Source: Escherichia phage B9-1
Reading direction: 5' to 3' (one strand)
Sequence record: OQ420740.1
Length of the DNA stretch: 64,000 nucleotides
In this document: positions 1 to 64,000 of the stretch, one piece after another
How the letters are laid out: each line of letters begins with the position of its first letter
Position numbering within the stretch: position 1 is the first letter of the stretch
Program-made: the position numbers and the translations under genes
Notes under the pieces: model-generated
Database searches by the model: none
Seen by the model: the letters and a program-made list of their open reading frames with translations, nothing else
Told to the model about the DNA's origin: nothing

Positions 1-882
1 TGGACCCAGAGAGACTGGAACGATAACTATGCTAAAACAGGCTATACGCCTTGTAGTTACCTCCTGTCTCCAACCATTGAAGAGGGTATGAATTTCCTTA
101 CTGCAGTATTTAAGAATTTTGCATCAGCCGCTATGAGAAACAACCTGCCAGTGATTATGCAGATTGGTGAACCGTGGTGGTGGTTCAATACCGATACTCG
201 TAAGCCTTGTATTTATGACTACCCTACAAAGCAGGCGTTTTATGATGAGACTGGTGAATATGCACTAGACATTGGGACTATTGACGATCCTAAAACTGGC
301 GGTGTTTATGACAAGTATGTAGCATTTTGTCGTGGTAAGCTTGGCGCTCGTATTGTAGCCATTTCAAAGGCAATAAAAGCACACGCTGCATCGGCTCAGA
401 TGACAGCTTTACTGTTTTTCCCCACTATTATGGAAACCGAGCTTACGCAAAAACTGAACCTTGCTGACCAATATAAAAAGGAAGCAGGTGCTCTTGATTT
501 CTTCTGCACTGAGTGCTACGATTGGGTGATGCAGGGAGGTATTGAAAAGGCAAAAGAGTCTGTAAACATACCTATCGTTAAGTTAGGTTGGAAACCGTCT
601 GAAATACAATACCTTGCAGGGTTCGTTCCTAGCAAAGAGCTTGCTCCGGTATATGGCTACGACCCAACCAGGAATTACCAAGAATTTTTATGGAGATGTA
701 TTTGCGGAAACATGGCAACTATAGAGTATAGATACCCTGAGGTAAAACAGTATGTGTGGGCATACCCGCAAGTAATGTCTGACAGCATCACTGTTACCGC
801 CAGAGATTCTACCGTTCTGCACATGGGGCAGGTTGCTCTAAAAGGGTATGTAGAAGATGTTGTTCCGCCAGACTTCTCATAA
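1..882 (+). CDS. hypothetical protein, 5'-truncated at window edge (probably virion/tail-associated)
   Basis: Frame 1 is open from nt 1 to the stop at 882; the first in-frame ATG (88) has SD-like GAGGG only 1-2 nt upstream, so the gene most likely starts left of the window; lies directly upstream of tail-fibre genes. Confidence 0.5.
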   Translation, partial: WTQRDWNDNYAKTGYTPCSYLLSPTIEEGMNFLTAVFKNFASAAMRNNLPVIMQIGEPWWWFNTDTRKPCIYDYPTKQAFYDETGEYALDIGTIDDPKTGGVYDKYVAFCRGKLGARIVAISKAIKAHAASAQMTALLFFPTIMETELTQKLNLADQYKKEAGALDFFCTECYDWVMQGGIEKAKESVNIPIVKLGWKPSEIQYLAGFVPSKELAPVYGYDPTRNYQEFLWRCICGNMATIEYRYPEVKQYVWAYPQVMSDSITVTARDSTVLHMGQVALKGYVEDVVPPDFS

Positions 883-894
883 TCAGGAGATAAA

Positions 895-1935
895 ATGTCA
901 AAACCTAGTTTTCCATTAGAGATTTGGGCAGAGGAGGATCAGGTTCTGCCTAACACCCACAGACAGAACAGGCTACGCCCGATTGATGATTTGTGGAGAA
1001 AAGGTTGGGATCTTGGTCAAAAGCCGTCATGTGAAGAACTTAACTATATTTTCAATATGCTCGGGACTTGGGCAAAATATATTGCTGACGAGCAGATCCC
1101 AGCCCAAGAAGGCCGTTATCTGGTACGTGATAATAACCTAAGTGATCTTTTGAACATTCCTGTTGCCCGTAGAAACCTTGGGATTATTACTAAGGAAGAG
1201 GCAGACACCAGGTATGTAAAAGTTACAGGCGATACAATGACAGGCCCCTTAGGTTTGCAGCGTATCAACTTTAAAGCTGCTGAGACAGATAAGGCTTGGA
1301 TAGAGACAACTATTGGCCCAGATAAGACAACTCTCGACTTTGGGTTAAGTGATAACACTGGGGCGTTTGATGATGGTGGCACATCTACAGTAGATGCGTT
1401 TCGTTGGAGATTCCAGCCAACTCAGCCAGATATTAATCCAGAGTTCACTTTGATGTACCTGAACGCGATCACGGCTAACCGTGCGCTGTTGAAAGTGGTA
1501 GGTAATGTTGAAGTTGTCGATAACATGCGGTGTAACAACCTTACCATTAGCAGCACAGCAACATTCACCAACTGTAATGTGGCTAGTCAGTTGACAGCTG
1601 GGTCCGTTTATGTTAATGGCGGCGCAAGTTGTGACAGTATGGTTGTAAGAAGCCAGCATTGTGTTGTCGGTAACAGAAATGTGGTGCGCTCTGTGAATGG
1701 AGTGACGGCTAACGGTAACGGCGATGTAACGATCACCATCCCGCAGACAGGGGTACAGGATATCAGAATCGGTGCAAGACTTGTTGATGGTGTTTCTGAA
1801 TCTCCAGTTCGCAACGGCTACGTTGTCACAGGTTGGCATTTTGGTGATAAAAAAGAGATGCGTGGTTCAACCTACTGGGCAGGACCTTTACAAAAACTTG
1901 TAAACGGTCAATGGATCACTGTTAATTATGCGTAG
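895..1935 (+). CDS. tail fibre protein, paralog A
   Basis: 346 aa; SD AGGAGA upstream of ATG; N-terminal ~70 aa and C-terminal ~130 aa (ending QKLVNGQWITVNYA) paralogous to 2951..3994; immediately followed by a Tfa-type chaperone gene. Confidence 0.6.
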   Translation: MSKPSFPLEIWAEEDQVLPNTHRQNRLRPIDDLWRKGWDLGQKPSCEELNYIFNMLGTWAKYIADEQIPAQEGRYLVRDNNLSDLLNIPVARRNLGIITKEEADTRYVKVTGDTMTGPLGLQRINFKAAETDKAWIETTIGPDKTTLDFGLSDNTGAFDDGGTSTVDAFRWRFQPTQPDINPEFTLMYLNAITANRALLKVVGNVEVVDNMRCNNLTISSTATFTNCNVASQLTAGSVYVNGGASCDSMVVRSQHCVVGNRNVVRSVNGVTANGNGDVTITIPQTGVQDIRIGARLVDGVSESPVRNGYVVTGWHFGDKKEMRGSTYWAGPLQKLVNGQWITVNYA

Positions 1936-1949
1936 ATCGGAGGACTAGC

Positions 1950-2534
1950 ATGAAAATACTTCAAGAGTTTAAACTTTACCAACCGGGATCTGGCGAATAC
2001 CACACCAACAAGGAGACCAAGGAGCTGACTCCTCAGGAGGTTGAGGATTACACAGCATACACTGGATATTTTTTACGTAATGATGATGGCGATTGGTATG
2101 TGCAATCACGAACACTGCGACAAGAAAATCCAGGCTGTATCTTCTTACTTGTTGACGAGAAGGGTATTCTTAAGACATCTACAGAAGAACCTGATGCCTT
2201 GTGGCCTGCTCCGGGTCTTCGTGTGGTTATCGCCAAAAAAGAAGAGGTACCAGAAAACATTATGCTCCACCACGACGCTTTGCGTTTAGTTGGTGATGAA
2301 TTTGTCACAGACAATGAATTCTTTGTTCAACAGGCAGAGGGTGTCATAGAGACAGAACTTGCTTGGGCTACTGCTAGAATTGGTGCCTATCAAGACATGA
2401 TTGACCTTGAATACGATCTTACTGATGACCAAAAACGCAACATCAGAGATTTGAAAATGTACAGGGTAAAACTTCTTGAAATAGATACATCTAAAGCCCC
2501 TGACATTTTCTTCCCGGAACGACCTACCCTCTAA
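1950..2534 (+). CDS. tfa: tail fibre assembly protein (Tfa / Caudo_TAP-like chaperone)
   Basis: 194 aa; SD GGAGGA; C-terminus YRVKLLEIDTSKAPDIFFPERP matches the conserved C-terminal signature of lambda Tfa / P2 G-type tail-fibre assembly proteins; positioned right after a fibre gene. Confidence 0.65.
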   Translation: MKILQEFKLYQPGSGEYHTNKETKELTPQEVEDYTAYTGYFLRNDDGDWYVQSRTLRQENPGCIFLLVDEKGILKTSTEEPDALWPAPGLRVVIAKKEEVPENIMLHHDALRLVGDEFVTDNEFFVQQAEGVIETELAWATARIGAYQDMIDLEYDLTDDQKRNIRDLKMYRVKLLEIDTSKAPDIFFPERPTL

Positions 2535-2545
2535 GAGGAGGTGTT

Positions 2546-2860
2546 GTGGAGTTGGATTTGGCGGCATTGTACGGTATCTGCATGGGTACCGTTGTCCCGA
2601 TCTGTGTATGGGCTTTCAACCAGTGGCACACCAAATGGAAAGGCATTTCCAAGAGGTTGGATGAGCTGGAGAAAGACCTCATTTTAGTGAAAAATAGCAT
2701 GGTTACAAAAGATAGACTTGATTCCATTATTGAAACCCGGTTAAGTAAGCTAGAGGCTGATATCAACGACCTTAAGCAAGATGTCAGGACAGATGTCTCC
2801 GGTATCAGAGCTGATGTGCAAAAGATTTTACACATGCTTGTAGAGCATAGTAAAAGGTAA
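2546..2860 (+). CDS. hypothetical membrane / coiled-coil protein
   Basis: 104 aa; GTG start just after SD AAGAGGAGG; N-terminal hydrophobic helix then charged heptad-like segment; followed by terminator hairpin. Confidence 0.5.
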   Translation: MELDLAALYGICMGTVVPICVWAFNQWHTKWKGISKRLDELEKDLILVKNSMVTKDRLDSIIETRLSKLEADINDLKQDVRTDVSGIRADVQKILHMLVEHSKR

Positions 2861-2870
2861 ACAAAGGCCA

Positions 2871-2903
2871 GAACGGCAAGGATGCCGTTCTTGCATTTTG
2901 TTC
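2871..2903 (+). terminator. rho-independent terminator
   Basis: 8-bp stem GAACGGCA/TGCCGTTC with AGGA loop followed by TTGCATTTTGTT. Confidence 0.6.
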
Positions 2904-2950
2904 TCTAAAGTGTTAAAATAGTCCTTAAGGAATTTTCTCAGGAGAACGTG

Positions 2951-3994
2951 ATGACTAAACCAGTTATCCCTCTTGATATTTGGGCCAATCAGGATGTTGT
3001 GCTTGAAAATACGGGAGAATTGAATAAGTCCCAACCAAAAAAAGAAGAGAGATTGAAAGGTTGGGATATGACACAAAGAGTGGCATGTGAAGTTGTTAAC
3101 TTTGAACTTCACATGCTTTCTGCGTGGTTAAAGCATTTAACAGAAGATGTTGTCCCAGGATGGGATAATAGATTCTTAAGGGTCACTAATAATCTGGCAG
3201 ACGTTCCAGACAAAGCTGCTGCACGTCAAGTTCTCAATGTATACTCGCCTGAAGAAATGGATGACCTTTATGTTGACAAGACTGGAGACACAATGATCCA
3301 GACTCAAACTTTAGGTCTTCAAAGAATTGAGTTTGCATCTGCGTCAACAGACAATGCGGCGATATACACCACCATAACTCCAGACAAGACGATGATGGAT
3401 TTCTGGATTATGGACAACATCGGTGGCGCTGACGGCACAGACCTTGATGATCCTTCTCACCAAATAGACGGTTTCCGTTGGAGATTTCAACCTTCTGGTG
3501 GGCAGCCTGTGTTTTCGGCTATGAAGCTCAATGCTATAACTGCCAACCGTGCAAGACTGGCTATCCAAGGAAATCTTGAATGCAATGATGCAAAAAGCTC
3601 CTCTGCAAATGCCAATGCGGTAACGATACCAAGAGCCACTGTTAATGGACAACAATCCTGCGGCAGCGCTCAAATAGGTGGAAGAGTAGATTGTAACGAT
3701 AAAACCGCCAGGGGTCAATATGCAACAGTTGGTGGGAGAAACGTGGTCCGCAGGGTAAATGGTAGTAGCGCAGATAGCAGTGGTAACCTTACTATCCCTA
3801 TGCCTAGTAGGGGTGTTGAAGATGTAAGGATAGCAAACCGTTTCAGAACCACCTACAGAGAATCAAGAGTATACCCTGGGCATGTAATGTGCTCCGGCAA
3901 TTACGCCTATAAACACCCGTATCAAGGTGACTATTGGACTGGTGCTATTCAAAAATTTGTAAACGGTCAATGGATCACGATATCTTATGCTTAA
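2951..3994 (+). CDS. tail fibre protein, paralog B
   Basis: 347 aa from ATG 2951 (SD GGAG 6 nt upstream; track ORF begins at GTG 2948); conserved N-terminus and C-terminus (QKFVNGQWITISYA) shared with 895..1935, divergent central region. Confidence 0.6.
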   Translation: MTKPVIPLDIWANQDVVLENTGELNKSQPKKEERLKGWDMTQRVACEVVNFELHMLSAWLKHLTEDVVPGWDNRFLRVTNNLADVPDKAAARQVLNVYSPEEMDDLYVDKTGDTMIQTQTLGLQRIEFASASTDNAAIYTTITPDKTMMDFWIMDNIGGADGTDLDDPSHQIDGFRWRFQPSGGQPVFSAMKLNAITANRARLAIQGNLECNDAKSSSANANAVTIPRATVNGQQSCGSAQIGGRVDCNDKTARGQYATVGGRNVVRRVNGSSADSSGNLTIPMPSRGVEDVRIANRFRTTYRESRVYPGHVMCSGNYAYKHPYQGDYWTGAIQKFVNGQWITISYA

Positions 3995-4003
3995 AGAGGG
4001 TAA

Positions 4004-4270
4004 ATGAAATTAACTCAGTTTTTATGGGGGTTGGTTGCGGCATCTGATGACCCTACGAAAGTGTCCCAATCTAAGCTATGGTCAAACATAGGCATGGCAG
4101 TGATGACTGGGGTGTTTATTCATATGGGGTACAATGATACGCTTCCTGAATGGTATGCGTGGATATACGCACCTTCGGTAGCTTGCCCCCAGCTTATTAG
4201 CAAATTCATCTCGCTCCGGTGGGGTTGCCAGCACCCTGACCACGTTAAAAACGAAGAGCAAAAAGCTTAA
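4004..4270 (+). CDS. hypothetical small protein
   Basis: 88 aa ORF with SD AGAGGG; hydrophobic central segment; function unknown. Confidence 0.45.
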   Translation: MKLTQFLWGLVAASDDPTKVSQSKLWSNIGMAVMTGVFIHMGYNDTLPEWYAWIYAPSVACPQLISKFISLRWGCQHPDHVKNEEQKA

Positions 4271-4279
4271 GGAGAAATC

Positions 4280-6025
4280 ATGGCGCAAGACATGACAAGC
4301 TTTGAGCAGGCGGTAGATCAAGTAATTGTTGATTCTGAACGTTTGCACTTGGTTGTCAACGGCAACGCTGTGGATGAAGTTGTCGTAGAGGATGGGACCA
4401 CTATCCCTACGGTACGAAAAGCCATGCTTGACAACCTTTATTTTAAAACGCCACCGATCCCTTGGGCGTATGGTGCATCCACAACAGTTTTTAACCAGTT
4501 GTATGAGTTTAAAGGGGATACAGGCACTCAGTGGTGGTACGCCCCCGCAGCATCAAAATCTAACCCGGTTAGGATGCCAGCAGATCCTTCACAATCTCCG
4601 AACTGGAGATTATACACCGATTCTGCAGTAATGGCAAAATACTACGCAAAACTTAACAGCCCAAGGTTCGAAGGTGACCCGAGAGTACCTACACCTCCGA
4701 TGGATGATAAGTCAGAGTCTATAGCAAACACAGAGTTTGTTGTTGACTATGTGGATAGCATATTTAAAGCCATGGAGGGGATGAAAGTTACTGTAGGATC
4801 TTTGGTGGTAAAAGGTCTTACAGAACTTGCCAACACCATAGTTGGGGGCACCCTTACCTTACACGGACCTGTTAATGGAGCAGATTCTACTGCACGCTTC
4901 AGGAACCTAATCCTTACGGCAAATACTTCTACACTAACTTTTGCGTGGAGCGATCCTAAGCATGCAGACTGGAGAAGCACAGAGCTGCAACCTCATGAAG
5001 TATCAACTCACAGAGTTATAGCTGACACTATAACTTCTGGGAAACCAGTGGCTAATAACAACGATGTGCATTTTGATGGTCTAGGTAATAACTTTTTTGA
5101 CTACGTGTACATTCGTGGTAATGCCATGAAGGCAGCCACCGAACCGACATTGCAGGTTGATGGGACCACTAGGGTTAAGAACCTTGAGGTGACAGGCACC
5201 GTTACAGGGATAACCTACTCTGTAGATGGCACCATGATCTACCCTAGCTATATTGAAAGCACGGGAGATGCACTGATCAATGGAGATTTAGAGGTTGGTG
5301 GATCTATAGTCATTCGTGGCACAGCATCTGTCCAGAACATATCTTTAAATACTCTGAGGGTGAATGAGCGTGCCACTTTTGAAGGAGAGGGGCTTACAGC
5401 CAACAAAGGTGTAATTACCGAGCTGACAACCACCACTCTAACTGCAACAACTGCAAACTCTGAAAACTGCAACGTTACCAGAAACTTGCAGGTAAATGGA
5501 GATGTTAGTTTAAACGCAGCAGGGACGGGCACTACCTACCTTCACAACCTTGAAATATCAGGTACAGTGACTGGGTGGCTGCCAGACTTCTCTAATGTCA
5601 ACTTTGTCTGTAATGGCATTAACTCCAGTGGCAAGATAACCACCTCTCAAGAAATTGAAGCTGGTAAAACTATTACTGCCCCTGCTTTCCATGCAGGGAA
5701 GGTGGAGTTTGACTTAGAGGAGGCTGACGCATCTAGTGGGACATGGACACCTAACGGGCAGGCCAATATGTATGTTGTCCACGCGAAAGGGGATTTTACA
5801 ATAGGGCAATGGCCTGGAACATCGGCTGAAGATAAACCTTACCCGTTCACTGCAATCATCTATGTCATTCAAGATGCTGTAGGCCACAACGTGACTTTAC
5901 ACGATAAATATGCCATACTGTCGGCTACTCCTGTTATTAACAACAAAGCCAACAGTGTCACCTTGCTACAATTGACATATTGTGGTGTTGGTGATATTGT
6001 GGATGTGGTTATTGCACAACGTTAA
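4280..6025 (+). CDS. tail fibre / tail spike-like protein (beta-repeat rich)
   Basis: 581 aa; strong SD AAGGAGA; Gly/Thr/Asn-rich repeated segments (TGTVTGITYS, EISGTVTGW) typical of fibre shafts; in the fibre gene cluster. Confidence 0.55.
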   Translation: MAQDMTSFEQAVDQVIVDSERLHLVVNGNAVDEVVVEDGTTIPTVRKAMLDNLYFKTPPIPWAYGASTTVFNQLYEFKGDTGTQWWYAPAASKSNPVRMPADPSQSPNWRLYTDSAVMAKYYAKLNSPRFEGDPRVPTPPMDDKSESIANTEFVVDYVDSIFKAMEGMKVTVGSLVVKGLTELANTIVGGTLTLHGPVNGADSTARFRNLILTANTSTLTFAWSDPKHADWRSTELQPHEVSTHRVIADTITSGKPVANNNDVHFDGLGNNFFDYVYIRGNAMKAATEPTLQVDGTTRVKNLEVTGTVTGITYSVDGTMIYPSYIESTGDALINGDLEVGGSIVIRGTASVQNISLNTLRVNERATFEGEGLTANKGVITELTTTTLTATTANSENCNVTRNLQVNGDVSLNAAGTGTTYLHNLEISGTVTGWLPDFSNVNFVCNGINSSGKITTSQEIEAGKTITAPAFHAGKVEFDLEEADASSGTWTPNGQANMYVVHAKGDFTIGQWPGTSAEDKPYPFTAIIYVIQDAVGHNVTLHDKYAILSATPVINNKANSVTLLQLTYCGVGDIVDVVIAQR

Positions 6026-6033
6026 TATATCTG

Positions 6034-6060
6034 ACCGCTCCTGACGGGGCGGTTTTCTTA
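6034..6060 (+). terminator. putative rho-independent terminator
   Basis: Hairpin ACCGC...GCGGT followed by TTTTCTTAT directly after the stop of 4280..6025. Confidence 0.5.
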
Positions 6061-6073
6061 TCTGGAGAACACA

Positions 6074-9000
6074 ATGCTTCCAATCCCTTTGCTAAAACTT
6101 GGTCGTCATTTCCTCGATAAGAGGGGTGGAGTTAAGGAACTTGCTGTTCTGTCATACCCAATAGACAACAGTGACGGTACAAGCACTACAGTAGCTTATG
6201 TAAATAGCTTAGCTATACTTTTTGACGACGGTCAGCTTAATATTACTGGCTATAACAAGTTCGGGGAGTGTCGCACTGGGGATCGTAACCCTATAAACTA
6301 CCCGAGCGAGACGGCCTGGAATGTCGATCATGTGTGGAGAGCAGACCGTGCGTTTGTGATCCGGACTTTTGATAACCAGTTTTTCTACATCGGCTGCACT
6401 GCAGGTCTTATCGGATCCACTGCGGCAGGTGGTAACGATGTTTGCGTAAACGAGTGGACACCTCTTCCGGAACAGATTGTTCAAGGATTGCACCTTGACA
6501 CCCACCCAGAGCGCCTTATCGAGGTAATGGGTGGTATTAACAACACTGTTTGGGTTATGGCAGAGGCTGAGGGTGACGGCATTTTACACCTGTACGGGTC
6601 TGGTAACAACACCTACGGATCTTTACATGTAGATAAGAACCAGCATGCAACTCCTGTAAAGATTGGTGAAACATCAGAAAATCCTGAAACAGGCCCTTGG
6701 AAAAACCCAAGTATCAACTGCGAGGTGCATGACAACTCTGTTATTTTCGGTGGTCCTAGAGGTTTCTGGATTGCTGGGTACGACTTTCTGAGAAACAATA
6801 GTAGAAACACTCTCGTTTGGCCTCCTGCTCAGATTACCCGTGACGATTTGAGAGGAATTCCTGCAGATGAGGAGTGGAAAGGGTTCATGTGCGGTCCGAA
6901 TGGGGCAGTGGTTGCAACACAAAGAATGCACAGACCTGATGACCAACAACTTGTTAACGTATTTTATGGTCAAAACGTTTGGGGAGATGATACCTGGCGT
7001 GCTTTGAATATAACCTACACCCATGAGGTGATAATGGCTCGTGGGTACGGCACAAGTGGCATTTTCTTCAACAATGGTACTAAGCAGTATCGTGGCTTCT
7101 CTCGAAACCTGTGCAACGATATTGGCGCACAATCTGCAAACAATAATCCCCGTGCCGATTTTGTTCATTACCAGGCCCTTGCTACGGCCAAATATGTTGA
7201 GCAACGTTTGCCAGTTAGCTGGACAGAGAGTGTTTATTTCCAAGGCATCCATAGAGAAGGTTTTTTAGGGACCTTTACTGTTGTTAATGGTAAACTTTGG
7301 TGGTCAGGTATCCCAAGGGGAAGTTTTGCAGGCTCTAATAACCTGTTTGGCGGTAGACTTAATAGTCAAGGGTTCACAGAGGTTCCTGAGAATTGGTATA
7401 AAAATGTCCCAGTAGATAGTTGGGGTGTTGATGATATTTTTGACGTTAACGGTGTTAGCAGCGTTAGCAATATTTACATTGGTGACACGGTCAAGATGAA
7501 ATTGAAGCCTCAGCCAGAGGGGGCTACGTTCATTATTGACAAGATTGAGCTGGTAAATGCTGCGGGTACGGTTGTTACAGATGCAAATTACCAATTCTCC
7601 ACCAACTGGAACCACGGCGGGGCCAACGAAGTTGTTGTTACTCAGTATAACAGGAATGTTAACAGACGTGGCCTGTACTCTGTAAAAATAACCTATCATG
7701 ACAAGCATGGCACAGGAAGAACTCACACGACAAGGACTTTGAACTGGAACACCATAGTTCCTGCGTATCCTTCTGACGGTAAGTGGCATACCGTTGGTAG
7801 AAACAAGCAGTTCCATGTTAACGATACTGTATACTTCGGGCTGAATGGGACTCAGCCTGCGGTAGAAGGAGATACATCGTATATGGTCCGACTCCACAGA
7901 ATGGATGCTGGATCAGTCACCTATGATGTTACCCAAGAGATTTATGATCAGAGACGAAATACCTACAACAACTTAGTGCAGACACAGGCCGTATGGGAGT
8001 TCAACCCTAACGGCAGAGGCGGTAAAATGTTGCAGGTTAACGAGCAAAACGGAACGTCGTTGACTGTCCACGAACACCCAGACCCTTGGCCTGATCCTGG
8101 AAAACCTCACCCAGGTGCTCGTACACTGAAAATTGTCAGCCATGATGCAGGATATTTCGGAATACGCTGGGAAGCCACAGTAAGATATGCAGACGGGACA
8201 ACAAACAACATAGGGATTACACTTGGAGGCACCAGTGAAGATAGCTCTCTGAAAATTGCCTACACCCCTAGGGGCATCTCTATTGATAATATGGATGTTG
8301 TTCGCAATGGTTACGGCGATGTGAATGTCAAAGTTACTCTTGGCGAACATCTTGGTGGGGAAAGGATCATCATGTATGCCTTTGATCATGACCCGCGAAC
8401 CAATGGAACTTATGCAAATCAGGCATGGAGTTACCTGATAAATGCACCTGAGCCGAATACTAAAGAGTTCTACTACGGTATGAAGCGAGATGTATGCAAG
8501 AAAACAGGAACACATGACTGGATTGCTATCTGCGTTAAAGATGAGCGCACAGCTTGGGATGAGCCTGTTAATAGATGGTTCATAGGTATTCCTACCAGAA
8601 GCGATAAGTATATCGCAGAATACATTGTGTGCATGGGCGGTACCAACCTAAATATGTGTTGGAACGAAGATGCAAACAAATACTCTGATTATGACTATAT
8701 GAGAGATTACTCTTGTAATCAGTGGTTTAACCAATCAACAGGGTATCCTCCACGACAGGCGAGAGTAAACCCTGCAATCTTTACAGATACGCAGGTTTTC
8801 TTGACAAAACAGGCCAACGAGGTTCAGACCTTCAAGAACAAATACGACCCTAACAAGTGGTTTTATAACTGTTATGGCGCATTTTTCTGGGGTCCTGGCG
8901 AACTGCCTAATGGAGGATCTTGCTTCGAGGCTGCAACTTACGCCAGTGACAGGTTCATGGGGCAGGTTAAGAAGTACAAGATAATCCCAGGGCCTGAAAC

Positions 9001-11710
9001 TTTAGGCAACGCTGTTGACCCATATATCATCATGACAGCACTAAGATCGAACATGGACGGAACATCCATATCTATGCAAGTTCCAGTAACAAACGGGTAC
9101 AAACGTGTTGTGATGATCATTAAGTGCGACTTAATAGGTAAGCAAGTTCTTGCAGAAAACGGAACCTCAACACATCTATTCGAGACTGCTCTGCATTATC
9201 AGTTTGCTGATTCACCTTTTGCAGGGGATAAGAGAATATCTGATACAGACAACACTCGATGCAAGAAATTTATGCTTGGTGGTGGATGGTGGTGGTATGA
9301 ATTTGATTTAACAGACAAATTCACTGACACGTCTAAAGTGGTGACAGGGCTTCGTCTAGATCTTGGCGAAAACATGCACAAAAGTGTTTGTGATGGCACC
9401 TACGGTGACCCAACAATCTACTTAAAGTATGTCTCTTTTGAGCATCCGGAAGATGTTGTTTACGGTCCAAAACTGAGATTGTTTGGCAGTTGGATTGCAA
9501 AAGACAGGGTAGGCATGGGTAAAAAGGTAAGAGGGTTCTTGGTTGATGCAGGAACAGAAGACATGCTGGTTAATGCAGTGTGGCCTGAATTACCTGGGAC
9601 TCAGTGGGATAACTCAGCCAAGTCCATAAACTGGTTCAACATTCACAGAGCTATGTGGACAACTAACTGCTACCTGTGGAAAGAGTTGAATGACGGCGCT
9701 TTCGGGTTTACAGGTGGCAGAAGAATGGCAATCATTTGCTGGACAACGCTGCAAAGATGTTATGACCATGACTACGAGATTGGGGGTAGGGCATGGAAAA
9801 ATATTAGGGATAGAATCATAACTAACTTCGCAGACCCTAATGGTGGTGGAGCGTATGGCTTCGACTGCAGCAGGCTCATCCATTTGAACGGGTCCTCTGC
9901 ATATAAGAAAGAGGGTTACTCTGGATCTATGATTGAGTGGGGCCTGGTGAAAGATGCTCGCGTATTGATGGGTCAACAACTTGCTGCTGCAATAGGACCT
10001 AACGCAGTGCAGTCTGTTAAACCAGCGTGGTTCGATATCCCAATATGGTCATCTGGAACACCAGGAACTGCGGCAATCAACCCTACCACTGGGGATCTGG
10101 AAATCTCTTGGGAGGACTTGAAGCAGGTTGGTGGCTGGGATAAGACAGGCTACCAGGTACAATGGTGGAGATCTGACGGATCGTTAGCGGCTGATGAGTT
10201 TGTTAAGGACAATTTCTACACTATGTCCTCTGCAAAAGCACAGCAATTGTTTGGTCAGGCAACTCCGTCAACGATCACCATGTCCATGTGCTGTAAAGAC
10301 AACAGGACTGGAGCCCTGGGACCAAGGGTTGCTAAAGTTTTCTCAGGTATTAAATGGAATCTCCCTGTTCAAAGTGTTTCATGGAAGCAAATAGGTGATA
10401 ACAAGCTGCTGGTTACTCCTGCCTGTCAGTTCAACGCAACTCTTAACGTTGATCCTGCTGTTGCGGCAAACTCAGCTAAAGCTTCTGACTTCTCTGTGTC
10501 TAACACTGCTATGGCAGATGTGAGGAAGATTGATACACTGAATGCCAGAATTACCTGTAAAAACACTTATGGCACATTCCAGATCATCAACAACTTCACA
10601 GATGCTGATTCTAAGGTAGTGAGGACAGCAAGCCAGACTATGCAGTTGGGAACTCTGGCATACTCTGCCTTGATCACTGAACAATCTCCTACCCTTCAGG
10701 GTGGGGGTGTTGGTAAGTTGATCACAACACCTGTGTGGAAGCCAAATGAGTGGGTTGTGTTTGATTTGACTGTAGACTTCTCCAGTGACAATAACTGGAC
10801 ATGGGTAAGGAATTGCTTGTCACAGTTGATGGGTGGTCCAAGCTCTGTTAGTGATAGCCACGACTCTACTGACCCGAGCGTGTTCCAGGTGGGTAAAACT
10901 CACCCAGAAACTGGGGCACAGTTGCCTGACAGGAAGTATGCTTTGGTTTGCATCTCTTACGGAAAAGCAGATGTCACCTTCTCAGGGACGCACACTTATA
11001 ACGGAACTTACAACTTCTCAAGGAAGTATAGTCTCAAGGCTGGTAACATTATAGATGAAGTTGGTGCGTTGTATAACCCAGGTAACGGCATAGGGATTGT
11101 GGGTGGTAAACTGCAGATGCAGGAACCTTCTATTACCCCTTCCAATGTGTCTGGGATTAGAAAGACTTGGGAAAGCAGTAATACCAACATTGCAACAGTG
11201 GATGCTACCACAGGGCTGGTAACATTTAAAGCCCCTGGTAATGTCACTATAAAGTTTGTAGTTACTGATGATGCAGGGCGCAAAACGTCTTCAACATCTT
11301 TTACTGTCAAACAGATGACACCACAGTGGAGAATGTGGATAGGTACAGCAACAAACGGGGCATACCCTAATCCGGCAGGTACTTCTGGTATGAAGACTTT
11401 CTCTACAAGCAAACCGATGGAGTACGGCAGCGGTCCTAAGGTAGGGCAGATGGTGTACTTTGGTGCGTATATTCCTGAAATTATAGGGCTTCCGAGAAGT
11501 CAGCTTCAGTTGCTGTTTGGGGCTGGTGTTGACGATCTTGCCACTTTCGGGTATAGCGACAACATCGAGGCTGCAAGGAGTTCAGGATGGGTAGGGTTCA
11601 GAATGGAGTCTGGAAAGGAAGGCAGGATTCTAGGGACAGCCTCTATAGGTGTTATGTTCCCTGGTGACCAGCAGTATCGTCTGGAAGCCTACGCGACTTT
11701 CTCTCTTTAA
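6074..11710 (+). CDS. large virion-associated protein with C-terminal bacterial Ig-like (Big_2) domain
   Basis: 1878-aa uninterrupted ORF; segment SNTNIATVDATTGLVTFKAPGNVTIKFVVTDDAGRKTSSTSFTV fits the Big_2 fold signature; all antisense ORFs inside are short. Confidence 0.6.
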   Translation: MLPIPLLKLGRHFLDKRGGVKELAVLSYPIDNSDGTSTTVAYVNSLAILFDDGQLNITGYNKFGECRTGDRNPINYPSETAWNVDHVWRADRAFVIRTFDNQFFYIGCTAGLIGSTAAGGNDVCVNEWTPLPEQIVQGLHLDTHPERLIEVMGGINNTVWVMAEAEGDGILHLYGSGNNTYGSLHVDKNQHATPVKIGETSENPETGPWKNPSINCEVHDNSVIFGGPRGFWIAGYDFLRNNSRNTLVWPPAQITRDDLRGIPADEEWKGFMCGPNGAVVATQRMHRPDDQQLVNVFYGQNVWGDDTWRALNITYTHEVIMARGYGTSGIFFNNGTKQYRGFSRNLCNDIGAQSANNNPRADFVHYQALATAKYVEQRLPVSWTESVYFQGIHREGFLGTFTVVNGKLWWSGIPRGSFAGSNNLFGGRLNSQGFTEVPENWYKNVPVDSWGVDDIFDVNGVSSVSNIYIGDTVKMKLKPQPEGATFIIDKIELVNAAGTVVTDANYQFSTNWNHGGANEVVVTQYNRNVNRRGLYSVKITYHDKHGTGRTHTTRTLNWNTIVPAYPSDGKWHTVGRNKQFHVNDTVYFGLNGTQPAVEGDTSYMVRLHRMDAGSVTYDVTQEIYDQRRNTYNNLVQTQAVWEFNPNGRGGKMLQVNEQNGTSLTVHEHPDPWPDPGKPHPGARTLKIVSHDAGYFGIRWEATVRYADGTTNNIGITLGGTSEDSSLKIAYTPRGISIDNMDVVRNGYGDVNVKVTLGEHLGGERIIMYAFDHDPRTNGTYANQAWSYLINAPEPNTKEFYYGMKRDVCKKTGTHDWIAICVKDERTAWDEPVNRWFIGIPTRSDKYIAEYIVCMGGTNLNMCWNEDANKYSDYDYMRDYSCNQWFNQSTGYPPRQARVNPAIFTDTQVFLTKQANEVQTFKNKYDPNKWFYNCYGAFFWGPGELPNGGSCFEAATYASDRFMGQVKKYKIIPGPETLGNAVDPYIIMTALRSNMDGTSISMQVPVTNGYKRVVMIIKCDLIGKQVLAENGTSTHLFETALHYQFADSPFAGDKRISDTDNTRCKKFMLGGGWWWYEFDLTDKFTDTSKVVTGLRLDLGENMHKSVCDGTYGDPTIYLKYVSFEHPEDVVYGPKLRLFGSWIAKDRVGMGKKVRGFLVDAGTEDMLVNAVWPELPGTQWDNSAKSINWFNIHRAMWTTNCYLWKELNDGAFGFTGGRRMAIICWTTLQRCYDHDYEIGGRAWKNIRDRIITNFADPNGGGAYGFDCSRLIHLNGSSAYKKEGYSGSMIEWGLVKDARVLMGQQLAAAIGPNAVQSVKPAWFDIPIWSSGTPGTAAINPTTGDLEISWEDLKQVGGWDKTGYQVQWWRSDGSLAADEFVKDNFYTMSSAKAQQLFGQATPSTITMSMCCKDNRTGALGPRVAKVFSGIKWNLPVQSVSWKQIGDNKLLVTPACQFNATLNVDPAVAANSAKASDFSVSNTAMADVRKIDTLNARITCKNTYGTFQIINNFTDADSKVVRTASQTMQLGTLAYSALITEQSPTLQGGGVGKLITTPVWKPNEWVVFDLTVDFSSDNNWTWVRNCLSQLMGGPSSVSDSHDSTDPSVFQVGKTHPETGAQLPDRKYALVCISYGKADVTFSGTHTYNGTYNFSRKYSLKAGNIIDEVGALYNPGNGIGIVGGKLQMQEPSITPSNVSGIRKTWESSNTNIATVDATTGLVTFKAPGNVTIKFVVTDDAGRKTSSTSFTVKQMTPQWRMWIGTATNGAYPNPAGTSGMKTFSTSKPMEYGSGPKVGQMVYFGAYIPEIIGLPRSQLQLLFGAGVDDLATFGYSDNIEAARSSGWVGFRMESGKEGRILGTASIGVMFPGDQQYRLEAYATFSL

Positions 11711-11720
11711 CAAGTAGTAG

Positions 11721-11755
11721 ATAAAAAAGGGGCCAAATGGCCCCTTTCTTTTTAT
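11721..11755. terminator. bidirectional rho-independent terminator
   Basis: AAAAAAGGGGCCAAATGGCCCCTTTCTTTTT: perfect GGGGCC/GGCCCC stem flanked by an A-run and a T-run, between convergent genes 6074..11710 (+) and 11758..11958 (-). Confidence 0.7.
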
Positions 11756-11757
11756 AG

Positions 11758-11958
11758 TTAGTAATACTCCCAACATGCCCCATCTTCAGACGGCTTGACG
11801 CGCTTACCTTTATGGTCAACATAGGTATAGCCACAACCTTCACAAATAACAGGTGCTGCATAGCCTTCCTTCCACTGATCCTCAGTGATCAGACCTTCCA
11901 AATCTTTGCAGTCAAAGCCAAACAACTCTTCAGAGCAATCTTTACAAAAATCAGCCAT
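11758..11958 (-). CDS. small Cys-rich protein (zinc-ribbon-like)
   Basis: 66 aa; CxxC...CxxC pattern (DFCKDC ... CEGCG); SD GAGGA upstream. Confidence 0.5.
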   Translation of the reverse strand: MADFCKDCSEELFGFDCKDLEGLITEDQWKEGYAAPVICEGCGYTYVDHKGKRVKPSEDGACWEYY

Positions 11959-11961
11959 TTC

Positions 11962-12369
11962 TCAGTCCTCGCATTTAACAAATTTTTCTACAGATCCACC
12001 AAGCACAGCTTGTTGTTTGATGGCACTTTCTTCTTCATAGTGGATAGACTTATGTGCCGTACCTCCGAACTTACCTGTGTGGAAGGTGTGCACCCAAATC
12101 TCTTTGGGAAGGGATTTATTCTCTTCTTCCACCAATTCCCACATACCCCACAAGTGATCTGTGATATCTTTGATGAAATACCCCTCGCCGAGGTTTGTAT
12201 TCACACTATAGGCCGATTCGTGATCTCCACAAATATAACGGAAGGCAGTGTACTCCTTCCCAGGTGTGAAGTGGGTATCCATCAGTATAGCTGTTAGAGA
12301 ATTAGGGTCTCGAAAGCCCAAGAACTTTAGTTTAACAATTTCGACGTTCACACTTGCAAGATTATCCAT
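11962..12369 (-). CDS. hypothetical protein
   Basis: ATG at 12369 has strong SD GAGGAG 6 nt upstream; the longer track ORF begins at a TTG (12444) with no SD. Confidence 0.5.
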   Translation of the reverse strand: MDNLASVNVEIVKLKFLGFRDPNSLTAILMDTHFTPGKEYTAFRYICGDHESAYSVNTNLGEGYFIKDITDHLWGMWELVEEENKSLPKEIWVHTFHTGKFGGTAHKSIHYEEESAIKQQAVLGGSVEKFVKCED

Positions 12370-12532
12370 GACAATCTCCTCTGCTTGGTTGATGAGATAA
12401 TCATATATAAATCTGGTGTTGATGTCAAGCTTAATTTTAAGCAATTTGAGAGGGTATTTTATTTAGAAGGGTAATCACACAGAGGCAGGTAGTTTATGAA
12501 GGCATAGGCCTCGTTTGAGGCCTTAAAATAGG

Positions 12533-12916
12533 TTACGACGATACCTTGACAGATTTATCTGATAAAGCTGGGAAACCTAAAGCAGCACCAAGACCGCCAT
12601 ACGCTATCCACCACTGGAGTTCATCGTGGCACCATTTTCCAATCAAGAAGGTGCTGTAGTAGCGGGTCAGTATCTTGGCATATGCTTTAGGATCTGCATT
12701 CTCCGGTATGATAATGCTTGGTGGGCGTTTGTTATGACCACAGCAGCAGTTTAAGGTCTTCAATCCTGCCGCCCATAGGCTCATGATAGGTTTAGCCATG
12801 CACTTATCAAGGCACACACGTTTTTTGCCGTCACGGAGCTTTTTAGGCACATCAACGATAACATTTGGATGCTTGGCACCTTTCACTTTCCAATTATAAG
12901 ATTTACACTTGCACAT
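12533..12916 (-). CDS. hypothetical Cys-rich protein
   Basis: 127 aa ORF with SD GGAG; multiple Cys (CKCK, CLDKC, NCCCGH); function not recognised. Confidence 0.55.
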   Translation of the reverse strand: MCKCKSYNWKVKGAKHPNVIVDVPKKLRDGKKRVCLDKCMAKPIMSLWAAGLKTLNCCCGHNKRPPSIIIPENADPKAYAKILTRYYSTFLIGKWCHDELQWWIAYGGLGAALGFPALSDKSVKVSS

Positions 12917-12946
12917 TTAGTCAGTCTCCATCTAGAAAGCCATATT

Positions 12947-13117
12947 TTACTTAAAGTCTTTGTCACCTATTACGATTGCACGAATCCACTCATTGTGATG
13001 CTCAATGGATGTAAGGTGTAACATAATGCAGTGATTGTCATTACCAAACACGGCTCGATAAGCCTTAGCAGCACCATGATATAACTTCCACATCACGTAA
13101 TGGTATCTTCGTTTCAT
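12947..13117 (-). CDS. small hypothetical protein (56 aa)
   Basis: ATG overlaps the stop of upstream gene 13114..13593 (ATGA coupling); SD GGAG 8 nt upstream; below the 60-aa track cutoff. Confidence 0.35.
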   Translation of the reverse strand: MKRRYHYVMWKLYHGAAKAYRAVFGNDNHCIMLHLTSIEHHNEWIRAIVIGDKDFK

Positions 13118-13593
13118 GGTTCTTTCTCCGGTTCAGGATCTGGATAATCTTCAATAATAAAGGGCCATCCGTTACGCTTAGCGTCAGACTTATACTCAAT
13201 CTCCTTCATTGCAAACTCTAACTGATTCTTAGCCGGAATGCAAGCTGGAGAATCATCAACCCAGATGTCTGGGTAGATATCAAACTGCGCCAGATAAGCG
13301 GCCTTCTGAACGCCTTCAGTATAAAACACTCCAACATCTAACTCCTTGCGCCAGTATTCGATGTCCACGTTGTCTTGAGTGATGAATCGGAAAGTCACAA
13401 GATAGACTGTCCACCCTTCCTTCTTCAGGTCCTTAATAAGGCGGGAGAAGATGAAAGGGCTCGCATTAAACGTTCCATCAAAGTCGATAGCAATGATGTG
13501 GGTGCCGTGACGAGTCTCATATGGATTGCTCGTGGTGAGATTGCTGTAGTTGAAAGGTACTTCTTCTCCGCAGTAGCTGTAGTCCATATTCAC
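13114..13593 (-). CDS. HAD-superfamily phosphatase (nucleotidase / phosphatase-like)
   Basis: 159 aa; HAD motif I IAIDFDGT and later WVDDSP acidic motif. Confidence 0.6.
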   Translation of the reverse strand: MNMDYSYCGEEVPFNYSNLTTSNPYETRHGTHIIAIDFDGTFNASPFIFSRLIKDLKKEGWTVYLVTFRFITQDNVDIEYWRKELDVGVFYTEGVQKAAYLAQFDIYPDIWVDDSPACIPAKNQLEFAMKEIEYKSDAKRNGWPFIIEDYPDPEPEKEP

Positions 13594-13865
13594 ACCTTCT
13601 CGTTGATAAATTTACGGGCGGTTTGGTGAGTTGTTTCTGCTGTCTTCAGAATGATATTAATTTTATTGTCAAGATCATTCATCTCAGCAGTTAATTCAGG
13701 AATCTCTCCAGCATGCATGGTGAAATCATACATAGACATACCCAGGATCTCATTGATTCGGCGGTTGCATTCTGCAGCACGTTGGTTCATTTTCCAAGCT
13801 AACACTAGAGCCTCTTGCGTAGCCTCTAGTGCAAAGTCTAATACGTCAGCTTCTTCTTTCGTCAT
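13590..13865 (-). CDS. hypothetical protein
   Basis: 91 aa ORF, 4-nt overlap with downstream gene (operon coupling). Confidence 0.55.
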   Translation of the reverse strand: MTKEEADVLDFALEATQEALVLAWKMNQRAAECNRRINEILGMSMYDFTMHAGEIPELTAEMNDLDNKINIILKTAETTHQTARKFINEKV

Positions 13866-13921
13866 CTCAGTCTCTCTTGTTGTATTGTTGATAGGTGTAT
13901 GAATGCTTTATAACTCACCTT

Positions 13922-14488
13922 TTATTCAAACTGCAATAGCAAATCCACTACCGCGCTAGGTCTGTCAACAAACTCACCGGGTCCACATGCCCACAGAGGG
14001 TATCCGTCTACATACCGCCAAATCCAACCTGCAGTGTGGAGTTCTAGCAGGGCAGTACCGTCCTTACTGTCAACCACTCTTTCCCACAGTGTTGGGCAGC
14101 GAAGCTTGAGGATCGGATCCCCTCCCTTATACCCATCCATGTAGATACCCATTGCAAAGTTCAGCATCATCTTTTTGTGCACTGACCTCTTACTGAGGGT
14201 GCTCATCACTTCCTCTTTGTGGATGTTTGTAAGCTTCTCCTTGGCTACCTGCAGATCGTTGCAGCCATTGTTCAGAAGATCTTCCAGACACTTGACCCGA
14301 AGGTCGTGAATATCTTTGTCGTGCACCGTTGGTACAGGGTCGTAGCGATATAGCACTGTTGATACAAGGTTGCTCGGGTGTGGGTCTGACAGCAACCCAT
14401 AACCCCAATACTCCTCTGTATCTGAAAGGACAAGACACCCAATGTCTCTGTCAAGCTTTCCTGTGTTGTAAGCCACATTGACCGCCAT
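13922..14488 (-). CDS. hypothetical protein
   Basis: 188 aa ORF in the leftward operon; embedded ORFs in other frames judged spurious. Confidence 0.55.
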   Translation of the reverse strand: MAVNVAYNTGKLDRDIGCLVLSDTEEYWGYGLLSDPHPSNLVSTVLYRYDPVPTVHDKDIHDLRVKCLEDLLNNGCNDLQVAKEKLTNIHKEEVMSTLSKRSVHKKMMLNFAMGIYMDGYKGGDPILKLRCPTLWERVVDSKDGTALLELHTAGWIWRYVDGYPLWACGPGEFVDRPSAVVDLLLQFE

Positions 14489-14490
14489 AA

Positions 14491-14736
14491 TTATAGCTCC
14501 ACTAGCAAAGTGCTCTCAAAATGCCTCTCATGCAGACCACTATAAGGAACCACTTCCACAACACCGTCGCGGATGTATGGAGTCATCATGGTGACATAAT
14601 CACCGAACGGGTTGGCATTATCACTAACCACGACCACATGCTGCCCCTCCTTGGCAGAGTGCCAGATAGATCTGCACTTCATCATGTGTTCGAGAGCGCC
14701 AGGTAAAATCTTGTTACGTTCTTTACGGGTCTTCAT
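14491..14736 (-). CDS. hypothetical small protein
   Basis: 81 aa ORF; tightly packed with neighbours. Confidence 0.5.
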   Translation of the reverse strand: MKTRKERNKILPGALEHMMKCRSIWHSAKEGQHVVVVSDNANPFGDYVTMMTPYIRDGVVEVVPYSGLHERHFESTLLVEL

Positions 14737-15182
14737 AACAGATATAGCTCCTTATGAAAGTGGGCTTTCAATTTCTCACCGAGAAACTTCTTGATACCTT
14801 CCTCTAAAGTGTTTTCGATGTAGTCCAGCTTAACTGCTTCGATAGACATATCATAGATCGCCAGCTCTAAGCTGTCAAGTCCCATCATAGCATGAACCAT
14901 AAGATTTTCATCTTCAGATACATTCAGGGGACTTCCTATAACATCTGGAGGCAGAATAGTTTCCCAATTATTCTGGGCGGTAGATCTCCCGCCATCCACC
15001 TTACGTCTCAGCTCGAATGTATTCTTAGTGTAGAACACTTCATAAGAAACGATACGACTGTCACTCTCATAATAGACGAAGTTCAAGTAGGAGCCCAGCC
15101 GTAGTCGGCAAACTTCTACCCCAAACCATTGTTTCTTATAAGAATTCAGGCTAATGCTGTCGCATTCACGTTTGCTCAACAC
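14733..15182 (-). CDS. hypothetical protein
   Basis: 149 aa ORF overlapping downstream gene by 4 nt. Confidence 0.55.
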   Translation of the reverse strand: MLSKRECDSISLNSYKKQWFGVEVCRLRLGSYLNFVYYESDSRIVSYEVFYTKNTFELRRKVDGGRSTAQNNWETILPPDVIGSPLNVSEDENLMVHAMMGLDSLELAIYDMSIEAVKLDYIENTLEEGIKKFLGEKLKAHFHKELYLL

Positions 15183-15198
15183 GGCTCTCTCCTTCTTG

Positions 15199-15432
15199 TT
15201 AATCTTCGTAAATAATGATTTCTGCTTTAGGTTTTCGTGCTTTCAGGTCCAGCTCTATCCAGTGCACCATCGCTGTTTCAAGAAAAACAGCCTGGATGCA
15301 TCCGTCTTCAGCGTGCCCTACCAGCATAACAAGATCTTCACATTCATCATCTGCATCACGGACATACAAGATCTCTCCAGATTCAAAGTCTTTCACAACC
15401 TGATTGCTGGATAATTTACGAATTTTTGCCAT
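15199..15432 (-). CDS. hypothetical small protein (distant member of the tandem 87-aa family?)
   Basis: 77 aa ORF adjacent to three tandem paralogs, similar size and charge pattern. Confidence 0.5.
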   Translation of the reverse strand: MAKIRKLSSNQVVKDFESGEILYVRDADDECEDLVMLVGHAEDGCIQAVFLETAMVHWIELDLKARKPKAEIIIYED

Positions 15433-15433
15433 A

Positions 15434-15697
15434 TCAGAAACCCTCTAAAAAGCTCTTGTAGAAAATAATCTCAGTATCCACACCAGTCACGATCTTGTCG
15501 TTCCTGATTTCATCTGTAAGATAGGTGTCAAAACGCAGCACCTGTGTGGTATTGTCACACATCCACTCGGCTGTTACCATGGCAAAAATCTTAGCATCTT
15601 CATTATCTGGTGTAAATGTCACCACCTCACCGCATTTAAACTTTTCGATAGGTTGCGTGTTAGCTTTTGGTTCTGCAATGGTGATTTTCGTGGTCAT
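15434..15697 (-). CDS. small protein, tandem paralog 1 of 3
   Basis: 87 aa; shares the G.VV...D...... V(M/A)(I/L)V motif and length with 15697..15960 and 15960..16223. Confidence 0.55.
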   Translation of the reverse strand: MTTKITIAEPKANTQPIEKFKCGEVVTFTPDNEDAKIFAMVTAEWMCDNTTQVLRFDTYLTDEIRNDKIVTGVDTEIIFYKSFLEGF

Positions 15698-15960
15698 TAT
15701 TCTCCTCCTTCTTTTGAATAGCTTGTCTCTCCAAGGATGGTAATTTTGGTGTCAAGCTCTGTAACTTTCATGTTTGGTGGCAGATCGTACAACTCATTAT
15801 TTTCTAAATCGAACCCCCATACACAATGTTCCCCTGTTTTGACAATCATAACTATGTTTTGAATGCCGTCTCCGTCACAACTTACCACGGTCCCACATGG
15901 AAAACTGTCTGCACGCTTTTTGTTCTTCACTTTAGAATTGAATACAATGCTAGTAGCCAT
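15697..15960 (-). CDS. small protein, tandem paralog 2 of 3
   Basis: 87 aa; start overlaps the stop of the upstream gene; paralogous to neighbours. Confidence 0.55.
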   Translation of the reverse strand: MATSIVFNSKVKNKKRADSFPCGTVVSCDGDGIQNIVMIVKTGEHCVWGFDLENNELYDLPPNMKVTELDTKITILGETSYSKEGGE

Positions 15961-16223
15961 TATTGTTCCTCCACCATAACTTCGCCAAGAATTTCTATGC
16001 AGGCATCCATTTCTGTAACAACCAAGGTGTGAGGTAGTTCTGCAAACACCTTTCTGAACAGGTCAAATACCCCAACATATATGTTTGCAGGATGTGATCT
16101 CACAACAAGTGCTGTATTCACATCTCCAAGTTCATCAACAAACATCACCACAGTACCTGGAGCTACTGAAGACAGATACTTCTTAGTTTTACGGTTGGAT
16201 GCAAATTTTAACTCTGTTGCCAT
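15960..16223 (-). CDS. small protein, tandem paralog 3 of 3
   Basis: 87 aa; MATELKFASNRKTKK... resembles MATSIVFNSKVKNKK... of paralog 2. Confidence 0.55.
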   Translation of the reverse strand: MATELKFASNRKTKKYLSSVAPGTVVMFVDELGDVNTALVVRSHPANIYVGVFDLFRKVFAELPHTLVVTEMDACIEILGEVMVEEQ

Positions 16224-16238
16224 AAATAATCTCCTCCT

Positions 16239-17699
16239 TTATTTAACGTACTCGATTAATTCCACAGTTCTCCCAAAGCTAGGGATATAATTTTTATTAT
16301 ACCCTTCGGTGAGAACCCATAAAGTATCGTACTTTTTCCACTTGTTGTCAACAGCCTTTTGTTCAAAGTTATGCTCAAAGTATAGGTCGGTAAGGACGAT
16401 GACATCTTTTGCATTTGGTATGTTAGCATCCAGATACTCGAACACGCAGGCGGCTGTTGTGCCCCATGTTGAGTGGACCTCATAGTTGATCATCTCATCG
16501 ATGTTACCGCGAGTGTATACTTTAACCTCTCCAACCTCGGTTGACCAACAGAACATCGTAACCTTAAACTCTTTATACAAATTGCACAACCCGGTGATCT
16601 CATTGAACATTTTCTTTAAAGTTCTTTGTGAGATCGATCCAGAAACGTCTAAAGCCACCACAATATCTATAGTGTTTTCCGGATTACGACCAGGAACAAT
16701 AACGTGCTGATTCTTGTTTATAGCTCCAACTTTTCGCATTGTGGTGGTCAAAGACCCAGATCGGCGACCCGGTTTTCTGTAGGTTAACTCAGCCTTCCTT
16801 TTAGATAACATACGTTGCTTAATAATATCTATATAATTGATTACAGGCTTGCCTCTGTTTTTGACAAACTCGCGCACCGCCTCGGGGCAACGACCTCCTG
16901 AAGCTTGCATTGCTGCTTCCAACATGTCACCAGAGTCCTGCATGGCCTGATCTTTATCCGATTGACTGATTACTGGTTGCGGCTGATCATACCCCATAGC
17001 CTTTCCAAGATCATCACTAGTGCCACCGTTCCCGCTCATGTGATCATCGGTTTGTCGTTTATCTCCTTGGGAGTTCTCTCCTTTACCGTTCTTACTTTTA
17101 CCGCTATTCTGATCTCTTTGTTTATCAAGAACTGCATAGACGTTCTCAGCAATCCATCCATGAAACTTCATGTCGCAGTAGCAACTAGCTAAGAAGCCAA
17201 AAGGCTTACCTTTTACGAACTCAGTGCTTTTCCCCTTCGGGAAGAAAACACAAGGAGGCTTGCTAAAGTCAACCACAAGACCTGTGTTGATAACGTGATC
17301 ACAAGCAATATTGAACAGTTCCGGCTCAAAGCTTTTACCACGGACCAGATGATCACAGATAATATGCCCCACCTCATGTGACAGAAGAAAGGCCACCTCT
17401 TTCACAGATTTTGGGGAATAGAAAACCTCAGCCATCTCAAACTGCTTGTCAGTCAGAGATGCTTTAAGAATGGTTTTACGCTCATCTGCCAACCCCATAA
17501 TGAACTCAGGGCTGTAGTAGATGCGTTTATGGTCTGTTGCCATAGTGGAGCACCATGTGTGGTTTTCTACGAACTGCAACCCTGACAACAGTGTGCCATA
17601 AAACGGCAGCTTTTCAAGAAGGTACATGCGAGCGGCCTGCAGCATTCGCAAGGCATCATCTTTTTGTGCGGTAATGATTTCTGAACTTCTGCTATCCAT
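16239..17699 (-). CDS. metallopeptidase-like (HExxH) + von Willebrand factor A (vWA) domain protein
   Basis: N-terminal HEVGHIICDH (HExxH) and C-terminal VALDVSGSIS (MIDAS DxSxS) match the DUF2201_N putative metallopeptidase + VWA-like architecture that partners with MoxR ATPases; start taken at ATG 17699 (SD GGAG), the track start 17720 lies inside an intergenic hairpin. Confidence 0.65.
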   Translation of the reverse strand: MDSRSSEIITAQKDDALRMLQAARMYLLEKLPFYGTLLSGLQFVENHTWCSTMATDHKRIYYSPEFIMGLADERKTILKASLTDKQFEMAEVFYSPKSVKEVAFLLSHEVGHIICDHLVRGKSFEPELFNIACDHVINTGLVVDFSKPPCVFFPKGKSTEFVKGKPFGFLASCYCDMKFHGWIAENVYAVLDKQRDQNSGKSKNGKGENSQGDKRQTDDHMSGNGGTSDDLGKAMGYDQPQPVISQSDKDQAMQDSGDMLEAAMQASGGRCPEAVREFVKNRGKPVINYIDIIKQRMLSKRKAELTYRKPGRRSGSLTTTMRKVGAINKNQHVIVPGRNPENTIDIVVALDVSGSISQRTLKKMFNEITGLCNLYKEFKVTMFCWSTEVGEVKVYTRGNIDEMINYEVHSTWGTTAACVFEYLDANIPNAKDVIVLTDLYFEHNFEQKAVDNKWKKYDTLWVLTEGYNKNYIPSFGRTVELIEYVK

Positions 17700-17711
17700 T
17701 AAAACTCCAGA

Positions 17712-17728
17712 AGGGGCCATTGGCCCCT
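17712..17728 (-). other. intergenic GC hairpin (terminator/attenuator-like)
   Basis: AGGGGCCATTGGCCCCT, same type as the 11721 terminator, between 17733..18722 and 16239..17699; only a short T-run follows on the minus strand. Confidence 0.4.
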
Positions 17729-17732
17729 GTCA

Positions 17733-18722
17733 TTATTTAACGTGCTTGAAAATACCAGCCAACTCGGTCATTGTCATGCGAGTGGTCTTCATAAGGTCTG
17801 TCATAGCCTTCTCCATGATTGGAGATACTACCATGAAGTTACCTTTGGTGAAACCTTTGTTCCAGTCGGTAACTAATAGGGGTTTAAGTCCGGCACCGAG
17901 ACGTTCACCAGTTAAAGCACAACATTTTCGAATGTATGTGCTCTTAAACTGGCTGAATGACAGATCAACTTTCATACCTGCATCGTAGAACGTCTGGCAA
18001 TAGAAAGTGTAAGCTTTGGCAATCTCAACATCGTCAGGCAGTGCAGGAACCTCTTCTGTAAGCTCTTCTTCGACCCCTTGAGGCTCTTTTTCCTCTTCGT
18101 AAGCCTGTTGCGTCATCTCTTCAATCTCCTCTACTACAGGCTCGTTTACAATGTCAGAAATGTGCTTGTTGGCTCCACGATTAGCCATGAAGTTTTTAAA
18201 ATCCTGCATTGGTGACATATCTTCCTCCCATTCTTCGTCAAAGAGTGCTAGTTTATCCTCTTCCGTTCCATATTGCAAGATGAAATCTTCAAAAGTGTAA
18301 TCACCTTTCAATTTCTCCATACGCTCTTCGCTCAGGTGGAGCATCATCTGCTGGACAATTTTTCGATCAGTTTTGTCTTTAATCAAGACTGCGGTCTTTT
18401 TATCTACCAGGCAGTCCTTTAGGGAGTTGCATCTCAATCCCACCACACAACAATTATCAACCGCATAAGGACCTTCATCATCTATCCGCTCCAGAGATGG
18501 GTAGAAAGGATTTCCCAGTCCGTTTTCATCTGTGTGCATGTCGAAAGGTATAAGGGTATAGTCGCATACTCCCTCTCCTAAAAGTTTTTTACCAAATAGG
18601 AGATATTCTTCCCATGACAGGTTGAACTCTATATCCCGTTTCCGTGCGTTATTCTGTTTGCGTCTGTATTTTTTGAGCAAGCGCTCTAACTCTTCTGGTG
18701 TATAATATTTTTCAAGATTCAT
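17733..18722 (-). CDS. hypothetical acidic protein
   Basis: ATG at 18722 with SD AAGAGA; the track start 18782 is a TTG lying inside the divergent promoter region; Glu-rich central region. Confidence 0.55.
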   Translation of the reverse strand: MNLEKYYTPEELERLLKKYRRKQNNARKRDIEFNLSWEEYLLFGKKLLGEGVCDYTLIPFDMHTDENGLGNPFYPSLERIDDEGPYAVDNCCVVGLRCNSLKDCLVDKKTAVLIKDKTDRKIVQQMMLHLSEERMEKLKGDYTFEDFILQYGTEEDKLALFDEEWEEDMSPMQDFKNFMANRGANKHISDIVNEPVVEEIEEMTQQAYEEEKEPQGVEEELTEEVPALPDDVEIAKAYTFYCQTFYDAGMKVDLSFSQFKSTYIRKCCALTGERLGAGLKPLLVTDWNKGFTKGNFMVVSPIMEKAMTDLMKTTRMTMTELAGIFKHVK

Positions 18723-18753
18723 GAGTTGTCTCTTGTTCTCTGTGGGTGGAGAA

Positions 18754-18782
18754 ATCTTACCAAGTGCCTGAGAAGATGTCAA
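18754..18782 (-). promoter_or_regulatory. sigma70-like promoter (leftward operon)
   Basis: Minus strand TTGACA, 17-bp spacer, TAAGAT, about 30 nt upstream of ATG 18722; approximate. Confidence 0.4.
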
Positions 18783-18795
18783 CCTGAAAAACGTG

Positions 18796-18824
18796 TTGAC
18801 TTTACTCTAAATCCACGATATAGT
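18796..18824 (+). promoter_or_regulatory. sigma70-like promoter (rightward block)
   Basis: TTGACT, 17-bp spacer, TATAGT, about 40 nt upstream of ATG 18865 in a divergent intergenic region. Confidence 0.5.
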
Positions 18825-18864
18825 GCACCCATTCAAAAGAAAACTAACATAGGAGCACTTACTC

Positions 18865-19764
18865 ATGACAAATCTTAACAGTTTTAGCACCAGGTGGAAA
18901 CAAGATATCACAACCAATCTCTCAGCAGGTGATATCCTTTCTGCAATTTACGAGGCTTTGGATGATAAAGCTACTTCAAAATCGGTTTGTACTAATCCGC
19001 TAATCCCTGTAGTGATGAAGGTAATTGAGCGGAGGTTGGTATCTGGGTCCGATAAGTGGACATACCTTGATAATGGAGGGCATACTTACTCCAACGGATA
19101 TGTTGATATAAAAGTGGAATACGCAGTATCATACCGCCGGAGCGGTTCTGTAACTTTCAACTTCTCTGGAGGTTTCCGATCTCTGGCAACTTCACCTTTT
19201 GTTTCCTCAGAGGAGAAGTATGAGCTGCCATTTCTTTGGATGATGGCTAACGCGACAGGAAAAACCCCCGTTAGCATCCGAGTAAAATACAACTACAACG
19301 GATCTAGTAAGATCTATGCCGAGAGTGTCTCAGCAAGTTTTTATTTTGTGATGGGGGATGGAATCCTCAAACATATAAAGATGTGCGATATGCATGATGT
19401 TATAAATGAAGTGACTGATAAGAATGTCCTAGTGAAAGACCTCAATAATTTTTATACACCTGGAGACTATTACGTCAACCGCCCACTGTGCATCTTTAAT
19501 GCCGCACACCCTTTAGGTGAGTATTTGATCGCCAATAGCGATATTGCCAATAATCGCTTCGAGGTAGCAAGAGTACAGAATGAGGTGTTGACATCTTGCA
19601 AGAGCGGTGATAAGTTTACCGAAGAAGAGATGGGTGTTTTAGAGATGATGGGATATAAGTGTAGCCTTTGGGTAGATGAGGTGTTTAATGACGGCATCTA
19701 TGGACAGGATATTTACCCACTAAAGAAGTATACTGATTCCAGTTTAATTTACGCGGGGATTTGA
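18865..19764 (+). CDS. hypothetical protein
   Basis: 299 aa ORF, SD AGGAG. Confidence 0.6.
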   Translation: MTNLNSFSTRWKQDITTNLSAGDILSAIYEALDDKATSKSVCTNPLIPVVMKVIERRLVSGSDKWTYLDNGGHTYSNGYVDIKVEYAVSYRRSGSVTFNFSGGFRSLATSPFVSSEEKYELPFLWMMANATGKTPVSIRVKYNYNGSSKIYAESVSASFYFVMGDGILKHIKMCDMHDVINEVTDKNVLVKDLNNFYTPGDYYVNRPLCIFNAAHPLGEYLIANSDIANNRFEVARVQNEVLTSCKSGDKFTEEEMGVLEMMGYKCSLWVDEVFNDGIYGQDIYPLKKYTDSSLIYAGI

Positions 19765-19766
19765 CT

Positions 19767-20039
19767 ATGATGAAGTCATGTGGTAGTGTATATTATGTTG
19801 GTGAGAATGTTCAGGCAGATAGTGTGTGGAAATCCATTAAGTCCACCACCGATGATGCCTTCTTGAGCGGATCATGTTTCCCCAATCCTGGGGACATTCT
19901 CCCTTACCCTGGGGATTTTGTTGTCAATAAGATGGACGGTTACACCGTGTGCCTGATGGTTGAAAAAATCTTTTTAGACACTAGACACAATCACCGTCTT
20001 GTGTTAAAATTTCAAGAATGTAAAATGACAGTTGCCTAA
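19767..20039 (+). CDS. hypothetical small protein
   Basis: ATG 19767 (track start TTG 19761 overlaps the previous stop). Confidence 0.5.
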   Translation: MMKSCGSVYYVGENVQADSVWKSIKSTTDDAFLSGSCFPNPGDILPYPGDFVVNKMDGYTVCLMVEKIFLDTRHNHRLVLKFQECKMTVA

Positions 20040-20051
20040 GGAGGCCTACCA

Positions 20052-20408
20052 ATGTCTAAAGTTACTTATCGTGCAGCTATTTACTGCAATGAGCAACCAA
20101 TCAATAGTGATGGTCACTGCTTTTTTAAAGAAAATCAGTTGGGCTGTATTGCCCTCCCTGATGAAGGGGAAGGTTATATGATTGCATTGACAGGGTTTGA
20201 GCCTGAAGCCTTGGAAGCCAATCTGGACTACCTGGTAGAGAAGGGTGCTGCAGACTTGGTTGCCAATGGCCTCTCCATAAGCCTTGAAGAAGTGGAGCGC
20301 TTCATGGGCAATTACCGTGTAGTGCGTGAGTTTACTGTCGAGGTGGAAACTCCAGAGTGGGGTGGTACTGAAACTAATGCTGAAGAAAAAGAAGAGGAGG
20401 CAGAATAA
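20052..20408 (+). CDS. hypothetical protein (acidic C-terminus)
   Basis: 118 aa, strong SD AAGGAGG. Confidence 0.55.
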   Translation: MSKVTYRAAIYCNEQPINSDGHCFFKENQLGCIALPDEGEGYMIALTGFEPEALEANLDYLVEKGAADLVANGLSISLEEVERFMGNYRVVREFTVEVETPEWGGTETNAEEKEEEAE

Positions 20409-20665
20409 TGAAAGTGCAAATCTTAACTAATGCCGAGAAGATGTTTATCGAAGATACGCCTTTTGAAACTGGTGAGCTACAGTTTGTATATTTTGTTGAC
20501 TTAGATAAGGTTTTTCCTGCGCTGAATCTGGGTTTGGAGAAAGTACCTTATAAAACTCTATGCCAGGTTGTCCGTGCCTTAGCGGCAGATGGAGAGTTCC
20601 ACACCTTTGAAGATATCCAGACCTATGGGTATCTTGAACTGCAACGAGAAGAAGAGGTAGACTGA
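20408..20665 (+). CDS. hypothetical small protein
   Basis: 85 aa, SD GGAGG, start overlaps upstream stop. Confidence 0.55.
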   Translation: MKVQILTNAEKMFIEDTPFETGELQFVYFVDLDKVFPALNLGLEKVPYKTLCQVVRALAADGEFHTFEDIQTYGYLELQREEEVD

Positions 20666-20667
20666 TA

Positions 20668-21048
20668 ATGGCCCAGTGGAAGACAACAGTTGACCTTCAT
20701 GATCAGTGGTTAGGACGCATAACTGAAGACGGGAAACTGGTAGAGTGGGACAACAAACATGTTAGCGAGTTGGCAAGTATTGTGGCTGGCAAGTTACGCT
20801 CCAAGTTCCCTGAACAGCTGGATCCTGATAGTTCAAAGTTCGATCCTGAGTTGGAGGATGTTGTATACTACTTCGATACCGTTGATGACTACGACGCGTG
20901 GTTTGCAGCACGGGAGCTTTACCCACAAGGCTCTGCTATGCGCAAGATGGAAGAAGATTATCCTCCGTGTGAGCAATTCAATAGTGCAATGACTTGCCTC
21001 TATGATTGGGCAGATAAGAACCTTGTCTGGATTCGGACTGCATTTTAG
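20668..21048 (+). CDS. hypothetical protein
   Basis: 126 aa ORF. Confidence 0.55.
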   Translation: MAQWKTTVDLHDQWLGRITEDGKLVEWDNKHVSELASIVAGKLRSKFPEQLDPDSSKFDPELEDVVYYFDTVDDYDAWFAARELYPQGSAMRKMEEDYPPCEQFNSAMTCLYDWADKNLVWIRTAF

Positions 21049-21092
21049 TGGGTAGGGATGGCGGCAAGGATGCTGCTTAAGGAGCAGTAGAG

Positions 21093-21362
21093 ATGTTATA
21101 CCAGCAGTACGAACTTCGTGCAGAAAAAGAATTAAATTTTGACAAAGATATTCACAGATATTATTATGGGAAAGTTAGAGGGCAAGCAAGAAAGTGTACT
21201 CCAACACTCTTTTATGCCAGCAGACGACTAGCGCCAGAAGAGGCAACAGCAGAAAGGGTTGCATATGGCTGGAGAGTTGCGTATGATATTGACAGATCCG
21301 ATGTGATGTCTGTTTTGGAAAACTTTGAAAACACTTACACACAAGTAGAGGACTTTTACTAA
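21093..21362 (+). CDS. hypothetical small protein
   Basis: 89 aa, SD AAGGAG. Confidence 0.55.
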   Translation: MLYQQYELRAEKELNFDKDIHRYYYGKVRGQARKCTPTLFYASRRLAPEEATAERVAYGWRVAYDIDRSDVMSVLENFENTYTQVEDFY

Positions 21363-22546
21363 TGTCAAGAAACGTATTCGAAAGTGGTCAAATCACTGTC
21401 CGCGAGTTGCCAGCTATTATTCAATTTGCCCAGCGTCATAACCGATCTGTCCTGATTTTAGGACCGATGGGCGTGGGGAAGAGCCAGGTGATGAAGCAGA
21501 TTGCTGATAGTATGTTCGGTGAGCGAGATGACAACCTTGTTGACGTGCGACTGTCAGATAAAGACCCTGCTGACTTATCTGGGCTACCTATCCCTGTAGA
21601 GTCGGATGGGACTACACGTACAGTGTTTGCAATTCCAGAATTTTGGCCTGCAGATCCGGACTGGAGCGGAATTATCTTTCTAGACGAGCTTACTCATGCA
21701 GATAACTACCTGCAGAAGGTTGCAATGCAAATTATGCTCGACCACAAGTGCGGCACCTATGCATTTCCTAAGGGCTCTGTTTTTGTAGCTGCAGGTAACC
21801 GTGCTACAGACGGTGCTGTTCTTTCGGCGCTCGAAGCTCCTCTAGCTAACCGCTTTATCATTGTAGAAGTTACAAGCAGTGCAGAGGTGTTTATTGAGGA
21901 CTATGCATTCCTTAATGGGGTGCACTCCTCTGTAATTGGATATCTGAAAAGAGTCCCATCAGCCATTGATAATTATGAGGCCATGGCTGAGATTAATTGT
22001 CCATCTTTTGCCACACCGCGATCTTGGGTTGCTGCATCTGACATCTTGCACGATTTTGACAGCGGTATTATTTCTGACGCTATGGCCCGTGTCCTTCTAC
22101 AAGGTGCCATTGGTCACACTGCAGCGGTAGAAATTTGGACCTACCACACCAAGAAACGAAACTTGCCAGAAATCGGTCGGATTATGGCAGGAGGCTGCAA
22201 AGAATATGTAGGTCCTAAGCAGCCAGACATCTTGTGGATTCTGGGGTCTGAAGGTTGTATCGCTATTCGTAATATGATGGAAAATGCAAGTATCTCCGAC
22301 GAAGATCTCGTCAGCTGTGTGGCAAACTTCCTTGATTTCCTTTGGGAAAATTTCAAGGATGAGAACCGAGACTTTGTATTCTCAGTCTTTATGGCGATGA
22401 TGAAACCTAACGCCTTAGGAAATGCCTTACTTATTGGTAAAGGCAGGGACAAGATCGTTGCTCAGCTGATCAAAGCATACCCAAACCTGATGAAGATTGT
22501 AAAAGAGTTTGGTGAAGAGTTTAGCGCCATTTTAGCTAAAGCTTGA
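21362..22546 (+). CDS. MoxR-type AAA+ ATPase
   Basis: 394 aa; Walker A GPMGVGKS and Walker B IIFLDELTHA in MoxR-like spacing; likely partner of the vWA protein at 16239..17699. Confidence 0.7.
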   Translation: MSRNVFESGQITVRELPAIIQFAQRHNRSVLILGPMGVGKSQVMKQIADSMFGERDDNLVDVRLSDKDPADLSGLPIPVESDGTTRTVFAIPEFWPADPDWSGIIFLDELTHADNYLQKVAMQIMLDHKCGTYAFPKGSVFVAAGNRATDGAVLSALEAPLANRFIIVEVTSSAEVFIEDYAFLNGVHSSVIGYLKRVPSAIDNYEAMAEINCPSFATPRSWVAASDILHDFDSGIISDAMARVLLQGAIGHTAAVEIWTYHTKKRNLPEIGRIMAGGCKEYVGPKQPDILWILGSEGCIAIRNMMENASISDEDLVSCVANFLDFLWENFKDENRDFVFSVFMAMMKPNALGNALLIGKGRDKIVAQLIKAYPNLMKIVKEFGEEFSAILAKA

Positions 22547-22555
22547 GGAGGTTGT

Positions 22556-22936
22556 ATGGCTAAAGTAGGTAAGCGGGGAAACTACTTGGTGGTATTGACC
22601 GAGGAGCCGGAGAAGGAGTACGAATGCAGCTCCGCTTGTGTGATCGATATCCGAGAAAAAGATGTGGATGAAATCTGGTTTAAAATACTGGACGCTTGCG
22701 ACAGCAGTGACTATTTCTTCATCTATGTCAACGATAAAGCGGGGTTCTTCCATGACGATGGGGAATTACCGTATGAAATCTATGAACTTGTAGAGGCTTG
22801 CCATCGTGGAGATGCGGAGTTGTTTGGTCTACGGCTGAAAAGCGGTAAATTCTTCTATCAAGATGAATGCATGAATCTTCACAACTTCGTAGAGGGGACT
22901 TGCAACGATGGAGAGATTTTGGCACACTACGATTAA
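22556..22936 (+). CDS. hypothetical protein
   Basis: 126 aa, SD GAGGAGG. Confidence 0.55.
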   Translation: MAKVGKRGNYLVVLTEEPEKEYECSSACVIDIREKDVDEIWFKILDACDSSDYFFIYVNDKAGFFHDDGELPYEIYELVEACHRGDAELFGLRLKSGKFFYQDECMNLHNFVEGTCNDGEILAHYD

Positions 22937-22949
22937 TTTCTAAGACACA

Positions 22950-22976
22950 CCCCGCTTCGGCGGGGATTTTCTATTT
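22950..22976 (+). terminator. rho-independent terminator
   Basis: CCCCGCTTCGGCGGGG (GC stem, TTCG loop) followed by ATTTTCTATTT. Confidence 0.65.
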
Positions 22977-22985
22977 GGAGCTATT

Positions 22986-23486
22986 GTGAAAATTAAAATC
23001 TTTGCTATTATTTTGAGCGCATTTTTATCGCTGCCTGTTGTTGCAGCACCAAAACAAAAAGTATATCACACTTGCAAGCCGTCGGATACTAAGGAAAACA
23101 TTCTAGCATGCAATATCTACAGGGAGGCTAGAGGGGATGGCACGATGGGTATGCTGGCATCCGGATTTGCCACACTAAACAGGAAATCTCACCCCAAATA
23201 CCCAGACACTATAAGAAAGATTGTCTACCAACCTAACCAGTTTTCGTGGACAAACCACGGCAAAACTTTTAAGGTGACAGAAAAAGATTCATGGGATCAC
23301 GCTAAAAGTCTTGCAAAGATGCTTCTAAAGGTCTATAATAACAACCATGTTGCATACATGGCTATGGATATAACAGGCGGAGCAACACACTACCATACAA
23401 CAAAAGTACGACCGAAATGGGCAAAAAAGATGCAGAGGACAGCTCAATTCGGGAGCCATATCTACTACAAGGAGCGCAATAAATGA
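22986..23486 (+). CDS. secreted cell-wall hydrolase (SleB/CwlJ-like, Hydrolase_2 family)
   Basis: GTG start; N-terminal signal peptide MKIKIFAIILSAFLSLPVVAAP; motifs YREARGDG ... LNR ... YQPNQFSW match the SleB-type cell-wall hydrolase signature. Confidence 0.55.
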   Translation: MKIKIFAIILSAFLSLPVVAAPKQKVYHTCKPSDTKENILACNIYREARGDGTMGMLASGFATLNRKSHPKYPDTIRKIVYQPNQFSWTNHGKTFKVTEKDSWDHAKSLAKMLLKVYNNNHVAYMAMDITGGATHYHTTKVRPKWAKKMQRTAQFGSHIYYKERNK

Positions 23487-25465
23487 TTGTAAACAGCAAT
23501 GAAACTAAAGCGGTGCTAACTGGGAATATGGAGGTAACCAGGGGATCAATTTCTCTGAACAAAGAGACTTTTGGGCTAATCATCAAAGGGATTTATGAAG
23601 ATAAGGTACTGGCAAGCTGCCGTGAACCGATCTTCAATGCTGTGGACTCACATGTTGAGTCTGGACGAGGTGATGTACCGATCATCATTCACTCTCCTAC
23701 AGACCTTGAACCATACTTCTTTGTGCAGGACGTTGGATTAGGCATGTCAGAAGAGATGGTCCGTAACACTTTCATGAACCTAGGTGAGTCGACCAAGCGC
23801 AACAGCAACGCTCTGGTAGGCAATAAAGGTGTTGGTTCAAAGGCCCCGTTCAGCATGGTGGACACTTTCGATGTAATCAGTGTGCACAACGGTGTGGAAA
23901 GCACATACCTATTGTTCTTGGACCAGGGTATCCCAAATGTCACCAAGATCCGTGAGCGGAAGACTGAAGAGCACAACGGGGTAAAAGTTCAGTTTCATGT
24001 TAAGAAAGAGCATGTTCTGAAATATCGCACCGCTATTGCATCATGCCTGCGCTATGCAAAATTTCCGTTCACTGTCACCGACCCGATGACGAGCAAGATG
24101 CTGGAGGGAGACAAAGTAGAGGCGCAGTATTATTATGAAAAAGATGGTTGGAAGATGACCATCCTGAAGGGTTATACCAGCTCTGACGAGAGTCGTGTGG
24201 TAATGGGTCACCAACCTTACCGTTCTAAGTTCCTGGAGACACTAATAGATTATCCTGCAATTTGTGTAGAGATCCCTATCGGAGATTGCAATATTAACCC
24301 AGGGCGTGAATGGACCATAGAAGGTCACGACGATGGTGGATTCCAAGAGCGTTTGGAAGCTTTTGTCAAAGAAGGCATTCGCCTTCGTGGAGCAGAAGTT
24401 GTTGCAGAACTGGAGACAGCAAAAACATCCTCAGAAGCACGCGAGATGATGAAGAACAGTGGAGTGTTCGGGCACATCTTCGGTAAGAATTTTATGTATG
24501 ACCGCTGGGAAGAAACAGGGCTAGGAAATTTGGGGGACTGCGAGATCTTCGCTGGCGGCTTAAATAAAGGCCGCATAGGTTACGCCTGCTACGGAAAGGT
24601 AGAATTCTTACGGGGAGTTTATTTAGTATTTAACGACGGAGACGGCAAATATAACCGGAATAAGTGTAACTACTTAAGCGAGATTACCGGACGCAACGTT
24701 TTCTATTGCCGTAACACGGATCTGGTGAAAGAGTTTAAAGAGGCGGCACACCATCCGTTTTTTGCAGATACGGTCAAATTGTTATCGGAGCTTCCACGCC
24801 GACCTACGAAGAAAGGTGAAACCAAAACCCGTTACGAACCAGGCTATTGGGTTAAAAAACTTGAGAAGGATGGTTACTTCCGGCGTGAGCGTATTACTAA
24901 GGCAGAGTTCAGGAAGATTAAGCACTGCATACCGTATGAGGGGGATATCCAACGCGGAAGTTGTTGGCTAGGGCAGATGAGCAACATCTACCAGCAAGAT
25001 TATGACCGTGTGCGTTCGGCACTCCAGATTCCTGAAGGGGAAGATCTGTACCTGGTGTCGGAATCTCGTCTGCTTTGGACTGATCCTGATTGCCAATATG
25101 TTACAGAGAAGAATGTGGAACATTTGTTGAAAGAGGATGCTTGGAAATTCTTACTAACTCGCGCAGCAAATGAAACTTCATATGACAGCCTGTACAGACA
25201 GTTAGGTAAAATTATCCCCATGCAGGATTTTGGAAGTTATCGGCCACATTTCCACAAGTGGGAAGGTAGCACCACGTGGAAGTACGGTGAGCTAAATCAT
25301 CGTGCCAAAATCTTAATCGCCAACCGGGTTAAGTGCGGGAAGGCCTATATTGCAAGATTGGAAAAGAAATATCCACTTTTGAAGCATGTAGGCTTGAAAT
25401 ATTGGGACACTCCTGCTATGATTGAATACCGTGAACTGATTGATACAAAGAATAACATCAAATAA
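23483..25465 (+). CDS. GHKL-type ATPase (rIIA-like)
   Basis: 660 aa; N-box NAVDS, G1 box DVGLGMS, G2 box GNKGVGSKA in GHKL order; T4 rIIA carries such an N-terminal domain; rIIA assignment is by analogy only. Confidence 0.6.
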   Translation: MIVNSNETKAVLTGNMEVTRGSISLNKETFGLIIKGIYEDKVLASCREPIFNAVDSHVESGRGDVPIIIHSPTDLEPYFFVQDVGLGMSEEMVRNTFMNLGESTKRNSNALVGNKGVGSKAPFSMVDTFDVISVHNGVESTYLLFLDQGIPNVTKIRERKTEEHNGVKVQFHVKKEHVLKYRTAIASCLRYAKFPFTVTDPMTSKMLEGDKVEAQYYYEKDGWKMTILKGYTSSDESRVVMGHQPYRSKFLETLIDYPAICVEIPIGDCNINPGREWTIEGHDDGGFQERLEAFVKEGIRLRGAEVVAELETAKTSSEAREMMKNSGVFGHIFGKNFMYDRWEETGLGNLGDCEIFAGGLNKGRIGYACYGKVEFLRGVYLVFNDGDGKYNRNKCNYLSEITGRNVFYCRNTDLVKEFKEAAHHPFFADTVKLLSELPRRPTKKGETKTRYEPGYWVKKLEKDGYFRRERITKAEFRKIKHCIPYEGDIQRGSCWLGQMSNIYQQDYDRVRSALQIPEGEDLYLVSESRLLWTDPDCQYVTEKNVEHLLKEDAWKFLLTRAANETSYDSLYRQLGKIIPMQDFGSYRPHFHKWEGSTTWKYGELNHRAKILIANRVKCGKAYIARLEKKYPLLKHVGLKYWDTPAMIEYRELIDTKNNIK

Positions 25466-25475
25466 GGAGACCAAG

Positions 25476-26681
25476 ATGATTTTCATCTACGAACATTTCA
25501 AAACTCGTAAAGAAGCACGTGACCGCCGTGCAGAACTTGAGAAGAAGGGTTTCACATGCGCTATTGAGAAAGGTAACACAACCTGGACACTGGCAGTAGG
25601 TGCCCCAGAGTTGTTCGATCCTGACCGTGACAGCGTCTGCTACACCCGTGAGGATTTTGAAACCCGTGAAGAGGCCCGTTTATTTCGATATGGGCTGGAA
25701 GATAACGGTAAGTACGCCATGATCTTAGATTTAGGAGAAGGTTCCGTTAAACGTTGGGGTGTGGTATATCCACTGTGTGTTGTTCACGGTGTAGGGTTCA
25801 CTGGGGTAGCAATCAAGTCAGAAGAACCTTTAGTAGAAGTAAAAGACCCGGTGCTGGAGGTGGTGAGCAGTGTGTCTCAGCAACAGACCCGAAGCATCGA
25901 GCCTTTGGTGGTTATTTGCGGGGAACTCCTCCAGATCACCTGCAACGAAGGTATTTTTGAAATTCGCCGCAGTGAAAGTGAGGAAGTTTACCAGAAAGTC
26001 TTCGACCATATCTCTGTTCAGGAATATGACGAGGCAATTGGTGAAATCCTTGTCTGGCTGGAACGCAAGAATGAGTTCACCACACTTGCAGACAACCTGA
26101 TCATGAAAGATGGTAAGCTCTACTACTACGGTGTAGAGATGCGATCCACCATTGCAAAGAAAATTGAGAAAGATTATGCAGACGGAACACTGGATGACCG
26201 CTATGTGAAATTCCTCGTTCGCCTGCTACGCAATCCTTCTGCAAAATCTGTAAACATGCTCTACGATTTTATGCAGGCAAACGACATTCAGATTGCAGAA
26301 GATGGTCGAATCATTTGCTACAAAGGGGTTCAGTTTAACGGCGACAAGTGGGTGGATTGGCACAGTGGTAAAGTCCCACAATACCAGGGGGCTTTTGTAT
26401 CCATGCCTCGTAACTTTGTAGAGGATGATCCGGAAGCTGCATGCTCTTATGGCCTGCACTGTGCCAGCAAAGAGTATGCAAAGAGCTACGGAACTGTGAT
26501 GACGGTTATGGTTGACCCTGCCGATGTAGTTAGTGTACCTTACCAACACAACAGCGCCAAGTGCCGTGCATGCCGCTACGAAATCGTAGTAGCTCCAGAA
26601 TCGCGCAAAGATGGCGACCCAATTGAGTACGTGGTTGACCGCGACGGTAATACTATCGACATTATCTACGAGGAGGCGTAA
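25476..26681 (+). CDS. hypothetical protein (rIIB-like by position only)
   Basis: ATG 25476 with SD AAGGAGA (track start 25440 overlaps the upstream gene); two ~35-aa N-terminal repeats (TRKEARDRRAELEK / TREEARLFRYGLED). Confidence 0.55.
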   Translation: MIFIYEHFKTRKEARDRRAELEKKGFTCAIEKGNTTWTLAVGAPELFDPDRDSVCYTREDFETREEARLFRYGLEDNGKYAMILDLGEGSVKRWGVVYPLCVVHGVGFTGVAIKSEEPLVEVKDPVLEVVSSVSQQQTRSIEPLVVICGELLQITCNEGIFEIRRSESEEVYQKVFDHISVQEYDEAIGEILVWLERKNEFTTLADNLIMKDGKLYYYGVEMRSTIAKKIEKDYADGTLDDRYVKFLVRLLRNPSAKSVNMLYDFMQANDIQIAEDGRIICYKGVQFNGDKWVDWHSGKVPQYQGAFVSMPRNFVEDDPEAACSYGLHCASKEYAKSYGTVMTVMVDPADVVSVPYQHNSAKCRACRYEIVVAPESRKDGDPIEYVVDRDGNTIDIIYEEA

Positions 26682-28051
26682 TGGAAAAAGGGCAGTACGA
26701 TGTAGGCACAGATGCTGCCCTTGTTGCAATCATGAGCGGTGAGAATGTCTTCGTAAGTGGACCTGGTGGAACCGGGAAGACATATCTTATCAACATGATC
26801 CAGTCCATGTATGGAGACTCTTGCATAACGGTTGCCCCGACAGGGGTAGCCGCTTTAAACGTTAATGGAGCAACAGCGCACCGAACTTTCGATCTTGCCG
26901 CAGGTGTGAGCATGGAGTCAGACTGGACAGCAATAAGGGCAAAAACAGCAAAGCCTCTGAAAAGCAAGGCATTTACCATCCTGATTATCGATGAAATCTC
27001 TATGATCCGTGCTGACAAGTTCATAGAGATGGATAGAAAACTCCGCTTTCTTCGGAAAAATGACAAACCTTTCGGAGGCATTCAGGTGTTATTGTTTGGA
27101 GATTTCTACCAAGCACCTCCAGTTGTCTCTTCTATGGAGAAAGAAGCCTACTTCAACTTCTACCACACAGACCTGTGTTGCTATACAGAATCTTGGGAGG
27201 ATCTTAATCTTCACAACATAGCCTTAGTAGACCAGTTCCGTCAGGAATCTGTTCGCTTCGCCACAATGTTGAACTGTGTTCGTGAAGGTCGTCGCATAAA
27301 AGAGGTTGTAGCAGAGCTTAACACTCGTTGCTATCATGGTGGTGTCCCAACAGATGCCTTGACCATCTGTGCCACCAATAAGCAAGCAGAGGAGGTGAAC
27401 AGACGTTTCTATGATGCCATCAAGGCCCCAGAGAAGACCTACATTGGTAAAATGAAAGGTAAGTTCCCTTCCACACTACCTGTGGAGCAGGAAATGAGGC
27501 TGAAGATAGGGATGAAGGTTATGATAACCTCAAACGATGTTGACCCTACTCACAAAGTTCCGTATTATGTTAACGGGACACGTGCCACAGTGGTAAAATT
27601 CAAGACCAAATCCGTAGTAGTTGAGCTAGAAGACGGAACACAGGTTGAAATTGAGCCAAGATTGTGGGAGAATAACGAGTACAAACCTTCCCAGAGGTAC
27701 AATATTGCCGAAAGGAAGATGGAGAAGTTCATAGAGAGGGTTGTGATCGGGTCTTATGAGCAACTTCCTTTGAAATCTGGGTACGCAGTAACATCGCATA
27801 AAAGTCAAGGACTTACGTTAGATTGTTACAACCTAGACCTCGGAAAGAACGGAGCTTTCTCTCCCGGAATGACGTATGTTGCCTTGAGTCGGGTTAAGAC
27901 GATACAAGGAATAAACTTGTTGCGTCCATTAAGAGAGGTGGATATTATTGTTGACCCGAGAGTCGTAGAGTTTTATAATACAACTTTCCCTGGCTTAGAC
28001 GAGAAAGTCAGGAAAGATTTTGAAACTAGAGCAGAAAAGGGGGACGTATGA
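26681..28051 (+). CDS. dda: Dda-like SF1 DNA helicase (RecD/Pif1-like)
   Basis: 456 aa; Walker A GPGGTGKT, Walker B IIDEISM, C-terminal helicase motifs (VTSHKSQG, YVALSRV). Confidence 0.75.
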   Translation: MEKGQYDVGTDAALVAIMSGENVFVSGPGGTGKTYLINMIQSMYGDSCITVAPTGVAALNVNGATAHRTFDLAAGVSMESDWTAIRAKTAKPLKSKAFTILIIDEISMIRADKFIEMDRKLRFLRKNDKPFGGIQVLLFGDFYQAPPVVSSMEKEAYFNFYHTDLCCYTESWEDLNLHNIALVDQFRQESVRFATMLNCVREGRRIKEVVAELNTRCYHGGVPTDALTICATNKQAEEVNRRFYDAIKAPEKTYIGKMKGKFPSTLPVEQEMRLKIGMKVMITSNDVDPTHKVPYYVNGTRATVVKFKTKSVVVELEDGTQVEIEPRLWENNEYKPSQRYNIAERKMEKFIERVVIGSYEQLPLKSGYAVTSHKSQGLTLDCYNLDLGKNGAFSPGMTYVALSRVKTIQGINLLRPLREVDIIVDPRVVEFYNTTFPGLDEKVRKDFETRAEKGDV

Positions 28052-28389
28052 GTTTGTGGAGAAATATCGTTAACTACGTGTGTGGCAATCCGACTCCTGA
28101 AGAGAAGGATGTTGTGATTCACGATTTTACTAAAAGATCTCGTGAAAAAGATCTACTGCTAACAAAGGTGACTGATAAAGATCCTGCAGTAGGGGACTGG
28201 GCAGGTTTTGCGTTTACATCGGACAAATACACCTTTAACAAAGGTGACTACCTTGTTGTGGATTTTAACGAAGATATTGAGGGTGCTGAACCTTACTATC
28301 AAACCCTTATTGTTGCAGGGTGTGTTGATCTCTCTGCAGGCATGCACAGTTTGATTCTTTTTGAGCTTGACTCTGAAGACCTTGAGTAG
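28048..28389 (+). CDS. hypothetical protein
   Basis: 113 aa, ATGA overlap with the helicase gene. Confidence 0.5.
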   Translation: MSLWRNIVNYVCGNPTPEEKDVVIHDFTKRSREKDLLLTKVTDKDPAVGDWAGFAFTSDKYTFNKGDYLVVDFNEDIEGAEPYYQTLIVAGCVDLSAGMHSLILFELDSEDLE

Positions 28390-28450
28390 TAAGATGTGAG
28401 TATAAAGGGGAGGCACTCCTCCCCACAAAAACTAAGGAGAGCACCAAACG

Positions 28451-29794
28451 ATGAGTAAAACCAAATTAGAACTTACCTGGATAGGTAAGAACGAGCGCAA
28501 AAAGCTAGAGCCTCACATTTTGCGAGAAGATTCGAGCAAGTCTTATCACGCCAGTAAAAAGGTGACCGAAAACGATATTTTTGATAATAAACTGATTTTT
28601 GGAGATAACTTACTGGCATTGAAGGCACTAGAGCAAGAGTATGCAGGCAAAGTGAAGTGTGTTTACATAGACCCGCCATTTAATACCGGAAGGGATTTTG
28701 AGCACTACGATGATAGCCTGGAGCACTCCATTTGGCTGGGCTTAATGCGGGACAGATTAGAAATAATTCGTAATCTGCTAAGCGATGATGGAGTGATATT
28801 CGTTCACTTAGATGACTGCGAAATGGCTTATTTAAAAGTCTTGATGGACGAGATTTTTGGTCGTGCAAATCAGTTAAATACCATATCGATGACTACAAAT
28901 TGCCCTTCAGGCTTTAAGGCAACAGGAACTACAGTTTTCTCCACAGCAAACTTTTTGCTTGTATATGCAAAAGATCGTACCAAGAAACCACTTAACAAAA
29001 TCTATATACCTAAAGAGTATGATACGGGATATAACAAATATCTATTAAACCCAGATGACCATTATAAAAGTTGGACGTGGTGCGGTATTGCCGATGCGTT
29101 TGCAAAGGCCAATGGCTATAAAGATACAAAAGAAGCCAAGAAAAAACTGCCTGATACATTTGATGATGAATTAGCACAATTTGCAATTGATAATGCAGAA
29201 CGTGTATTTCAATCCGTTGCAATTGGCGGTGGTGCCAAAATAAAGAGAAAAGAAACTATCGAGAAGTCAAAGAAAGATAGGGATAAGGTTTATGTACATC
29301 CAAATGAGGATGTCGAAGGCTTTTATATCGCAAATGGTAGGCAAATGGTCTTTTATTCCAATAGGCTTTTGGAAATTGACGGTGAGATGCAGCCTGCTGA
29401 ACTAATAACTGATGTTTGGACTGACATTAGTTGGAATGGAATAGCAAATGAAGGGGGCGTTAGTTTCAAAAATGGAAAAAAACCTGAAGCGCTTTTGAAG
29501 CGGATTTTAAAAATGTGTACGCGAGAAGGAGATTTAGTATTGGATTCATTCGGCGGTTCGGGGACTACTGCTGCTGTAGCTCACAAGATGAAAAGACGTT
29601 GGATCTCTGTTGAGCTAGGAGATCATTGTCATACCCATATTATTCCACGCTTGCAAAAAGTGATCGATGGTGAAGATCAAAGTGGTATTTCTAAATCTGT
29701 AAACTGGCAAGGTGGTGGGGGCTTTCGTTATTACAAACTTGCCCAGAACTTAGTTGTGAAAGATAAGCTTGACTCAGAAGAAGATTTAGAGTAA
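28451..29794 (+). CDS. DNA methyltransferase (beta-class N6-adenine/N4-cytosine, Mod-like)
   Basis: 447 aa; catalytic motif IV DPPF (VYIDPPFNTG) near the N-terminus and SAM motif I FGGSGTT near the C-terminus (beta-class order). Confidence 0.7.
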   Translation: MSKTKLELTWIGKNERKKLEPHILREDSSKSYHASKKVTENDIFDNKLIFGDNLLALKALEQEYAGKVKCVYIDPPFNTGRDFEHYDDSLEHSIWLGLMRDRLEIIRNLLSDDGVIFVHLDDCEMAYLKVLMDEIFGRANQLNTISMTTNCPSGFKATGTTVFSTANFLLVYAKDRTKKPLNKIYIPKEYDTGYNKYLLNPDDHYKSWTWCGIADAFAKANGYKDTKEAKKKLPDTFDDELAQFAIDNAERVFQSVAIGGGAKIKRKETIEKSKKDRDKVYVHPNEDVEGFYIANGRQMVFYSNRLLEIDGEMQPAELITDVWTDISWNGIANEGGVSFKNGKKPEALLKRILKMCTREGDLVLDSFGGSGTTAAVAHKMKRRWISVELGDHCHTHIIPRLQKVIDGEDQSGISKSVNWQGGGGFRYYKLAQNLVVKDKLDSEEDLE

Positions 29795-29850
29795 TATTTA
29801 AAATATCGAAGGAGAGGTCTACTCTTAACACAAGATAAGGAGAACACCGA

Positions 29851-30156
29851 ATGATGAAGCGTTATAAACCATATACTTTTGAAATCGATTTCGAACTTGA
29901 CAATATGCTCACTGTAGAGGCTCAGGCAGTTGTCCAGTTGCCAGATCCAGAGTGCCGTGATTCTGATGTTGATTATTATGGATTTAGACAGATTACTGAT
30001 GTGCATGTTTACCACAACGGAGAAGAGGTGGATTTTCACCAACTGCCGAACGATATGCGCCACTCGATTTACAAACGGGCAGCACGTGAACTAGAGTCCT
30101 ATCTGGATGCAGCAACAACAGCGGCTGCATTTGCTGAAGAGACAGGAGGTTTCTGA
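29851..30156 (+). CDS. hypothetical protein
   Basis: 101 aa, SD AAGGAGA. Confidence 0.5.
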   Translation: MMKRYKPYTFEIDFELDNMLTVEAQAVVQLPDPECRDSDVDYYGFRQITDVHVYHNGEEVDFHQLPNDMRHSIYKRAARELESYLDAATTAAAFAEETGGF

Positions 30157-30551
30157 TGATTACAGATGTGAAGATTATCCAATACCACCTAACCAAATTA
30201 GAAGATGCTGAAAAAGAGCTTTCAGAAGTTCTGAACAGTGGGTATACTTTACTGACATGCTCCTGTTCAGACACATACATTGTGTGGACACTTGCTAAGA
30301 AGGAAGAACCAGCAGGAATCTTGGTGCCAAACCCTAAGATTATTAGTGAGGTGGACGACTACTCTCAGGATGGCCTACCAGAAGGCTGGGAAACATGGGA
30401 AGGTGGTGAAAACCCTGCACCAGGTAAGTGGGTAAAATACAAACTACGTAGCGGTGCACAGTATGCTGACTACTCTGATGACCTAGACTGGAGTCACTCT
30501 TCACCAGGATCATCTGCAAGTGCATATGATATTGTTGCTTTTCAGGAATAA
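30156..30551 (+). CDS. hypothetical protein
   Basis: 131 aa, SD AGGAGG, ATGA overlap. Confidence 0.5.
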   Translation: MITDVKIIQYHLTKLEDAEKELSEVLNSGYTLLTCSCSDTYIVWTLAKKEEPAGILVPNPKIISEVDDYSQDGLPEGWETWEGGENPAPGKWVKYKLRSGAQYADYSDDLDWSHSSPGSSASAYDIVAFQE

Positions 30552-30563
30552 GGAGAGAGTGTT

Positions 30564-31046
30564 ATGTCAGATTTTATGTGGAAGGTAGGCTACGCTGCTC
30601 CCGAGATGTGCAAGGCCTGCTTTGTGAAAATAGGCCGCGAGGATATCGACAAAGTTATCTTTAAGTTTCGTGATGTGGCTGTAATCGGCAACCGAGTGCT
30701 TAAGCACTTAAAAAATCTGAAACTCACCAAAAAGAAATTCTTCGGGCTTTTTGAAGAGAAAGTTGATGCTTGGACCCATTGCATTCAGGAAGCTAAATCT
30801 CACTACAGTGCTATTGTTACTCCAGAACGGGTAGCCAAGATGGAAGGATTCATCAACAGCACGGAGTTTGAGTGCTTAAAAGCTGCCCTTGATAGTTATC
30901 CAAAGTGCCTCAAACATCTCGACAAGTATGTAGAAGAGGATGGGGAAATGTATCTCACTCTGGATGCATACTATGAGATGCAAGAAATTTTAAATTTAGA
31001 TTTGACATTGGTATCCACCGAGTATACAATAGGTATCCGGGTTTAA
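30564..31046 (+). CDS. hypothetical protein
   Basis: 160 aa, SD AAGGAGA. Confidence 0.55.
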   Translation: MSDFMWKVGYAAPEMCKACFVKIGREDIDKVIFKFRDVAVIGNRVLKHLKNLKLTKKKFFGLFEEKVDAWTHCIQEAKSHYSAIVTPERVAKMEGFINSTEFECLKAALDSYPKCLKHLDKYVEEDGEMYLTLDAYYEMQEILNLDLTLVSTEYTIGIRV

Positions 31047-31052
31047 CACTAG

Positions 31053-31080
31053 GCCCTGCCCGAAAGGGTGGGGCTTTTTG
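31053..31080 (+). terminator. rho-independent terminator (copy 1 of a duplicated hairpin)
   Basis: GCCCTGCCCGAAAGGGTGGGGC (9-bp stem with 2 G-U pairs, GAAA loop) then TTTTTG; same hairpin recurs at 41199. Confidence 0.65.
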
Positions 31081-31097
31081 CATTAGGAGACAGCAAA

Positions 31098-31862
31098 TTG
31101 AAATTTATCTACAAAGAACACTACCACAAAGGTGTTGTGTGGAGTCTATTTGACGGGTCTGGTGGTGCAGTTATTGACTGGGCAAAAGCTGGATATCTGT
31201 GCCTGTGCTTTAACGCAGAAGGTGCTGACCATGGCAGTTATGCAGAGGTGATAACCGATCATCCCAACATTCACTACGTGGATTATTGGATTGACCCGTG
31301 GTTCCCTCAAGAAACTTTTTGCATGTACCCAGCTCCAGACTTTATTCTTGCATTTCCTCCGTGCACGCATTTAGCAGTATCAGGTGCTGCACATTTTAAG
31401 AAAAAGCTGGCTAAGGACCCTCTGATTCAAATTAATGCTGTAAAAGATGCTCGGGTTGCAGAAGAGTTGGGAGAGATTTACGATTGCCCGTGGCATGTAG
31501 AGAATCCTGTGGGAGTTATGTCCACACTGTGGCGAAAACCTGATTACCGTTTTCATCCTTCAGATTATGGCGGGTATTTACCGGAGGATGATGTAAACCC
31601 CTGGTTTCCTGAATTTATAGCTCCACGGGATGCCTACCCAAAAATAACTTGCGGTTGGATAGGCAATGGATTTATAATCCCCGCCACAAAACCTGTCCCG
31701 CAAATAGTTGATGTGGTTAGTGGTTATTCCATGCAACACGCTAAGCTAGGTGGAAAGAGTGCAAGGACGAAGATGATTCGAAGCCTTACACCACGTGGCT
31801 GGGCAAGAGCTGTATTCTTAGCAAACGAGCCTGCAGTAAGGAGAAGAATTAATGGGCAGTAA
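31098..31862 (+). CDS. C5-cytosine methyltransferase-like protein (minimal catalytic domain)
   Basis: TTG start after SD AGGAGA; ordered motifs LFDGSGG (motif I-like), FPPCTHLAVSG (PC, motif IV-like) and ENPVG (motif VI-like); only ~255 aa with no obvious target-recognition domain. Confidence 0.45.
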   Translation: MKFIYKEHYHKGVVWSLFDGSGGAVIDWAKAGYLCLCFNAEGADHGSYAEVITDHPNIHYVDYWIDPWFPQETFCMYPAPDFILAFPPCTHLAVSGAAHFKKKLAKDPLIQINAVKDARVAEELGEIYDCPWHVENPVGVMSTLWRKPDYRFHPSDYGGYLPEDDVNPWFPEFIAPRDAYPKITCGWIGNGFIIPATKPVPQIVDVVSGYSMQHAKLGGKSARTKMIRSLTPRGWARAVFLANEPAVRRRINGQ

Positions 31863-33930
31863 ATTCATGGCATCTGCATACAACCGTTTCGGTGAGCCAA
31901 ACCCGAAAGCAACTAAGTATAAAAGTGGGGGAAGTGTGAAACGAGACTATCGTGATGAAAAAGAAGTTGAAACTGTAGAGACTGTTTTAGAAAATACTAA
32001 AATTGTCCCTGTTCCACAACAAAATATTGGACTGATGGCTGCACAATATTTTGGTGTACGATCATCGCTATCCCAAGAGGATGGTGTAACTGTTACTGCC
32101 ACCTACTTTCCGTATTACGACCGCTACGGTAATCTATCTGGCTTTAAAAAGCGTGACTGGACAATCCCTAAAGAGCAAAGGGGCCATTTCTCGGTTGTCG
32201 GCATAGTAAAGGCCAACTCCCAGATGTTTGGTCAAAAGCTGTGTGCATCCTCCAACAACCGCAAGCAGATTAACGTTTGTGAGGGGGAAGGGGATGTTAT
32301 TGCAGCGTGGCAGGCTGCATATCAGGTACAAGTAAAAGGAATTCTCACCAATGCTAAAGCCCCAGCGAAGGTGAAGCAGTGGGCTAAAGAAGTCCAGGAT
32401 GGGATCGATGCAGTTATCAACGGCGGCGATCTTGCAGGAAAACCATGCCTGCCTTTTGTTGGAATTAACTGCGGGTGTGCAAACGCAGTAGACACTTTTG
32501 CGAACAATGAGAAATTTATCCGTAGCTACGGAACAGTAGTCCTTGCAATGGACAACGATGCAGCTAACGAGGTAGAGAAGCAAAAACACGTTATCAAAGG
32601 TGTTGAAGCTACGCATAATATCGCAGCATTTTTGATGGCTGACAACGTTTACCACGTGGAATACCCAGGTGAGGTAAACGACCCTGATGGTGTAAAAGAT
32701 ATTCGTGACATGCTGAAGGCTAAAAAGCTGGAAGATATTGTCAACATGTTCCGTCACCCAGTCAAATATGTGCCTGATGCTGTATCTGATTTAGAAGACT
32801 TCTCCATTGAATCTCTTCGTAAGAAGACTTCCAATGGCGTGGATATTAGTGCAGAGTTCCCTAAACTGCAGAAGATGCTGAAAGGACTCCACAAAGGCAC
32901 CTTGATGATGCTGACAGGCCCGTCTGGCGGTGGTAAAACAACTGTAGCCAAGAAGCTGGAACATTGCATTGCAAGATACTTGATGGATCCAACATGCCCT
33001 AAAGCTGATGATTATGAAGAGGATGATCGCCTGTGCCTGATTCACCTTGAAGAGGATCCTGAGGAAGCAATCAACTCTCTGTACGCTAACCAGCTGGGGT
33101 TTGATGTTAAAGAGTTTGTTGAAGACCCCAGTCAGTTCCTGACCGATCAGGAGCACGCTGAGATTCATCAATCTTGGGCCAAGGCCGGAAAAATCAAAGT
33201 GTTCAAGCATTTCGGCTCCATCCCTGTAGATGAGCTGATCACTAAGCTTAAACAAATGGTGTGCCTGTATCACTGCCGTTACATTGTGCTGGATCACTTG
33301 TCTATGGTGATTTCAGGGCTTAATGTTAAGGATGAGCGTAAAGAGCTTGACATGGCTATGACTCAACTAGCCGCGTTCTGTAAGCAGTTTAATGTGTTTA
33401 TCTTGGTGATTGCTCACCTGAAGCGCACAGAGATTGTACCTCCGAAGGATAAGGATGGAAATCCGTTACCTTTCTGGTACCCTGTACGAAAAGAGAACCT
33501 TCGCGGTAGTGCCGGATTGGAGCAACTTAGCTGGGTGGTTGTCGGGGTAGAGGCAGAGGAGATGGTGGATCGTTCCCGTGGACGTGTCCGACTGGTAGGT
33601 CTTAAAAACCGCCCAGCAAAAACCTTAGGTATTGCGGACACTCTAGTTATGGATCCTCACACAGGCAAGTTCCATGATGCCAGCAACTGGTACTGGGACA
33701 AAGAAATGCAGATGTTTACAGACGGGGAAGGTGGGGAGGTTGTTTGGAGACCTCAGGCTATGTTTGAGGATCAGGAGCATGCAGTTGTAGAAACACCTGT
33801 GGGCAAGGTTGTGGCTGATAAGGTTGTAACTCCTACTGTTAACCCTGTTGACACACAGGAAGACCTTCAGTATGATGATCCGTCCTCTAACCACGTTCCG
33901 GGTTTTGAAGACGACGAAACACCTTTTTAA
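31852..33930 (+). CDS. DNA primase-helicase (TOPRIM + DnaB-like helicase)
   Basis: 692 aa; TOPRIM signatures VCEGEGD and LAMDNDAAN; helicase Walker A GPSGGGKTT and Walker B IVLDHLS. Confidence 0.7.
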   Translation: MGSKFMASAYNRFGEPNPKATKYKSGGSVKRDYRDEKEVETVETVLENTKIVPVPQQNIGLMAAQYFGVRSSLSQEDGVTVTATYFPYYDRYGNLSGFKKRDWTIPKEQRGHFSVVGIVKANSQMFGQKLCASSNNRKQINVCEGEGDVIAAWQAAYQVQVKGILTNAKAPAKVKQWAKEVQDGIDAVINGGDLAGKPCLPFVGINCGCANAVDTFANNEKFIRSYGTVVLAMDNDAANEVEKQKHVIKGVEATHNIAAFLMADNVYHVEYPGEVNDPDGVKDIRDMLKAKKLEDIVNMFRHPVKYVPDAVSDLEDFSIESLRKKTSNGVDISAEFPKLQKMLKGLHKGTLMMLTGPSGGGKTTVAKKLEHCIARYLMDPTCPKADDYEEDDRLCLIHLEEDPEEAINSLYANQLGFDVKEFVEDPSQFLTDQEHAEIHQSWAKAGKIKVFKHFGSIPVDELITKLKQMVCLYHCRYIVLDHLSMVISGLNVKDERKELDMAMTQLAAFCKQFNVFILVIAHLKRTEIVPPKDKDGNPLPFWYPVRKENLRGSAGLEQLSWVVVGVEAEEMVDRSRGRVRLVGLKNRPAKTLGIADTLVMDPHTGKFHDASNWYWDKEMQMFTDGEGGEVVWRPQAMFEDQEHAVVETPVGKVVADKVVTPTVNPVDTQEDLQYDDPSSNHVPGFEDDETPF

Positions 33931-33988
33931 TGTTTAACCAAGAGTGGGAGGGGTAGTACAACCGCCTCCCCTTTAAGGAGAACTGTAT

Positions 33989-36766
33989 ATGAGCATGTGG
34001 TCGTTCGATTTTGAGGCCTCTGGCCTGCTGGAAGACCCAGATCTTTATTATCACTGCGGTTTGTTTAAAGAGCTGAATAAGAACCGTTTTATGCTGTTCC
34101 TTCCTCTAAATGACCGCACACACTACTCTGAAGAGGATGTGGAGAAAGCTAAGAACTTCATTCTGGCAAAGAAGACCCTTTATACAGATTTTGATGTTCG
34201 CATAGCAGATTTTTCAGAGTTGGAGGGTTGGCTTACAGGTAACTCAGACTGGTCACCTACAGCTTTGAACTGTCATAACTGCTACAGCTACGACTTTATG
34301 CTAATGGAGAGATTATCCGGTATTCATTTTGATATGTTCCGTGATCCTAAATGCATGGGGACTATCAACGACCACCAGGTTAATCTGTTCGATACGTTAG
34401 CAATGAGTCGAATCTTGTGGCCTGACCGCCCTTTGCCAAAAGGTTGTCCGGACGCAGTATTTAATCCAGTTACCAAGAAAATGCAGCCTGTTGGGCCTCA
34501 TGGCCTTATGGCATGGGGCTATGCCCTTGGTAACCAGAAAGTTCAAATCGATGACTGGCGTGAGCTTCCGCTGTGGAAGTATGTGGATCGTGTGTTCGAG
34601 GACGTTATCATTCAGGAGTTGCTCTGGAAGGAGTTGGTAGCTGAATCAAAAGGTGTATTCTACGGCAAATCTGACATGCAGAACTTTATGTACGATCCTG
34701 CCAAAGAGAAGCCGAAAGGCTTCAAGAAGATCACCTGGAAGAACGCATTACGCCGAGGCATGTTACAGCACTTCCTGATGGAGCTGCAGGCTCGACAGGG
34801 GGTGTATTTCGACATAGATGGGGCTATTGCTCTACGTGACCGTTGCGATGCGTGGATGAAAGAGATCGCTGATCGTGTTGAACCACAACTCCCTTTAAAA
34901 GAGCTATCAATGTCTCAACGGCCTAAGTTTCCTGAAAAGCCGTTTAACCAGGATGGGACAATCTCCAATAATGGTTGGAAATGGTTAAAAGACAAGCTTG
35001 GCTACCCTGTGGACATGAGTGCTTTAGAGTTCAAAGCTCCTCCTAAGCGAGCATTTACCTCCACAGGGGATGTAAGTAAGATGGGGATAAAATGGTGTGA
35101 AGAGATGGGCTGTAAAGACCCCGATAAGATGGCTGATTTCTTGAGGGGGTATATCAAAGGAACTTCTACACCACACCCTTTACCTAAAGAGCTGATGGAT
35201 CAGGCGATAAGTGACCTACAGCAGAAGCGAATGCCTGACTGCAAGATACCTATGAAAATCAGCAATCAGGACGACATCAAGCGATACCTGATCAGTGCTG
35301 GTTGGCTCCCAACAATGTGGAGAACTAAGGATGTAACTAAGGACAGCAAGAAGAAAGCTTTACCTGATGCAGATGTTGATGCACGAGTATATGCATATAT
35401 GGACGAGCTTTTGGAGTCAGAGTATTGTGACCTAATTATCAACTTCTGGAACAAAACTGATGCTAAGTTCCAGACAACTGTACATAAGTTCAGAAGCTTC
35501 CCTAACTCTGAAAGAATTAAAAAGGAAGTGTTCGGGAAAATACGTAGAAAAGCCAGAGCGCTTATTACTTCTCCGCAACTGAAAGATACGTTTGGACACC
35601 TATGTCCGAATCTTGAAAAATTGAACGGAGAGATGGCTAAAGATATCGTTTTGTGGTTATCATTGCGAAACCGCAGATCGGTCCTTGATCCAATCAAGGA
35701 AGATAAGGTCGATACTGGTCTTCTTAATCATCCACGTTTGAAGATTGACCACAAGCTTCCTGCTAAAAGTTCTGGATTAACAAACACTTCCAGACAGAAA
35801 CATAGTATTTGTGCAAACATGCCTAAACCATCTCCTAAAGTGGTTATGGGTAAAGAGATGCGTAGTCTGTGGGGTGTTCCTCCGGGATACTTTGAGATCG
35901 GTATTGACGGGTCCAACTTAGAGCAGCTCATCGGGGCCTGGGGTGCCTTTGAGTTTGACAACGGTCTGTATTATGATGTTGTAAGTAACGGGGACGCGCA
36001 CCAAAACAATGCTGAGGCATATACAAAAGTAGCAGGTAGAGAGGTGTCTCGTAACGATGGTAAACCTATCACGTATGGGGTTATGTATGGGGCACAAAAA
36101 GATAAAGTTGCAGATATGCTGGATATCTCTCCAGAACTGGGGCAGAGAGTAATTGATGCTCTCTGGGATGCCAACCCAGGTCTTAAGGGGCGCAAAGAGG
36201 ATCTGGAGAAATTCTGGGAAGCAACAGGTAAGAAATTTATCTACTCTTTTGACGGGCATGCCATTTGGACCCGCTCTAAACACTCTTTGCTTAATGCATA
36301 TCAGCAAAATGGCGGTGCATCGTTGTGCGACTTGGTCGGAATCCTCATGCACCACCAAATGGTGAAGCGTGGATGGTATGATGAAGGTGTTCGTCGTATT
36401 ATTTATTACCATGACGAATATCAGCTTCAAGTGCCTGACACCCCTAAGTATAAAACTGTATACACCTTCGACACAATTGAAGAGCTGGAAACATTTAAAG
36501 CCCAACAAGAGGCTAAACTTCATGTGTTCGACGGTCATAAGTACAAAAAGGCACGCAAAGATGAGGACGGAAACGAAGTGGTTGACAAGGACGGAAATAC
36601 GGTATACGATCCTATCTTGAACGATGACGGAAAGCTTGAACTTATCTGGAGCCCTGTGGGCGAAATGGTGGTGCATTGCTTCTGGCAGGCTTCTAAAATG
36701 ATGGGCGTTCCGTTCCAGATCACAGGTGAATACTTGTGCGGTCGTAACTGGGGCGATTGTCACTAA
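33989..36766 (+). CDS. DNA polymerase, family A (Pol I-like)
   Basis: 925 aa; exonuclease-like FDFEASGL near the N-terminus; motif A GIDGSNLEQL, motif B KPITYGVMYG, motif C YHDE. Confidence 0.75.
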   Translation: MSMWSFDFEASGLLEDPDLYYHCGLFKELNKNRFMLFLPLNDRTHYSEEDVEKAKNFILAKKTLYTDFDVRIADFSELEGWLTGNSDWSPTALNCHNCYSYDFMLMERLSGIHFDMFRDPKCMGTINDHQVNLFDTLAMSRILWPDRPLPKGCPDAVFNPVTKKMQPVGPHGLMAWGYALGNQKVQIDDWRELPLWKYVDRVFEDVIIQELLWKELVAESKGVFYGKSDMQNFMYDPAKEKPKGFKKITWKNALRRGMLQHFLMELQARQGVYFDIDGAIALRDRCDAWMKEIADRVEPQLPLKELSMSQRPKFPEKPFNQDGTISNNGWKWLKDKLGYPVDMSALEFKAPPKRAFTSTGDVSKMGIKWCEEMGCKDPDKMADFLRGYIKGTSTPHPLPKELMDQAISDLQQKRMPDCKIPMKISNQDDIKRYLISAGWLPTMWRTKDVTKDSKKKALPDADVDARVYAYMDELLESEYCDLIINFWNKTDAKFQTTVHKFRSFPNSERIKKEVFGKIRRKARALITSPQLKDTFGHLCPNLEKLNGEMAKDIVLWLSLRNRRSVLDPIKEDKVDTGLLNHPRLKIDHKLPAKSSGLTNTSRQKHSICANMPKPSPKVVMGKEMRSLWGVPPGYFEIGIDGSNLEQLIGAWGAFEFDNGLYYDVVSNGDAHQNNAEAYTKVAGREVSRNDGKPITYGVMYGAQKDKVADMLDISPELGQRVIDALWDANPGLKGRKEDLEKFWEATGKKFIYSFDGHAIWTRSKHSLLNAYQQNGGASLCDLVGILMHHQMVKRGWYDEGVRRIIYYHDEYQLQVPDTPKYKTVYTFDTIEELETFKAQQEAKLHVFDGHKYKKARKDEDGNEVVDKDGNTVYDPILNDDGKLELIWSPVGEMVVHCFWQASKMMGVPFQITGEYLCGRNWGDCH

Positions 36767-36817
36767 TGTAAACTATCAACACACGGAAGTGTTGTTAGAC
36801 AAAGAGAGGAGACTTTT

Positions 36818-37102
36818 ATGGTAGTAGAACCAACAAAAACATTTACCTCCATGACTATCCCTGTCATTATGCAGGTAGAGTGCGTTCAGGTGTCCCAAGT
36901 GTGGCCCGGTACTAAAATTCCAACAGGGCCCGATTTCTTTCAGGTCGGCAAAGTGTATAATGTCTGGAAGGCACCGGATTGTTATCCTTTCATCAAAGAT
37001 GACCGTGGGATGCTGTGGTATCTTGGAAATGATTTGACACTGCATCTTGGAAATGCTATTATTGCAGTGTTCCGGCTCAACAAGAAGGAGACAGATCAAT
37101 GA
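36818..37102 (+). CDS. small protein, tandem family member
   Basis: 94 aa; motif GKVYNV...D.RGMLWYL shared with 37099..37326 and 37323..37517. Confidence 0.5.
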   Translation: MVVEPTKTFTSMTIPVIMQVECVQVSQVWPGTKIPTGPDFFQVGKVYNVWKAPDCYPFIKDDRGMLWYLGNDLTLHLGNAIIAVFRLNKKETDQ

Positions 37103-37326
37103 CAACTTTGGTTAAAGCTACATTTGTAGAAGAAAAGATGACAGACCTGTCATTCTTTGAAGAAGGTAAGGTCTACAAGGTTTATTACGATAAGGATCGC
37201 AGGAACAATATGATCGAAGACGAGGACGGTATCTCCTGGTATATCTCCCATCTGGCAAATGGTGAGTATCATATCTATGGGACCACCCTACTTGCCAAGT
37301 TTGTAGTTGTTGAAGAGGATCTATGA
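37099..37326 (+). CDS. small protein, tandem family member
   Basis: 75 aa; GKVYKV...DEDGISWYI; ATGA coupling. Confidence 0.5.
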   Translation: MTTLVKATFVEEKMTDLSFFEEGKVYKVYYDKDRRNNMIEDEDGISWYISHLANGEYHIYGTTLLAKFVVVEEDL

Positions 37327-37517
37327 AAGTAAAGTATCTGGCTGAAGGTATGAGTAGGTATTTTACCCTTGGGGAAGAGTATTGGCCCTTCACGGAAAAT
37401 GGAGATGTATACGTGAAGGATGACCAAGGTGTGCCGTGGTTTCTGCACCATAATGGGTTGGGATATTCCATCTACTGCGGTGCGGTGAACAACACAACCC
37501 TTGCAGAGTTTGTATAG
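37323..37517 (+). CDS. small protein, tandem family member
   Basis: 64 aa; GEEYW...DDQGVPWFL; ATGA coupling. Confidence 0.45.
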   Translation: MKVKYLAEGMSRYFTLGEEYWPFTENGDVYVKDDQGVPWFLHHNGLGYSIYCGAVNNTTLAEFV

Positions 37518-37527
37518 AGGAGGTAGA

Positions 37528-37899
37528 ATGTTAGTAAAAGGTACCCACACAGTCAAGCAACGTATTGAAGTTGAGATTGATGACTGCGAGCTGAAGCATA
37601 TTTTACAGTCATGCTCCAACGTTTTGCTCCTCAGTATTCTCCAGGAGCGAGCGGAGAACGAGTTCTTAAATGCACTGGCAGGCCGCCCCGGTGACTTCTG
37701 TGTGCGTAAGCGTGGTGACAACAAGTCATGGTTGTGGGAAATCGATGCCGACTGGGATTACCACAAAAATGAGGGTATAGATGAGCCTATTCGTGAATTG
37801 ACAGACAAAGAGATTCAGATGTACAATGAAGTTTGTCATTGGGCAAAACGCCAACAAATTTACCTCGACCCTGTGTGGCTGATTGAAAATAGCCATTGA
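37528..37899 (+). CDS. hypothetical protein
   Basis: ATG 37528 with SD AGGAGG (track start TTG 37501 overlaps the upstream gene). Confidence 0.5.
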   Translation: MLVKGTHTVKQRIEVEIDDCELKHILQSCSNVLLLSILQERAENEFLNALAGRPGDFCVRKRGDNKSWLWEIDADWDYHKNEGIDEPIRELTDKEIQMYNEVCHWAKRQQIYLDPVWLIENSH

Positions 37900-37924
37900 C
37901 AAGAAGTAAGATTAGATATAAGAT
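37896..37924 (+). promoter_or_regulatory. sigma70-like promoter
   Basis: TTGACA followed 15-17 bp later by TATAAG/TAAGAT, about 50 nt upstream of ATG 37975. Confidence 0.45.
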
Positions 37925-37974
37925 GCTTCACACAAACAGAGCGTTGATTTCAAATAATTAAGGAGACCTCCAAG

Positions 37975-38229
37975 ATGAAAATCACTTTGAAGCCAGAATG
38001 CGTTGCAAATGACCGAGCTTTTAAAGATTGCACAGTCGGTGCAATTTATGAAGCAGAGTTTTGTGAGAATCCCCTGGTAAAAGCCCTTCTGGAAGAAGGG
38101 ACCTATTTATCACAAGAAGAGCTAGATGAGTTGGAAAACTCAGCCCAGTGTCTTACCTTTAAAGATGATGAAGGAGATTCTGTCTGGTGCACTGTTAACG
38201 AAGTAGTTTTTGTAAAACCTGAGCATTAA
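37975..38229 (+). CDS. small acidic protein (paralog pair with 38293..38553)
   Basis: 84 aa; KPECVANDRAFKDCT ... DDEGDSVWCT parallels KPDYLEKDSAFRDCT ... DDNGDCVFCT in the next gene. Confidence 0.5.
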   Translation: MKITLKPECVANDRAFKDCTVGAIYEAEFCENPLVKALLEEGTYLSQEELDELENSAQCLTFKDDEGDSVWCTVNEVVFVKPEH

Positions 38230-38232
38230 TAC

Positions 38233-38261
38233 TTGACAATAGCGATAGGGCCTAATATAAT
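38233..38261 (+). promoter_or_regulatory. consensus sigma70 promoter (TTGACA-17-TATAAT)
   Basis: Exact TTGACA at 38233-38238, 17-bp spacer, exact TATAAT at 38256-38261, upstream of ATG 38293. Confidence 0.6.
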
Positions 38262-38292
38262 GGCCCTATCAAAACGAAAGGGTACCACAGCA

Positions 38293-38553
38293 ATGACCAA
38301 ACAATATCAACGAATTAAAGCCAAGGTTAAGCCAGACTATCTGGAGAAGGACTCTGCTTTTCGGGACTGCACGGCAGATAAAGTTTACACAGGTTCCGTT
38401 CTGTTAAACGACGAATTTGAAGTGGATGTTCTTGGTAAAGAGGCCGTTATCGAAGATGACAACGGGGACTGTGTTTTCTGCACCACCCGTGAGCTGGAAG
38501 TCTTAGAATACTTCGGTGAAATCTTCAACTCATTAGATGACGAGGAAGCGTGA
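38293..38553 (+). CDS. small acidic protein (paralog of 37975..38229)
   Basis: ATG 38293 chosen because the track start (TTG 38233) is the -35 hexamer of a consensus promoter. Confidence 0.45.
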   Translation: MTKQYQRIKAKVKPDYLEKDSAFRDCTADKVYTGSVLLNDEFEVDVLGKEAVIEDDNGDCVFCTTRELEVLEYFGEIFNSLDDEEA

Positions 38554-38954
38554 TGAAAAACATTTGGGATATTAATATCTTTGAAGCCTCGGAGCTTGAC
38601 GGTGCCGATGGGGTTATTATAGTTTCTGATGGGAAGGCAACATTGACCTCTGGACTGACCTATGAGGACACTACCTACGCATTGGGCGATCTTGCCTTGT
38701 TGAAATCCACAGGTGACTCTCTGGAAGAACGTCTGCAAGGATTTGCCTTTAAAGAAGGCACAAGCACCACACTAATGTGCACTACACGCACTGTTCAGTT
38801 GGGCAACGGGGTCTATATGGTCATTGCAGTGTGCCCCAAATTCAGCAACATCAATAAAGATGATGCTGACGCTGTCAACGACGTGGTTGTCCTCTTCGTT
38901 GGTGACGCTATGGCAGATCTGATGAATGCAGGAGAAGCAGCAAATGAAGACTGA
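38553..38954 (+). CDS. hypothetical protein
   Basis: ATG 38553 with SD GAGGAAG, overlapping the upstream stop. Confidence 0.5.
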   Translation: MKNIWDINIFEASELDGADGVIIVSDGKATLTSGLTYEDTTYALGDLALLKSTGDSLEERLQGFAFKEGTSTTLMCTTRTVQLGNGVYMVIAVCPKFSNINKDDADAVNDVVVLFVGDAMADLMNAGEAANED

Positions 38955-39246
38955 AAACATCAACCCAACAGGATTCTTGAAAGTATACCGTGAACTGCTG
39001 TATACTACAGAAGATAGTGTTCTAGAGTATCCAGAATATCTTTTGCTGTATAAGTATCTACAGGAAGCTGGTGAAAATCTACCAGTTAGTGCAGAAGGCG
39101 GTCCGAACTGGATATACAGCGCATGGAGAAAGGTTGACATTCTCCCAGATCCAGGAAAAGATATGGTAGTTTGGCAGCTTATCAACAACATCGGGATTCC
39201 AATCTTTGATGAGGCTGTTAAAATCTATTTTGAACTTGACGATTAA
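38944..39246 (+). CDS. hypothetical protein
   Basis: ATG 38944 with SD AGGAGA 8 nt upstream (track start 38926 lacks an SD). Confidence 0.45.
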   Translation: MKTENINPTGFLKVYRELLYTTEDSVLEYPEYLLLYKYLQEAGENLPVSAEGGPNWIYSAWRKVDILPDPGKDMVVWQLINNIGIPIFDEAVKIYFELDD

Positions 39247-39263
39247 TATCAGGAGACCTTAAG

Positions 39264-39509
39264 ATGGCTGAAGTAGTTGCTCGCGCAGGACAGAAAGTAC
39301 GTTGTGTTGAAGTTGGTTTCGGCGGCAAAGGTTGCCAGAACCTGACACAAGGTAAGGAATACGCTGTTATTTCTGGTGGTGGCGATAAGAGCATTGTGTT
39401 CGATGACCATATTCTGGATGCTGAAAACTTTGAAATAATTGACGATGATGGTGATCCAATCACCTGCCTGCTGAACGGGAGTTGGGGTACTTTCGAAGTA
39501 ATTGGCTAA
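39264..39509 (+). CDS. hypothetical small protein
   Basis: 81 aa, SD AGGAGA. Confidence 0.5.
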   Translation: MAEVVARAGQKVRCVEVGFGGKGCQNLTQGKEYAVISGGGDKSIVFDDHILDAENFEIIDDDGDPITCLLNGSWGTFEVIG

Positions 39510-39546
39510 CAAATACCTGTTGTAATTTACAGAAGGAGATGCTAAA

Positions 39547-39957
39547 ATGGTGTCTCCTTTATGTTGTTCAAATAAAATCGGAGATTCCACAATGGAACAA
39601 ATGAACGATCAAACGTCGGTTGCGATGAACGGGCAAGAACAACCTCAAGAATTTTTCTTAGGGTTAAGCAAAGATCAAGTGTCTCTTCTACTAGTGCTTT
39701 CTTCTTTCATGGGAAGACTTCAGGAGCTTACACAACAGCCAGAGGCTGAACAATTATTCCAGGCTCTGCGTGAAGAAGAAAAATATCGCCGTTTGGACTA
39801 TGCCTTAGGTTGGGTAGCTCAACAACGAGATATGCTGATGGCCCTCTCTGGGACCACGAGTTTTGCAATGGGCCTGTTGGCTCAAGTTCAGGACAAATTA
39901 ATTCAAGCAGGGTTTGCACACACGGCAAACACTAACGAAGAACAAGGAGATAAATAA
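39547..39957 (+). CDS. hypothetical protein
   Basis: 136 aa, SD AAGGAGA. Confidence 0.5.
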   Translation: MVSPLCCSNKIGDSTMEQMNDQTSVAMNGQEQPQEFFLGLSKDQVSLLLVLSSFMGRLQELTQQPEAEQLFQALREEEKYRRLDYALGWVAQQRDMLMALSGTTSFAMGLLAQVQDKLIQAGFAHTANTNEEQGDK

Positions 39958-41183
39958 TGAGCGTTATTCAACAATTCGCTAACCCGATGAATCCGCGTGA
40001 AACTGTTTTACTGGCTCACGGCATGATTAAACGTGTCAGCATCAAGCCTATCAAAGGTGCTGATCCTACAACAGGTATTAAAACCACTGTGTGGCAAGGT
40101 AAGAAAATTGAATCCAGCCACACCATCTCTTTACTGATTTCTGAACTGGACTCCTCTGATAACCTGCTCCAAGGTGGTGAAGAAGTTTGGATCAGCATGG
40201 GTGATAAGCTGCTTAAGCCTGGTCATCAAGACTCCGTCTCTGTTAAAATTGATGACAAGTGGGAAACAGTAACGCCAGGATGGATCGTAAATATCCCTTT
40301 AAAGGCAAATGAGCATAACGGTAAGACCTACTACAAAGGCTCACTGGCTAAAATGGTTAAGTTGGGGGCAGGAGAGGCTCCAGCAGCTCCACAGCAACAA
40401 AAACAGCAACAAGGCACACAATCACAAGGTCAGAAGCAGAAACCTCAGCAGAATGCCAATCAGGACGTTTTACGCATCTATGGTGATGTGACTCAGATTG
40501 TTGGTAACGTGGTTACTGTCAATGACCACAAGATTGGCGAAGGTGCTATGGTTGTCTCTGATGAGCAGCTTAAAGACCTAGTGGTAGGTGGTCGTGTTGC
40601 GGCTATTGTTGACAAAGACACCGGGAATATTATCAGCGGTTTTAAAGCCTACCCGCCCAAGGCAGAGAACGGAACTCAAGGCTCTGGTGGTAAGCGTAAA
40701 TCTTCTTATGATCCTATCGGTGTAGAAACAGGACATAGCATCAATGCGTTGCAAATCATCCTGGATCGCGGGTTTAAGGTAGACAATCCTTTAGACGTGG
40801 CTAAAACACTACACGTTGTCACCATTGAGCTTAAGAAAGAGTACGCTCAAGCTACCAACCGAACTGAAGATGAAGTAGGTGCCAGTGTTGGTAATGCGGT
40901 ATTGAACGCTTGTCGCCGTATTGACAAGAAAACGAAAGTTGACGATTTTGCAGTAGCAATTACTGCAGAGGCAAAAGATGTCTTGACTAATCTTGCTGAA
41001 CCGTTGTATGATTGGATCAAGAACGGTGCGGGAGCCACTGACCATCAAGAACCTCAAGCTGCCAAACAGGAAGCTGCTCCACAGCAAAACACTGTAGACG
41101 CTCCTCCTGTAGATAATGATGAAGATGACCCTATGGATCAGAATCCGGCACAGTACGCCTTTGATGATGACATTCCTTTTTAA
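39957..41183 (+). CDS. putative ssDNA-binding protein with host SSB-like C-terminal tip
   Basis: 408 aa; two Gln/Pro-rich low-complexity linkers and a C-terminus ...QYAFDDDIPF whose last six residues equal the E. coli SSB tip DDDIPF; N-terminal fold not recognised by eye. Confidence 0.45.
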   Translation: MSVIQQFANPMNPRETVLLAHGMIKRVSIKPIKGADPTTGIKTTVWQGKKIESSHTISLLISELDSSDNLLQGGEEVWISMGDKLLKPGHQDSVSVKIDDKWETVTPGWIVNIPLKANEHNGKTYYKGSLAKMVKLGAGEAPAAPQQQKQQQGTQSQGQKQKPQQNANQDVLRIYGDVTQIVGNVVTVNDHKIGEGAMVVSDEQLKDLVVGGRVAAIVDKDTGNIISGFKAYPPKAENGTQGSGGKRKSSYDPIGVETGHSINALQIILDRGFKVDNPLDVAKTLHVVTIELKKEYAQATNRTEDEVGASVGNAVLNACRRIDKKTKVDDFAVAITAEAKDVLTNLAEPLYDWIKNGAGATDHQEPQAAKQEAAPQQNTVDAPPVDNDEDDPMDQNPAQYAFDDDIPF

Positions 41184-41198
41184 CATCTAGTTAACATG

Positions 41199-41228
41199 GC
41201 CCTGCCCGAAAGGGTGGGGCATTTTTGT
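41199..41228 (+). terminator. rho-independent terminator (copy 2 of duplicated hairpin)
   Basis: GCCCTGCCCGAAAGGGTGGGGC then ATTTTTG, identical to the hairpin at 31053. Confidence 0.65.
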
Positions 41229-41245
41229 ATATAGAGGACTGAAAA

Positions 41246-41662
41246 ATGACATTAGAAGATATCATTGTTAAACCTGAGAACTATGACCAATACAATCTAT
41301 CAACTCAATCTGTGGATCTTGGATGCGCCACTGTCAGTGCGTGGCTGGTTAACGGAAAAGAGCTGGATAAATGCTTAGAAGCTCACATGACTGTGAACAA
41401 GTTCCTTGATGAAAATACTCACTGGCTGGAAGGTGCAGGTGTATACGCTTCGTGGCTAGAGAGTATGGGATTTGACTACCAATCTGAAGAGGGGTGGTGG
41501 AGCTATCTGGCTATCTGTCCAGAGACGTTGCAATGCTTCATGAAATATTCTGAAGATTTGGAGTACCGGGCGGTGGTTGACAGTGCTATTGCCCGTTATA
41601 GCCGCAAACCTTTTTCCCATGACATTAAAACTGTGGAAGAATTTGTTGAAGTTTTCTGTTGA
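41246..41662 (+). CDS. hypothetical protein
   Basis: 138 aa, SD AGAGGA. Confidence 0.5.
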   Translation: MTLEDIIVKPENYDQYNLSTQSVDLGCATVSAWLVNGKELDKCLEAHMTVNKFLDENTHWLEGAGVYASWLESMGFDYQSEEGWWSYLAICPETLQCFMKYSEDLEYRAVVDSAIARYSRKPFSHDIKTVEEFVEVFC

Positions 41663-41690
41663 CACGGGTTGTAAGGTGTGCAATTATAAC
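41659..41690 (+). promoter_or_regulatory. sigma70-like promoter
   Basis: TTGACA, 17-bp spacer, AATTAT/TATAAC, overlapping the end of 41246..41662, ~70 nt upstream of ATG 41759. Confidence 0.45.
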
Positions 41691-41758
41691 CTTGTTGAGC
41701 TGGAGGATGTGATGAACGAAGAAAACTGGGATGTGTAACTAACAGGAGGCCACTGCCC

Positions 41759-41956
41759 ATGATTTATCGAATCCGTGTGAGAGAAGATGCACCAGGTTGT
41801 TACTTTGACTGGCGTGGGTGGTGGTTTCTCCACCCAATGGATGGACTCACAGATAGAATGCTAGATGCTGCCCTTTACACAGATACTGACATAGAGTATA
41901 ATCTTTACTTGAAGGATGGTATCGATAACGGCCTGTTTGAAGCAATTCCTGCGTAA
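41759..41956 (+). CDS. hypothetical small protein
   Basis: 65 aa, SD AGGAGG. Confidence 0.5.
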   Translation: MIYRIRVREDAPGCYFDWRGWWFLHPMDGLTDRMLDAALYTDTDIEYNLYLKDGIDNGLFEAIPA

Positions 41957-42021
41957 GAGAATGTGATCGCCATGTTTTATGATCTTCCTGTAGCACCACC
42001 TATTGATCCTGGAGAACTACG

Positions 42022-42447
42022 ATGATTTATGAAATGCCAAAACTGATTCGTGACGATGCACGAAACGCCCACACCTTTATTATGGGCAAGCGCATGGATA
42101 TTATTTGTCACAAAGACTTCTGGGAAGGGAGCTACTTCACAGAATATTTTGGAAAAATGGATGATGGCCTACTGATCCAGTTTTACACCGATGCGGAAAA
42201 CAACATTAGTTGGGAGTTCGAGACCGAAGATGTCCATAAACTTTTCACCTTCCTCGACATTAAGGTTAAGGCCAAGTTTGAAGAAGGTGAGTGCGACGAT
42301 TGTGGATTTTATGAGGTAACGGATTTCTATCTTCCGAGCGGTAAAAACCTTTACTATGAAAGCCACTTCGGTAACTCCAATATGCCACAGTGCTGGACTG
42401 AGTTTTTTGAAATTGTGGAAGAGGAGCTGGAATATCGTGATTATTGA
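42022..42447 (+). CDS. hypothetical protein
   Basis: 141 aa, SD GGAGA. Confidence 0.5.
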   Translation: MIYEMPKLIRDDARNAHTFIMGKRMDIICHKDFWEGSYFTEYFGKMDDGLLIQFYTDAENNISWEFETEDVHKLFTFLDIKVKAKFEEGECDDCGFYEVTDFYLPSGKNLYYESHFGNSNMPQCWTEFFEIVEEELEYRDY

Positions 42448-42895
42448 TACTGTAGAGGGAGATTTAATCTCCCTTTTTAAGAGCGGTGCTGGTCACCTGA
42501 TCCACGGTTGTAACTGCTTCCACACAATGGGGAAGGGTGTAGCAAAGCAGATTGCTCGTGAATTCCCTCAAGCATTGGAAGCTGATAAAATGACTATGCA
42601 CGGTTGCCTAAGTAAACTGGGCGCGTTCTCCCGCTGGGAGCACTTATCTCCGAGAGGTATTGTCTACGGAATAAATCTGTATACTCAGTTCTACCCAGGG
42701 CCTAATGCTGAATATTTCTCAATACTGAAAGGATTTGAGCGAGTCAATGAAGTATTTGAGGGGTCGATTTTACCATTCTACATCCCTAAGATCGGGTGCG
42801 GCATAGGCGGTTTGAAGTGGGAACATGTAGAGGACATTATTAACCTTGCCACTTTTGATATAGATATTATCGTGGTGGAGTACAAAGAGTGTTGA
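42437..42895 (+). CDS. macro-domain protein (ADP-ribose binding/processing)
   Basis: GTG 42437 with SD GAGGAG (track ORF starts further upstream inside the preceding gene); GDLISLFKSGAGHLIHGCNCFHTMGKGVAKQIA aligns with the macrodomain pattern GDIT...VNAAN..L.GGGGV.GAI; second glycine motif IGCGIGG. Confidence 0.55.
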   Translation: MIIDTVEGDLISLFKSGAGHLIHGCNCFHTMGKGVAKQIAREFPQALEADKMTMHGCLSKLGAFSRWEHLSPRGIVYGINLYTQFYPGPNAEYFSILKGFERVNEVFEGSILPFYIPKIGCGIGGLKWEHVEDIINLATFDIDIIVVEYKEC

Positions 42896-42920
42896 CAGCT
42901 ATATTTTAAGGTGGTATAGT
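42892..42920 (+). promoter_or_regulatory. sigma70-like promoter
   Basis: TTGACA, 17-bp spacer, TATAGT, ~30 nt upstream of ATG 42950. Confidence 0.5.
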
Positions 42921-42949
42921 CACCACAACGATTAAGACAGGGGAGCACT

Positions 42950-43144
42950 ATGGAGACTAAAATCTTAATTCTAGCTGTGGTAGATACAACAGAAGGAGCC
43001 ATGTTTGAATCTGCAGGAGGGTATTTCTACCTGCCCTACGGAAAAAGAACTTCCGAGCCGAGTAAAGATTCAATCATCAAAGTGTTCCCGTGTGCTTTCT
43101 GGCTGGAGATTCTGGTAGAAGATTGCAGAGGCTTGGGGAGATAA
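42950..43144 (+). CDS. hypothetical small protein
   Basis: 64 aa ORF with SD GGGGAG. Confidence 0.4.
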   Translation: METKILILAVVDTTEGAMFESAGGYFYLPYGKRTSEPSKDSIIKVFPCAFWLEILVEDCRGLGR

Positions 43145-43146
43145 TT

Positions 43147-43341
43147 ATGAGAAACAAGAAAGAGCTTTACTCTGGCGAGTGGATAAACGATCAACAGGTA
43201 GGAGAGGTAACCTGCTTCCGTTGCTTTACTCGGTACAATCTTAAAACTGCACCAAAAAGTGTTCCAAAGACTGACGGTTATTACATAAAAGAACCTCATT
43301 GCCCGAAGTGTAAATGCCGAGTATACTGGAGTAACCTGTAA
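43147..43341 (+). CDS. small zinc-ribbon protein
   Basis: ATG 43147 with SD GGGGAGA; CFRC ... CPKC paired Cys motifs. Confidence 0.45.
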   Translation: MRNKKELYSGEWINDQQVGEVTCFRCFTRYNLKTAPKSVPKTDGYYIKEPHCPKCKCRVYWSNL

Positions 43342-43345
43342 AAGG

Positions 43346-43373
43346 TTGACATCTGAAAACTGCGGTATATAAT
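43346..43373 (+). promoter_or_regulatory. sigma70-like promoter
   Basis: TTGACA, 16-bp spacer, TATAAT, ~30 nt upstream of ATG 43405. Confidence 0.55.
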
Positions 43374-43404
43374 ATAAACATAAACTAGCAGAGAGGGATA
43401 AATT

Positions 43405-43596
43405 ATGGTAATTTTTAATCGAGACGGTATCATAGTTAGACAGCACCCATTCCTTGAATACTATCAGGTTGAGCAATGGTGTTACGGTGATTGCAGTCAT
43501 TCCTATGGGCAAAGTTGGGGATATCGCACAGTTTTTGAATCAACAGATCTTGATAAAGTAAAACAGAAAGTCTTAGAACTTCTTAACAACAAGTGA
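43405..43596 (+). CDS. hypothetical small protein
   Basis: 63 aa, SD AGAGGGA. Confidence 0.45.
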   Translation: MVIFNRDGIIVRQHPFLEYYQVEQWCYGDCSHSYGQSWGYRTVFESTDLDKVKQKVLELLNNK

Positions 43597-43606
43597 GTAT
43601 TATACT

Positions 43607-43939
43607 ATGGTAACATTAGAAAGACGTAAAGCTATCGCCGCCACACTGGCAGACATCTTTTGGGATTGCAATTTAAAAGATACCCGATATTGCGGCGCAT
43701 CTGTAGATGTATTATTCCCACGGCCCACCATTGTTGCAATGGGTAGCCTGCTGGGTGTAGTTGCAGGTGCATGGGATAAGGAAGGTGGTTTCTATATCTG
43801 GCAGCCTGACTACGGGACCTGGAAAGAAGTAAGGGGTGCTGATGACTTTGGGCCTGCAGTTGCTAAGATGGATGGCTGGGAAATTTATGTTGGAAACGAC
43901 ATGAAGCTGAAAGGTGAGATTGTTTACTGGTTACCTTAA
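43607..43939 (+). CDS. hypothetical protein
   Basis: 110 aa ORF; weak SD. Confidence 0.45.
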   Translation: MVTLERRKAIAATLADIFWDCNLKDTRYCGASVDVLFPRPTIVAMGSLLGVVAGAWDKEGGFYIWQPDYGTWKEVRGADDFGPAVAKMDGWEIYVGNDMKLKGEIVYWLP

Positions 43940-43959
43940 TAAAACGCAGGAGATAAAGT

Positions 43960-44205
43960 ATGAACAAAGGGTGGACATTTGTAGACGGCGTTAAAAACAT
44001 GCCTCTAGGAAAGTATATTGTAGCCATGGCAGATGAGAATGGCAAGGTGGATTTCGGAGTTTGCGAGATTGTTCTTGCAGGATCTGGTGACTATGCCCAC
44101 AAAACTGGGATAATTAACGGTCATTTCTACTTTGATTACAACCCTGTTGTGGCGTATATGGCTATGCCAGAGTTAGAGCTCCCAAAGGAGGGTGCAAATG
44201 TTTAA
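43960..44205 (+). CDS. hypothetical small protein
   Basis: 81 aa, SD AGGAGA. Confidence 0.5.
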   Translation: MNKGWTFVDGVKNMPLGKYIVAMADENGKVDFGVCEIVLAGSGDYAHKTGIINGHFYFDYNPVVAYMAMPELELPKEGANV

Positions 44206-44395
44206 GCTTAAATCTGCATGGAACATTGCTGTGGGTGATGAGATCCGCATCCCTGGTGGGAAGACCGTTATGAAGATATCTCGTATTGAATACGAAGGCG
44301 ACCGTGTATTCCACATCTTTGCAGAAGATGGTCGGGAAATTTATGTACAAGCGGGCTCTCACATCTATATCCGTAAGAAAGGGGATGACAAATGA
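44198..44395 (+). CDS. hypothetical small protein
   Basis: ATG 44198 with SD AAGGAGG 6 nt upstream (track start is GTG 44192). Confidence 0.45.
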   Translation: MFKLKSAWNIAVGDEIRIPGGKTVMKISRIEYEGDRVFHIFAEDGREIYVQAGSHIYIRKKGDDK

Positions 44396-44721
44396 CAGAG
44401 ATCATTATTTCAACTGCAGGGTATGTATTCCTGACAATCATTGCTCTGACCATTTTGGTGGCGGTATATGGATTTGTTATTCTACCTATTCTTGAGACAA
44501 TTAGTTTGTGTCGGTGTTGGAGAAAGGCTTACGGTCCACAGCCGTGGAGGGACTGGCCCCACCTGGTTCGCATAGCGTTCTCTTATGCTTATGATCACGC
44601 CAGCAGTGCATGCATAACCGGGTATCACGCTCACAATTGGAACTGGGAGGGGTTGGGTAGATGGAATGTTATAAAGACCATACCTCTACGTATGCACAAG
44701 CCTAAAAACAAAGACAGTTGA
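44392..44721 (+). CDS. hypothetical membrane protein
   Basis: 109 aa; ATGA coupling; N-terminal transmembrane segment IIISTAGYVFLTIIALTILVAVYGFVILPIL. Confidence 0.5.
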   Translation: MTEIIISTAGYVFLTIIALTILVAVYGFVILPILETISLCRCWRKAYGPQPWRDWPHLVRIAFSYAYDHASSACITGYHAHNWNWEGLGRWNVIKTIPLRMHKPKNKDS

Positions 44722-44724
44722 TAC

Positions 44725-44753
44725 TTGAAAATCCCTGGCACATCAAGTATAAG
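44725..44753 (+). promoter_or_regulatory. sigma70-like promoter
   Basis: TTGAAA, 17-bp spacer, TATAAG, immediately followed by SD AAGGAGG and a short ORF. Confidence 0.45.
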
Positions 44754-44766
44754 GAGGATTTCTAAA

Positions 44767-44874
44767 ATGGACTTCCTCCTTTTGATATTTTACCTGGCCG
44801 GATATTTTAAAATTCTTAGAAAATCAGAAAATGGATCGAAAACTAAAATGGATTTTTCAAGACAGGCGCGATAA
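44767..44874 (+). CDS. putative micro-protein (35 aa, hydrophobic N-terminus)
   Basis: ATG 8 nt after strong SD AAGGAGG; MDFLLLIFYLAGYFKIL...; below track cutoff. Confidence 0.3.
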   Translation: MDFLLLIFYLAGYFKILRKSENGSKTKMDFSRQAR

Positions 44875-45032
44875 GATGTGCTGCTCATTCTATCGTTCGC
44901 ACCGTACTTTAAGTTACTATTCCAGATTTTCCGCACATACTCTCACCCTTCTACCAGGACTTTCCCAGCTTACCTTTGACCCTTTATAACAATAAACCCA
45001 TTATTCTCAGTAGGTTTTGATACATCTCTCTC

Positions 45033-45198
45033 AGTACTCGATCTGTTTTTCGTTTCAAAGATTGAATTTTCTGAAAATTTTTCTCGATAAATTTCTTAGT
45101 ACTCGATCTGTTTTTCGTTTTCTGAATCAGATTTTCTGGAAATCGTTCCGGAGCTCGACCTGAAATTTTTGGGGACGAAATCGATTTTTCGTTTTCGG
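45033..45198. repeat. iteron-like direct repeats
   Basis: 23-bp AGTACTCGATCTGTTTTTCGTTT at ~45033-45055 and ~45098-45120, with degenerate copies GCTCGACCTGAAATTTTTGG (~45151) and AATCGATTTTTCGTTTTCGG (~45179). Confidence 0.55.
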
Positions 45199-45326
45199 AA
45201 ATGGATTTTTAAAATTTGTATATGGAAATACTTAAGGAGGTATTATTTTATATAGAATTGTCACGGTAGGTAATTAGCATGCTAACTAAATTTATGAAAT
45301 GCGAAAAGTTCTCATTTAGAATTTTG

Positions 45327-45380
45327 AATGATAATCATTCTCGTTTGCAGAATAACGGGCACCCCCGGTGATTGTCTCCC
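45327..45380. repeat. GC-rich conserved element, copy 1 (AATGATAAT...CCGGTGATTGTCTCCC)
   Basis: AT-rich arm AATGATAATCATTCTCGTTTGCAG then core CCGGTGATTGTCTCCC (45365-45380); repeated ~130 bp downstream and in inverse orientation at 54119. Confidence 0.5.
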
Positions 45381-45456
45381 GGCCCCTGTTGCCCCGGCTT
45401 GTTATTATAGTATCACACAGGACAAAGAAAGCAAGGATTTTTTGCATAAATTTTTA

Positions 45457-45514
45457 AATGATAATGATAACCGTTCTCATTTTATGCAGCGCCCATCCCC
45501 GGTGGTTGTCTCCC
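45457..45514. repeat. GC-rich conserved element, copy 2
   Basis: AATGATAATGATAACCGTTCTCATTTTATGCAG then core CCGGTGGTTGTCTCCC (45499-45514). Confidence 0.5.
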
Positions 45515-45699
45515 CCGTCACCGGTGCCTGCCGTCCTTTCGATAGGTATATTGTGCCACCTGGCGGGGCCGCTGTCAACACTTTTCAAAAAAATTCTAAC
45601 CTGATGCGCTAACCGTTGCAACCTGGCGGGGCCAGCCTGGCAGGGCTATGCTATAGGGTAGGCAACAACTGAAGAGGAGGTACAAAAATAAAAGGTAAT

Positions 45700-45867
45700 A
45701 TGATCCCTGGAAATGTAGCGATTAATGACGCTGAGGCTATCGCCCTGGTTGAAAAGGCTATGGCGGGAGCGTTGGAACATAAAGAAGAGTACGAAAAAAT
45801 GATGGTTAACCTGGCAGGGCGGCGGCTGGAGAATTCTGCCCAAAAAATAATTCTAACTAATGGTTGA
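45700..45867 (+). CDS. putative small protein (55 aa)
   Basis: ORF MIPGNVAINDAEAIALVEKAMAG... with coding-like composition; weak SD AAAGG; below track cutoff; overlapping antisense track ORF 45646..45843 looks spurious. Confidence 0.3.
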   Translation: MIPGNVAINDAEAIALVEKAMAGALEHKEEYEKMMVNLAGRRLENSAQKIILTNG

Positions 45868-45891
45868 CAGCTCGGATAGTTCTGTTATTCT
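45864..45891 (+). promoter_or_regulatory. sigma70-like promoter
   Basis: TTGACA, 16-bp spacer, TATTCT, ~50 nt upstream of ATG 45944. Confidence 0.45.
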
Positions 45892-45943
45892 TATCCTCGC
45901 AAGGTGAACAACACCACACTAATTAACAGAGAGGATAAAAATC

Positions 45944-46141
45944 ATGAACGCCTACGGAATTAAAGTACGTCGCAACACTCGCCAGGCCGTCACCGATCAA
46001 ATGATTTGCCAGGTGGACGTAACCATCAACAACGGGCAAGGCCTTTATAAATTCCGTCGCGGTCAGAGCTACACCCGGCAACAGCTTAATCGTTGCGCCC
46101 TGACAAAAGGCCAGATCAACCACTGGTTTAATAAAAAATAA
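45944..46141 (+). CDS. hypothetical small basic protein
   Basis: 65 aa; leader AGAGAGGATAAAAATCATG; antisense track ORF 45923..46123 rejected. Confidence 0.5.
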   Translation: MNAYGIKVRRNTRQAVTDQMICQVDVTINNGQGLYKFRRGQSYTRQQLNRCALTKGQINHWFNKK

Positions 46142-46144
46142 GTA

Positions 46145-46173
46145 TTGACATACAGTCTGACACCAAATACACT
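46145..46173 (+). promoter_or_regulatory. sigma70-like promoter
   Basis: TTGACA (46145-46150), 17-bp spacer, TACACT, ~30 nt upstream of ATG 46206. Confidence 0.5.
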
Positions 46174-46205
46174 AAAAGCACAAAAGACACTAAGAGGATA
46201 AAATC

Positions 46206-46604
46206 ATGAAAACCACTACCTTTAATTTTGATAATGCGGACTTTTCTTTTTCTGATGTCAAGAACTGCCGCCGTGATCGTGGATTTTACAAGGCTTATAA
46301 TCTGGTGGGCCTGGACGATGACAATAATTTGCACGAAGTAGCTGAGATCCGGTATTATGCCGCCGCCAGCGGGAACACTCAATACTGTGTTTTTTGGATT
46401 CACGACAACAAGAACAATAAGTACGGTTATACTGGCGGGAAGGCGAGCGGTCACGGTTACGATAAAGCTAATGCAGCACTTGAGAGCGCATTAAATGCTA
46501 TGGGGATCACTGCCAACGGCTGGATCTATGAAGAAGAGTTTTTGTCGGCACTTGCTAACCACCTGGGCTATAAAAAGCACATTGTAACATGCGCCCACGA
46601 ATAA
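46206..46604 (+). CDS. hypothetical protein
   Basis: 132 aa; leader TAAGAGGATAAAATCATG. Confidence 0.55.
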   Translation: MKTTTFNFDNADFSFSDVKNCRRDRGFYKAYNLVGLDDDNNLHEVAEIRYYAAASGNTQYCVFWIHDNKNNKYGYTGGKASGHGYDKANAALESALNAMGITANGWIYEEEFLSALANHLGYKKHIVTCAHE

Positions 46605-46610
46605 AAATTG

Positions 46611-46638
46611 TTGACACGCTGCAAAATTCAAGTAAACT
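46611..46638 (+). promoter_or_regulatory. sigma70-like promoter
   Basis: TTGACA (46611-46616), 16-bp spacer, TAAACT. Confidence 0.5.
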
Positions 46639-46648
46639 AATCACAAAA

Positions 46649-46667
46649 GGCGGGAATGTTTCCCGCC
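46649..46667 (+). other. 5' leader stem-loop
   Basis: GGCGGGAATGTTTCCCGCC, 7-bp stem, just downstream of the predicted transcription start and ~20 nt before ATG 46687; near-identical to the hairpin at 49189. Confidence 0.45.
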
Positions 46668-46686
46668 AACACAAAGGAAAAAGATC

Positions 46687-47091
46687 ATGAATAAGAACGT
46701 ACGCCGCATCATGAATGAACTGGCAAACGATGAAAAAATTATTGACATGCATTTGATCAACATTTGCCGCCGTTGTGTAACATATAACAACCGCGCCGCA
46801 AAAGCGCGTGAGATGAACGCAAAAGGCACCTTAAAGCCCTTCCAGGTGGTGGTAAAGGCCATTAAAGATGTAACTAATACGGCAAATCAGGTACAGGGGA
46901 ACACCAACGAAAGTACCAATATTGATCCGGCTTACATCATGAAACGGATCCGGACCTGCAAGAACAAAGAGCAGGTGTATAACGTCATAGACTGGTTGGA
47001 TTCCATGGGCGACGTGGTGTACAATAGGTTTTCTGCAGCTATCGAGATCCAGCTTGACAGGTTGGACGGTAAAGTACTGAAAACTTACTAA
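46687..47091 (+). CDS. hypothetical protein
   Basis: 134 aa; leader AAAGGAAAAAGATCATG. Confidence 0.55.
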   Translation: MNKNVRRIMNELANDEKIIDMHLINICRRCVTYNNRAAKAREMNAKGTLKPFQVVVKAIKDVTNTANQVQGNTNESTNIDPAYIMKRIRTCKNKEQVYNVIDWLDSMGDVVYNRFSAAIEIQLDRLDGKVLKTY

Positions 47092-47140
47092 GTTTATTTT
47101 TAGATGGCCTTGACTACAGGGCCATCAATAAAGTAAACTA
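47092..47140 (+). repeat. 46-bp repeated intergenic element, copy 1 (palindrome over a -35-like hexamer)
   Basis: GTTTATTTTTAGATGGCCTTGACTACAGGGCCATCAATAAAGTAAACT; 7-bp inverted repeat GATGGCC/GGCCATC encloses TTGACT. Confidence 0.5.
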
Positions 47141-47170
47141 ATCTCAGTTAAGCGAAAAAGGGGCTTTAAG

Positions 47171-47290
47171 ATGAGCACTACACGCCAATACACAAAGGTA
47201 ACTATTATCGCCTGCGTTGTCGGTTACATCCTGGCGCAAATGTTAATGAGTAGCGCTAACAGTTTTGCAAAATTTTTCTTAAATTTTTAA
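47171..47290 (+). CDS. putative hydrophobic micro-protein (39 aa)
   Basis: ATG after SD AAAGGGGC; MSTTRQYTKVTIIACVVGYILAQMLMSSANSFAKFFLNF; below track cutoff. Confidence 0.3.
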   Translation: MSTTRQYTKVTIIACVVGYILAQMLMSSANSFAKFFLNF

Positions 47291-47318
47291 TTGACAAGCT
47301 AACCCAAATCAGTATACT
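47291..47318 (+). promoter_or_regulatory. sigma70-like promoter
   Basis: TTGACA (47291-47296), 16-bp spacer, TATACT, then an imperfect hairpin CGGGAAAACTTCCCAG and SD AAAGGAGA before ATG 47370. Confidence 0.5.
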
Positions 47319-47369
47319 TAAACACGTAAACGGGAAAACTTCCCAGAACACACAAAAGGAGAAAACACC

Positions 47370-47711
47370 ATGACTACTATGACCGCCGCAGAAAAAGCTA
47401 TTCAGGTTGCCGCACTGAAAAAACAGATCGCAGACCTTGAGAACAAGATCGATAACTTTGAAATCGACGAGGACAAGTACGACGAAAACTATGATGAATG
47501 GTTAGACGAGGTCTACGGCGAAATCATGATCGGAAACATTTCTTTTCTTCCGTCGCGTATCCTCAAGGAGCTAGATCCTATCGCTTACCGCTGCGGATTT
47601 AGCGACTACATCGACAGCCTGGATATTGAGGACGATGAAGAGTACCAAGAATTGCAAACAGAGTTGGAAGAAGCAAAAGAAGAGCTTGCAGAACTGGAAG
47701 AAAACGAGTAA
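47370..47711 (+). CDS. hypothetical acidic coiled-coil protein
   Basis: 113 aa; Glu/Asp-rich with heptad-like spacing. Confidence 0.55.
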   Translation: MTTMTAAEKAIQVAALKKQIADLENKIDNFEIDEDKYDENYDEWLDEVYGEIMIGNISFLPSRILKELDPIAYRCGFSDYIDSLDIEDDEEYQELQTELEEAKEELAELEENE

Positions 47712-47760
47712 GTTTATTTTTAGATGGCCTTGACTCCAGGGCCATCAATAAAGTAAACTT
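47712..47760 (+). repeat. 46-bp repeated intergenic element, copy 2
   Basis: AGTTTATTTTTAGATGGCCTTGACTCCAGGGCCATCAATAAAGTAAACT, directly after the stop of 47370..47711. Confidence 0.5.
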
Positions 47761-47797
47761 TACACTGTTAACACTGAACTAATGAGGAGTTAAAACC

Positions 47798-48043
47798 ATG
47801 GCAGCACTAATCACCAAATACTATGCCCCTACCAACACCAAAAGCGCCCGGATCATGGTAAAAGGCTTCGGACGTAAAAAGGTTTACACCTGGGATTATT
47901 CCCTAGACATGGAAGACAACTACACCAACGCGATGACCGATTTTATTAACGAGCTGAATACGCGGATCTTAACAAATTATAAAATTACCGACATTGCTTA
48001 TATAGGTGAAGGCGGGATCTGTTTTGTAGGCATTGTGAAATAG
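47798..48043 (+). CDS. hypothetical small protein
   Basis: 81 aa, SD GAGGAG. Confidence 0.5.
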   Translation: MAALITKYYAPTNTKSARIMVKGFGRKKVYTWDYSLDMEDNYTNAMTDFINELNTRILTNYKITDIAYIGEGGICFVGIVK

Positions 48044-48095
48044 TTATTTTTTCGGTGGTCCTGGTTGCAGGGCCATCTATAAAAATAATTTACTA
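48044..48095 (+). repeat. diverged copy of the 46-bp intergenic element
   Basis: TTATTTTTTCGGTGGTCCTGGTTGCAGGGCCATCTATAAAAATAATTTACT, same T-run / inverted repeat / -10-like layout. Confidence 0.4.
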
Positions 48096-48118
48096 ACACC
48101 ATGAAAGGAGAAAGTAAC

Positions 48119-48472
48119 ATGATCAGCGGTGCAAGTTTTATTATTGGCGCTATTGCTACGGCTTTAATTGTAAACAAGATCCAATCCAAAAACGAAAAAG
48201 AGAGCAACGCCCTTGCAGAATATCCATTTTGGACATTTAACGATAACGAAGATTATATTATAAAGTATAAAAATAAAGAAGGTGACCAAGTAACACCGCG
48301 ACCGATCCCGGCTTACAAGATGCAGGAAACACTATACCGCCTGGAGGCGGGGGGCGCAAAAATTGTGGACTTTTGGGGATACGATCACACAGATCAGGAA
48401 GTTATAAAGCGCCGTATCCGGGCTATTCAGGCCAATATTGAAGTTAGCAAGGGGGGAATATATGAAGATTAA
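48119..48472 (+). CDS. hypothetical membrane-anchored protein
   Basis: ATG 48119 with SD AAAGGAGA (track start 48101 lacks an SD); N-terminal hydrophobic segment ISGASFIIGAIATALIV. Confidence 0.5.
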   Translation: MISGASFIIGAIATALIVNKIQSKNEKESNALAEYPFWTFNDNEDYIIKYKNKEGDQVTPRPIPAYKMQETLYRLEAGGAKIVDFWGYDHTDQEVIKRRIRAIQANIEVSKGGIYED

Positions 48473-48659
48473 TTTTGAGAAGATTGTAAAGCGATCTCAT
48501 GATTCCGAAGAGCTGCCGGAACGCCGCCAGCGTAACAATAAACTGAATAAGCCAAAAAGATTTGGAAAGATCTGGCGAAATCATTATGATCGTAAATTGC
48601 CTGGCCTACTTTTGGAACGTGAACGACAGGCAGAACGATACCGCCATAAAGACAAATAA
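48462..48659 (+). CDS. hypothetical small basic protein
   Basis: ATG 48462 with SD AAGGGGGG; overlaps the upstream gene by 11 nt. Confidence 0.4.
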   Translation: MKINFEKIVKRSHDSEELPERRQRNNKLNKPKRFGKIWRNHYDRKLPGLLLERERQAERYRHKDK

Positions 48660-48667
48660 CAACCAAC

Positions 48668-48696
48668 GCCCCGCCATTGTGCGGGGCTTTTTATTT
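48668..48696 (+). terminator. rho-independent terminator
   Basis: GCCCCGCCATTGTGCGGGGC (7-bp stem) followed by TTTTTATTT. Confidence 0.7.
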
Positions 48697-48840
48697 CTAT
48701 CCTACGAATAGCGCCCCTGGTTGGCCCTATAAGCGCCAAAAAGGCCCCCACCTATGCAATCCCCTTTCTTAACCTGAAAACATCGCCCAGGGCCGTTTTA
48801 TGGCGTTAAAAATATTATTGACAGTGATTTTATTTAAAGC

Positions 48841-48868
48841 TTGACATCTTAAACAGGTTAGCTATACT
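48841..48868 (+). promoter_or_regulatory. sigma70-like promoter
   Basis: TTGACA (48841-48846), 16-bp spacer, TATACT; a second TTGACA lies ~20 bp upstream. Confidence 0.5.
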
Positions 48869-48900
48869 AACCACATCAAAGAGAGAAAGGAGTAAACGCC

Positions 48901-49161
48901 ATGCGTAAATTAAAAAATTTTGATAAGGTTGATGTTGTCCTGAATAATTTTTACTACTGCAACAACAAGGCCATTTGGTGGCGTGATAGTTCCACCGATA
49001 AAGTCAAGGCGCGCTTTCTCCAGGGGCACTGGCAAGGCCGCCCAGTGATTAAAATCATGGGGCAATTGGTAGCGTTTAAAAATTGCCGCCGTGTTGATGA
49101 CGTTGAAGAGATCTTGAACATTTTACGCCACAATAATTTAAAAAATAGTGTTGACAAGTAA
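48901..49161 (+). CDS. hypothetical small protein
   Basis: 86 aa, SD AAAGGAG. Confidence 0.5.
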   Translation: MRKLKNFDKVDVVLNNFYYCNNKAIWWRDSSTDKVKARFLQGHWQGRPVIKIMGQLVAFKNCRRVDDVEEILNILRHNNLKNSVDK

Positions 49162-49178
49162 ATCTCGATAAGTATAAT
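49151..49178 (+). promoter_or_regulatory. sigma70-like promoter
   Basis: TTGACA (49151-49156), 16-bp spacer, exact TATAAT (49173-49178); overlaps the end of the upstream gene. Confidence 0.55.
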
Positions 49179-49188
49179 TAAACACACA

Positions 49189-49207
49189 GGCGGGAAAACT
49201 TCCCGCC
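49189..49207 (+). other. 5' leader stem-loop
   Basis: GGCGGGAAAACTTCCCGCC, perfect 7-bp stem, ~10 nt after the -10 and ~30 nt before ATG 49236. Confidence 0.45.
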
Positions 49208-49235
49208 ACTAACAAAGAAAACAGGAGAAAATATC

Positions 49236-49859
49236 ATGACCACCGTTAACATTACCACAGGTTACAATTTATCTTTCGACGTGCTGACCGACGAACAAAA
49301 AGAAAAAGCCGTTGAAATGGTCCGCGAAAGAGAAGAACACAGCGGGGATAACTTTTTTGCAGAAAGTGTAATTGAATACTATAAAGAATATGTTTTTCCA
49401 GAGTATGGCCTTGAAGATACCGAAGTACATTGGTCCGGCTTTTGGTGCCAGGGTGACGGCGCGTCAATCAGTGCTGAAAACGTTGATTTAGAAAAATTCT
49501 TGCGTAAAGTCAAATCTCTGACTAAATTCCGCTCAATTCGTAACTTGTTCGGCACAATGCACGATGGCGAGCTATCTGCAAGTGTTGAGCGTGATCCATA
49601 TAGCCGCCATAGTCACGAAAACACTGTAAGCGGGTACATTGATACTACATGGCTAGACCTGACAGCCAAGCAAGAAAGTAAGGTTGAAGAGCTGGAAGAG
49701 CTGATCACCGAGACGGTACGGGAGCTATCCCGCAAGGTTTATGTAGACCTGGAGGAGGCCTATCTTGAACAGTTTACTACCGAAAACCTGATCGGCCTTA
49801 TTGAAGCCAATGATTGGCGGTTTAATGTGGATGAATATGGGGAGATGAGTTTTTCATAA
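49236..49859 (+). CDS. hypothetical protein
   Basis: 207 aa; SD ACAGGAGA; no family recognised by eye. Confidence 0.55.
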   Translation: MTTVNITTGYNLSFDVLTDEQKEKAVEMVREREEHSGDNFFAESVIEYYKEYVFPEYGLEDTEVHWSGFWCQGDGASISAENVDLEKFLRKVKSLTKFRSIRNLFGTMHDGELSASVERDPYSRHSHENTVSGYIDTTWLDLTAKQESKVEELEELITETVRELSRKVYVDLEEAYLEQFTTENLIGLIEANDWRFNVDEYGEMSFS

Positions 49860-49867
49860 ATAAAGTG

Positions 49868-49895
49868 TTGCAATAATCTAAAAACCTGCTATATT
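49868..49895 (+). promoter_or_regulatory. sigma70-like promoter
   Basis: TTGCAA, 16-bp spacer, TATATT, followed by hairpin GGGGCGAGATGACTTGCCCC and leader AAAGAGGATAACATCATG. Confidence 0.45.
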
Positions 49896-49948
49896 AAAAC
49901 TCAAGGGGCGAGATGACTTGCCCCACACAAAACAAAGAGGATAACATC

Positions 49949-50329
49949 ATGAAAAACACCACCAAGGCTATTGACACCGTTATGTTTAACCTGGTTACAT
50001 TCCGTGAAGATATGAAAGATCTTCCACGTGAAACAGTGTGCGACCATATCGAAAACTATCGCAAACTTATTAAAGAATTGCCATTAAAACGAGATCAGTA
50101 CGCGGCTAACGCTATGCTTAACGCCATGATCAAAAAGATGATCCAGTGTGATTTAACTCTGGCCTATGATTATGCAGGTGGTCGTTTTGCAGTATACAAT
50201 CAGCCCGTGCCTGGTATGAGCACCACCGAAGAATTGCACGCGCTCAATCTAAAACAAGACGTGTGGGATAATATGCCCCGCGTGGTGGTGTGGGCAGAAA
50301 GCGGAAAGATTTACGGCGATAATTTTTAA
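49949..50329 (+). CDS. hypothetical protein
   Basis: ATG 49949 with SD AAGAGGA (track start 49913 lies in the promoter/hairpin). Confidence 0.5.
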   Translation: MKNTTKAIDTVMFNLVTFREDMKDLPRETVCDHIENYRKLIKELPLKRDQYAANAMLNAMIKKMIQCDLTLAYDYAGGRFAVYNQPVPGMSTTEELHALNLKQDVWDNMPRVVVWAESGKIYGDNF

Positions 50330-50395
50330 TCAGGTAACAGGCGGCGGCATATTTGCCGCCCTATTGTTAAGAAGAATTGTAAGAGGGTACATAGA

Positions 50396-50767
50396 ATGGA
50401 ATTTATTATTTTGGCTATATTAGTTGCCTTGTTTAACGCCTGGATCGCTGGCAAGATGGGCAGATCTGCCTTTTTATGGTTTATTATATCTATCTTCCTG
50501 GGAGTGGTTGCAACTATTGTATTGGTTATCCTTGCAATTGTTGATAAGGGGAATAATAGAAAGGGTAAAGTATTTTCAGACCTGTACGACGCTCAAACAT
50601 TTGTCAACGCCTACTACAGCGATCTTCCAGTCTCCCTACGTTGCAGCCTTGCACAACAGGTTTTCGATGAAGCTAAAACCAGAGATCACGCCCATGAGAT
50701 ATGTTTAACTGAGGCGGATCGCCTATTTGAGAGGAATAGAAAATATGTGGACCAACCGTTTAAATAA
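50396..50767 (+). CDS. hypothetical membrane protein
   Basis: 123 aa; two hydrophobic helices (FIILAILVALFNAWIA, FLWFIISIFLGVVATIVLVILAIV). Confidence 0.5.
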   Translation: MEFIILAILVALFNAWIAGKMGRSAFLWFIISIFLGVVATIVLVILAIVDKGNNRKGKVFSDLYDAQTFVNAYYSDLPVSLRCSLAQQVFDEAKTRDHAHEICLTEADRLFERNRKYVDQPFK

Positions 50768-50966
50768 TGCCACGTTAATTAATCCCTTTAGTGAAGATTT
50801 GAAGCCAGCCGCCTGGCGTGATGGATTCAATAACGAAAGCTTTATTTTCAGGCCTGATCTTAAGGAATTTTATAACAATGGATCGAACAACGACAGAGAT
50901 AATTTTTCTCGTAATGTGCGTGGCGATAATACTCCTGGGGGCCATTGCAAACCACGTCACTGCTAA
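50745..50966 (+). CDS. hypothetical small protein (uncertain)
   Basis: ATG 50745 with SD GAGAGGA; conflicts with an alternative-frame hydrophobic ORF (MDRTTTEIIFLVMCVAIILLGAI, ending 51003); the real gene is not resolved. Confidence 0.3.
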   Translation: MWTNRLNNATLINPFSEDLKPAAWRDGFNNESFIFRPDLKEFYNNGSNNDRDNFSRNVRGDNTPGGHCKPRHC

Positions 50967-50986
50967 CAGGAGGGAAGGGGGAGACG

Positions 50987-51106
50987 ATGACACCCAAGGA
51001 TAAGCCCCGCACCGATAAGGCGCGCCGTGTTATGGTATGGCTTGAGATCATCGCCCTTGAAATATTGTTAGGCGTAGGGATGTATTTTATCGCTGTAAGT
51101 AACTGA
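50987..51106 (+). CDS. putative hydrophobic micro-protein (39 aa)
   Basis: ATG after SD GGGGGAG; MTPKDKPRTDKARRVMVWLEIIALEILLGVGMYFIAVSN; followed by a terminator. Confidence 0.3.
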   Translation: MTPKDKPRTDKARRVMVWLEIIALEILLGVGMYFIAVSN

Positions 51107-51110
51107 TAAC

Positions 51111-51150
51111 GGCCCCCGATCCCTGGGGGCCTAACTTTTTAAATTTTTTC
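51111..51150 (+). terminator. rho-independent terminator
   Basis: GGCCCCCGATCCCTGGGGGCC hairpin followed by TAACTTTTTAAATTTTTT. Confidence 0.65.
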
Positions 51151-51160
51151 TCCCTGGGTG

Positions 51161-51189
51161 TTGCAATCCGATCCAGAATATGGATAATA
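51161..51189 (+). promoter_or_regulatory. sigma70-like promoter
   Basis: TTGCAA, 16-17-bp spacer, GATAAT, then hairpin GGGGAGCAATCCCC and leader AAAAAGGAGAAACAAAATG; shares AATATGGATAATAA with the promoter at 51975. Confidence 0.45.
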
Positions 51190-51243
51190 ACAATCAACGG
51201 GGAGCAATCCCCACCAACACAAAGACTAAAAAGGAGAAACAAA

Positions 51244-51444
51244 ATGAGCAACAATATCCGCGTTATTAACTTCAAAAAAGAAGAAAAAATTGCCGTGCTG
51301 ATTGACGGTCAAGAAATCTTTAAAGGCGATTATGAAGATCATCAGGTAGCGATCAGTATTACCCGCGTGATTGGTTACCATAATTTTTACCCCCAAGGCG
51401 CTGAGGCAGCAGTAAAACGAATTAAAGAGATTGTAGGCCTGTAA
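51244..51444 (+). CDS. hypothetical small protein
   Basis: 66 aa, SD AAGGAGA. Confidence 0.5.
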   Translation: MSNNIRVINFKKEEKIAVLIDGQEIFKGDYEDHQVAISITRVIGYHNFYPQGAEAAVKRIKEIVGL

Positions 51445-51491
51445 AATTTATTTTTAGATGGCCTTGACTCCAGGGCCATCAATAAAGTAAA
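51445..51491 (+). repeat. 46-bp repeated intergenic element, copy 3
   Basis: AATTTATTTTTAGATGGCCTTGACTCCAGGGCCATCAATAAAGTAAA, identical core to 47712..47760. Confidence 0.5.
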
Positions 51492-51528
51492 TTTAAACCC
51501 TGTTAAAATAATCAGTGCAAAAGGAGTA

Positions 51529-51834
51529 ATGATCATGTTTATCCAGGCTAATAATCTTTATTTCTTTGATGGTCAGATCGTAGACGGCGTGGAGGTGGAA
51601 ATCACCGGGTGCCCTGGCGGTCAGGTTATGACTTTTCGGAATAATGCCTTTGATGATTCTCATATCGTTATGAGAATGGAAGTTAGTAAGCTGGACGATA
51701 AGAAAACACTCATTGATTATTCCGTGAAAGATCATCCAGACTACCACATGATCTATGGCGATTTGTGCATTGTTGACCGTGACAAGGTGGGCGGCATTGT
51801 GATCGCTATTGTGAACGATGTTTTCTCTAAATAA
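51529..51834 (+). CDS. hypothetical protein
   Basis: 101 aa, SD AAAGGAG (second ATG at 51535 also possible). Confidence 0.5.
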   Translation: MIMFIQANNLYFFDGQIVDGVEVEITGCPGGQVMTFRNNAFDDSHIVMRMEVSKLDDKKTLIDYSVKDHPDYHMIYGDLCIVDRDKVGGIVIAIVNDVFSK

Positions 51835-51974
51835 TTCCGGCAAATGATGCAAAATAAGGCCCCTGGCAGGGCCTGCAGCGATATAATCACATAAAGGCTA
51901 TGCGGTTGCATGGCCTTTATTATTTTAGCGTTACAGCTGCCCCCAAGGCGCTTAAAAAATTTTTAAAGAAGTAC

Positions 51975-52002
51975 TTGCATCAAGTCCTACAATATGGATA
52001 AT
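51975..52002 (+). promoter_or_regulatory. sigma70-like promoter
   Basis: TTGCAT, 16-bp spacer, GATAAT, ~60 nt upstream of ATG 52064. Confidence 0.45.
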
Positions 52003-52063
52003 AAAGGGTGTCGGGGGGCGGTGAGGCCTCCAATCATTAACCAGATAGATAGGAGTTAAAACC

Positions 52064-52348
52064 ATGGCTATTGTTACCGTTGGCGATGTAGTAGAAATGG
52101 AAGCCAAATACTTAAAAGCGGGTATGCATATCATACGGAATGATCAAGAATTGTTATTAACCATGGTTGAATATAATCCCGGTCAGGATTATCCTAGCGT
52201 TGACTACTTTTTCCAGTATGTTGATGAAGAATTAAAAGAGGATGAGGCTTATCAGGGTGAATTTTGCAATTTCTTTTGCTCTGACGAGGTTGTAAAAGTT
52301 ATTTATCAACCTGGTGTACCTTTCCCGTTGCACGCCATCAATAAATAA
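52064..52348 (+). CDS. hypothetical small protein
   Basis: 94 aa, SD TAGGAG. Confidence 0.5.
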   Translation: MAIVTVGDVVEMEAKYLKAGMHIIRNDQELLLTMVEYNPGQDYPSVDYFFQYVDEELKEDEAYQGEFCNFFCSDEVVKVIYQPGVPFPLHAINK

Positions 52349-52414
52349 GCCTGGCGGGGCCGAAAAGGCCCCTCCTGAAATTATGAAAAAAAAAATAAAG
52401 AGGGGTGAATCATC

Positions 52415-52651
52415 ATGATTGAACAAATTAAAAGCACTAAACCGAACGTTAACGGCAATGTTTCTCACTTTATTGGTGATAATGAAAGAGGGACACCGTA
52501 CGCTGCGGTAACAGTTCAACCGAACGGGGATTATTGGTTTACTGTATATGGATCTTATTCTTTTGGGCGTCCGGTGCATGATAGAATTTTAAAAGTAGCT
52601 AATCCGACCGGGAAGAATATCACAGCAGAAAAATTTTTTGAAAATAGTTGA
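52415..52651 (+). CDS. hypothetical small protein
   Basis: 78 aa, SD AAGAGGGG. Confidence 0.5.
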   Translation: MIEQIKSTKPNVNGNVSHFIGDNERGTPYAAVTVQPNGDYWFTVYGSYSFGRPVHDRILKVANPTGKNITAEKFFENS

Positions 52652-52675
52652 CATGACCGTATAAGACTGTAGTAT
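52648..52675 (+). promoter_or_regulatory. sigma70-like promoter
   Basis: TTGACA, 16-bp spacer, TAGTAT, then hairpin GGGGGCAAGCCCC and leader AAAGAGGATAAAAATCATG. Confidence 0.45.
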
Positions 52676-52723
52676 ATAAATCAAAGGGGGCAAGCCCCAC
52701 CAACCACAAAGAGGATAAAAATC

Positions 52724-52903
52724 ATGGCTATTATTGCAAAGACCGAGATTGTAGGGTTAGATTCTATTCTCCTGGCATATGAGGAGGCTATAGAAATGTA
52801 TGTGGTTTCCTATGGTGAGTATATCCGTGAATATAAATCTATTGATCTAGCTTTTGAATGTTATATTCGCCAGGTCAATAAAGCATATGATGATTATCGT
52901 TAA
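52724..52903 (+). CDS. putative small protein (59 aa)
   Basis: ATG after the conserved leader AAAGAGGATAAAAATC; one residue under the track cutoff. Confidence 0.4.
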   Translation: MAIIAKTEIVGLDSILLAYEEAIEMYVVSYGEYIREYKSIDLAFECYIRQVNKAYDDYR

Positions 52904-52995
52904 AATAGTTTGACAACAAACAACACCGTCTAACAAAGCATAATACATAAGGTGGTGGAATGGTCCGCCACCTGGAGCAAGAAGAGGAAAACAAG

Positions 52996-53100
52996 ATGAA
53001 ACAGAAATTAATTGATGCGATGATCCTGGTTATTGCCCTGGGTATTGGCCTGATTGCAACCATGGCTAATATGATCTTGTCTTCCAACGGTATCGGATAA
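52996..53100 (+). CDS. putative transmembrane micro-protein (34 aa)
   Basis: ATG after SD GAAGAGGAAA; MKQKLIDAMILVIALGIGLIATMANMILSSNGIG; preceded by hairpin GGTGGTGGAATGGTCCGCCACC. Confidence 0.35.
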   Translation: MKQKLIDAMILVIALGIGLIATMANMILSSNGIG

Positions 53101-53109
53101 GGTGGGCAA

Positions 53110-53325
53110 ATGATCACCAACAAAACAGGCAAAACAGAATTTTTACGCAACTTGCAGATCGGCAAGCCTGAGATCTGGTATTGCACTAAAACACCACGTG
53201 ACGAAATGAAAGATTTTACCGCCACGCTGAAGCGGGTAAAGATATCTATCACGCAGAAAAAAGCCTTGATAGTGGTTGAAGGTGAGATCCCTCAAGCCGT
53301 TGTTATAGTTGAGCGTACAGCATAG
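53110..53325 (+). CDS. hypothetical small protein
   Basis: 71 aa ORF. Confidence 0.45.
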   Translation: MITNKTGKTEFLRNLQIGKPEIWYCTKTPRDEMKDFTATLKRVKISITQKKALIVVEGEIPQAVVIVERTA

Positions 53326-53416
53326 TTTAATTTATACAGATACCCGAAAATTAACCAACAAAGCATAAACAGGCGGTTACTGCCGCCTTAAACGTAGCAG
53401 AAAGAGGATAGACACA

Positions 53417-53701
53417 ATGAAAAAGATGATCGCAGTGGTTGCCCTGGTTGTTGGACTTAATGCGCCTGTAATGGCTAAAGAGTTGGCAAAAGAGGTAGAT
53501 CTAACTGATATCCATGCCGTCAATCAAATCGGGGTTACTTATCGCCTATGCCTTGCCGCAAAAACTTTTAAGGACGGCACTACAGAGTACTACGGATTCG
53601 AGGGCGTCCGGTGCGGTGAACTTGCTCGCGACCTTAAAGAAGATCCAGACCTGGAGGATCTGCCGATAACCGTAAACGGGAAAACTTACGTGAACCGTTA
53701 A
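53417..53701 (+). CDS. secreted small protein
   Basis: 94 aa; SD AAAGAGGA; signal-peptide-like N-terminus MKKMIAVVALVVGLNAPVMA. Confidence 0.5.
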   Translation: MKKMIAVVALVVGLNAPVMAKELAKEVDLTDIHAVNQIGVTYRLCLAAKTFKDGTTEYYGFEGVRCGELARDLKEDPDLEDLPITVNGKTYVNR

Positions 53702-53703
53702 CC

Positions 53704-53838
53704 ATGAGAAAGATAATTATTACCATAGGGATCGTGGCGGCAATGTTGGCGATCTTTCCCCTTATGGTTAGGTATGTGCTGATCAGTGTTGTCCTGGTAG
53801 TCAGCGATCTAATGTTATATATTAACTCATTGTTTTAG
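53704..53838 (+). CDS. putative hydrophobic micro-protein (44 aa)
   Basis: ATG 2 nt after the upstream stop; MRKIIITIGIVAAMLAIFPLMVRYVLISVVLVVSDLMLYINSLF; no clear SD. Confidence 0.3.
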   Translation: MRKIIITIGIVAAMLAIFPLMVRYVLISVVLVVSDLMLYINSLF

Positions 53839-53846
53839 GTGGAATA

Positions 53847-54038
53847 ATGACAGCAGAAGAAGTTAAAAAAGTACTGGCAGTACTGCGCTACCATAATCAC
53901 AGAAAGGTAATAGATGATCCTGATTATGTAGATTCAAGCCTAGAAGAGGATACACTACAAGCTATCAGCCATATGCAAGAATTGTTTAAGCGTATGACAG
54001 AGAAGAACAGATCCGACTACATAGGCGAAAAAATATAA
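53847..54038 (+). CDS. hypothetical small protein
   Basis: 63 aa, SD AGGTGG. Confidence 0.45.
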   Translation: MTAEEVKKVLAVLRYHNHRKVIDDPDYVDSSLEEDTLQAISHMQELFKRMTEKNRSDYIGEKI

Positions 54039-54056
54039 TCCTTAAATACTATAAAG

Positions 54057-54083
54057 CAGGGCTTGCAACGGTCCTGTTTTTTG
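54057..54083 (+). terminator. putative rho-independent terminator
   Basis: Short hairpin CAGGGCTTGCAACGGTCCTG followed by TTTTTTG. Confidence 0.45.
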
Positions 54084-54118
54084 TTACACTTGTTTCACGG
54101 GTGGCACCTGGCGACGGG

Positions 54119-54134
54119 GGGAGACAATCACCGG
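54119..54134 (-). repeat. GC-rich conserved element, inverted copy 3
   Basis: GGGAGACAATCACCGG is the reverse complement of the core at 45365-45380; flank CCCCGTCGCCAGGTGCC resembles copy 2; sits just upstream of the promoter at 54167. Confidence 0.5.
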
Positions 54135-54166
54135 GCCTGCCTGTCATATAAAAACTATAAAAACCG

Positions 54167-54195
54167 TTGACACCTGCCAGGCGGTGGGGTAACAT
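54167..54195 (+). promoter_or_regulatory. sigma70-like promoter
   Basis: TTGACA, 17-bp spacer, TAACAT, then hairpin GGGCAAAAGTGCCC and leader AGAAGAGAGGAAAACGCCATG. Confidence 0.5.
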
Positions 54196-54249
54196 TTATC
54201 TTGAAGGGGCAAAAGTGCCCACACAACAACCAGAAGAGAGGAAAACGCC

Positions 54250-54522
54250 ATGTTAGGCTGGATTAACCAAGAAGTCGAATCACGTTTTAACGCTATTTGG
54301 GATCTCATCGAAAAAGAGGACGGAACATCAAGCCCTTATCTCAATAATCTTGAATTCCATTTCGTGGAAGCGATGAACGCAGAACATGATCACGAAGGTG
54401 GTGCGGACGAGTTCGCTAAAGGGTATGGCTTCAACAATGCCAACGAAATGATCGAGGCGGTTGTACTCCAGGCTGAGGAAGATTATCAATTAAAAACGCT
54501 TGAATTCTGCCGCCGTAAGTAA
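54250..54522 (+). CDS. hypothetical small acidic protein
   Basis: 90 aa. Confidence 0.5.
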   Translation: MLGWINQEVESRFNAIWDLIEKEDGTSSPYLNNLEFHFVEAMNAEHDHEGGADEFAKGYGFNNANEMIEAVVLQAEEDYQLKTLEFCRRK

Positions 54523-54584
54523 TAAGATAATGACACGGGCCAAAAGGCCCACTAAACCAGGACCACATAAAGAGGAAAAACATC

Positions 54585-54848
54585 ATGAAACGTCTGGATC
54601 AGCTCAAACTAGTTCAGTACATGGCTTACAAAATTCTTGAAGTCCAAAAAGGTAGCAAAAAAGAAGTTTGCGAGAAAGCTTACAAGATCTTTACTCGCAA
54701 AAAAGACGATTGGATGTTACGCCAGACTAAAAAGGCTGATATCTTGGGGTGCCTGGAAGAAGAGATCCGGCTTGAAGAACAAGAAGAGATCCGCCGTAGT
54801 GAGGCAGATTATCAGGCAGCTTGGGAAAACTGGATGAGCAACAAATAA
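54585..54848 (+). CDS. hypothetical small protein
   Basis: 87 aa, SD AAAGAGGAAA; the overlapping track ORF 54637..54837 in another frame is rejected. Confidence 0.5.
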   Translation: MKRLDQLKLVQYMAYKILEVQKGSKKEVCEKAYKIFTRKKDDWMLRQTKKADILGCLEEEIRLEEQEEIRRSEADYQAAWENWMSNK

Positions 54849-54914
54849 TACAACAAGCTACATGGTCAGGGGCAATAAAGCCCCTTGATCACATAAAAAT
54901 TATGCTATCCTTGG

Positions 54915-54943
54915 TTGACAGGGATCGGCAGTTTTGCTATATT
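54915..54943 (+). promoter_or_regulatory. sigma70-like promoter
   Basis: TTGACA, 17-bp spacer, TATATT, ~50 nt upstream of ATG 54993. Confidence 0.5.
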
Positions 54944-54992
54944 CTTTTTTGAAGGGAAGTTGTAAGAAAATTAACTAAGAGGTAAAAACACC

Positions 54993-55412
54993 ATGAACAT
55001 TAAATCTGATAATCCGGCATATAGCTTTGATAACGCTTTTTGTCACGGTCCGGCGGCGAAAGGATTCGAAATCGATGGTAAACTAGTTATTGTTAATGTT
55101 GACGGGGAAGAGGTTGCAGTATATCCGGTGGCAGACGTTAAAAGCCGTCTACAATGCCGCATGGATGTTACCGCCTACCAGCTTGATCCGGTCCGGGTAG
55201 TTGCCCTAGTCCTGGAAGAAGAAATTAAAGCAATGCACCACAGCAACAAGTTTATTGGTGACGCTCAAGATAATATGCAGGTATGCCGCCATAAAGTTAA
55301 TGAAGTACTTAAAGAGTACGGCTATAAGGATTTAATGATCAAGCGTGATGAAAAATTCCGTTACCGTAACGACCTGGCAAATCGGATTTTTGAAATATAC
55401 GAATCATTATAA
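54993..55412 (+). CDS. hypothetical protein
   Basis: 139 aa, SD TAAGAGG; last gene of the rightward array. Confidence 0.55.
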   Translation: MNIKSDNPAYSFDNAFCHGPAAKGFEIDGKLVIVNVDGEEVAVYPVADVKSRLQCRMDVTAYQLDPVRVVALVLEEEIKAMHHSNKFIGDAQDNMQVCRHKVNEVLKEYGYKDLMIKRDEKFRYRNDLANRIFEIYESL

Positions 55413-55430
55413 TTTCTTAACTGAATTATC

Positions 55431-55458
55431 AAGGGGCTTAAAGGCCCCTTTCTTTTTG
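55431..55458 (+). terminator. rho-independent terminator
   Basis: AGGGGCTTAAAGGCCCCT hairpin followed by TTCTTTTTG, 20 nt after the stop at 55412. Confidence 0.7.
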
Positions 55459-56074
55459 TCTGCTCTTCTCCTACCATAAACGGCCCTACCTGGCAAGTGG
55501 AATAATTGACTAGCCATCAATCCCACACACTGTACAAATATACATATAAAATAACTATTGCATAATCTTTCACTGTGTGGTAGCAGGGCCATTTTTACCC
55601 GTTTTCTCTCCCAAAAGTGCACGTAATGCCGCTATTGCACAAATTTTAACCTGATGCACATCTCCAATATCTTGTCAACAACTAAAAATCTTTATAAGTC
55701 ATACACTTACACAACATAGAAAGCGTGTCCTACGCGAAAAATCGAGTATAACTATAGCCGCCAGATCTCAGAATTCACGTACGAACACCATTCTATAGTC
55801 TGCAAAGTATTTATTCCAACCACAGAATAACGGAATAGTCAATACCTGCATAAAATAATTATTCGTGTAAACTGCATAACATAAATCAGCTCAGGTGTCA
55901 ACATTTTTCGTAAACAGTCCGAAATTATCACGATGAGTTATCATAAACAGAGAAATCTTTAGTCGTCTAATGTTTACTGTACATTACTATACTGACTGGA
56001 ATCATTAGATGACTAAGAGAAAGATAAGAAATAATTAATAATGTAATTGTTTTACCTGTAACAATAAGGCAACT

Positions 56075-56094
56075 ATGCAAACGAATGGCATGGC
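56075..56094. repeat. 20-bp direct repeat, copy 1
   Basis: ATGCAAACGAATGGCATGGC, identical copy 213 bp downstream. Confidence 0.6.
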
Positions 56095-56213
56095 GCGACG
56101 GAGTCGCGACATAATATAAAAGCAGTAACAATCACCCCCGTGATAGTTTTTCTGCAATCTATTACTCAGATCATAGTTGCCTTGTATTTAGTTAATCATG
56201 ACATAACAAGCAA

Positions 56214-56241
56214 GGCAACTATAGATCTTCTAATAGTTGCC
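56214..56241. repeat. 28-bp palindrome
   Basis: GGCAACTAT AGATCTTCTA ATAGTTGCC: perfect 9-bp inverted arms; the same arm sequence (AGGCAACTAT / ATAGTTGCCT) also occurs at ~56066 and ~56172. Confidence 0.55.
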
Positions 56242-56287
56242 CTGCTTTTATATTATGTCATAGATTGTTAGCTTGTTAATTGTTTTC

Positions 56288-56307
56288 ATGCAAACGAATG
56301 GCATGGC
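56288..56307. repeat. 20-bp direct repeat, copy 2
   Basis: ATGCAAACGAATGGCATGGC. Confidence 0.6.
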
Positions 56308-56333
56308 TTATCATCTCTGTGTAAACTGTTCAG

Positions 56334-56359
56334 GCGTAAACAGTCTATGCGTAAACAGT
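56334..56359. repeat. tandem 11-bp iterons (GCGTAAACAGT x2; third copy at 56653-56663)
   Basis: GCGTAAACAGT at 56334-56344 and 56349-56359, preceded by inverted partial TGTAAACTGTT; third copy at 56653. Confidence 0.55.
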
Positions 56360-57866
56360 GAGATATGGAATAGTAACAGCCGTTATTGTGTCATATTGTG
56401 TGACATTGTGTCCGGTGTCTGGTGTCCAGTGTGTCAGACAAGTTTTTCTCCTCTTTGTCAAGTGCTGCATGAAAAATTTACAAACTGGTATGGTAGCATT
56501 TTTGCGGCCCTGTTTACATTCAGGAATGTATGTATAATCCTTGTTGTGTGGGCGTTTAGACGTCTGGACGGTCAGAAGTCTGCAGGTCAATATCTAATCT
56601 ATTGGTTGCTAACTATATCCCACACAAATAGTAAGAAATATAATTGTTATATGCGTAAACAGTAACCCATGTTATCAATCCCTGCATGTATCGCCAGTGG
56701 TGCGCATAATGGGTATTATGTTAAATTGCCCGTAATGATAACCATTCTCACAATGATAGGTATTCTCATTCACTCCCACAAGATAGATTGCAAATGTTGT
56801 GCCACTGTGTGAACGGCCTGGCCTATTAATTTGCCTCACTGCCTCGATATTTGAGAATTATTATAAAAATGAGAAGTATTCCCATTCCGTCCGCCTGGCA
56901 GCACTCCTGTAGGACAGGCACAAAATCGGGGTATAACTGGACCTGTTCAGATATTTCTGGCTGACTCTTCAGGCCTGTGTGGGAAAAGCCAACCTCTCCG
57001 GCGGCGGGGAGGGGTCAATTAAAAAATTTACGTGGTGTATGAAGCGCTCTTCAGGTAAGGCAGGTATTATGGGATGAAACCCTCTTCAGATGATGATATT
57101 TGTGGGTGTGATATTTGCTGGAAAGCCAGATATGACGGGACTCCCGGCAGGGGTGGGGTAGTACAGACAGGGAAAATGTGGGAATGTGATGGAGTAAATT
57201 GATCAGGTAGGTAGGATATGGAATATGTTACAAGTATGTTAAATATGGAGGTAGGATATTTGTAAGATTTGTGTGTAAAATCAAATACTTAAGTGGTGTT
57301 GTGGTATTTTCTATAAATAATTCAAGTTTAATAGGTGATATTTGTCTCCATCCACTTTGTGTGGTAAACAGATTCTAATTGAATTGGTTTACAAGTGTAT
57401 ATAAAGTATACAAATTAAAGATATAAGAAACCCCCCTCCCCCTTCGGCTACCATTCACCTTTTCCTCTGACTGGTACTTAAACACTTATTCAGACTCTTC
57501 AGGTTATCACCCATATACTATATGGCAGTGACTGGTGTCCTCCGGCCCCTCTTTCGTCACCCGTCCGCTTCGCCATGCTAATGCCATAGCCAAATGTTCG
57601 GTTGTTCACCCTGTTCACTCAGGTGTATCTCCATACCCCTTCAAACCGAAGAGAACAGAAAACCCGAATTACTCGGTAAAAGAAAAGAGAAGAACTTAAT
57701 TTTATCAAGATAGGCAAGAATGTCAAGGGATGACTGCTCACTAAACAAGCAAACAGTCATGTGTGGTGGGTAAGTAACTGTGTTGGTAGGAAATTTAGTT
57801 GAAAGATGTTATAGGTGCCTCCAGAACCTTAGCTGGGCAGCTAAACCTGCAAAGCAGACTTGTGTG

Positions 57867-58082
57867 TCAGTCCAAAGGTTCATCTACTACTTCACTGAAA
57901 TCAATGGTCAGAGTCTCTTCCCAACCATCAATCTCAGCACCGGAGTAGAGATCTTTAGGGTCTACATCAAGGGCTTCCGCAACAGCATCTATATTTAACA
58001 CCTCTGGCAGGTATGATTCATCAAATTCAAGGTAAATCAGGCCACGAGTGTTGTCAGCCCCACCAAATATTTCTATTTTCAT
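57867..58082 (-). CDS. small acidic protein
   Basis: ATG 58082 with strong SD GAGGAG (track start 58148 is a GTG without SD); 71 aa, Asp/Glu-rich. Confidence 0.5.
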   Translation of the reverse strand: MKIEIFGGADNTRGLIYLEFDESYLPEVLNIDAVAEALDVDPKDLYSGAEIDGWEETLTIDFSEVVDEPLD

Positions 58083-58202
58083 GAAATCTCCTCTGGAAAT
58101 GAGAGTGTGAACGGGGTTTATACGTTCCAATACGATGGAATTATGCACGTTTGCCTCTTCAGGCCATGCTTTAGCATGATAAACTTATGTGGGCTCGGTG
58201 CT

Positions 58203-58388
58203 TCATAGTCTCCCACCTCTGAACTCTTCGTGCTCAGGCATAATAGAGAACCAGATGGCTATGATATCTTCCCACGTTAGGTCATCAGCCTCAGGATCCA
58301 CCTGGGACGGAGATAGAGAATCCTCAGAATTGAAGTTTTCCTCTGTCACCCCTTCAGATGTCTCTTTAGATGCATGTGTGTTGGTCAT
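58203..58388 (-). CDS. small acidic protein (uncertain)
   Basis: 61 aa ORF, Glu/Asp-rich like neighbours, weak SD. Confidence 0.35.
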   Translation of the reverse strand: MTNTHASKETSEGVTEENFNSEDSLSPSQVDPEADDLTWEDIIAIWFSIMPEHEEFRGGRL

Positions 58389-58656
58389 GTTCCACCCGTG
58401 AGTATTCCGGCAACATGTTTAAAAATAAGACTTTATCGACATATGGCTGGAACGTGTCGATGCTATAAGCATATTTCAGGAGCGGTAATGTGTCAACAGA
58501 AGCGCCGCGAGGGTTTGGTTAAAATCCGAGCGTATGGTGATTTGGGTCAAAACGGACGTGCGTTCTCGCTACGCTCGAAATAGAGAGTTGCTTGTAAGCC
58601 GCCCTTAAACGCTCTGTAATGAGATTAACTGCTTAAGGTATGGAATCGTTCACCGG

Positions 58657-58684
58657 ATAAAGAAAAGGACGCCACAGAGCGTCC
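58657..58684 (-). terminator. rho-independent terminator (minus strand)
   Basis: Minus-strand hairpin GGACGC...GCGTCC followed by TTTTCTTTAT, just downstream of 58710..59009. Confidence 0.55.
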
Positions 58685-58709
58685 TATGTGCCTTAAATTT
58701 GATACTTTG

Positions 58710-59009
58710 CTATACCCATGAAGGCTTGTCTAGGTTTGAGTAACTAAAAGGTGTCAAAAGGTGACTGTCAAAATCTTTCAAACTCTCCAGATCTTTTTCC
58801 TCGTCTTGACACCATCTGTGCCTACATTTATTGTTGTAGTGCATGGAGTGCATAGCGTTCTGCAACTTAACAGGTACAAGGGATTCAGGAGTAGATAGAA
58901 TTGTTGGGTATGCCAGGACTATCTCAAACAATGGAAACACATCGAAACTGAAGTCTATTTCTGCTGAGGTTGCTGGCATATAGGAGTATTTAGCTGTCGT
59001 TGTAGACAT
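58710..59009 (-). CDS. hypothetical protein
   Basis: ATG 59009 with SD GAGGTGG (track start 59021 is GTG); 99 aa. Confidence 0.5.
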   Translation of the reverse strand: MSTTTAKYSYMPATSAEIDFSFDVFPLFEIVLAYPTILSTPESLVPVKLQNAMHSMHYNNKCRHRWCQDEEKDLESLKDFDSHLLTPFSYSNLDKPSWV

Positions 59010-59017
59010 AATCCACC

Positions 59018-59344
59018 TCACACAGGCTTGATAATACCTTCACCGAATAACTCTTCATATTTAATCTTATCAGGATCCCACTCTTGGATAATTTCGAAGA
59101 CAATGTCCAGCCCGGGGATAATCACTTCTCCAGTATCAAGTCTGGCAAGAACAAAACCGGAAGGTTGAATGGTTTCCCAGTTGCGACGATTAGAATAGAG
59201 AACTTCGAAAATATCACCAACCGCAATCTGCTGATCAAGGTGCTCAAGATTCTCTTTCATATAAACGCAGCGTATTTTCCGTGCAGGCCACAGGCCCCCT
59301 ACATCACGTTCATTTAGCTCTTTTACAGTAATCGGCATTAGCAT
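59018..59344 (-). CDS. hypothetical protein
   Basis: 108 aa, SD AGGAGA. Confidence 0.55.
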   Translation of the reverse strand: MLMPITVKELNERDVGGLWPARKIRCVYMKENLEHLDQQIAVGDIFEVLYSNRRNWETIQPSGFVLARLDTGEVIIPGLDIVFEIIQEWDPDKIKYEELFGEGIIKPV

Positions 59345-59364
59345 CTCTGATCTCCTTCATAGAT

Positions 59365-59392
59365 AGTAAAAAGAGGGGCTTTGAGCCCCTCT
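59365..59392 (-). terminator. rho-independent terminator (minus strand)
   Basis: 9-bp stem AGAGGGGCT/AGCCCCTCT, loop TTG, followed on the minus strand by TTTTTACT; between 59399..59704 and 59018..59344. Confidence 0.65.
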
Positions 59393-59398
59393 TTGTCA

Positions 59399-59704
59399 TT
59401 ATTCTACAGAGCGTTTGAACAGAATGTCTGCTTCAGACATGTGCTCAACCTCCTCTTCGATTTTAGCTCGACGTTTTTCAGCTTCGTAGCGGATATCGAA
59501 CTCGGTAGCCACCAATGACTTGATAAACTTAGGAGAATACAAGTGATCCTGTTTCTCGACAAGAATAATATCCTTGATAGCGTCTTTCAGATCTTTAATC
59601 TGAAGCTGAAGTTCCACCAGCTCTTCAATTGTTTTACGGAGGCGATCACGCTCTGCAATGTCAGAAGGAAGAGAGGTGAACAGTTCAACTTTAGATTTAG
59701 CCAT
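59399..59704 (-). CDS. hypothetical coiled-coil protein
   Basis: 101 aa, SD AAGGAGA; Lys/Glu-rich heptad pattern. Confidence 0.55.
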   Translation of the reverse strand: MAKSKVELFTSLPSDIAERDRLRKTIEELVELQLQIKDLKDAIKDIILVEKQDHLYSPKFIKSLVATEFDIRYEAEKRRAKIEEEVEHMSEADILFKRSVE

Positions 59705-59732
59705 AGTAAGAGTCTCCTTATATTGTTTTAAA

Positions 59733-59984
59733 TTAACGTTCTACAAAAATACCGTTCAGTTCGATAACCAGGAATTTCTGGTCTTCACTATCGTCACGTG
59801 CCAGCACCTCACAGACGTAGCGGTCATCTCCGTCATCATCACAGTCAAATACAAGGCTAAGGACTTTATCATGATAAACCTTCGCCACAACTGCCTCGTA
59901 AGTATTGCCGATTGTGAATCCAAGATAATCCCCGATGCATTTGACAACAACATGGTCGCCAGCATTTAAGTCAATCTTCGTCAT
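59733..59984 (-). CDS. small acidic protein
   Basis: ATG 59984 with strong SD AAGGAG (track ORF extends to 60050 without SD); 83 aa. Confidence 0.5.
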   Translation of the reverse strand: MTKIDLNAGDHVVVKCIGDYLGFTIGNTYEAVVAKVYHDKVLSLVFDCDDDGDDRYVCEVLARDDSEDQKFLVIELNGIFVER

Positions 59985-60139
59985 TACTGTGCTCCTTGGG
60001 TGAGAATATGGTATGTAAAACTTTAACCAGAGATGTGAATAACGCCCCAAAACACACCGATAGCGCTAAAACAGATAAGGCCATCATTAAAGCTTCAGTA
60101 AAATCAGTCATTCCTCACCTCTTGTTAGTCACTATACTA

Positions 60140-60403
60140 TCATTTGTCTTTGCCGTCAAGAACTTTTTTAAATCTCTCAGGAATATCTCCTGTTCTTAGA
60201 TAGTTCATGACCTCACAAGGTTCCCACTTAAACTTCTTACACAGCAGGGCGGCTGAGATTGTCTCATTGCGAAAAGAAAGGATATTAATATCCCACTCTG
60301 AGAACCCTAATTTCCGAAGAGTGGCTATAGAAATCCTCACAGCAACCCAACAAGAGAGGCACGCAACAAACGCTACTGCTACAACCCACACCAAGATGTT
60401 CAT
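60140..60403 (-). CDS. small membrane-anchored protein
   Basis: ATG 60403 with SD AAGGGG (track start 60454 is TTG); N-terminal hydrophobic helix ILVWVVAVAFVACLSCWVAV. Confidence 0.45.
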   Translation of the reverse strand: MNILVWVVAVAFVACLSCWVAVRISIATLRKLGFSEWDINILSFRNETISAALLCKKFKWEPCEVMNYLRTGDIPERFKKVLDGKDK

Positions 60404-60491
60404 ACAGCCCCTTAATGAAATACAAGACATAGTGCCAAGGTCACTATCCAGCAAATAATTAACAGTGCCGTTGCAACCTTGGCAAGATTTA

Positions 60492-60779
60492 TCATAGCGT
60501 CTCTAAAATTTCATACCCTTCGGGTCGGAAAACAAGCCACTCAGGTGCTCCATTTGGTCGATACGCTTTATACAGAACAACCTGATCTCGGCACATACAC
60601 ATTGCTACATAGTTTTCATCCACACCTGCAGCCTGCATTGCATCTTCTTCTCCGGCAACCGCTTTGCTTACAACTTCCTTGGTAGGCAGGTGGGCGATCA
60701 GTTCGTCACCATCGTTAATTCCAAAATGGCTGAGTTCTCCATTGGTGTCTTTAATCTTGATCTTAATCAAATCTTTCAT
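60492..60779 (-). CDS. small acidic protein (leftward family)
   Basis: 95 aa; start overlaps upstream stop by 1 nt (TAATG). Confidence 0.55.
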   Translation of the reverse strand: MKDLIKIKIKDTNGELSHFGINDGDELIAHLPTKEVVSKAVAGEEDAMQAAGVDENYVAMCMCRDQVVLYKAYRPNGAPEWLVFRPEGYEILETL

Positions 60780-61108
60780 TAGTCTTCCCCCAAGTTCAAA
60801 GGCCCTAAGATCTCATATGCCAGATTAGAGGTTACCAGGGGATCTTCTGCATCTTTAGTATTATACCACCCGTGAATAACCAGAGTCCCACTTTGCTTCA
60901 TGTCTAACTGGAACTGTTCTGCCGTTTCCTCATCCATCTCCAAGATCTCCATGAGGTATTTGATGTTAGGAAGGTGTGCAGCTGTTACAGTCCCCTCTAC
61001 TAGGCCTTCAGGCCAACCTACATCCGGATGACAAGTAGGGACCAGAGAGGTCAGCTTGATAGTGTATGCTTTTTCTGCACGAGCCTTCAGTAACGGATCA
61101 ATTTTCAT
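60779..61108 (-). CDS. small acidic protein (leftward family)
   Basis: 109 aa; TAATG coupling on both sides. Confidence 0.55.
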   Translation of the reverse strand: MKIDPLLKARAEKAYTIKLTSLVPTCHPDVGWPEGLVEGTVTAAHLPNIKYLMEILEMDEETAEQFQLDMKQSGTLVIHGWYNTKDAEDPLVTSNLAYEILGPLNLGED

Positions 61109-61458
61109 TATTCTTCCTCCTCTTCGGTGCCTGCTTCCAGTAGTAAGTTAAGAACATCTTCAGCAGAAGGTTCGTAGAACTCTTGGCCTTCGTTGTCGAT
61201 GATGCTATAGTCATCACCACGAATAATCAGAGGATCGTCATCAAAACCTTCAAGACCTTTAACAACGACAACACGGTCGATTGCCATCATTGTAAGAACT
61301 TTATCGACATCTTCCTCTGCTACACCATACTGCAGCAGAATGTCTTTGGTAGGAGGAACAGCATCAACCACAACACCGTTACCAAAACCTTCCGGGAGTT
61401 TAGCTAAAATATCTTCCGGAACCGCATTCATATCAAAACCTGTGATCTCTACTTTCAT
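61108..61458 (-). CDS. small acidic protein (poly-Glu C-terminus)
   Basis: 116 aa ending EAGTEEEEE. Confidence 0.55.
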   Translation of the reverse strand: MKVEITGFDMNAVPEDILAKLPEGFGNGVVVDAVPPTKDILLQYGVAEEDVDKVLTMMAIDRVVVVKGLEGFDDDPLIIRGDDYSIIDNEGQEFYEPSAEDVLNLLLEAGTEEEEE

Positions 61459-61716
61459 TTACAGCACCTCTTCGTCAACTACTTCATAAAAATGGCTCGG
61501 GATTGCAATAGCGTTCTCACCTTCACCTACAAACACAGTCCCGTCAAGGATCAACATCATAAGAATGTCTGTAATATCCTCCTCCGGAACGTTGCCAAAA
61601 CCTTTAATCAACTTATATGTCGGGACATTCGCCTCTAGGATGTCGCCATCTTTAGAACGGAAATCAACACCTTCCTGAATCTCTGCCGTTTCAAGGTTTT
61701 TCAATTTAATCTTCAT
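61459..61716 (-). CDS. small acidic protein, paralog of 62885..63154
   Basis: ATG 61716 with SD AGGAGA; MKIKLKNLETAEIQEG...YEVVDEEVL parallels MKIKLFQTELADKNCG...YEVVEE. Confidence 0.55.
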   Translation of the reverse strand: MKIKLKNLETAEIQEGVDFRSKDGDILEANVPTYKLIKGFGNVPEEDITDILMMLILDGTVFVGEGENAIAIPSHFYEVVDEEVL

Positions 61717-61749
61717 CAATCAGTCTCCTAATCTTGTTAAGATGAAGGT

Positions 61750-61778
61750 ATTATTGCACACAGGGTTGGTGTTGTCAA
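61750..61778 (-). promoter_or_regulatory. sigma70-like promoter (minus strand)
   Basis: Minus strand TTGACA, 17-bp spacer, AATAAT, ~35 nt upstream of ATG 61716. Confidence 0.45.
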
Positions 61779-61796
61779 CACCTGTGTGGCATAAAA

Positions 61797-62192
61797 TTAC
61801 TGAAACAGTGCAGATAAATTACCTTCTGGTGGGAACTTATCTGCCAGGAATGGGGTTAGAACAGTGGCCTTCTGAATATCAGGAGTCCACTCATTGTTCA
61901 GAACATCCCAGTAGTACGCAATGTTACTGTGTGGGTGCCGCATTACGAACTTTTTCCCTTCGTAGTCAGTTGAAACCTCTACAGAAGAAATAACAACAGA
62001 ATCTTCAAGGGTTTCTTCATAGAAAGATCCACCCTCAAATTTCCAACGAGATGCAAGAGCTCCTGCCTTAAACGCTGCAGATAACGGATTGTCTGCAAGA
62101 ACATACATTTCTTGCACTCTATCACTGCGATCTTTGCTTCTTACGTTGTATACAGTATCTGAGCTATACTCAACACGGTATAGACTTACCAT
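61797..62192 (-). CDS. hypothetical protein
   Basis: 131 aa, strong SD GAGGAGG. Confidence 0.55.
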   Translation of the reverse strand: MVSLYRVEYSSDTVYNVRSKDRSDRVQEMYVLADNPLSAAFKAGALASRWKFEGGSFYEETLEDSVVISSVEVSTDYEGKKFVMRHPHSNIAYYWDVLNNEWTPDIQKATVLTPFLADKFPPEGNLSALFQ

Positions 62193-62524
62193 TACCGAAC
62201 CTCCTCAATAACTTCCACATCTGAACCCACCACAAATGCAAAAGGACAGGTTTCATGAAAGATATCCGGATCTCCACCGAGCTTGCTAACTATCTCTCCG
62301 CCACTAATAAACACAAGCTCACCAATATTCATCAGATTGCTAAAATAGTAGCCATAATGATTGAAGAATGCAGCTGGGTCAGGTAGACTGGTGGCCTCAA
62401 GCTCTACATTGCTTGAGATCACTTTCTTATCATACCCTCGCGCCTTTTGAGATGCAAGATCTGCAGAGTCTTCAGGAGACCGGAGATGCACAGGAATTGT
62501 TTCACCAATAAAGCGTACTTTCAT
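62192..62524 (-). CDS. small acidic protein
   Basis: 110 aa; TAATG coupling. Confidence 0.55.
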   Translation of the reverse strand: MKVRFIGETIPVHLRSPEDSADLASQKARGYDKKVISSNVELEATSLPDPAAFFNHYGYYFSNLMNIGELVFISGGEIVSKLGGDPDIFHETCPFAFVVGSDVEVIEEVR

Positions 62525-62528
62525 ATTC

Positions 62529-62792
62529 TCACCCTACAATCATGGCTTCAAAAGGTGTCATAAACGAATAAACAGCATCATCATCTGCTTCAGGGAATGC
62601 CCCCAAAGACTTCATGTCTGAGCCTTTGACAAATACAAGGTTTTGATCAAAAGCTTCTTGGGGATCAATCCGATACATATCTTGTAGGATACCGCTTACC
62701 TCCTCATCAAGAGGCGAGTATGCTGTGCACGTTTTTCCAATCAAGCTTTGAGAATCAGGGTATCCACCTGAAGTTTTAAAATAAACAATCAT
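62529..62792 (-). CDS. small acidic protein
   Basis: 87 aa ORF. Confidence 0.5.
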   Translation of the reverse strand: MIVYFKTSGGYPDSQSLIGKTCTAYSPLDEEVSGILQDMYRIDPQEAFDQNLVFVKGSDMKSLGAFPEADDDAVYSFMTPFEAMIVG

Positions 62793-62884
62793 ATAGTATC
62801 ACCTCTGGTAAGAGATGGGGATTCCTTTCCCACAAATAATTATAAACATTTCTTGTCGAGGAAAGTATTCCAACCCAAGCAGGA

Positions 62885-63154
62885 TTACTCTTCTACAACC
62901 TCATACACATCCGGAGTTACAATCAACTCCTCTCCATTACCCGGAGCAACAAACACTACCAAACCTTCCGGTGTGTGCTTTTTAGCCATCTCGATGACAT
63001 CTTCTCGCAGAGCTGGCTCCATCAGATCAAAACCTTCACCCAGGGCATCACGAACCACCTTCATGTAGTCAACTGGTTGTGCTTCAACGATCATGCCTTC
63101 AACCAGTCCACAGTTTTTGTCTGCCAGCTCAGTTTGGAATAATTTAATTTTCAT
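62885..63154 (-). CDS. small acidic protein, paralog of 61459..61716
   Basis: 89 aa, SD GGAGA. Confidence 0.55.
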   Translation of the reverse strand: MKIKLFQTELADKNCGLVEGMIVEAQPVDYMKVVRDALGEGFDLMEPALREDVIEMAKKHTPEGLVVFVAPGNGEELIVTPDVYEVVEE

Positions 63155-63180
63155 TTAGAGGTCTCCTCAATTATTTGATA

Positions 63181-63282
63181 TTAATAGCCGTAACCTAACA
63201 CATTAACTACAACTGCGATTGCAAACATAATTTCAAAGCATGCAATCTCTACATTTGGGATTAATTTCTTAATCGTGCCCAT
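63181..63282 (-). CDS. putative hydrophobic micro-protein (33 aa)
   Basis: ATG after SD GAGGTG, directly downstream of the HPF-like gene; MGTIKKLIPNVEIACFEIMFAIAVVVNVLGYGY. Confidence 0.3.
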   Translation of the reverse strand: MGTIKKLIPNVEIACFEIMFAIAVVVNVLGYGY

Positions 63283-63297
63283 TGTAGCACCTCAATC

Positions 63298-63609
63298 TCA
63301 AAAGTCAATCTTTACTTTGCCTTTTCCCTTACCTTTCTTTCCACCACACTTAGCCAACTGGCGTGCTGCAACATCTACCATACGGTCAGTTGCCTCGTAA
63401 GCATCACTACCTTTAGCTTTGGCGATAACTTCTTTTCCAGAAGTGTCAAAAATGAAAGCCATAACTTCCTGGTGATCATTTTCAACTTTTACACTCACAC
63501 GTGCATAGTTGGCAGAGGGGTGCAAACGCTCCAGCTTGGACATTTTGTTGGAAATGAAAGACACCATACCTTCAGTGATCTCTACGTTGCCAGTGATTTC
63601 AATTTGCAT
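63298..63609 (-). CDS. hpf: ribosome hibernation promoting factor homolog (HPF / RaiA / YfiA family)
   Basis: 103 aa; N-terminus MQIEITGNVEITEGMVSFISNKMSKLERL closely follows the bacterial HPF consensus MQLNITGHNVEITEALREFVTAKFAKLEQ; family-typical length; Lys/Gly-rich C-terminal tail. Confidence 0.7.
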   Translation of the reverse strand: MQIEITGNVEITEGMVSFISNKMSKLERLHPSANYARVSVKVENDHQEVMAFIFDTSGKEVIAKAKGSDAYEATDRMVDVAARQLAKCGGKKGKGKGKVKIDF

Positions 63610-63627
63610 AATGTGTTCCTTTTAAAG

Positions 63628-63647
63628 AAGAGGGACCAACCCCTCTT
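63628..63647 (-). other. 5' leader stem-loop of the HPF-like gene
   Basis: Minus strand AAGAGGG-GTTGGT-CCCTCTT (7-bp stem) between the promoter and SD AAAGGAA. Confidence 0.4.
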
Positions 63648-63655
63648 TGAAAACA

Positions 63656-63684
63656 ATGATACTAAATCTGAAGCGTTGTGTCAA
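63656..63684 (-). promoter_or_regulatory. sigma70-like promoter (minus strand) for the HPF-like gene
   Basis: Minus strand TTGACA (63684..63679), 17-bp spacer, TATCAT (63661..63656). Confidence 0.5.
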
Positions 63685-63690
63685 CAGTTT

Positions 63691-63981
63691 TTACAACTTG
63701 TTGTCGATAGTTTTTAAAATATCTACTGCAAGATCTGCCATTTTACGAACATACTCTGCAAACTCAACAGGATCCTTGATCAATGAGTTCACAGGGTCAT
63801 ACCCTAAAGCGTTTAAAATGGCTACAGCATCCACGACCTTCTCATCATTTGCGAAGATCTCACCGTCAAACTTGTAGGTCCATTTTGAGTCAATCTTGAC
63901 ATCGCAGGATTGGTCCATGCTTATTACACCATCTTTTTTAAACGATCCGGTGTTATCAGCGTCCAAAACTAAATCCATCAT
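63691..63981 (-). CDS. hypothetical small acidic protein
   Basis: 96 aa ORF whose start lies 20 nt from the window edge. Confidence 0.5.
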   Translation of the reverse strand: MMDLVLDADNTGSFKKDGVISMDQSCDVKIDSKWTYKFDGEIFANDEKVVDAVAILNALGYDPVNSLIKDPVEFAEYVRKMADLAVDILKTIDNKL

Positions 63982-64000
63982 GTAAGCACCCCACTATTTC

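Follow-up and report, generated by a model that had tools for sequence, protein, structure and literature searches.

The window analyzed here, a 64,000-nt stretch of DNA, is from a Vequintavirinae (rV5-like) coliphage, and the features of one locus within it are collected in Table 1. A gene coding for a 152-aa macrodomain protein opens a long run of small plus-strand genes with sigma-70-type promoters, about 5.7 kb downstream of genes coding for a helicase-primase and a family-A DNA polymerase. It is preceded by a gene coding for a 141-aa protein, and a promoter-like sequence ahead of this pair likely drives the two as a unit. A second promoter serves the next small gene (42950-43144). Promoter-like sites number 33 in the region versus 15.6 +/- 3.8 expected from shuffled sequences, roughly a twofold enrichment. 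The noncoding stretch nearby gave no match to Rfam families and no tRNA. Over the 1.5 kb around the macrodomain gene, identity to Escherichia phage S127 BCL3 is 99.3%, and at least 80% of this segment is covered by 116 phage records.

Table 1. Features of the macrodomain locus, in coordinates of the window
Feature	Coordinates	Strand	Basis and remarks
Promoter of the two-gene unit, sigma-70 type	41874-41902	+	TTTACA-17-TATAAT; score 11/12
Upstream gene	42022-42447	+	141 aa; phrog_8157; overlaps macrodomain gene start by 11 nt
Shine-Dalgarno sequence GAGGAG	42421-42426	+	Direct reading; 10 nt 5' of the GTG, within the 3' end of the upstream gene
Macrodomain gene	42437-42895	+	152-aa ORF; GTG start, TGA stop (42893-42895); Pfam Macro, phrog_335, AlphaFold2, Foldseek; T4 Tk.4/AdfM ortholog
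Loop 1/catalytic loop, residues 23-36 (HGCNCFHTMGKGVA)	42503-42544	+	Invariant columns, residue mapping
N80-L-Y-T-Q84 motif	42674-42688	+	Alignments; Q84 codon CAG at 42686-42688
Loop 2/phosphate-binding loop, residues 117-125 (PKIGCGIGG)	42785-42811	+	G120 and G122 align with SCO6735 G126 and G128
Promoter of the next gene, sigma-70 type	42892-42920	+	TTGACA (42892-42897), 17-nt spacer, TATAGT (42915-42920); score 11/12; extended -10 TG; overlaps macrodomain stop codon

A sequence-only reading of this DNA had placed the macrodomain start at a GTG overlapping the upstream gene and a consensus promoter at the macrodomain stop codon, and both are borne out. A longer reading from the ATG at 42356, giving 179 aa, is unsupported because in the DNA alignment the GTG falls, base for base, where the Krischvirus and T2 orthologs have their ATG; the homologs all start at this position, and the 27 additional residues fall within the upstream gene, in a different frame. 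The Shine-Dalgarno sequence is kept in the rV5-like relatives, and from its presence and the overlap, the upstream and macrodomain genes are probably translationally coupled.

We considered whether the upstream gene might act together with the macrodomain, perhaps as a module that binds DarT, and rejected this: no Pfam domain was detected in its 141-aa product, and the gene is found in Vequintavirinae and Krischvirus only. In Krischvirus, the phrog_8157 gene lies about 10 kb from the macrodomain gene, so the pairing seen here is not conserved. Among the 78 window ORFs of at least 75 aa, none matched NADAR, ART, DarT, Nudix, sirtuin, or Nampt families (E<=1e-3), and none was a NAD-salvage, KptA/Tpt1, or 2H gene. 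The related phages Bas60 to Bas62 carry the NADAR protein AdfN.

The product is a macrodomain by profile, fold, and homology. The sequence-only reading had recognized an ADP-ribose-binding pattern, GDLISLFKSGAGHLIHGCNCFHTMGKGVAKQIA (residues 8 to 40), and a second glycine motif, IGCGIGG (residues 119 to 125), and had proposed a macro profile search and a structure prediction as checks; the two correspond to the two loops with which a macrodomain binds ADP-ribose, with Pfam, PHROG, fold, and homology in agreement and the sequence matches far stronger than chance would give. Pfam Macro (PF01661) matches over the whole domain, positions 1 to 118 of 118, at 32 bits against a gathering cutoff of 22 (E 1.3e-7), and phrog_335, which carries the PHROG label "phosphatase," matches at 1e-60. 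An AlphaFold2 model built from an alignment of 37 homologs (pLDDT 95.8, pTM 0.90) has six strands and six helices, in keeping with the three-layer alpha/beta/alpha macrodomain fold, whose mixed sheet of six strands is accompanied by two Gly-rich loops that bind ADP-ribose. With this predicted model as the query, Foldseek returned more than 100 macrodomain chains at probability 1.00, the best matches in the PDB being TARG1 (4j5r/4j5s), Poa1p (6lfr), and DarG (5m31/5m3e/5m3i), with TM scores of ~0.73 to 0.79; among these closest structures, 5m31 and 5m3e are Thermus aquaticus DarG and 5m3i is Mycobacterium tuberculosis DarG. Searches of the PDB by sequence and with a profile of the family give a similar picture, the profile matching M. 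tuberculosis DarG (2.3e-18), TARG1 (1.9e-17), T. aquaticus DarG (2.8e-16), BT1257 (1.9e-15), SCO6735 (9e-15), and Poa1p (1.7e-14). The Gly-rich loops, HGCNCFHTMGKG and IGCGIGG, are conserved among the homologs, and the protein is almost certainly a functional, ADP-ribose-binding macrodomain.

The active site is highly conserved. H23, N26, N80, Q84, G120, and G122 are all present and are invariant in three sets of homologs, and Q84 in particular is found in 37 of 37 selected homologs, 143 of 143 further cluster representatives, and 79 of 79 bacterial homologs, the last of these retrieved with a pattern that left the Q84 position out. The strict invariance of the His/Asn/Asn/Gln residues argues for catalysis. 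H23, N26, K33, Q84, G120, and G122 align with H24, N27, K34, Q85, G126, and G128 of SCO6735 from Streptomyces coelicolor; N26 also corresponds to DarG N22, and G32 and G34 form a GxG motif. For this comparison, the SCO6735 sequence was taken from the PDB alignment, reached through a divergent homolog (P0104), and its numbering agrees with the published one at all eight positions checked (H24, V25, N27, K34, Q85, K89, G126, and G128; PMC9411070). In profile and multiple alignments, Q84 occupies the position of the lysines DarG K80, TARG1 K84, and PhiKZ AdfM K78, and in the profile alignment, TARG1 Asp125 aligns with Gly124. Judged from these aligned residues, the catalytic set is Gln-type and SCO6735-like, not DarG-like, placing the Tk.4/AdfM type in a Gln-type branch of the TARG1/DarG/Poa1p class.

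Homologs are widespread in phages, being present in 2,809 of 50,697 phage records searched by tblastn. Most of these phages are large, virulent myoviruses that infect Escherichia, Klebsiella, Salmonella, Pseudomonas, Vibrio, and Acinetobacter. A HMMER search of 1.84 billion cluster representatives returned 1,070 matches at E<=1e-30 and 10,621 at E<=1e-10. The macrodomain protein of Krischvirus (RB49-like) phages is 70% identical to the 152-aa protein, compared with 41% for that of T4; its gene resides in a T4-like regB-vs-tk.4 locus. Because the Krischvirus version is far closer and shares its first 18 coding nucleotides, start codon excepted, with the gene described here, the alignment suggests lateral exchange between T-even-like and rV5-like coliphages.

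The 352 confirmed bacterial homologs are ~40% identical and are mostly from marine and sediment Desulfobacterales, Rhodobacterales, Verrucomicrobiota, and Bacteroidota. All 79 that were examined are standalone proteins of ~150 aa with heterogeneous neighbors, which speaks against their being DarT-linked antitoxins. Among families seen at least twice in their 146 flanking ORFs, NADAR occurs three times and NUDIX twice, and DarT is not represented; a rarer linkage to DarT, below this threshold of two, is possible. With no recurrent DarT beside the bacterial homologs, the family does not appear to have evolved as a DarT antitoxin, and from these neighborhoods it looks like an orphan housekeeping eraser that was taken up by phages rather than a detached DarG antitoxin.

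The gene family is not new and has been annotated in rV5-like genomes for years. GenBank labels in these genomes include "macro domain protein," "phosphatase," and "T4-like protein with Macro domain, Poa1p_like family," and the original rV5 record has "Tk.4 conserved hypothetical protein." Two modest points are added here: that the Tk.4/AdfM family is Gln-type (SCO6735-like) and distinct from PhiKZ AdfM, and that its nearest relatives seem to be orphan bacterial macrodomains, not DarG antitoxins.

A role in counterdefense, as the sequence-only reading had proposed, is supported by orthology to T4 Tk.4, whose gene is conditionally essential on DarTG2 hosts. In DarTG2 systems, infection frees DarT2, which ADP-ribosylates thymidines of phage single-stranded DNA (ssDNA) and blocks replication (PMC13309987; PMC11825919). 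T4 lacking AdfA and AdfN stays resistant to DarTG2, predicting a further factor (PMC11825919), and tk.4 was subsequently the single significantly depleted gene when a T4 transposon library was grown on a DarTG2 host; a clean tk.4 knockout renders T4 sensitive to DarTG2, and the gene was named adfM, for anti-DarT factor Macrodomain (bioRxiv 10.1101/2025.11.20.689424). This evidence, from a preprint, is purely genetic. T4 tk.4 is nonessential on Escherichia coli K-12 without DarTG2. A biochemical counterpart is SCO6735, which removes thymidine-linked ADP-ribose (T-ADPr) from DNA, loses all activity with the Q85A substitution, and shields cells from DarT (PMC9411070); its authors propose a mechanism in which the Gln orients the distal ribose while a water held by the backbone takes part in catalysis (PMC9411070; reviewed in PMC9967889).

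Taken together, we favor the reading, with a probability of roughly 60% for the full chain, that the gene codes for a standalone ADP-ribosylhydrolase of the Gln type, expressed early, which undoes the modification of phage ssDNA by DarT2; its substrate (T-ADPr DNA), its early timing, and its action against DarTG2 are carried over from T4 Tk.4 genetics and SCO6735 biochemistry. Judging from the promoter-like sequences, host RNA polymerase would transcribe the two-gene unit early, and the macrodomain would be translated from its GTG, probably coupled to the upstream ORF. The protein would bind ADP-ribose via its two Gly-rich loops and cleave the N-glycosidic bond by a route modeled on SCO6735, in which Gln84, kept in place by Asn26, orients the distal ribose and the reaction itself is carried out by a water that the backbone positions near His23/Gly24. 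This Gln/water scheme would stand in for the lysine that serves DarG and TARG1 as nucleophile or base, and phage replication would be restored, as the T4 tk.4 phenotype implies.

The main point of doubt appears to be substrate range, SCO6735-class enzymes being promiscuous. One alternative is that the substrates are small ADP-ribose derivatives, the protein acting as an ADP-ribose-1''-phosphate (Appr-1''-p) phosphatase, an O-acetyl-ADP-ribose (OAADPr) deacetylase, or a degrader of ADP-ribose-derived immune signals or toxic metabolites. In its N-terminal H-x-C-N-C motif, the protein most resembles yeast Poa1p (6lfu/6lfq, E ~1e-5 over residues 6 to 47), to which the family profile also matches, and Iyer et al. 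argued from comparative genomics that phage macrodomains mainly counter soluble ADP-ribose derivatives (PMC9503650); moreover, a homolog adjoins a ribose-phosphate pyrophosphokinase gene in some Vibrio phages, and the NADAR and NUDIX genes that recur beside bacterial homologs would suit such a role. The "phosphatase" and "Poa1p_like" labels of PHROG and of several GenBank records point the same way, but "phosphatase" is a transferred annotation rather than an assay result. We consider this explanation unlikely, as T4 Tk.4 is the one member of the family for which functional data exist and these point to DarTG2, the Gln/His/Asn set fits SCO6735, a demonstrated DNA-ADPr hydrolase, and none of the 78 window ORFs is a gene of NAD salvage or of the KptA/Tpt1 or 2H families.

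It is similarly improbable that the main substrate is uracil-linked ADP-ribose (U-ADPr) on RNA or Asp/Glu-linked ADP-ribose on protein, with the phage countering another ADP-ribosyltransferase (ART) defense of the host, or tuning host proteins, and with DarT2 reversal as a side activity. The catalytic repertoire for this exists, since SCO6735, TARG1, and DarG strip U-ADPr from ssRNA (PMC13036486) and SCO6735 and TARG1 also hydrolyze Asp/Glu-linked protein ADP-ribose (PMC9411070; PMC9967889), and the 2,809 phage records with homologs include phages that may never meet DarTG2. However, no bacterial defense that restricts these phages through U-ADPr RNA or Asp/Glu-protein modification is known, CmdT modifies adenine in a reaction described as irreversible (PMC13036486), and the DarTG2 phenotype in T4 genetics is clean. 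Still less probable, and in our view very doubtful, is a mainly noncatalytic protein that binds ADP-ribose or ADP-ribosylated DNA or inhibits DarT directly. The phage factors AdfA and AdfB do work by DarT binding, catalytically dead SCO6735 Q85A, DarG K80A, and TARG1 K84A remain inhibitors of DarT in vitro (PMC9411070), and the canonical catalytic Lys is absent from the 152-aa protein; but strict invariance of His23, Asn26, Asn80, and Gln84 across hundreds of divergent homologs is expected of an enzyme, the equivalent Gln is essential for SCO6735 catalysis, and a protein of 152 aa in total has no DarG-type C-terminal DarT-binding domain.

Against the preferred reading, reversal of DarT2 modification of phage ssDNA, stands the promiscuity of SCO6735-class enzymes on acidic protein residues and U-ADPr RNA (PMC9411070; PMC13036486), owing to which the physiological substrate may differ from T-ADPr DNA. 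The orphan status of the bacterial homologs and the comparative genomics argument for small ADP-ribose derivatives (PMC9503650) also count against it. A bolder proposal, which we put forward as speculation with a low but not negligible chance of being correct, is that Gln-type Tk.4 macrodomains are mechanistically distinct broad-spectrum erasers, removing ADP-ribose from DNA thymine, RNA uracil, and acidic protein residues by lysine-independent, water-mediated chemistry, and that large virulent phages borrowed them from orphan bacterial housekeeping macrodomains and not from DarG antitoxins. If so, one small early gene would disarm several ADP-ribosyltransferase-based defenses beyond DarTG2.

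If the anti-DarTG2 assignment is right, rV5-like (Vequintavirinae) phages have a built-in DarTG2 counter. These phages serve in E. coli O157 biocontrol and in phage therapy cocktails, and since DarTG2 occurs in many bacteria, pathogenic E. coli among them, the gene would aid host range prediction. Separating two unrelated AdfM families, as described below, matters for annotation and for mechanistic work; apart from these points, the gene is an ordinary member of a very large and already annotated family.

Among the known systems compared, T4/T2 Tk.4 is a clear ortholog. It is 155 aa long, is homologous over its full length (41% identity, E 7e-43, 99% coverage), belongs to PHROG 335, and shares the H-G-C-N-C...MG.G.A, N-L-Y-T-Q, and P.IG.GIG motifs; both are standalone genes amid small early-region genes, and their start codons align exactly. 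The two differ in that T4 is a member of the Straboviridae, its regB/vs/tk cluster is absent here, its start is ATG rather than GTG, and it has Ser in place of Lys33.

SCO6735 (PDB 5e3b) shares the H24/N27/Q85/G126/G128 constellation, as well as K34, and is likewise a standalone orphan macrodomain with no adjacent DarT. However, it is only ~27% identical, V25 corresponds to Gly24, and it is coded for by a chromosomal, DNA damage-inducible gene rather than by a phage. Its mobile loop after the Gln is 5 to 6 residues longer, and the 152-aa protein lacks this extended loop with Lys89/Lys94, K89 aligning with a gap both here and in T4 Tk.4; the low identity and the missing 5-residue loop segment with K89 also weigh against the T-ADPr reading.

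DarG macrodomains are of the same fold and class and give the best sequence and profile matches in the PDB, with N22 corresponding to Asn26. The reaction proposed for the 152-aa protein, release of T-ADPr from ssDNA, is also that of DarG and of PhiKZ-type AdfM. In contrast, the catalytic Lys, K80, is replaced by Gln84, and neither the C-terminal DarT-binding domain nor a darT neighbor is present. The NCBIfam DarG model NF048014 scores 47.1 bits against an equivalog cutoff of 250, with matches confined to the N-terminal 143 of 338 profile positions, and the PADLOC DarG model matches at 2e-14 over its macrodomain part only. DarG proper is therefore ruled out by score, by architecture (152 aa, macrodomain only), and by the catalytic residue.

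TARG1/OARD1 (4j5r/4j5s) and Poa1p (6lfr) are top structural matches (TM 0.74 to 0.79) of similar size, and the TARG1 His and Poa1p H23 correspond to His23. However, the TARG1 catalytic dyad Lys84/Asp125 is replaced by Gln84/Gly124, and Poa1p, an Appr-1''-p phosphatase, carries long insertions; its H-x-C-N-C loop matches well, but its overall match, by profile and by structure (TM ~0.7), is no better than those of DarG and TARG1. Neither TARG1 nor Poa1p is a phage defense-evasion protein.

PhiKZ-type AdfM (gp104) shares the fold and class, with N23 corresponding to Asn26, and removes T-ADPr from ssDNA biochemically, using an N23/K78 active site (Cell Rep 2026, PMC13309987). It differs in being only 24% identical (E 2e-5) and in having K78 at the position of Gln84, and the 152-aa protein falls outside this type. 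Judged by these residues, the name AdfM covers two lineages, a Lys-type, DarG2-like one in chimalliviruses and a Gln-type, SCO6735-like one in T-even, rV5-like, and many other phages.

The B9-1 macrodomain gene, an orthologue of T4 tk.4, is closer to that of a T-even-like relative than to that of T4 itself: the rV5-type protein shares 70% identity with the macrodomain in the Tk.4 locus of Krischvirus phages versus 41% with that of T4, and codons 1 to 6 of the Krischvirus and rV5-type genes are nearly identical in DNA, which together suggest that the gene recently passed laterally between coliphages of the T-even-like and rV5-like groups. The overlapping upstream gene codes for a protein present only in Vequintavirinae and Krischvirus phages; the Krischvirus homologue is about 38% identical and its gene adjoins dam.

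Coordinates of features in the B9-1 window and in compared phages
Feature	Location	Strand	Remarks
phrog_8157 gene	window 42022-42447	+	141 aa; stop overlaps start of macrodomain gene by 11 nt
Stretch without long ORFs	window ~44725-45900		about 1.1 kb, with repeats
Direct repeats	window 45024-45209		47-55 nt, spaced 65-74 nt
Duplicated unit	window 45298-45380 and 45447-45514		about 130 nt
S30AE-domain ORF	window 63298-63609	-	103 aa; Pfam and phmmer
Krischvirus macrodomain in Tk.4 locus	Enterobacteria phage Whisky 2501-2956
PhiKZ AdfM locus	PhiKZ 12518-13006
T2 AdfM locus	T2 3001-3468

Bacterial homologues, of which the best 80 of 352 (∼40% identity) were examined, are patchily distributed, mainly in marine or sediment lineages. 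Those examined are standalone proteins that retain Gln84, the invariant glutamine of the phage protein, and their genes occasionally adjoin NADAR (three times) or NUDIX (twice) genes. Sixteen GenBank records titled 'Campylobacter phage' (host C. jejuni), including MG065661, MG065682, and MG065644, match window 41900-43400 at ∼91% identity, and these are probably coliphage genomes that are mislabelled or contaminant.

Two further features of the window lie outside the macrodomain locus. The stretch without long ORFs contains both a set of direct repeats and a unit present twice, and a scan of it found neither Rfam families nor tRNAs; the stretch may serve as an origin or encode a regulatory RNA. 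An intergenic region of about 2 kb without insertions is reported in Bas54, also of the Vequintavirinae (HIDEN-SEQ preprint, 10.1101/2025.11.20.689424). The S30AE-domain ORF matches the Ribosomal_S30AE/hibernation-promoting-factor domain (Pfam, 1.1e-12) and E. coli HPF (phmmer, 3.5e-15), and is a phage-encoded homologue of this ribosome-hibernation factor.

AdfM was chosen independently as the name for two only distantly related macrodomain proteins, compared here at the PhiKZ and T2 loci: PhiKZ gp104 AdfM is Lys-type and DarG2-like, whereas T4 Tk.4 AdfM is Gln-type and resembles Streptomyces coelicolor SCO6735.

Follow-up and report, generated by a model that had tools for sequence, protein, structure and literature searches.

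A conserved three-unit repeat array at the inner boundary of the small early-gene block of rV5-like phages: a candidate site for protein binding, replication initiation or early control

The DNA analyzed here is a stretch of 64,000 nt from Escherichia phage B9-1 (sequence record OQ420740.1), referred to below as the window. It belongs to a Vequintavirus, an rV5-like coliphage, and is 99.2% identical over 2.5 kb to vB_EcoM-ECP26; besides ECP26, 112 further records cover the region. Between 23.5 and 36.8 kb the + strand encodes rIIA/rIIB, a Dda/Pif1-type helicase, two DNA methyltransferases, a T7-type primase-helicase and a family-A DNA polymerase. The polymerase gene ends at 36766, which is 8 kb upstream of the repeat array described below, and no function could be assigned by Pfam or PHROG to the genes that fill these ~8 kb. 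The earlier note had put the repeats next to the replication genes. This adjacency is loose, as the stretch of genes without an assigned function intervenes after the polymerase. Downstream, small + strand genes continue up to about 55.4 kb, and the array is positioned at the inner boundary of this terminal block of small early genes (roughly 10 kb). The non-coding gap around the array measures ~0.9 kb (roughly 44780-45700) and is nearly empty in the ECP26 annotation. The interval to which the earlier note had drawn attention, 44880-45330, is the right region, but its limits are too narrow: the repeat system reaches ~44783 upstream and a promoter cluster extends to ~45650 downstream. The features of the gap are collected in Table 1.

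Table 1. Sequence features in and around the repeat array (window coordinates; a dot in the strand column means that no strand is assigned)
Feature	Coordinates	Strand	Details
Upstream short-repeat cluster	44783-44860	+	GATATTT twice, then AAATGGAT(C/T)-type motifs
Hypervariable spacer, first third of the reported region	44876-45023	.	TCTCA-type motifs at ~44938, 45001 and 45022
Repeat unit 1	45024-45088	+	Exact 23-mer at 45033-45055; core CTCGATCTG at 45037-45045, then TTTTTCGTTT; second sub-site GATTGAATTTTCTG; A/T tract AAAATTTTT
Repeat unit 2	45089-45149	+	Exact 23-mer at 45098-45120; second sub-site AATCAGATTTTCTGG
Repeat unit 3, rearranged in Vequintavirus	45150-45215	+	CTCGACCTG at 45154-45162; ATCGATTTTTCGTTTT at ~45180-45195; AAATGGATTTTT at 45199
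AT-rich, easily melted stretch between array and promoters	45199-45290	.	Includes the 60-mer of lowest stability (45199-45258) by nearest-neighbour free energy
Promoter-like unit with two Fur-box-like palindromes	45294-45350	+	Degenerate palindrome at 45298-45317; TTGAATGATAATCATTCTC at 45324-45342
Conserved GC-rich element GGGCACCCCCGGTGATTGTCTCC, then extended -10-like TGTTATTAT	45351-45420	+	96-100% identity in the genus; promoter by inspection
Second box and GC element	45450-45560	+	Fur-like box GATAATGATAACCGTTCTC at 45460-45478, 16/19 to the Fur consensus

The absence of a convincing ORF from the interval, claimed previously, was borne out. Mechanical ORFs of 48-52 aa do overlap the region, but close relatives carry indels in them whose lengths are not divisible by three and which destroy the frames, and 44876-45330 has no annotation in ECP26, the nearest annotated relative. 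The small ORFs at 44831-44989 and 45017-45163 were discarded on these grounds, their frame not being kept in relatives. We consider it very unlikely that the repeats form part of a transcribed product, be it a structured noncoding RNA with repeated modules or a set of small proteins. Small proteins could be argued for from the mechanical ORFs, and the indels argue against them. For an RNA there is a precedent, as the related Certrevirus phage PhiTE reportedly carries a repeat-based pseudo-antitoxin RNA locus, a type III antitoxin mimic. Here, no Rfam match was obtained at E-values up to 1, and folding was no better than that of shuffled sequences on either strand (z-scores -0.51 and +0.24); a structured noncoding RNA was rejected on this basis. 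Just upstream, a possible 35-aa hydrophobic ORF (44767-44874) with a strong Shine-Dalgarno sequence, AAGGAGG, overlaps the GATATTT/AAATGGAT cluster. ECP26 annotates a 108-nt CDS at this place, and in other genera the cluster is non-coding.

The array contains the 23-mer AGTACTCGATCTGTTTTTCGTTT. As the earlier note had stated, it is present in two exact copies starting at 45033 and 45098, that is, 65 bp apart. The 64-kb window contains no additional match with up to three mismatches, and 100 dinucleotide shuffles gave none at the same tolerance. A search of the whole window for further copies of the repeat unit likewise returned none beyond the array. The earlier note also mentioned degenerate copies. 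There is a third unit, which is both degenerate and rearranged: over a 47-nt register, 45163-45209 shows 72% identity, the core has the variant form CTCGACCTG, and the TTTTTCGTTTT motif is shifted to ~45185. In the alignment, the counterpart of this unit in Mydo-, Seuna- and Certrevirus is the third canonical CTCGATCG unit. The units, spaced by 65 and then 52 bp, are composite and all have the same orientation; in each, a CTCGATC core that is in part a palindrome is followed ~26 bp further on by a second sub-site and then by an A/T tract. The AT-rich short repeats reported together with the 23-mer were recovered as GATTTTCTG-type motifs at 44923, 45064 and 45128. The upstream cluster also contains AAATGGATTTTT motifs, to about 44783, and its motif types are found 3' of the upstream gene in CR3, GAP31, Hena1, KB57 and ESCO13 as well.

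The region is rich in A+T (65.9% for 44876-45330 versus 56.4% for the whole window). Nearest-neighbour free energy identifies the segment right after the array, 45199-45258, as the least stable of all 60-mers in the 64-kb window; among 100-mers, the one from 45200 comes second. In this respect the segment 45199-45258 resembles the AT-rich DNA-unwinding element that adjoins an iteron-type origin. GATC sites are not enriched in the window (3 in 976 bp versus about 4.8 expected); other genera have more of them.

The three units were used together as a 192-nt query. It matched at full length in all 116 Vequintavirus records, with at least 90% identity in 114, whereas the 148 bp preceding the array produced a blastn match in 35 phage records only (at least 95% identity in six). 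Identity to rV5 follows the same division: 61% for the spacer, 97% for unit 2, 98% for unit 3 and 100% for the promoter with the Fur-like box described below (the box promoter). Judging by these comparisons, the array is under strong purifying selection. The same three-unit array was found in the homologous gap of Klebsiella Mydovirus, Seunavirus, Certrevirus, Henunavirus and several IMG/VR contigs. The geometry in the other genera comprises a CTCGATC(G) core, a CGTATT-type sub-site at +26 and an A4-6T4-5 tract at +45 to +47, with unit periods of 74-78 and then 63-67 bp. All 16 aligned sequences, which represent at least five genera, have the CTCGA motif unchanged. Phapecoctavirus shares the gap and the downstream promoter, but different AT-rich direct repeats replace the array. 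In two IMG/VR phage genomes (L047 and L072) the box promoter is present without a CTCGATC array. A mini-CRISPR array was dismissed, as the 'spacers' are themselves conserved across genera. We conclude that the array is a real, conserved and previously undescribed cis element. The literature that we searched contains no description of this element, nor of an origin, for the rV5-like group, and no published map of its early control region; in the rV5 paper the origin was never located (PMC3606486).

The AT-rich stretch is followed by a cluster of promoter-like sites. The first of them, 45294-45350, is the best-conserved non-coding segment (80-89% identity in distant genera) and is invariant in our alignment A1. 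Its box at 45324-45342 is situated between TTGAAT (-35-like) and CAGAAT (-10-like) hexamers; the palindrome of the conserved segment reads TGA(G/T)AATCATTCTCA, with GGGCACCCCCGGTGATTGTCTCC after CAGAAT. The 19-bp E. coli Fur consensus GATAATGATAATCATTATC is matched at 15-16 of 19 positions at 45324, 45460 and 56731, and Fur-like sites with no more than four mismatches number four in the window versus 0.35 expected. A Fur box would be recognized by the consensus or by a 7-1-7 palindrome overlapping promoter hexamers; the palindromes, not the iterons, appear to conform to this description. The boxes suggest lytic-phage early promoters that may be responsive to iron via Fur. The repeat units themselves were also considered as sigma-70 promoters and rejected, since inspection of both strands gave no acceptable -35/-10 pair and a promoter scan was negative inside the units.

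Several additional observations concern the boxes and the GC-rich sequences associated with them. In total, Fur-box-like palindromes were noted at 45324-45342, 45460-45478, 56731-56749, 56752-56767 and 53706-53724. The exact 45324-type box occurs in 72 IMG/VR contigs, unrelated ones among them, and at locus L032 three tandem boxes stand just upstream of a consensus TTGACA-N17-TATAAT promoter. In Vequintavirus the unit made up of a Fur-like box and a CCCCGGTG(A/G)TTGTCTCC element occurs in two copies 134-136 bp apart (45314-45420 and 45450-45560). Other genera have a single box unit followed by a GC-rich non-coding element of ~100 nt, ACTACCGGCGATCCACCTTCC...GTTAGCCCCGCCTTTTCGCCGTGGGGTGGCG, which is kept from Certrevirus to Phapecoctavirus 3' of the box promoter and is absent from the window (L006 1672-1775, L007 1668-1775, L009 1650-1745, L010 1695-1795, L005 3165-3270 and L011 424-530). 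This element has no Rfam match, and its consensus fold consists of two hairpins with a single compensatory pair. In the window, the motif CCTGGC(G/A)GGGC occurs four times (45559-45569, 45622-45632, 45636-45646 and 45810-45820), just upstream of the first small gene or within its start.

Where the genome ends is important for interpreting any repeat-rich non-coding region. The record of Vequintavirus HdK5 has an exact 459-bp direct terminal repeat corresponding to window 56437-56895, about 11.2 kb from the array. In the ECP2303 record the genome is opened at window 56436/7, and several other independent Vequintavirus records break at ~56350-56440, as calculated from the position of a marker gene. 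In Schickermooser (Phapecoctavirus) a 328-bp terminal repeat lies about 13 kb past the homologous gap (PMC6563267). KPP-1 (Mydovirus) has a 514-bp terminal repeat supported by coverage and PhageTerm (PMC9862379), 8.5 kb from the KPP-1 array. The flanks of the KPP-1 repeat show no detectable protein similarity to window ORFs, and the correspondence between KPP-1 and the window was set via a conserved 271-aa gene and the array. Based on the terminal-repeat positions in HdK5, KPP-1 and Schickermooser, we place the termini in a second non-coding gap, 55420-57860, a 2.4-kb region between the + and - gene blocks that holds the equivalent of the HdK5 repeat. This gap probably contains the terminase recognition region. 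Its AT-rich minima are comparable to or stronger than the one beside the array, and it holds the least stable 100-400 bp stretches of the window. Repeats in the second gap include GCGTAAACAGT at 56331, 56346 and 56650 and the exact 20-mer ATGCAAACGAATGGCATGGC at 56075 and 56288; GTGTC/GACAC motifs are clustered just outside the repeat boundary, at about 56380-56436.

These positions bear on the alternative raised in the earlier note, a packaging site. Non-coding repeats are a typical feature of terminase recognition regions, and the linear record of Seunavirus EC152 (PP681140) breaks exactly within the invariant core of unit 1. Compared with GAP31 (L007 1237-1260), 8 nt (TACTCGAT) are missing at the EC152 junction; the break could be an assembly artefact, or else a nick or end at the core. 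It is a single record without stated end mapping, whereas the terminal repeats of three related groups map 8.5-13 kb away from the arrays or the homologous gap and the independent Vequintavirus records break near the HdK5 repeat instead. The terminal-repeat mapping led us to reject a terminus or packaging site at the array, and a role as packaging signal or physical terminus (pac, cos or terminal-repeat boundary) is extremely unlikely. Some reports describe Vequintavirus as circularly permuted or headful-packaged. Packaging in this genus is therefore not fully settled, yet there is no evidence for an end at the array.

The distance to the terminus invites a comparison with the injection stop signal (iss) of T5. 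The array might be a DNA-entry pause or boundary element of this kind, though we consider this improbable. In such a scheme, rV5-like DNA would be delivered in two steps: transfer would start at the nearby terminus, bring in the terminal 8.5% with the small early genes and the Fur-box promoters first, and pause at the array until released by early proteins. The distance from the physical end to the far edge of the array is 11.9 kb, or 8.5% of the 139.3-kb genome, and the first-step-transfer DNA of T5 constitutes 7.9% of its genome (10.1101/866236). The layout is similar in KPP-1 and Schickermooser, given the distances above, and in each case the intervening small genes are transcribed toward the end from array-adjacent promoters. 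As with the T5 iss, which is a repeat-rich non-coding region of ~1 kb or more, better conserved than the neighboring ORFs, about 8% of the genome from the terminus and bounding small early genes (10.1101/866236), a non-coding repeat-rich region of ~1 kb is here far better conserved than its neighbors. In geometry, then, the locus is iss-like: a conserved repeat-rich non-coding region at a small fixed distance, bounding early genes. Vequintavirinae and T5-like phages are also both highly sensitive to daunorubicin, a drug that blocks T5 after first-step transfer (PMC13250531). However, the argument is purely geometric, and daunorubicin sensitivity occurs in unrelated families too (PMC13250531). 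The first-step DNA of T5 lies inside a 10-kb terminal repeat, not beside one of 0.3-0.5 kb as here, and the paired DnaA boxes and long inverted repeats of the T5 iss have no counterpart: we found no DnaA consensus and no long inverted repeats in the array, and hence no paired DnaA boxes in inverted repeats. Two-step entry has so far been documented only in T5-like siphoviruses and has never been reported for this group. If such entry were true here, a mechanism known only from T5-like phages would reach a large group of myoviruses.

A different role is suggested by the position of the array relative to the promoters. It might be an upstream operator or enhancer that binds a phage regulator or a host architectural protein, which would activate or later shut off the box-containing early promoters at 45294-45650 driving the small-gene block. 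We regard this as possible but somewhat doubtful, and only slightly less likely than the origin role discussed below. The array lies upstream of the most conserved promoter-like element, at a distance of about 110-300 bp, and its phased A/T tracts suggest DNA bending. In this respect it resembles the three Fis sites of rrnB P1, likewise a set of three phased sites with A/T tracts that falls within ~300 bp on the upstream side of strong promoters. However, the units here are much larger and have a GC-containing specific core and, as far as we looked, no Fis, IHF or CRP consensus; three composite units of 65-75 bp are also unusually large for an operator. Moreover, since the same box promoter occurs without the CTCGATC array (in L047, L072 and Phapecoctavirus), the promoter does not require the array.

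Experimental evolution of EC152 provides a link to a putative regulator. In six of eight evolved populations SNPs were present at record positions 4 and 23 (PMC13307863), which by our own reading fall into the TTTTTC and CGTATTT sub-sites of unit 1. They co-occur with two SNPs beside Fur-like boxes in the EC152 second gap and with the substitution P14T in WZX10670.1, the latter seen in seven of eight populations (PMC13307863). WZX10670.1 belongs to phrog_639 ('transcriptional regulator'), a family found only in Vequintavirinae-type phages and a few Aeromonas phages. The window encodes a homolog of 101 aa (59399-59704, minus strand) that is 56% identical. For this protein we obtained only weak Pfam/NCBIfam matches, no PDB sequence match and no Foldseek match for the AF2 model, which consists of two long helices (pLDDT 78, pTM 0.35). 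The co-occurrence of the mutations favors an operator or enhancer, and the predicted regulator, being two long helices without a PDB fold match, weakens that case. Among candidate DNA-binding proteins, only the phrog_639 protein is linked to the array, by way of these mutations. The SNPs indicate that the array contributes to fitness or, failing that, is carried along with a haplotype under selection; perhaps they represent one pre-existing haplotype, which would detract from their value for the operator reading. Overall, the EC152 evidence speaks for transcription control no less than for replication, and the two roles are not mutually exclusive.

Taken as a whole, the data make it highly probable (roughly 0.85) that the array is a functional protein-binding cis element. 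Of the specific functions considered, the primary replication origin of Vequintavirinae is the likeliest, but it is a tentative proposal, to which we give less than even odds. The repeats, their uniqueness, conservation and geometry, the AT-rich minimum and the position relative to the termini were observed directly, whereas protein binding, melting and initiation at the array are inferred. As a cis-acting assembly site, the three-unit array (45024-45215) would recruit a sequence-specific DNA-binding protein, which would bind and bend the DNA at all three units. Negative supercoiling from divergently firing early promoters might then aid the opening of the AT-rich stretch at 45199-45290, onto which the T7-type primase-helicase and the family-A polymerase would load.

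An origin is favored by the uniqueness of the repeats in the window and their strong conservation next to a hypervariable 148-bp neighbor, by a three-unit geometry common to Mydovirus, Seunavirus, Certrevirus, Henunavirus and IMG/VR relatives, and by the position of the least stable 60-mer directly downstream. Other repeats in the same slot of Phapecoctavirus would be expected if the site and its binding protein swap together. Laboratory selection on EC152 touched unit 1; at the same time, those SNPs co-occur with the regulator change, pointing equally to transcription control, and may be hitch-hiking on a pre-existing haplotype. With iteron origins (lambda ori, P1 oriR and pSC101) the locus shares same-orientation direct repeats immediately beside an AT-rich, easily melted segment, as well as an element that is unique in the sequence examined and has different repeats in its slot in a related phage group. 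The differences from these origins are equally clear. Classical iterons are tandem and 19-22 bp long, whereas here composite units are placed 52-78 bp apart, and the array, unlike lambda ori, does not lie inside an initiator gene. No initiator-like gene was found in the array flanks by Pfam or PHROG, so that the flanking proteins, having no function by either, were dropped as initiator candidates. Consensus sites for DnaA (TTWTNCACA) or IHF (WATCARNNNNTTR) are absent from 44725-45700. A resemblance to the oriC 13-mer was rejected as well: GATCTGTTTTTCG fits the consensus only with two mismatches, and the fit is worse in other genera. The origin signature proposed in the earlier note therefore stands in its anatomy, a unique and conserved array with an AT-rich minimum next to it, but falls short in the lack of an initiator and of DnaA/IHF sites and in the atypical spacing.

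The replisome genes of the window (primase-helicase, family-A polymerase and Dda/Pif1-type helicase) are T7-like, which is in favor of an origin at such a place. The primary origin of T7 is located at the boundary of early and DNA-metabolism genes, beside promoters. The present phage shares with T7 the type of replisome, and the array likewise has a position at the boundary of early and DNA-metabolism genes, beside promoters and AT-rich DNA. T7-type replisomes, though, do not need iteron-binding initiators. The order of elements also differs: in T7 (1.1A/1.1B and the AT-rich region) the AT-rich DNA is directly downstream of the promoters and there is no repeat array, whereas here AT-rich DNA and repeats are upstream of promoters that fire away from them, the promoter-like sites at 45294-45650 coming after the AT minimum. 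GC skew shows no inflection at the array, either in our own computation or in PMC3606486. Finally, the second gap, with AT-rich minima that are equal or stronger and several families of direct repeats, is an equally good candidate for the origin.

When coliphages, Salmonella phages or Klebsiella phages are put forward for therapy and biocontrol, rV5-like phages and their relatives figure among the most frequent choices. In these phages the array represents a precise, conserved and testable candidate for an origin and/or an early control region, with defined units to mutate, and one that laboratory adaptation has already struck in Seunavirus. A known origin and early switch would aid phage engineering, the reading of coverage and termini data and the understanding of host take-over.

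One further observation concerns database records. Between 16 and 18 GenBank records designated 'Campylobacter phage' (MG0656xx; A13b, A140-A142, C2, C9 and others) are about 92% identical to the region, and these records of purported Campylobacter jejuni phages encode the phrog_639 regulator at 99% identity. By sequence, they look like mislabelled or contaminating Vequintavirus genomes.

Follow-up and report, generated by a model that had tools for sequence, protein, structure and literature searches.

A conserved non-coding element with predicted promoter, hairpin RNA and Fur box at the borders of the small-gene array of an rV5-like coliphage

The GC-rich motif found three times in non-coding DNA of this rV5-like coliphage (Vequintavirus) probably forms the loop of a short RNA hairpin, so far undescribed, with a promoter of its own at each copy. 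We propose that each copy is a small unit of transcription read in the GAGACAAWCACC direction, in which a promoter and a hairpin RNA are joined, at copies 1 and 2, by a predicted Fur box; we regard this reading as about as likely as not. The promoters with their fixed spacing, the complementarity of helix P1, the match to the Fur consensus and the conservation across genera are read directly from the sequence. An earlier note on this DNA described a unit of 16-32 bp and offered three functions, namely a regulator site, a boundary element or a small structured RNA. The unit measures about 130 bp instead (promoter, hairpin and Fur box), and the small structured RNA fits best.

Copies of the motif and their relatives

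In the window, the whole 64-kb stretch of DNA analysed, the motif occurs as exact matches at 45365-45380 (copy 1), 45499-45514 (copy 2) and 54119-54134 (copy 3). Copies 1 and 2 read CCGGTGATTGTCTCCC and CCGGTGGTTGTCTCCC on the plus strand, corresponding to GGGAGACAAUCACCGG and GGGAGACAACCACCGG in the minus-strand RNA. Copy 3 reads GGGAGACAAUCACCGG on the plus strand and is inverted relative to the other two, so the threefold occurrence with one inverted copy stands as claimed. The proposed check for further copies found none in the window with up to 3 mismatches to the 16-mer; 0.58 matches are expected by chance, and three were reached in 1 of 100 shuffles. The surroundings had been called an otherwise AT-rich genome, but the G+C content of the window is 43.6%, and thus it is not markedly AT-rich. 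Capsid genes of enterobacterial prophages, more than 100 of them, also contain the 16-mer, a match that we dismissed as an unrelated coding coincidence.

A covariance model seeded from 13 sequences of other genera, excluding any Vequintavirus sequence, returned the three copies as its three best window matches, all on the GAGACAA strand: copy 1 at 45405-45347 (minus; 46.5 bits, E = 9e-10), copy 3 at 54102-54146 (plus; 20.0 bits) and the core of copy 2 at 45519-45494 (minus; 15.6 bits). The next-best match in the window reached 12.8 bits (E = 0.46). The model also has matches in Seunavirus, Mydovirus, Henunavirus, Phapecoctavirus and PAK_P3, and the family comprises at least four Vequintavirinae genera, Phapecoctavirus and Pseudomonas PAK_P3-like phages. 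The earlier view of the element as non-coding and conserved holds. The 76-nt stretch with Fur box and element shows 81-89% identity across genera. Copies 2 and 3 match the family model weakly, as might be expected of duplicated remnants or recombination scars without function. However, this degree of identity in non-coding DNA, the conservation of the core in Pseudomonas phages and the retention of promoters despite diverged spacers make such an origin extremely improbable.

Rfam 15 gave no match in the window at the gathering threshold, none over the element at E <=5 (44800-59000) and none at E <=1 in nine related loci. The family is absent from E. coli genomes, and no description of it was found in the searchable literature. 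A tRNA-Met/Ile is annotated over the homologous element in OY978796; ARAGORN finds no tRNA in the window or in the Klebsiella locus, and this candidate was rejected. In the deposited annotation of rV5, ORF198 covers copies 1 and 2. Its equivalent in the window (45328-45612) starts with MIII, a translation of the Fur box, and the annotations of GAP31, PVP-SE1 and Hena1 lack this frame at the homologous element. The ORF is probably spurious.

Predicted promoters, strand and locus layout

Read as GAGACAAWCACC, all copies have a predicted sigma-70-type promoter about 30 bp upstream. We looked for a -35 hexamer and, after a spacer of 16-18 nt, a -10 hexamer whose second base is A and whose sixth is T, and found the pair at all three window copies. 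The copy 1 promoter (45407..45434, minus) combines a -35 box TTGCTT (45434-45429), a 16-nt spacer and a -10 box TACTAT (45412-45407) preceded by TGA; it reaches 8/12 in the promoter scan and can be aligned base by base with the promoters in other genera. That of copy 2 (45550..45578, minus) is TTGACA-17-CACAAT with a TG extension (10/12 in the scan; score 11.5), and that of copy 3 (54063..54090, plus) is TTGCAA-16-TACACT preceded by TGT (score 9). The copy 3 promoter is built into the terminator of the last array gene, a hairpin at 54057..54082 on the plus strand (CAGGGC...GGTCCTG, then T6) whose loop holds the -35 box; folding 54040-54150 (plus) yields an 11-bp stem there. The same terminator-loop design is present in rV5 (L001) and in the related loci L059, L204, L173, L348 and L297.

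The mean best upstream promoter score is 9.3 on the GAGACAA strand; the other strand averages 7.6 and random windows 7.0. Scores of at least 9 are reached by 17 of the 27 elements, as against 9.8% of background windows, and in 20 of the 27 the -10 box ends 27-31 nt ahead of the motif. The hexamers are retained across genera while the spacers diverge. From the -10 box to AU(A/G)GCG (first base of P1) the gap is exactly 6 nt in six phages (GAP31, PVP-SE1, Hena1, POP18, Klebsiella Mydovirus and phage anhysbys), and window copies 1 and 3 have the same gap. Host sigma-70 RNA polymerase would initiate about 7 nt past the -10 box.

This promoter placement indicates minus-strand transcription of copies 1 and 2 and plus-strand transcription of copy 3; the strand previously assigned to copies 1 and 2 was probably wrong. 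Were that orientation right, a Fur-repressed rightward promoter at copy 1, TTGAAT-18-CAGAAT, would make a C-rich RNA with CCGGUGAUUGUCUCCC. Its UCUCC could then base-pair with Shine-Dalgarno sequences, and the leftward RNA would be its antisense partner. The Fur box does span the -35 box and spacer of this candidate, the classical repressor position, a second candidate (ATGAAA-17-TAGAAT) lies at 45294-45322, and locus L046 has TTTAAA-18-TATATT at the same place. Conversely, the second position of the -10 box is G or T in 7 of 19 variants (e.g. CTGAAT, CGGAAT, GGGGAT), copies lacking a Fur box (copy 3, PAK_P3) have no such promoter, promoter scores on the antisense side are near background, and shuffled sequences fold as well as the copy 1 RNA of the plus strand (z = +0.57). 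A functional rightward RNA thus appears very unlikely.

The motif copies bracket a run of small plus-strand ORFs (~45700-54038). The claim that they flank the array at both ends in inverted orientation is borne out, likewise in Seunavirus EC152 and a Mydovirus contig, and three genera share the layout of two outward-facing elements that enclose a small-gene array of 7-9 kb. The predicted transcripts of copies 1 and 2 head leftward, leaving the array behind and facing the Fur boxes and three iterons, and the window ORFs include no gene downstream of them in that direction. That of copy 3 would run rightward. A further leftward promoter-like site, TTGCAA-17-TAGAAT, was picked up by the promoter scan at 45593..45621 (minus), as was a strong promoter for the next genes, TTGACA-17-TAACAT (54167..54195, plus), which is equivalent to P168 in the rV5 annotation and begins 23 nt past the copy 3 hairpin. 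A role as an upstream regulator site preceding genes is not supported; the predicted copy 1 and 2 transcripts leave the array.

The three iteron-like tandem units (ACTCGATCTGTTTTTCGTTT..., repeat family D1) occupy 45024..45209, and the copy 1 transcript would run towards them. Triple repeats resembling them adjoin the element in PAK_P3 and L297, with the same linkage and orientation. The copy 1/2 locus could be a replication origin, at which a G-rich transcript directed towards an AT-rich stretch and iterons activates or primes replication, as in T4 oriF or ColE1 RNA II, with the motif as part of the origin transcript. The position of the repeats 190-380 nt downstream of the copy 1 start, the G-richness of the transcript and the location of this gene-free locus after the replication module (DnaB-like helicase, family A DNA polymerase, PIF1-like helicase) agree with this proposal, and a promoter into an AT-rich iteron region beside replication genes is what T4 oriF/oriG, ColE1 RNA II and lambda ori share with it. 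However, iterons are present at one locus only, being missing at copy 3 and at the second copies of other genera, and the element is also found without them, in contrast to transcript-primed origins. The locus has no DnaA boxes, GATC enrichment or GC skew inflection, and the U run after the hairpin in PAK_P3-type copies would release the RNA. We consider an origin here quite unlikely.

The hairpin and helix P1

In all three copies the motif is the top of a predicted 45-55-nt hairpin, whose apical part would present the conserved 12-mer. The first transcribed bases of copies 1 and 3 would be the 5' strand of P1, which begins at the predicted +1, and the helix of copy 2 would start at about +13. 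The copy 1 hairpin RNA is predicted at 45349..45400 (minus; +1 at about A45400), with the motif in the loop and the 3' strand of P1, CCCGUUAU, at 45359-45352 (-16.4 kcal/mol, z = +0.39 vs shuffles). The copy 2 transcript would cover 45486..45543 (minus; +1 at about 45543), its hairpin lying at 45531-45486 (-20.1 kcal/mol, z = -2.27). In the predicted copy 3 RNA (54097..54144, plus), P1 pairs ACGGGUGG (54097-54104) with CUGCCUGU (54137-54144) (-19.2 kcal/mol, z = -0.46). Two of the three window copies, 1 and 3, therefore fold no better than shuffles. The mean folding z-score is -0.93 on the GAGACAA strand and -0.42 on the opposite one.

The structural statistics for the hairpin family are modest. 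In an unfitted alignment of 13 sequences, 88.5% of P1 cells are paired, compared with 24-58% when the partner strand is slid. Covariance across related phages, which the earlier note had suggested examining, depends on the alignment: in the unfitted one covariation is not above shuffles, and RNAalifold on a plain MAFFT alignment finds no consensus structure. In 33 distinct model-fitted sequences, an alignment biased towards structure from which the better P1 covariation figures come, 84.8% of P1 cells are paired and the P1 covariation score is 0.161 vs 0.124 for shuffles, with 1 of 500 shuffles as high. In the same alignment, 28 G-U/U-G cells in P1 would mismatch if read on the opposite strand. 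No consistent inner helix closes the loop.

These modest statistics, together with a mostly primary-sequence conservation and a variable 5-nt spacer, would also suit a duplex DNA site, GAGACAAWCACC-N5-CTGC(C), located 20-45 bp past each of three promoters, bound by a protein of phage or host and acting as a shared operator, roadblock or domain boundary, with any RNA incidental. In three genera, copies mark the two ends of the early array, which points the same way, as does the PAK_P3 early region, where Hi-C shows a loop or hairpin with gene-free loci as its anchors. However, the 12-mer is not palindromic, and the second gene-free locus of PAK_P3 (62.8-63.7 kb) lacks the motif. The flanks stay complementary although their sequences differ among copies 1, 2 and 3, which duplex binding does not need. 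Frequent G-U pairs fit an RNA on one strand, and P1 begins exactly at +1 in six genera. A protein-binding site of this kind is rather unlikely. The PAK_P3 Hi-C preprint describes gene-free early-region loci as "devoid of transcription"; if the element locus is among them, this would oppose strong transcription there.

Returning to the hairpin reading, the product may be a short non-coding RNA or a 5' leader, and the invariant loop may act on a partner common to these phages or their hosts. No complementary target of at least 11 nt was found elsewhere in the window. None of the three window copies has an intrinsic terminator or a U run after its hairpin. UUUU(U) directly follows P1 in PAK_P3, L280 and L094, which have no Fur box; such a U run in place of the Fur box occurs in only 3 of about 9 Fur-less copies.

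Fur boxes, known systems and implications

The AATGATAAT...TTTGCAG stretch, previously taken for a repeat arm, does precede copies 1 and 2, but it is missing at copy 3 and is a feature apart from the repeat, matching the Fur consensus at 15-16 of 19 positions. This 19-bp consensus, GATAATGATAATCATTATC, includes a 7-1-7 inverted repeat (PMC4506495). From this near-consensus match, copies 1 and 2 are predicted to carry a box for the host iron sensor Fur: box 1, TTGAATGATAATCATTCTC, at 45324..45342 (15/19) and box 2, GATAATGATAACCGTTCTC, at 45460..45478 (16/19). The core AATGATAATCATT is exact, and 0.48 sites of at least 15/19 are expected per window. The 17-mer GAATGATAATCATTCTC of box 1 is identical in Seunavirus, Mydovirus and rV5; the second element copies in Seunavirus and Mydovirus also have a Fur-like box, with unchanged spacing, and in most enterobacterial-phage copies the box starts about 10 nt past the hairpin. 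Iron-loaded Fur bound just downstream may block or limit read-through. Further Fur-like boxes lie near the probable genome end, and Fur-box arrays occur in about 100 unrelated viral contigs.

IS10 RNA-OUT, plasmid R1 CopA and hok/sok Sok resemble the proposed element in being RNAs of about 50-70 nt with their own constitutive promoter (predicted here) and a single hairpin whose conserved loop is the working part. In contrast to these, we found no target and no convincing convergent target promoter, the copies mark the borders of an array in a virulent phage, and a predicted Fur box lies past the hairpin. RyhB and PrrF likewise couple a small RNA locus physically to a Fur box (predicted here). 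However, the Fur box of RyhB overlaps the promoter and represses initiation, whereas the box predicted here is about 58-77 nt past the start, and the element has no sequence similarity to either RNA and no Rfam match. HK022 put and the lambda pR'-6S RNA with Q are also structured RNAs at or near the +1 of an early promoter, and copy 3, just upstream of further genes and terminators, is alike in this respect. HK022 put has two stem-loops acting on downstream terminators, whereas PAK_P3-type copies look self-terminated; a put-type antiterminator RNA was rejected, as a single hairpin is predicted and copies 1 and 2 have no downstream genes. An ONT-cappable-seq study reports 5'UTR-derived ncRNA candidates of Pseudomonas phages, including PAK_P3 (PMC10914365). 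These are similarly short, promoter-proximal RNAs in virulent phages, and PAK_P3 carries an element homologue; the text of the study makes no mention of the element locus.

Phages of the rV5-like, phAPEC8-like and PAK_P3-like groups are in wide use for therapy and as models, and the annotation of their early regions consists almost entirely of hypothetical ORFs. The conserved non-coding module replaces a probably spurious ORF and, in one relative, mis-called tRNAs. The predicted positions of start sites, loop, helix and Fur box are precise and directly testable. The module suggests that lytic phage development is linked with the iron status of the host. Through it, virulent phages in several genera may have wired the host iron sensor into their early region, with Fur gating read-through towards the iterons or the next genes; the boxes could also titrate Fur during phage replication and de-repress host iron uptake. 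We offer this tentatively, as less likely than not. Should either the RNA or the Fur coupling prove real, it would represent an undescribed RNA family and a new way in which virulent phages read host physiology.

Distribution and coding context of the motif

The region is 91–98% identical to rV5-like coliphages (Vequintavirus), with ECP26 and S127 BCL3 as the top matches; rV5 itself is DQ832317. A replication module (DnaB-like helicase, family A DNA polymerase, PIF1-like helicase and DNA methylase) lies upstream of the element locus, and small plus-strand ORFs stand in a row from ~45.7 to 56.7 kb. The GC-rich 16-mer described in the earlier note (the motif) is indeed present at 45365 (+), 45499 (+) and 54119 (−), hereafter copies 1, 2 and 3, and no further copy was found elsewhere in the window with up to three mismatches tolerated. 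The chance expectation in the window is 0.58, and three copies were reached in 1 of 100 shuffles. Calling the genome AT-rich was an overstatement, since the G+C content of the window is 43.6%.

A covariance model built without Vequintavirus sequences returned the three copies as its best window matches, all on the strand reading GAGACAA; the next match scored 12.8 bits (E = 0.46). This model detects the element (the predicted hairpin carrying the motif) in the Seunavirus members GAP31, EC152 and PVP-SE1, in Hena1 (Henunavirus), Mydovirus contigs, POP18, anhysbys and ETEC-TG (Phapecoctavirus), and in Pseudomonas PAK_P3-like phages (Nankokuvirus). In Blast comparisons, Fur box and element together share 81–89% identity among the enterobacterial-phage genera. 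This identity speaks against the rival reading of the copies as non-functional remnants. The element is real and conserved, as the original observation had it.

No RNA family in Rfam matches the element, and no host homologue was found among 5,426 E. coli genomes. A tRNA reading was rejected, as there is no tRNA match at the element. OY978796 (L003 2004–2157) labels its homologous Fur box and element as tRNA-Met and tRNA-Ile, probably in error, since ARAGORN detects no tRNA in this interval. The 16-mer was also rejected as a widespread viral element: its more than 100 IMG/VR matches fall mostly in a prophage capsid gene and thus reflect a coding coincidence. Judged against the respective consensus sequences, readings of the motif as a sigma-54 promoter, an IHF, CRP or LexA site, a lambda or P22 boxB or a CsrA GGA-loop misfit in spacing or key bases, and the GGA varies (GCGAGA and ACGAGA variants).

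The rV5 record annotates ORF198 across copies 1 and 2. The equivalent ORF at 45328–45612 spans both copies, and its start is the arm (the stretch preceding these copies, which is the Fur box) read as codons (ATGATAATCATT = MIII). No equivalent is annotated in GAP31, PVP-SE1 or Hena1. A coding reading was rejected on these two grounds, and the ORF is probably not a gene.

In GAP31 (L226 1670–1775), a second conserved leftward block of ~100 nt has its own promoter (GAACTACCGGCGATCCACCTTCC...GCCCCGCCTTTTCGCCGTGGGGTGGCG). The block recurs in L227, L228, L229, L002 and L003, has no Rfam match, and holds the position occupied by copy 2 in Vequintavirus.

Predicted promoters, transcribed strand and hairpin

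The transcribed strand was assessed with 27 distinct elements, taken from this window as well as from other phages and each oriented as GAGACAAWCACC. The best upstream sigma-70 score averaged 9.3; the opposite side gave 7.6 and random windows 7.0. Scores of at least 9 occurred in 17 of 27 elements versus 9.8% of background windows. The end of the −10 box lies 27–31 nt upstream of the motif in 20 of the 27. Promoter hexamers are kept across genera while spacer sequences diverge, and the gap from the −10 box to AU(A/G)GCG is exactly 6 nt in six genera. In the window, TACTAT plus 6 nt leads to A45400 at copy 1, and TACACT plus 6 nt to A54097 at copy 3. The promoter scan found a minus-strand TTGACA-17-CACAAT with a TG extension directed into copy 2. 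The −35 box of copy 3 (TTGCAA) sits inside the terminator loop of the preceding gene, an arrangement shared by rV5, L059, L204, L173, EC152 and L297. The lower scores on the opposite side count against a rival reading that keeps the orientation of the earlier note and adds a rightward promoter repressed by Fur.

A third leftward promoter-like site, TTGCAA-17-TAGAAT at 45593–45621 (−), lies upstream of the copy 2 promoter, back to back with the region expected to hold the rightward promoter of the 45700 gene. The G+C-rich spacers of element-adjacent promoters contain a CCTGGCGGGG / CCAGGCGG motif (45558–45567, 45621–45630 and 54173–54189), and CCWGG also occurs in such spacers in relatives, PAK_P3 included. 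Promoters with G+C-rich spacers showed no enrichment as a genome-wide class.

In the predicted fold, the motif lies in the apical region of a hairpin in all three copies. In copies 1 and 3 the transcript pairs from +1 onward with the nucleotides after the conserved CUGC(C); for copy 2, the helix begins at about +13. When 13 sequences from other genera are aligned without model fitting, 88.5% of cells in the 8-bp basal helix, P1, are paired, versus 24–58% in slid controls, and covariation is no better than in shuffles. With 33 distinct sequences fitted to the model, 84.8% of cells are paired, and covariation is 0.161 versus 0.124 in shuffles (1 of 500 as high), in an alignment that itself leans towards structure. 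G–U pairs are frequent in P1 (28 cells, one being U–G), which favors the GAGACAA strand as RNA; this counts against the rival view of an operator or boundary site in duplex DNA. The mean folding z-score is −0.93 for the GAGACAA strand versus −0.42 for the other, with +0.39, −2.27 and −0.46 for copies 1, 2 and 3. RNAalifold found no structure in a plain MAFFT alignment. An inner helix that would close the loop was rejected, its registers varying among genera, as were long-range helices besides P1, which are inconsistent. The hairpin is plausible, with no more than moderate support; the case rests mainly on promoter geometry and sequence conservation.

Putative Fur boxes, iteron-like repeats and gene-free loci

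The arm (AATGATAAT) precedes copies 1 and 2, as reported earlier, and is absent before copy 3. Rather than part of the motif, it is a separate match to the Fur consensus GATAATGATAATCATTATC (PMC4506495): TTGAATGATAATCATTCTC at 45324 agrees at 15/19 positions and GATAATGATAACCGTTCTC at 45460 at 16/19. Matches of this quality arise 0.48 times per window in shuffles. The 17-mer GAATGATAATCATTCTC from the Fur-box stretch is identical across rV5, Seunavirus and Mydovirus, and POP18 and anhysbys carry one to four Fur-like boxes, ~30 bp apart, ahead of the element. We infer that such boxes are bound by Fur.

The exact GAATGATAATCATTCTC also turns up in 103 diverse viral contigs (IMG/VR loci L125–L225), often in arrays of 2–5 (e.g., L134, L145, L171, L179 and L210), and phage genomes may commonly carry Fur boxes. 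In the searchable literature, neither the motif strings nor small RNAs of rV5 are mentioned, and nothing was found on lytic phages carrying Fur boxes.

An outward-facing pair of elements around a 7–9-kb small-gene array is also found in EC152 (303–362 minus, 8842–8900 plus) and the Mydovirus contig L204. In the genera of these two phages, the second copy is followed by a Fur-like box, GGTAATGAGAATTACTATC, at unchanged spacing, so the unit comprises promoter, hairpin and Fur box. In PAK_P3, L280 and L094, a U run follows the hairpin in place of the Fur box, a replacement pattern that is only partial.

The predicted copy 1 transcript would run past the Fur boxes to three iteron-like tandem units of 65–74 nt (ACTCGATCTGTTTTTCGTTT...; 45024–45209). 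These resemble, and are homologous to, the element-adjacent triple repeats in PAK_P3 (AGGTACTCGACAGATTTTCAC x3) and contig L297 (GGTCTCGACAGATTTTCAC x3). An origin-associated transcript is a rival reading; against it, DnaA boxes are absent and GATC is not enriched. Felix O1 (1–45 kb) has iteron-like repeats and lacks the element. Its gene-free region before p030/p032 (L353 7990–8170), with four CATTTTCA...GTGCAGGTA repeats, looks analogous to the iteron locus without a detected element.

A second element at the other gene-free locus of PAK_P3 was sought and is absent. This locus (L352; 62,817–63,739), ~12.7 kb from the element locus, instead contains seven or more ATTGTGTAAC-like repeats, some in each orientation. 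A PAK_P3 Hi-C preprint describes the early region as folding into a loop or hairpin with gene-free loci as its anchors, and L352 may be one of these. A T5-like injection-stop signal was dropped because the PAK_P3 element sits mid-record.

Plus- and minus-strand gene blocks meet in a stretch without genes from 56665 to ~58500. Fur-like boxes lie there at 56731–56767 and ~56853–56890 (CGTAATGATAACCATTCTC, 15/19; CACAATGATAGGTATTCTC; TGAGAATTATTATAAAAATGAGAAGTATTCCCATT). The first base of many Vequintavirus GenBank records corresponds to ~56.9–57.9 kb, and in Mydovirus KPP-1 the equivalent region holds its direct terminal repeat of 514 bp together with Fur-like boxes. The stretch is probably the physical genome end.

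Proposed role of the element

Of the readings considered, the best supported is that the element yields a small hairpin RNA, or a leader, which would be driven by its own promoter and act via its invariant loop. We propose that Fur bound immediately downstream would restrict read-through. No complementary site of at least 11 nt, as a possible trans target, was found in the window. The element is an undescribed non-coding module of an already known kind, the phage small RNA or leader. New here are the association with Fur boxes and iterons and the position at the borders of the small-gene array.
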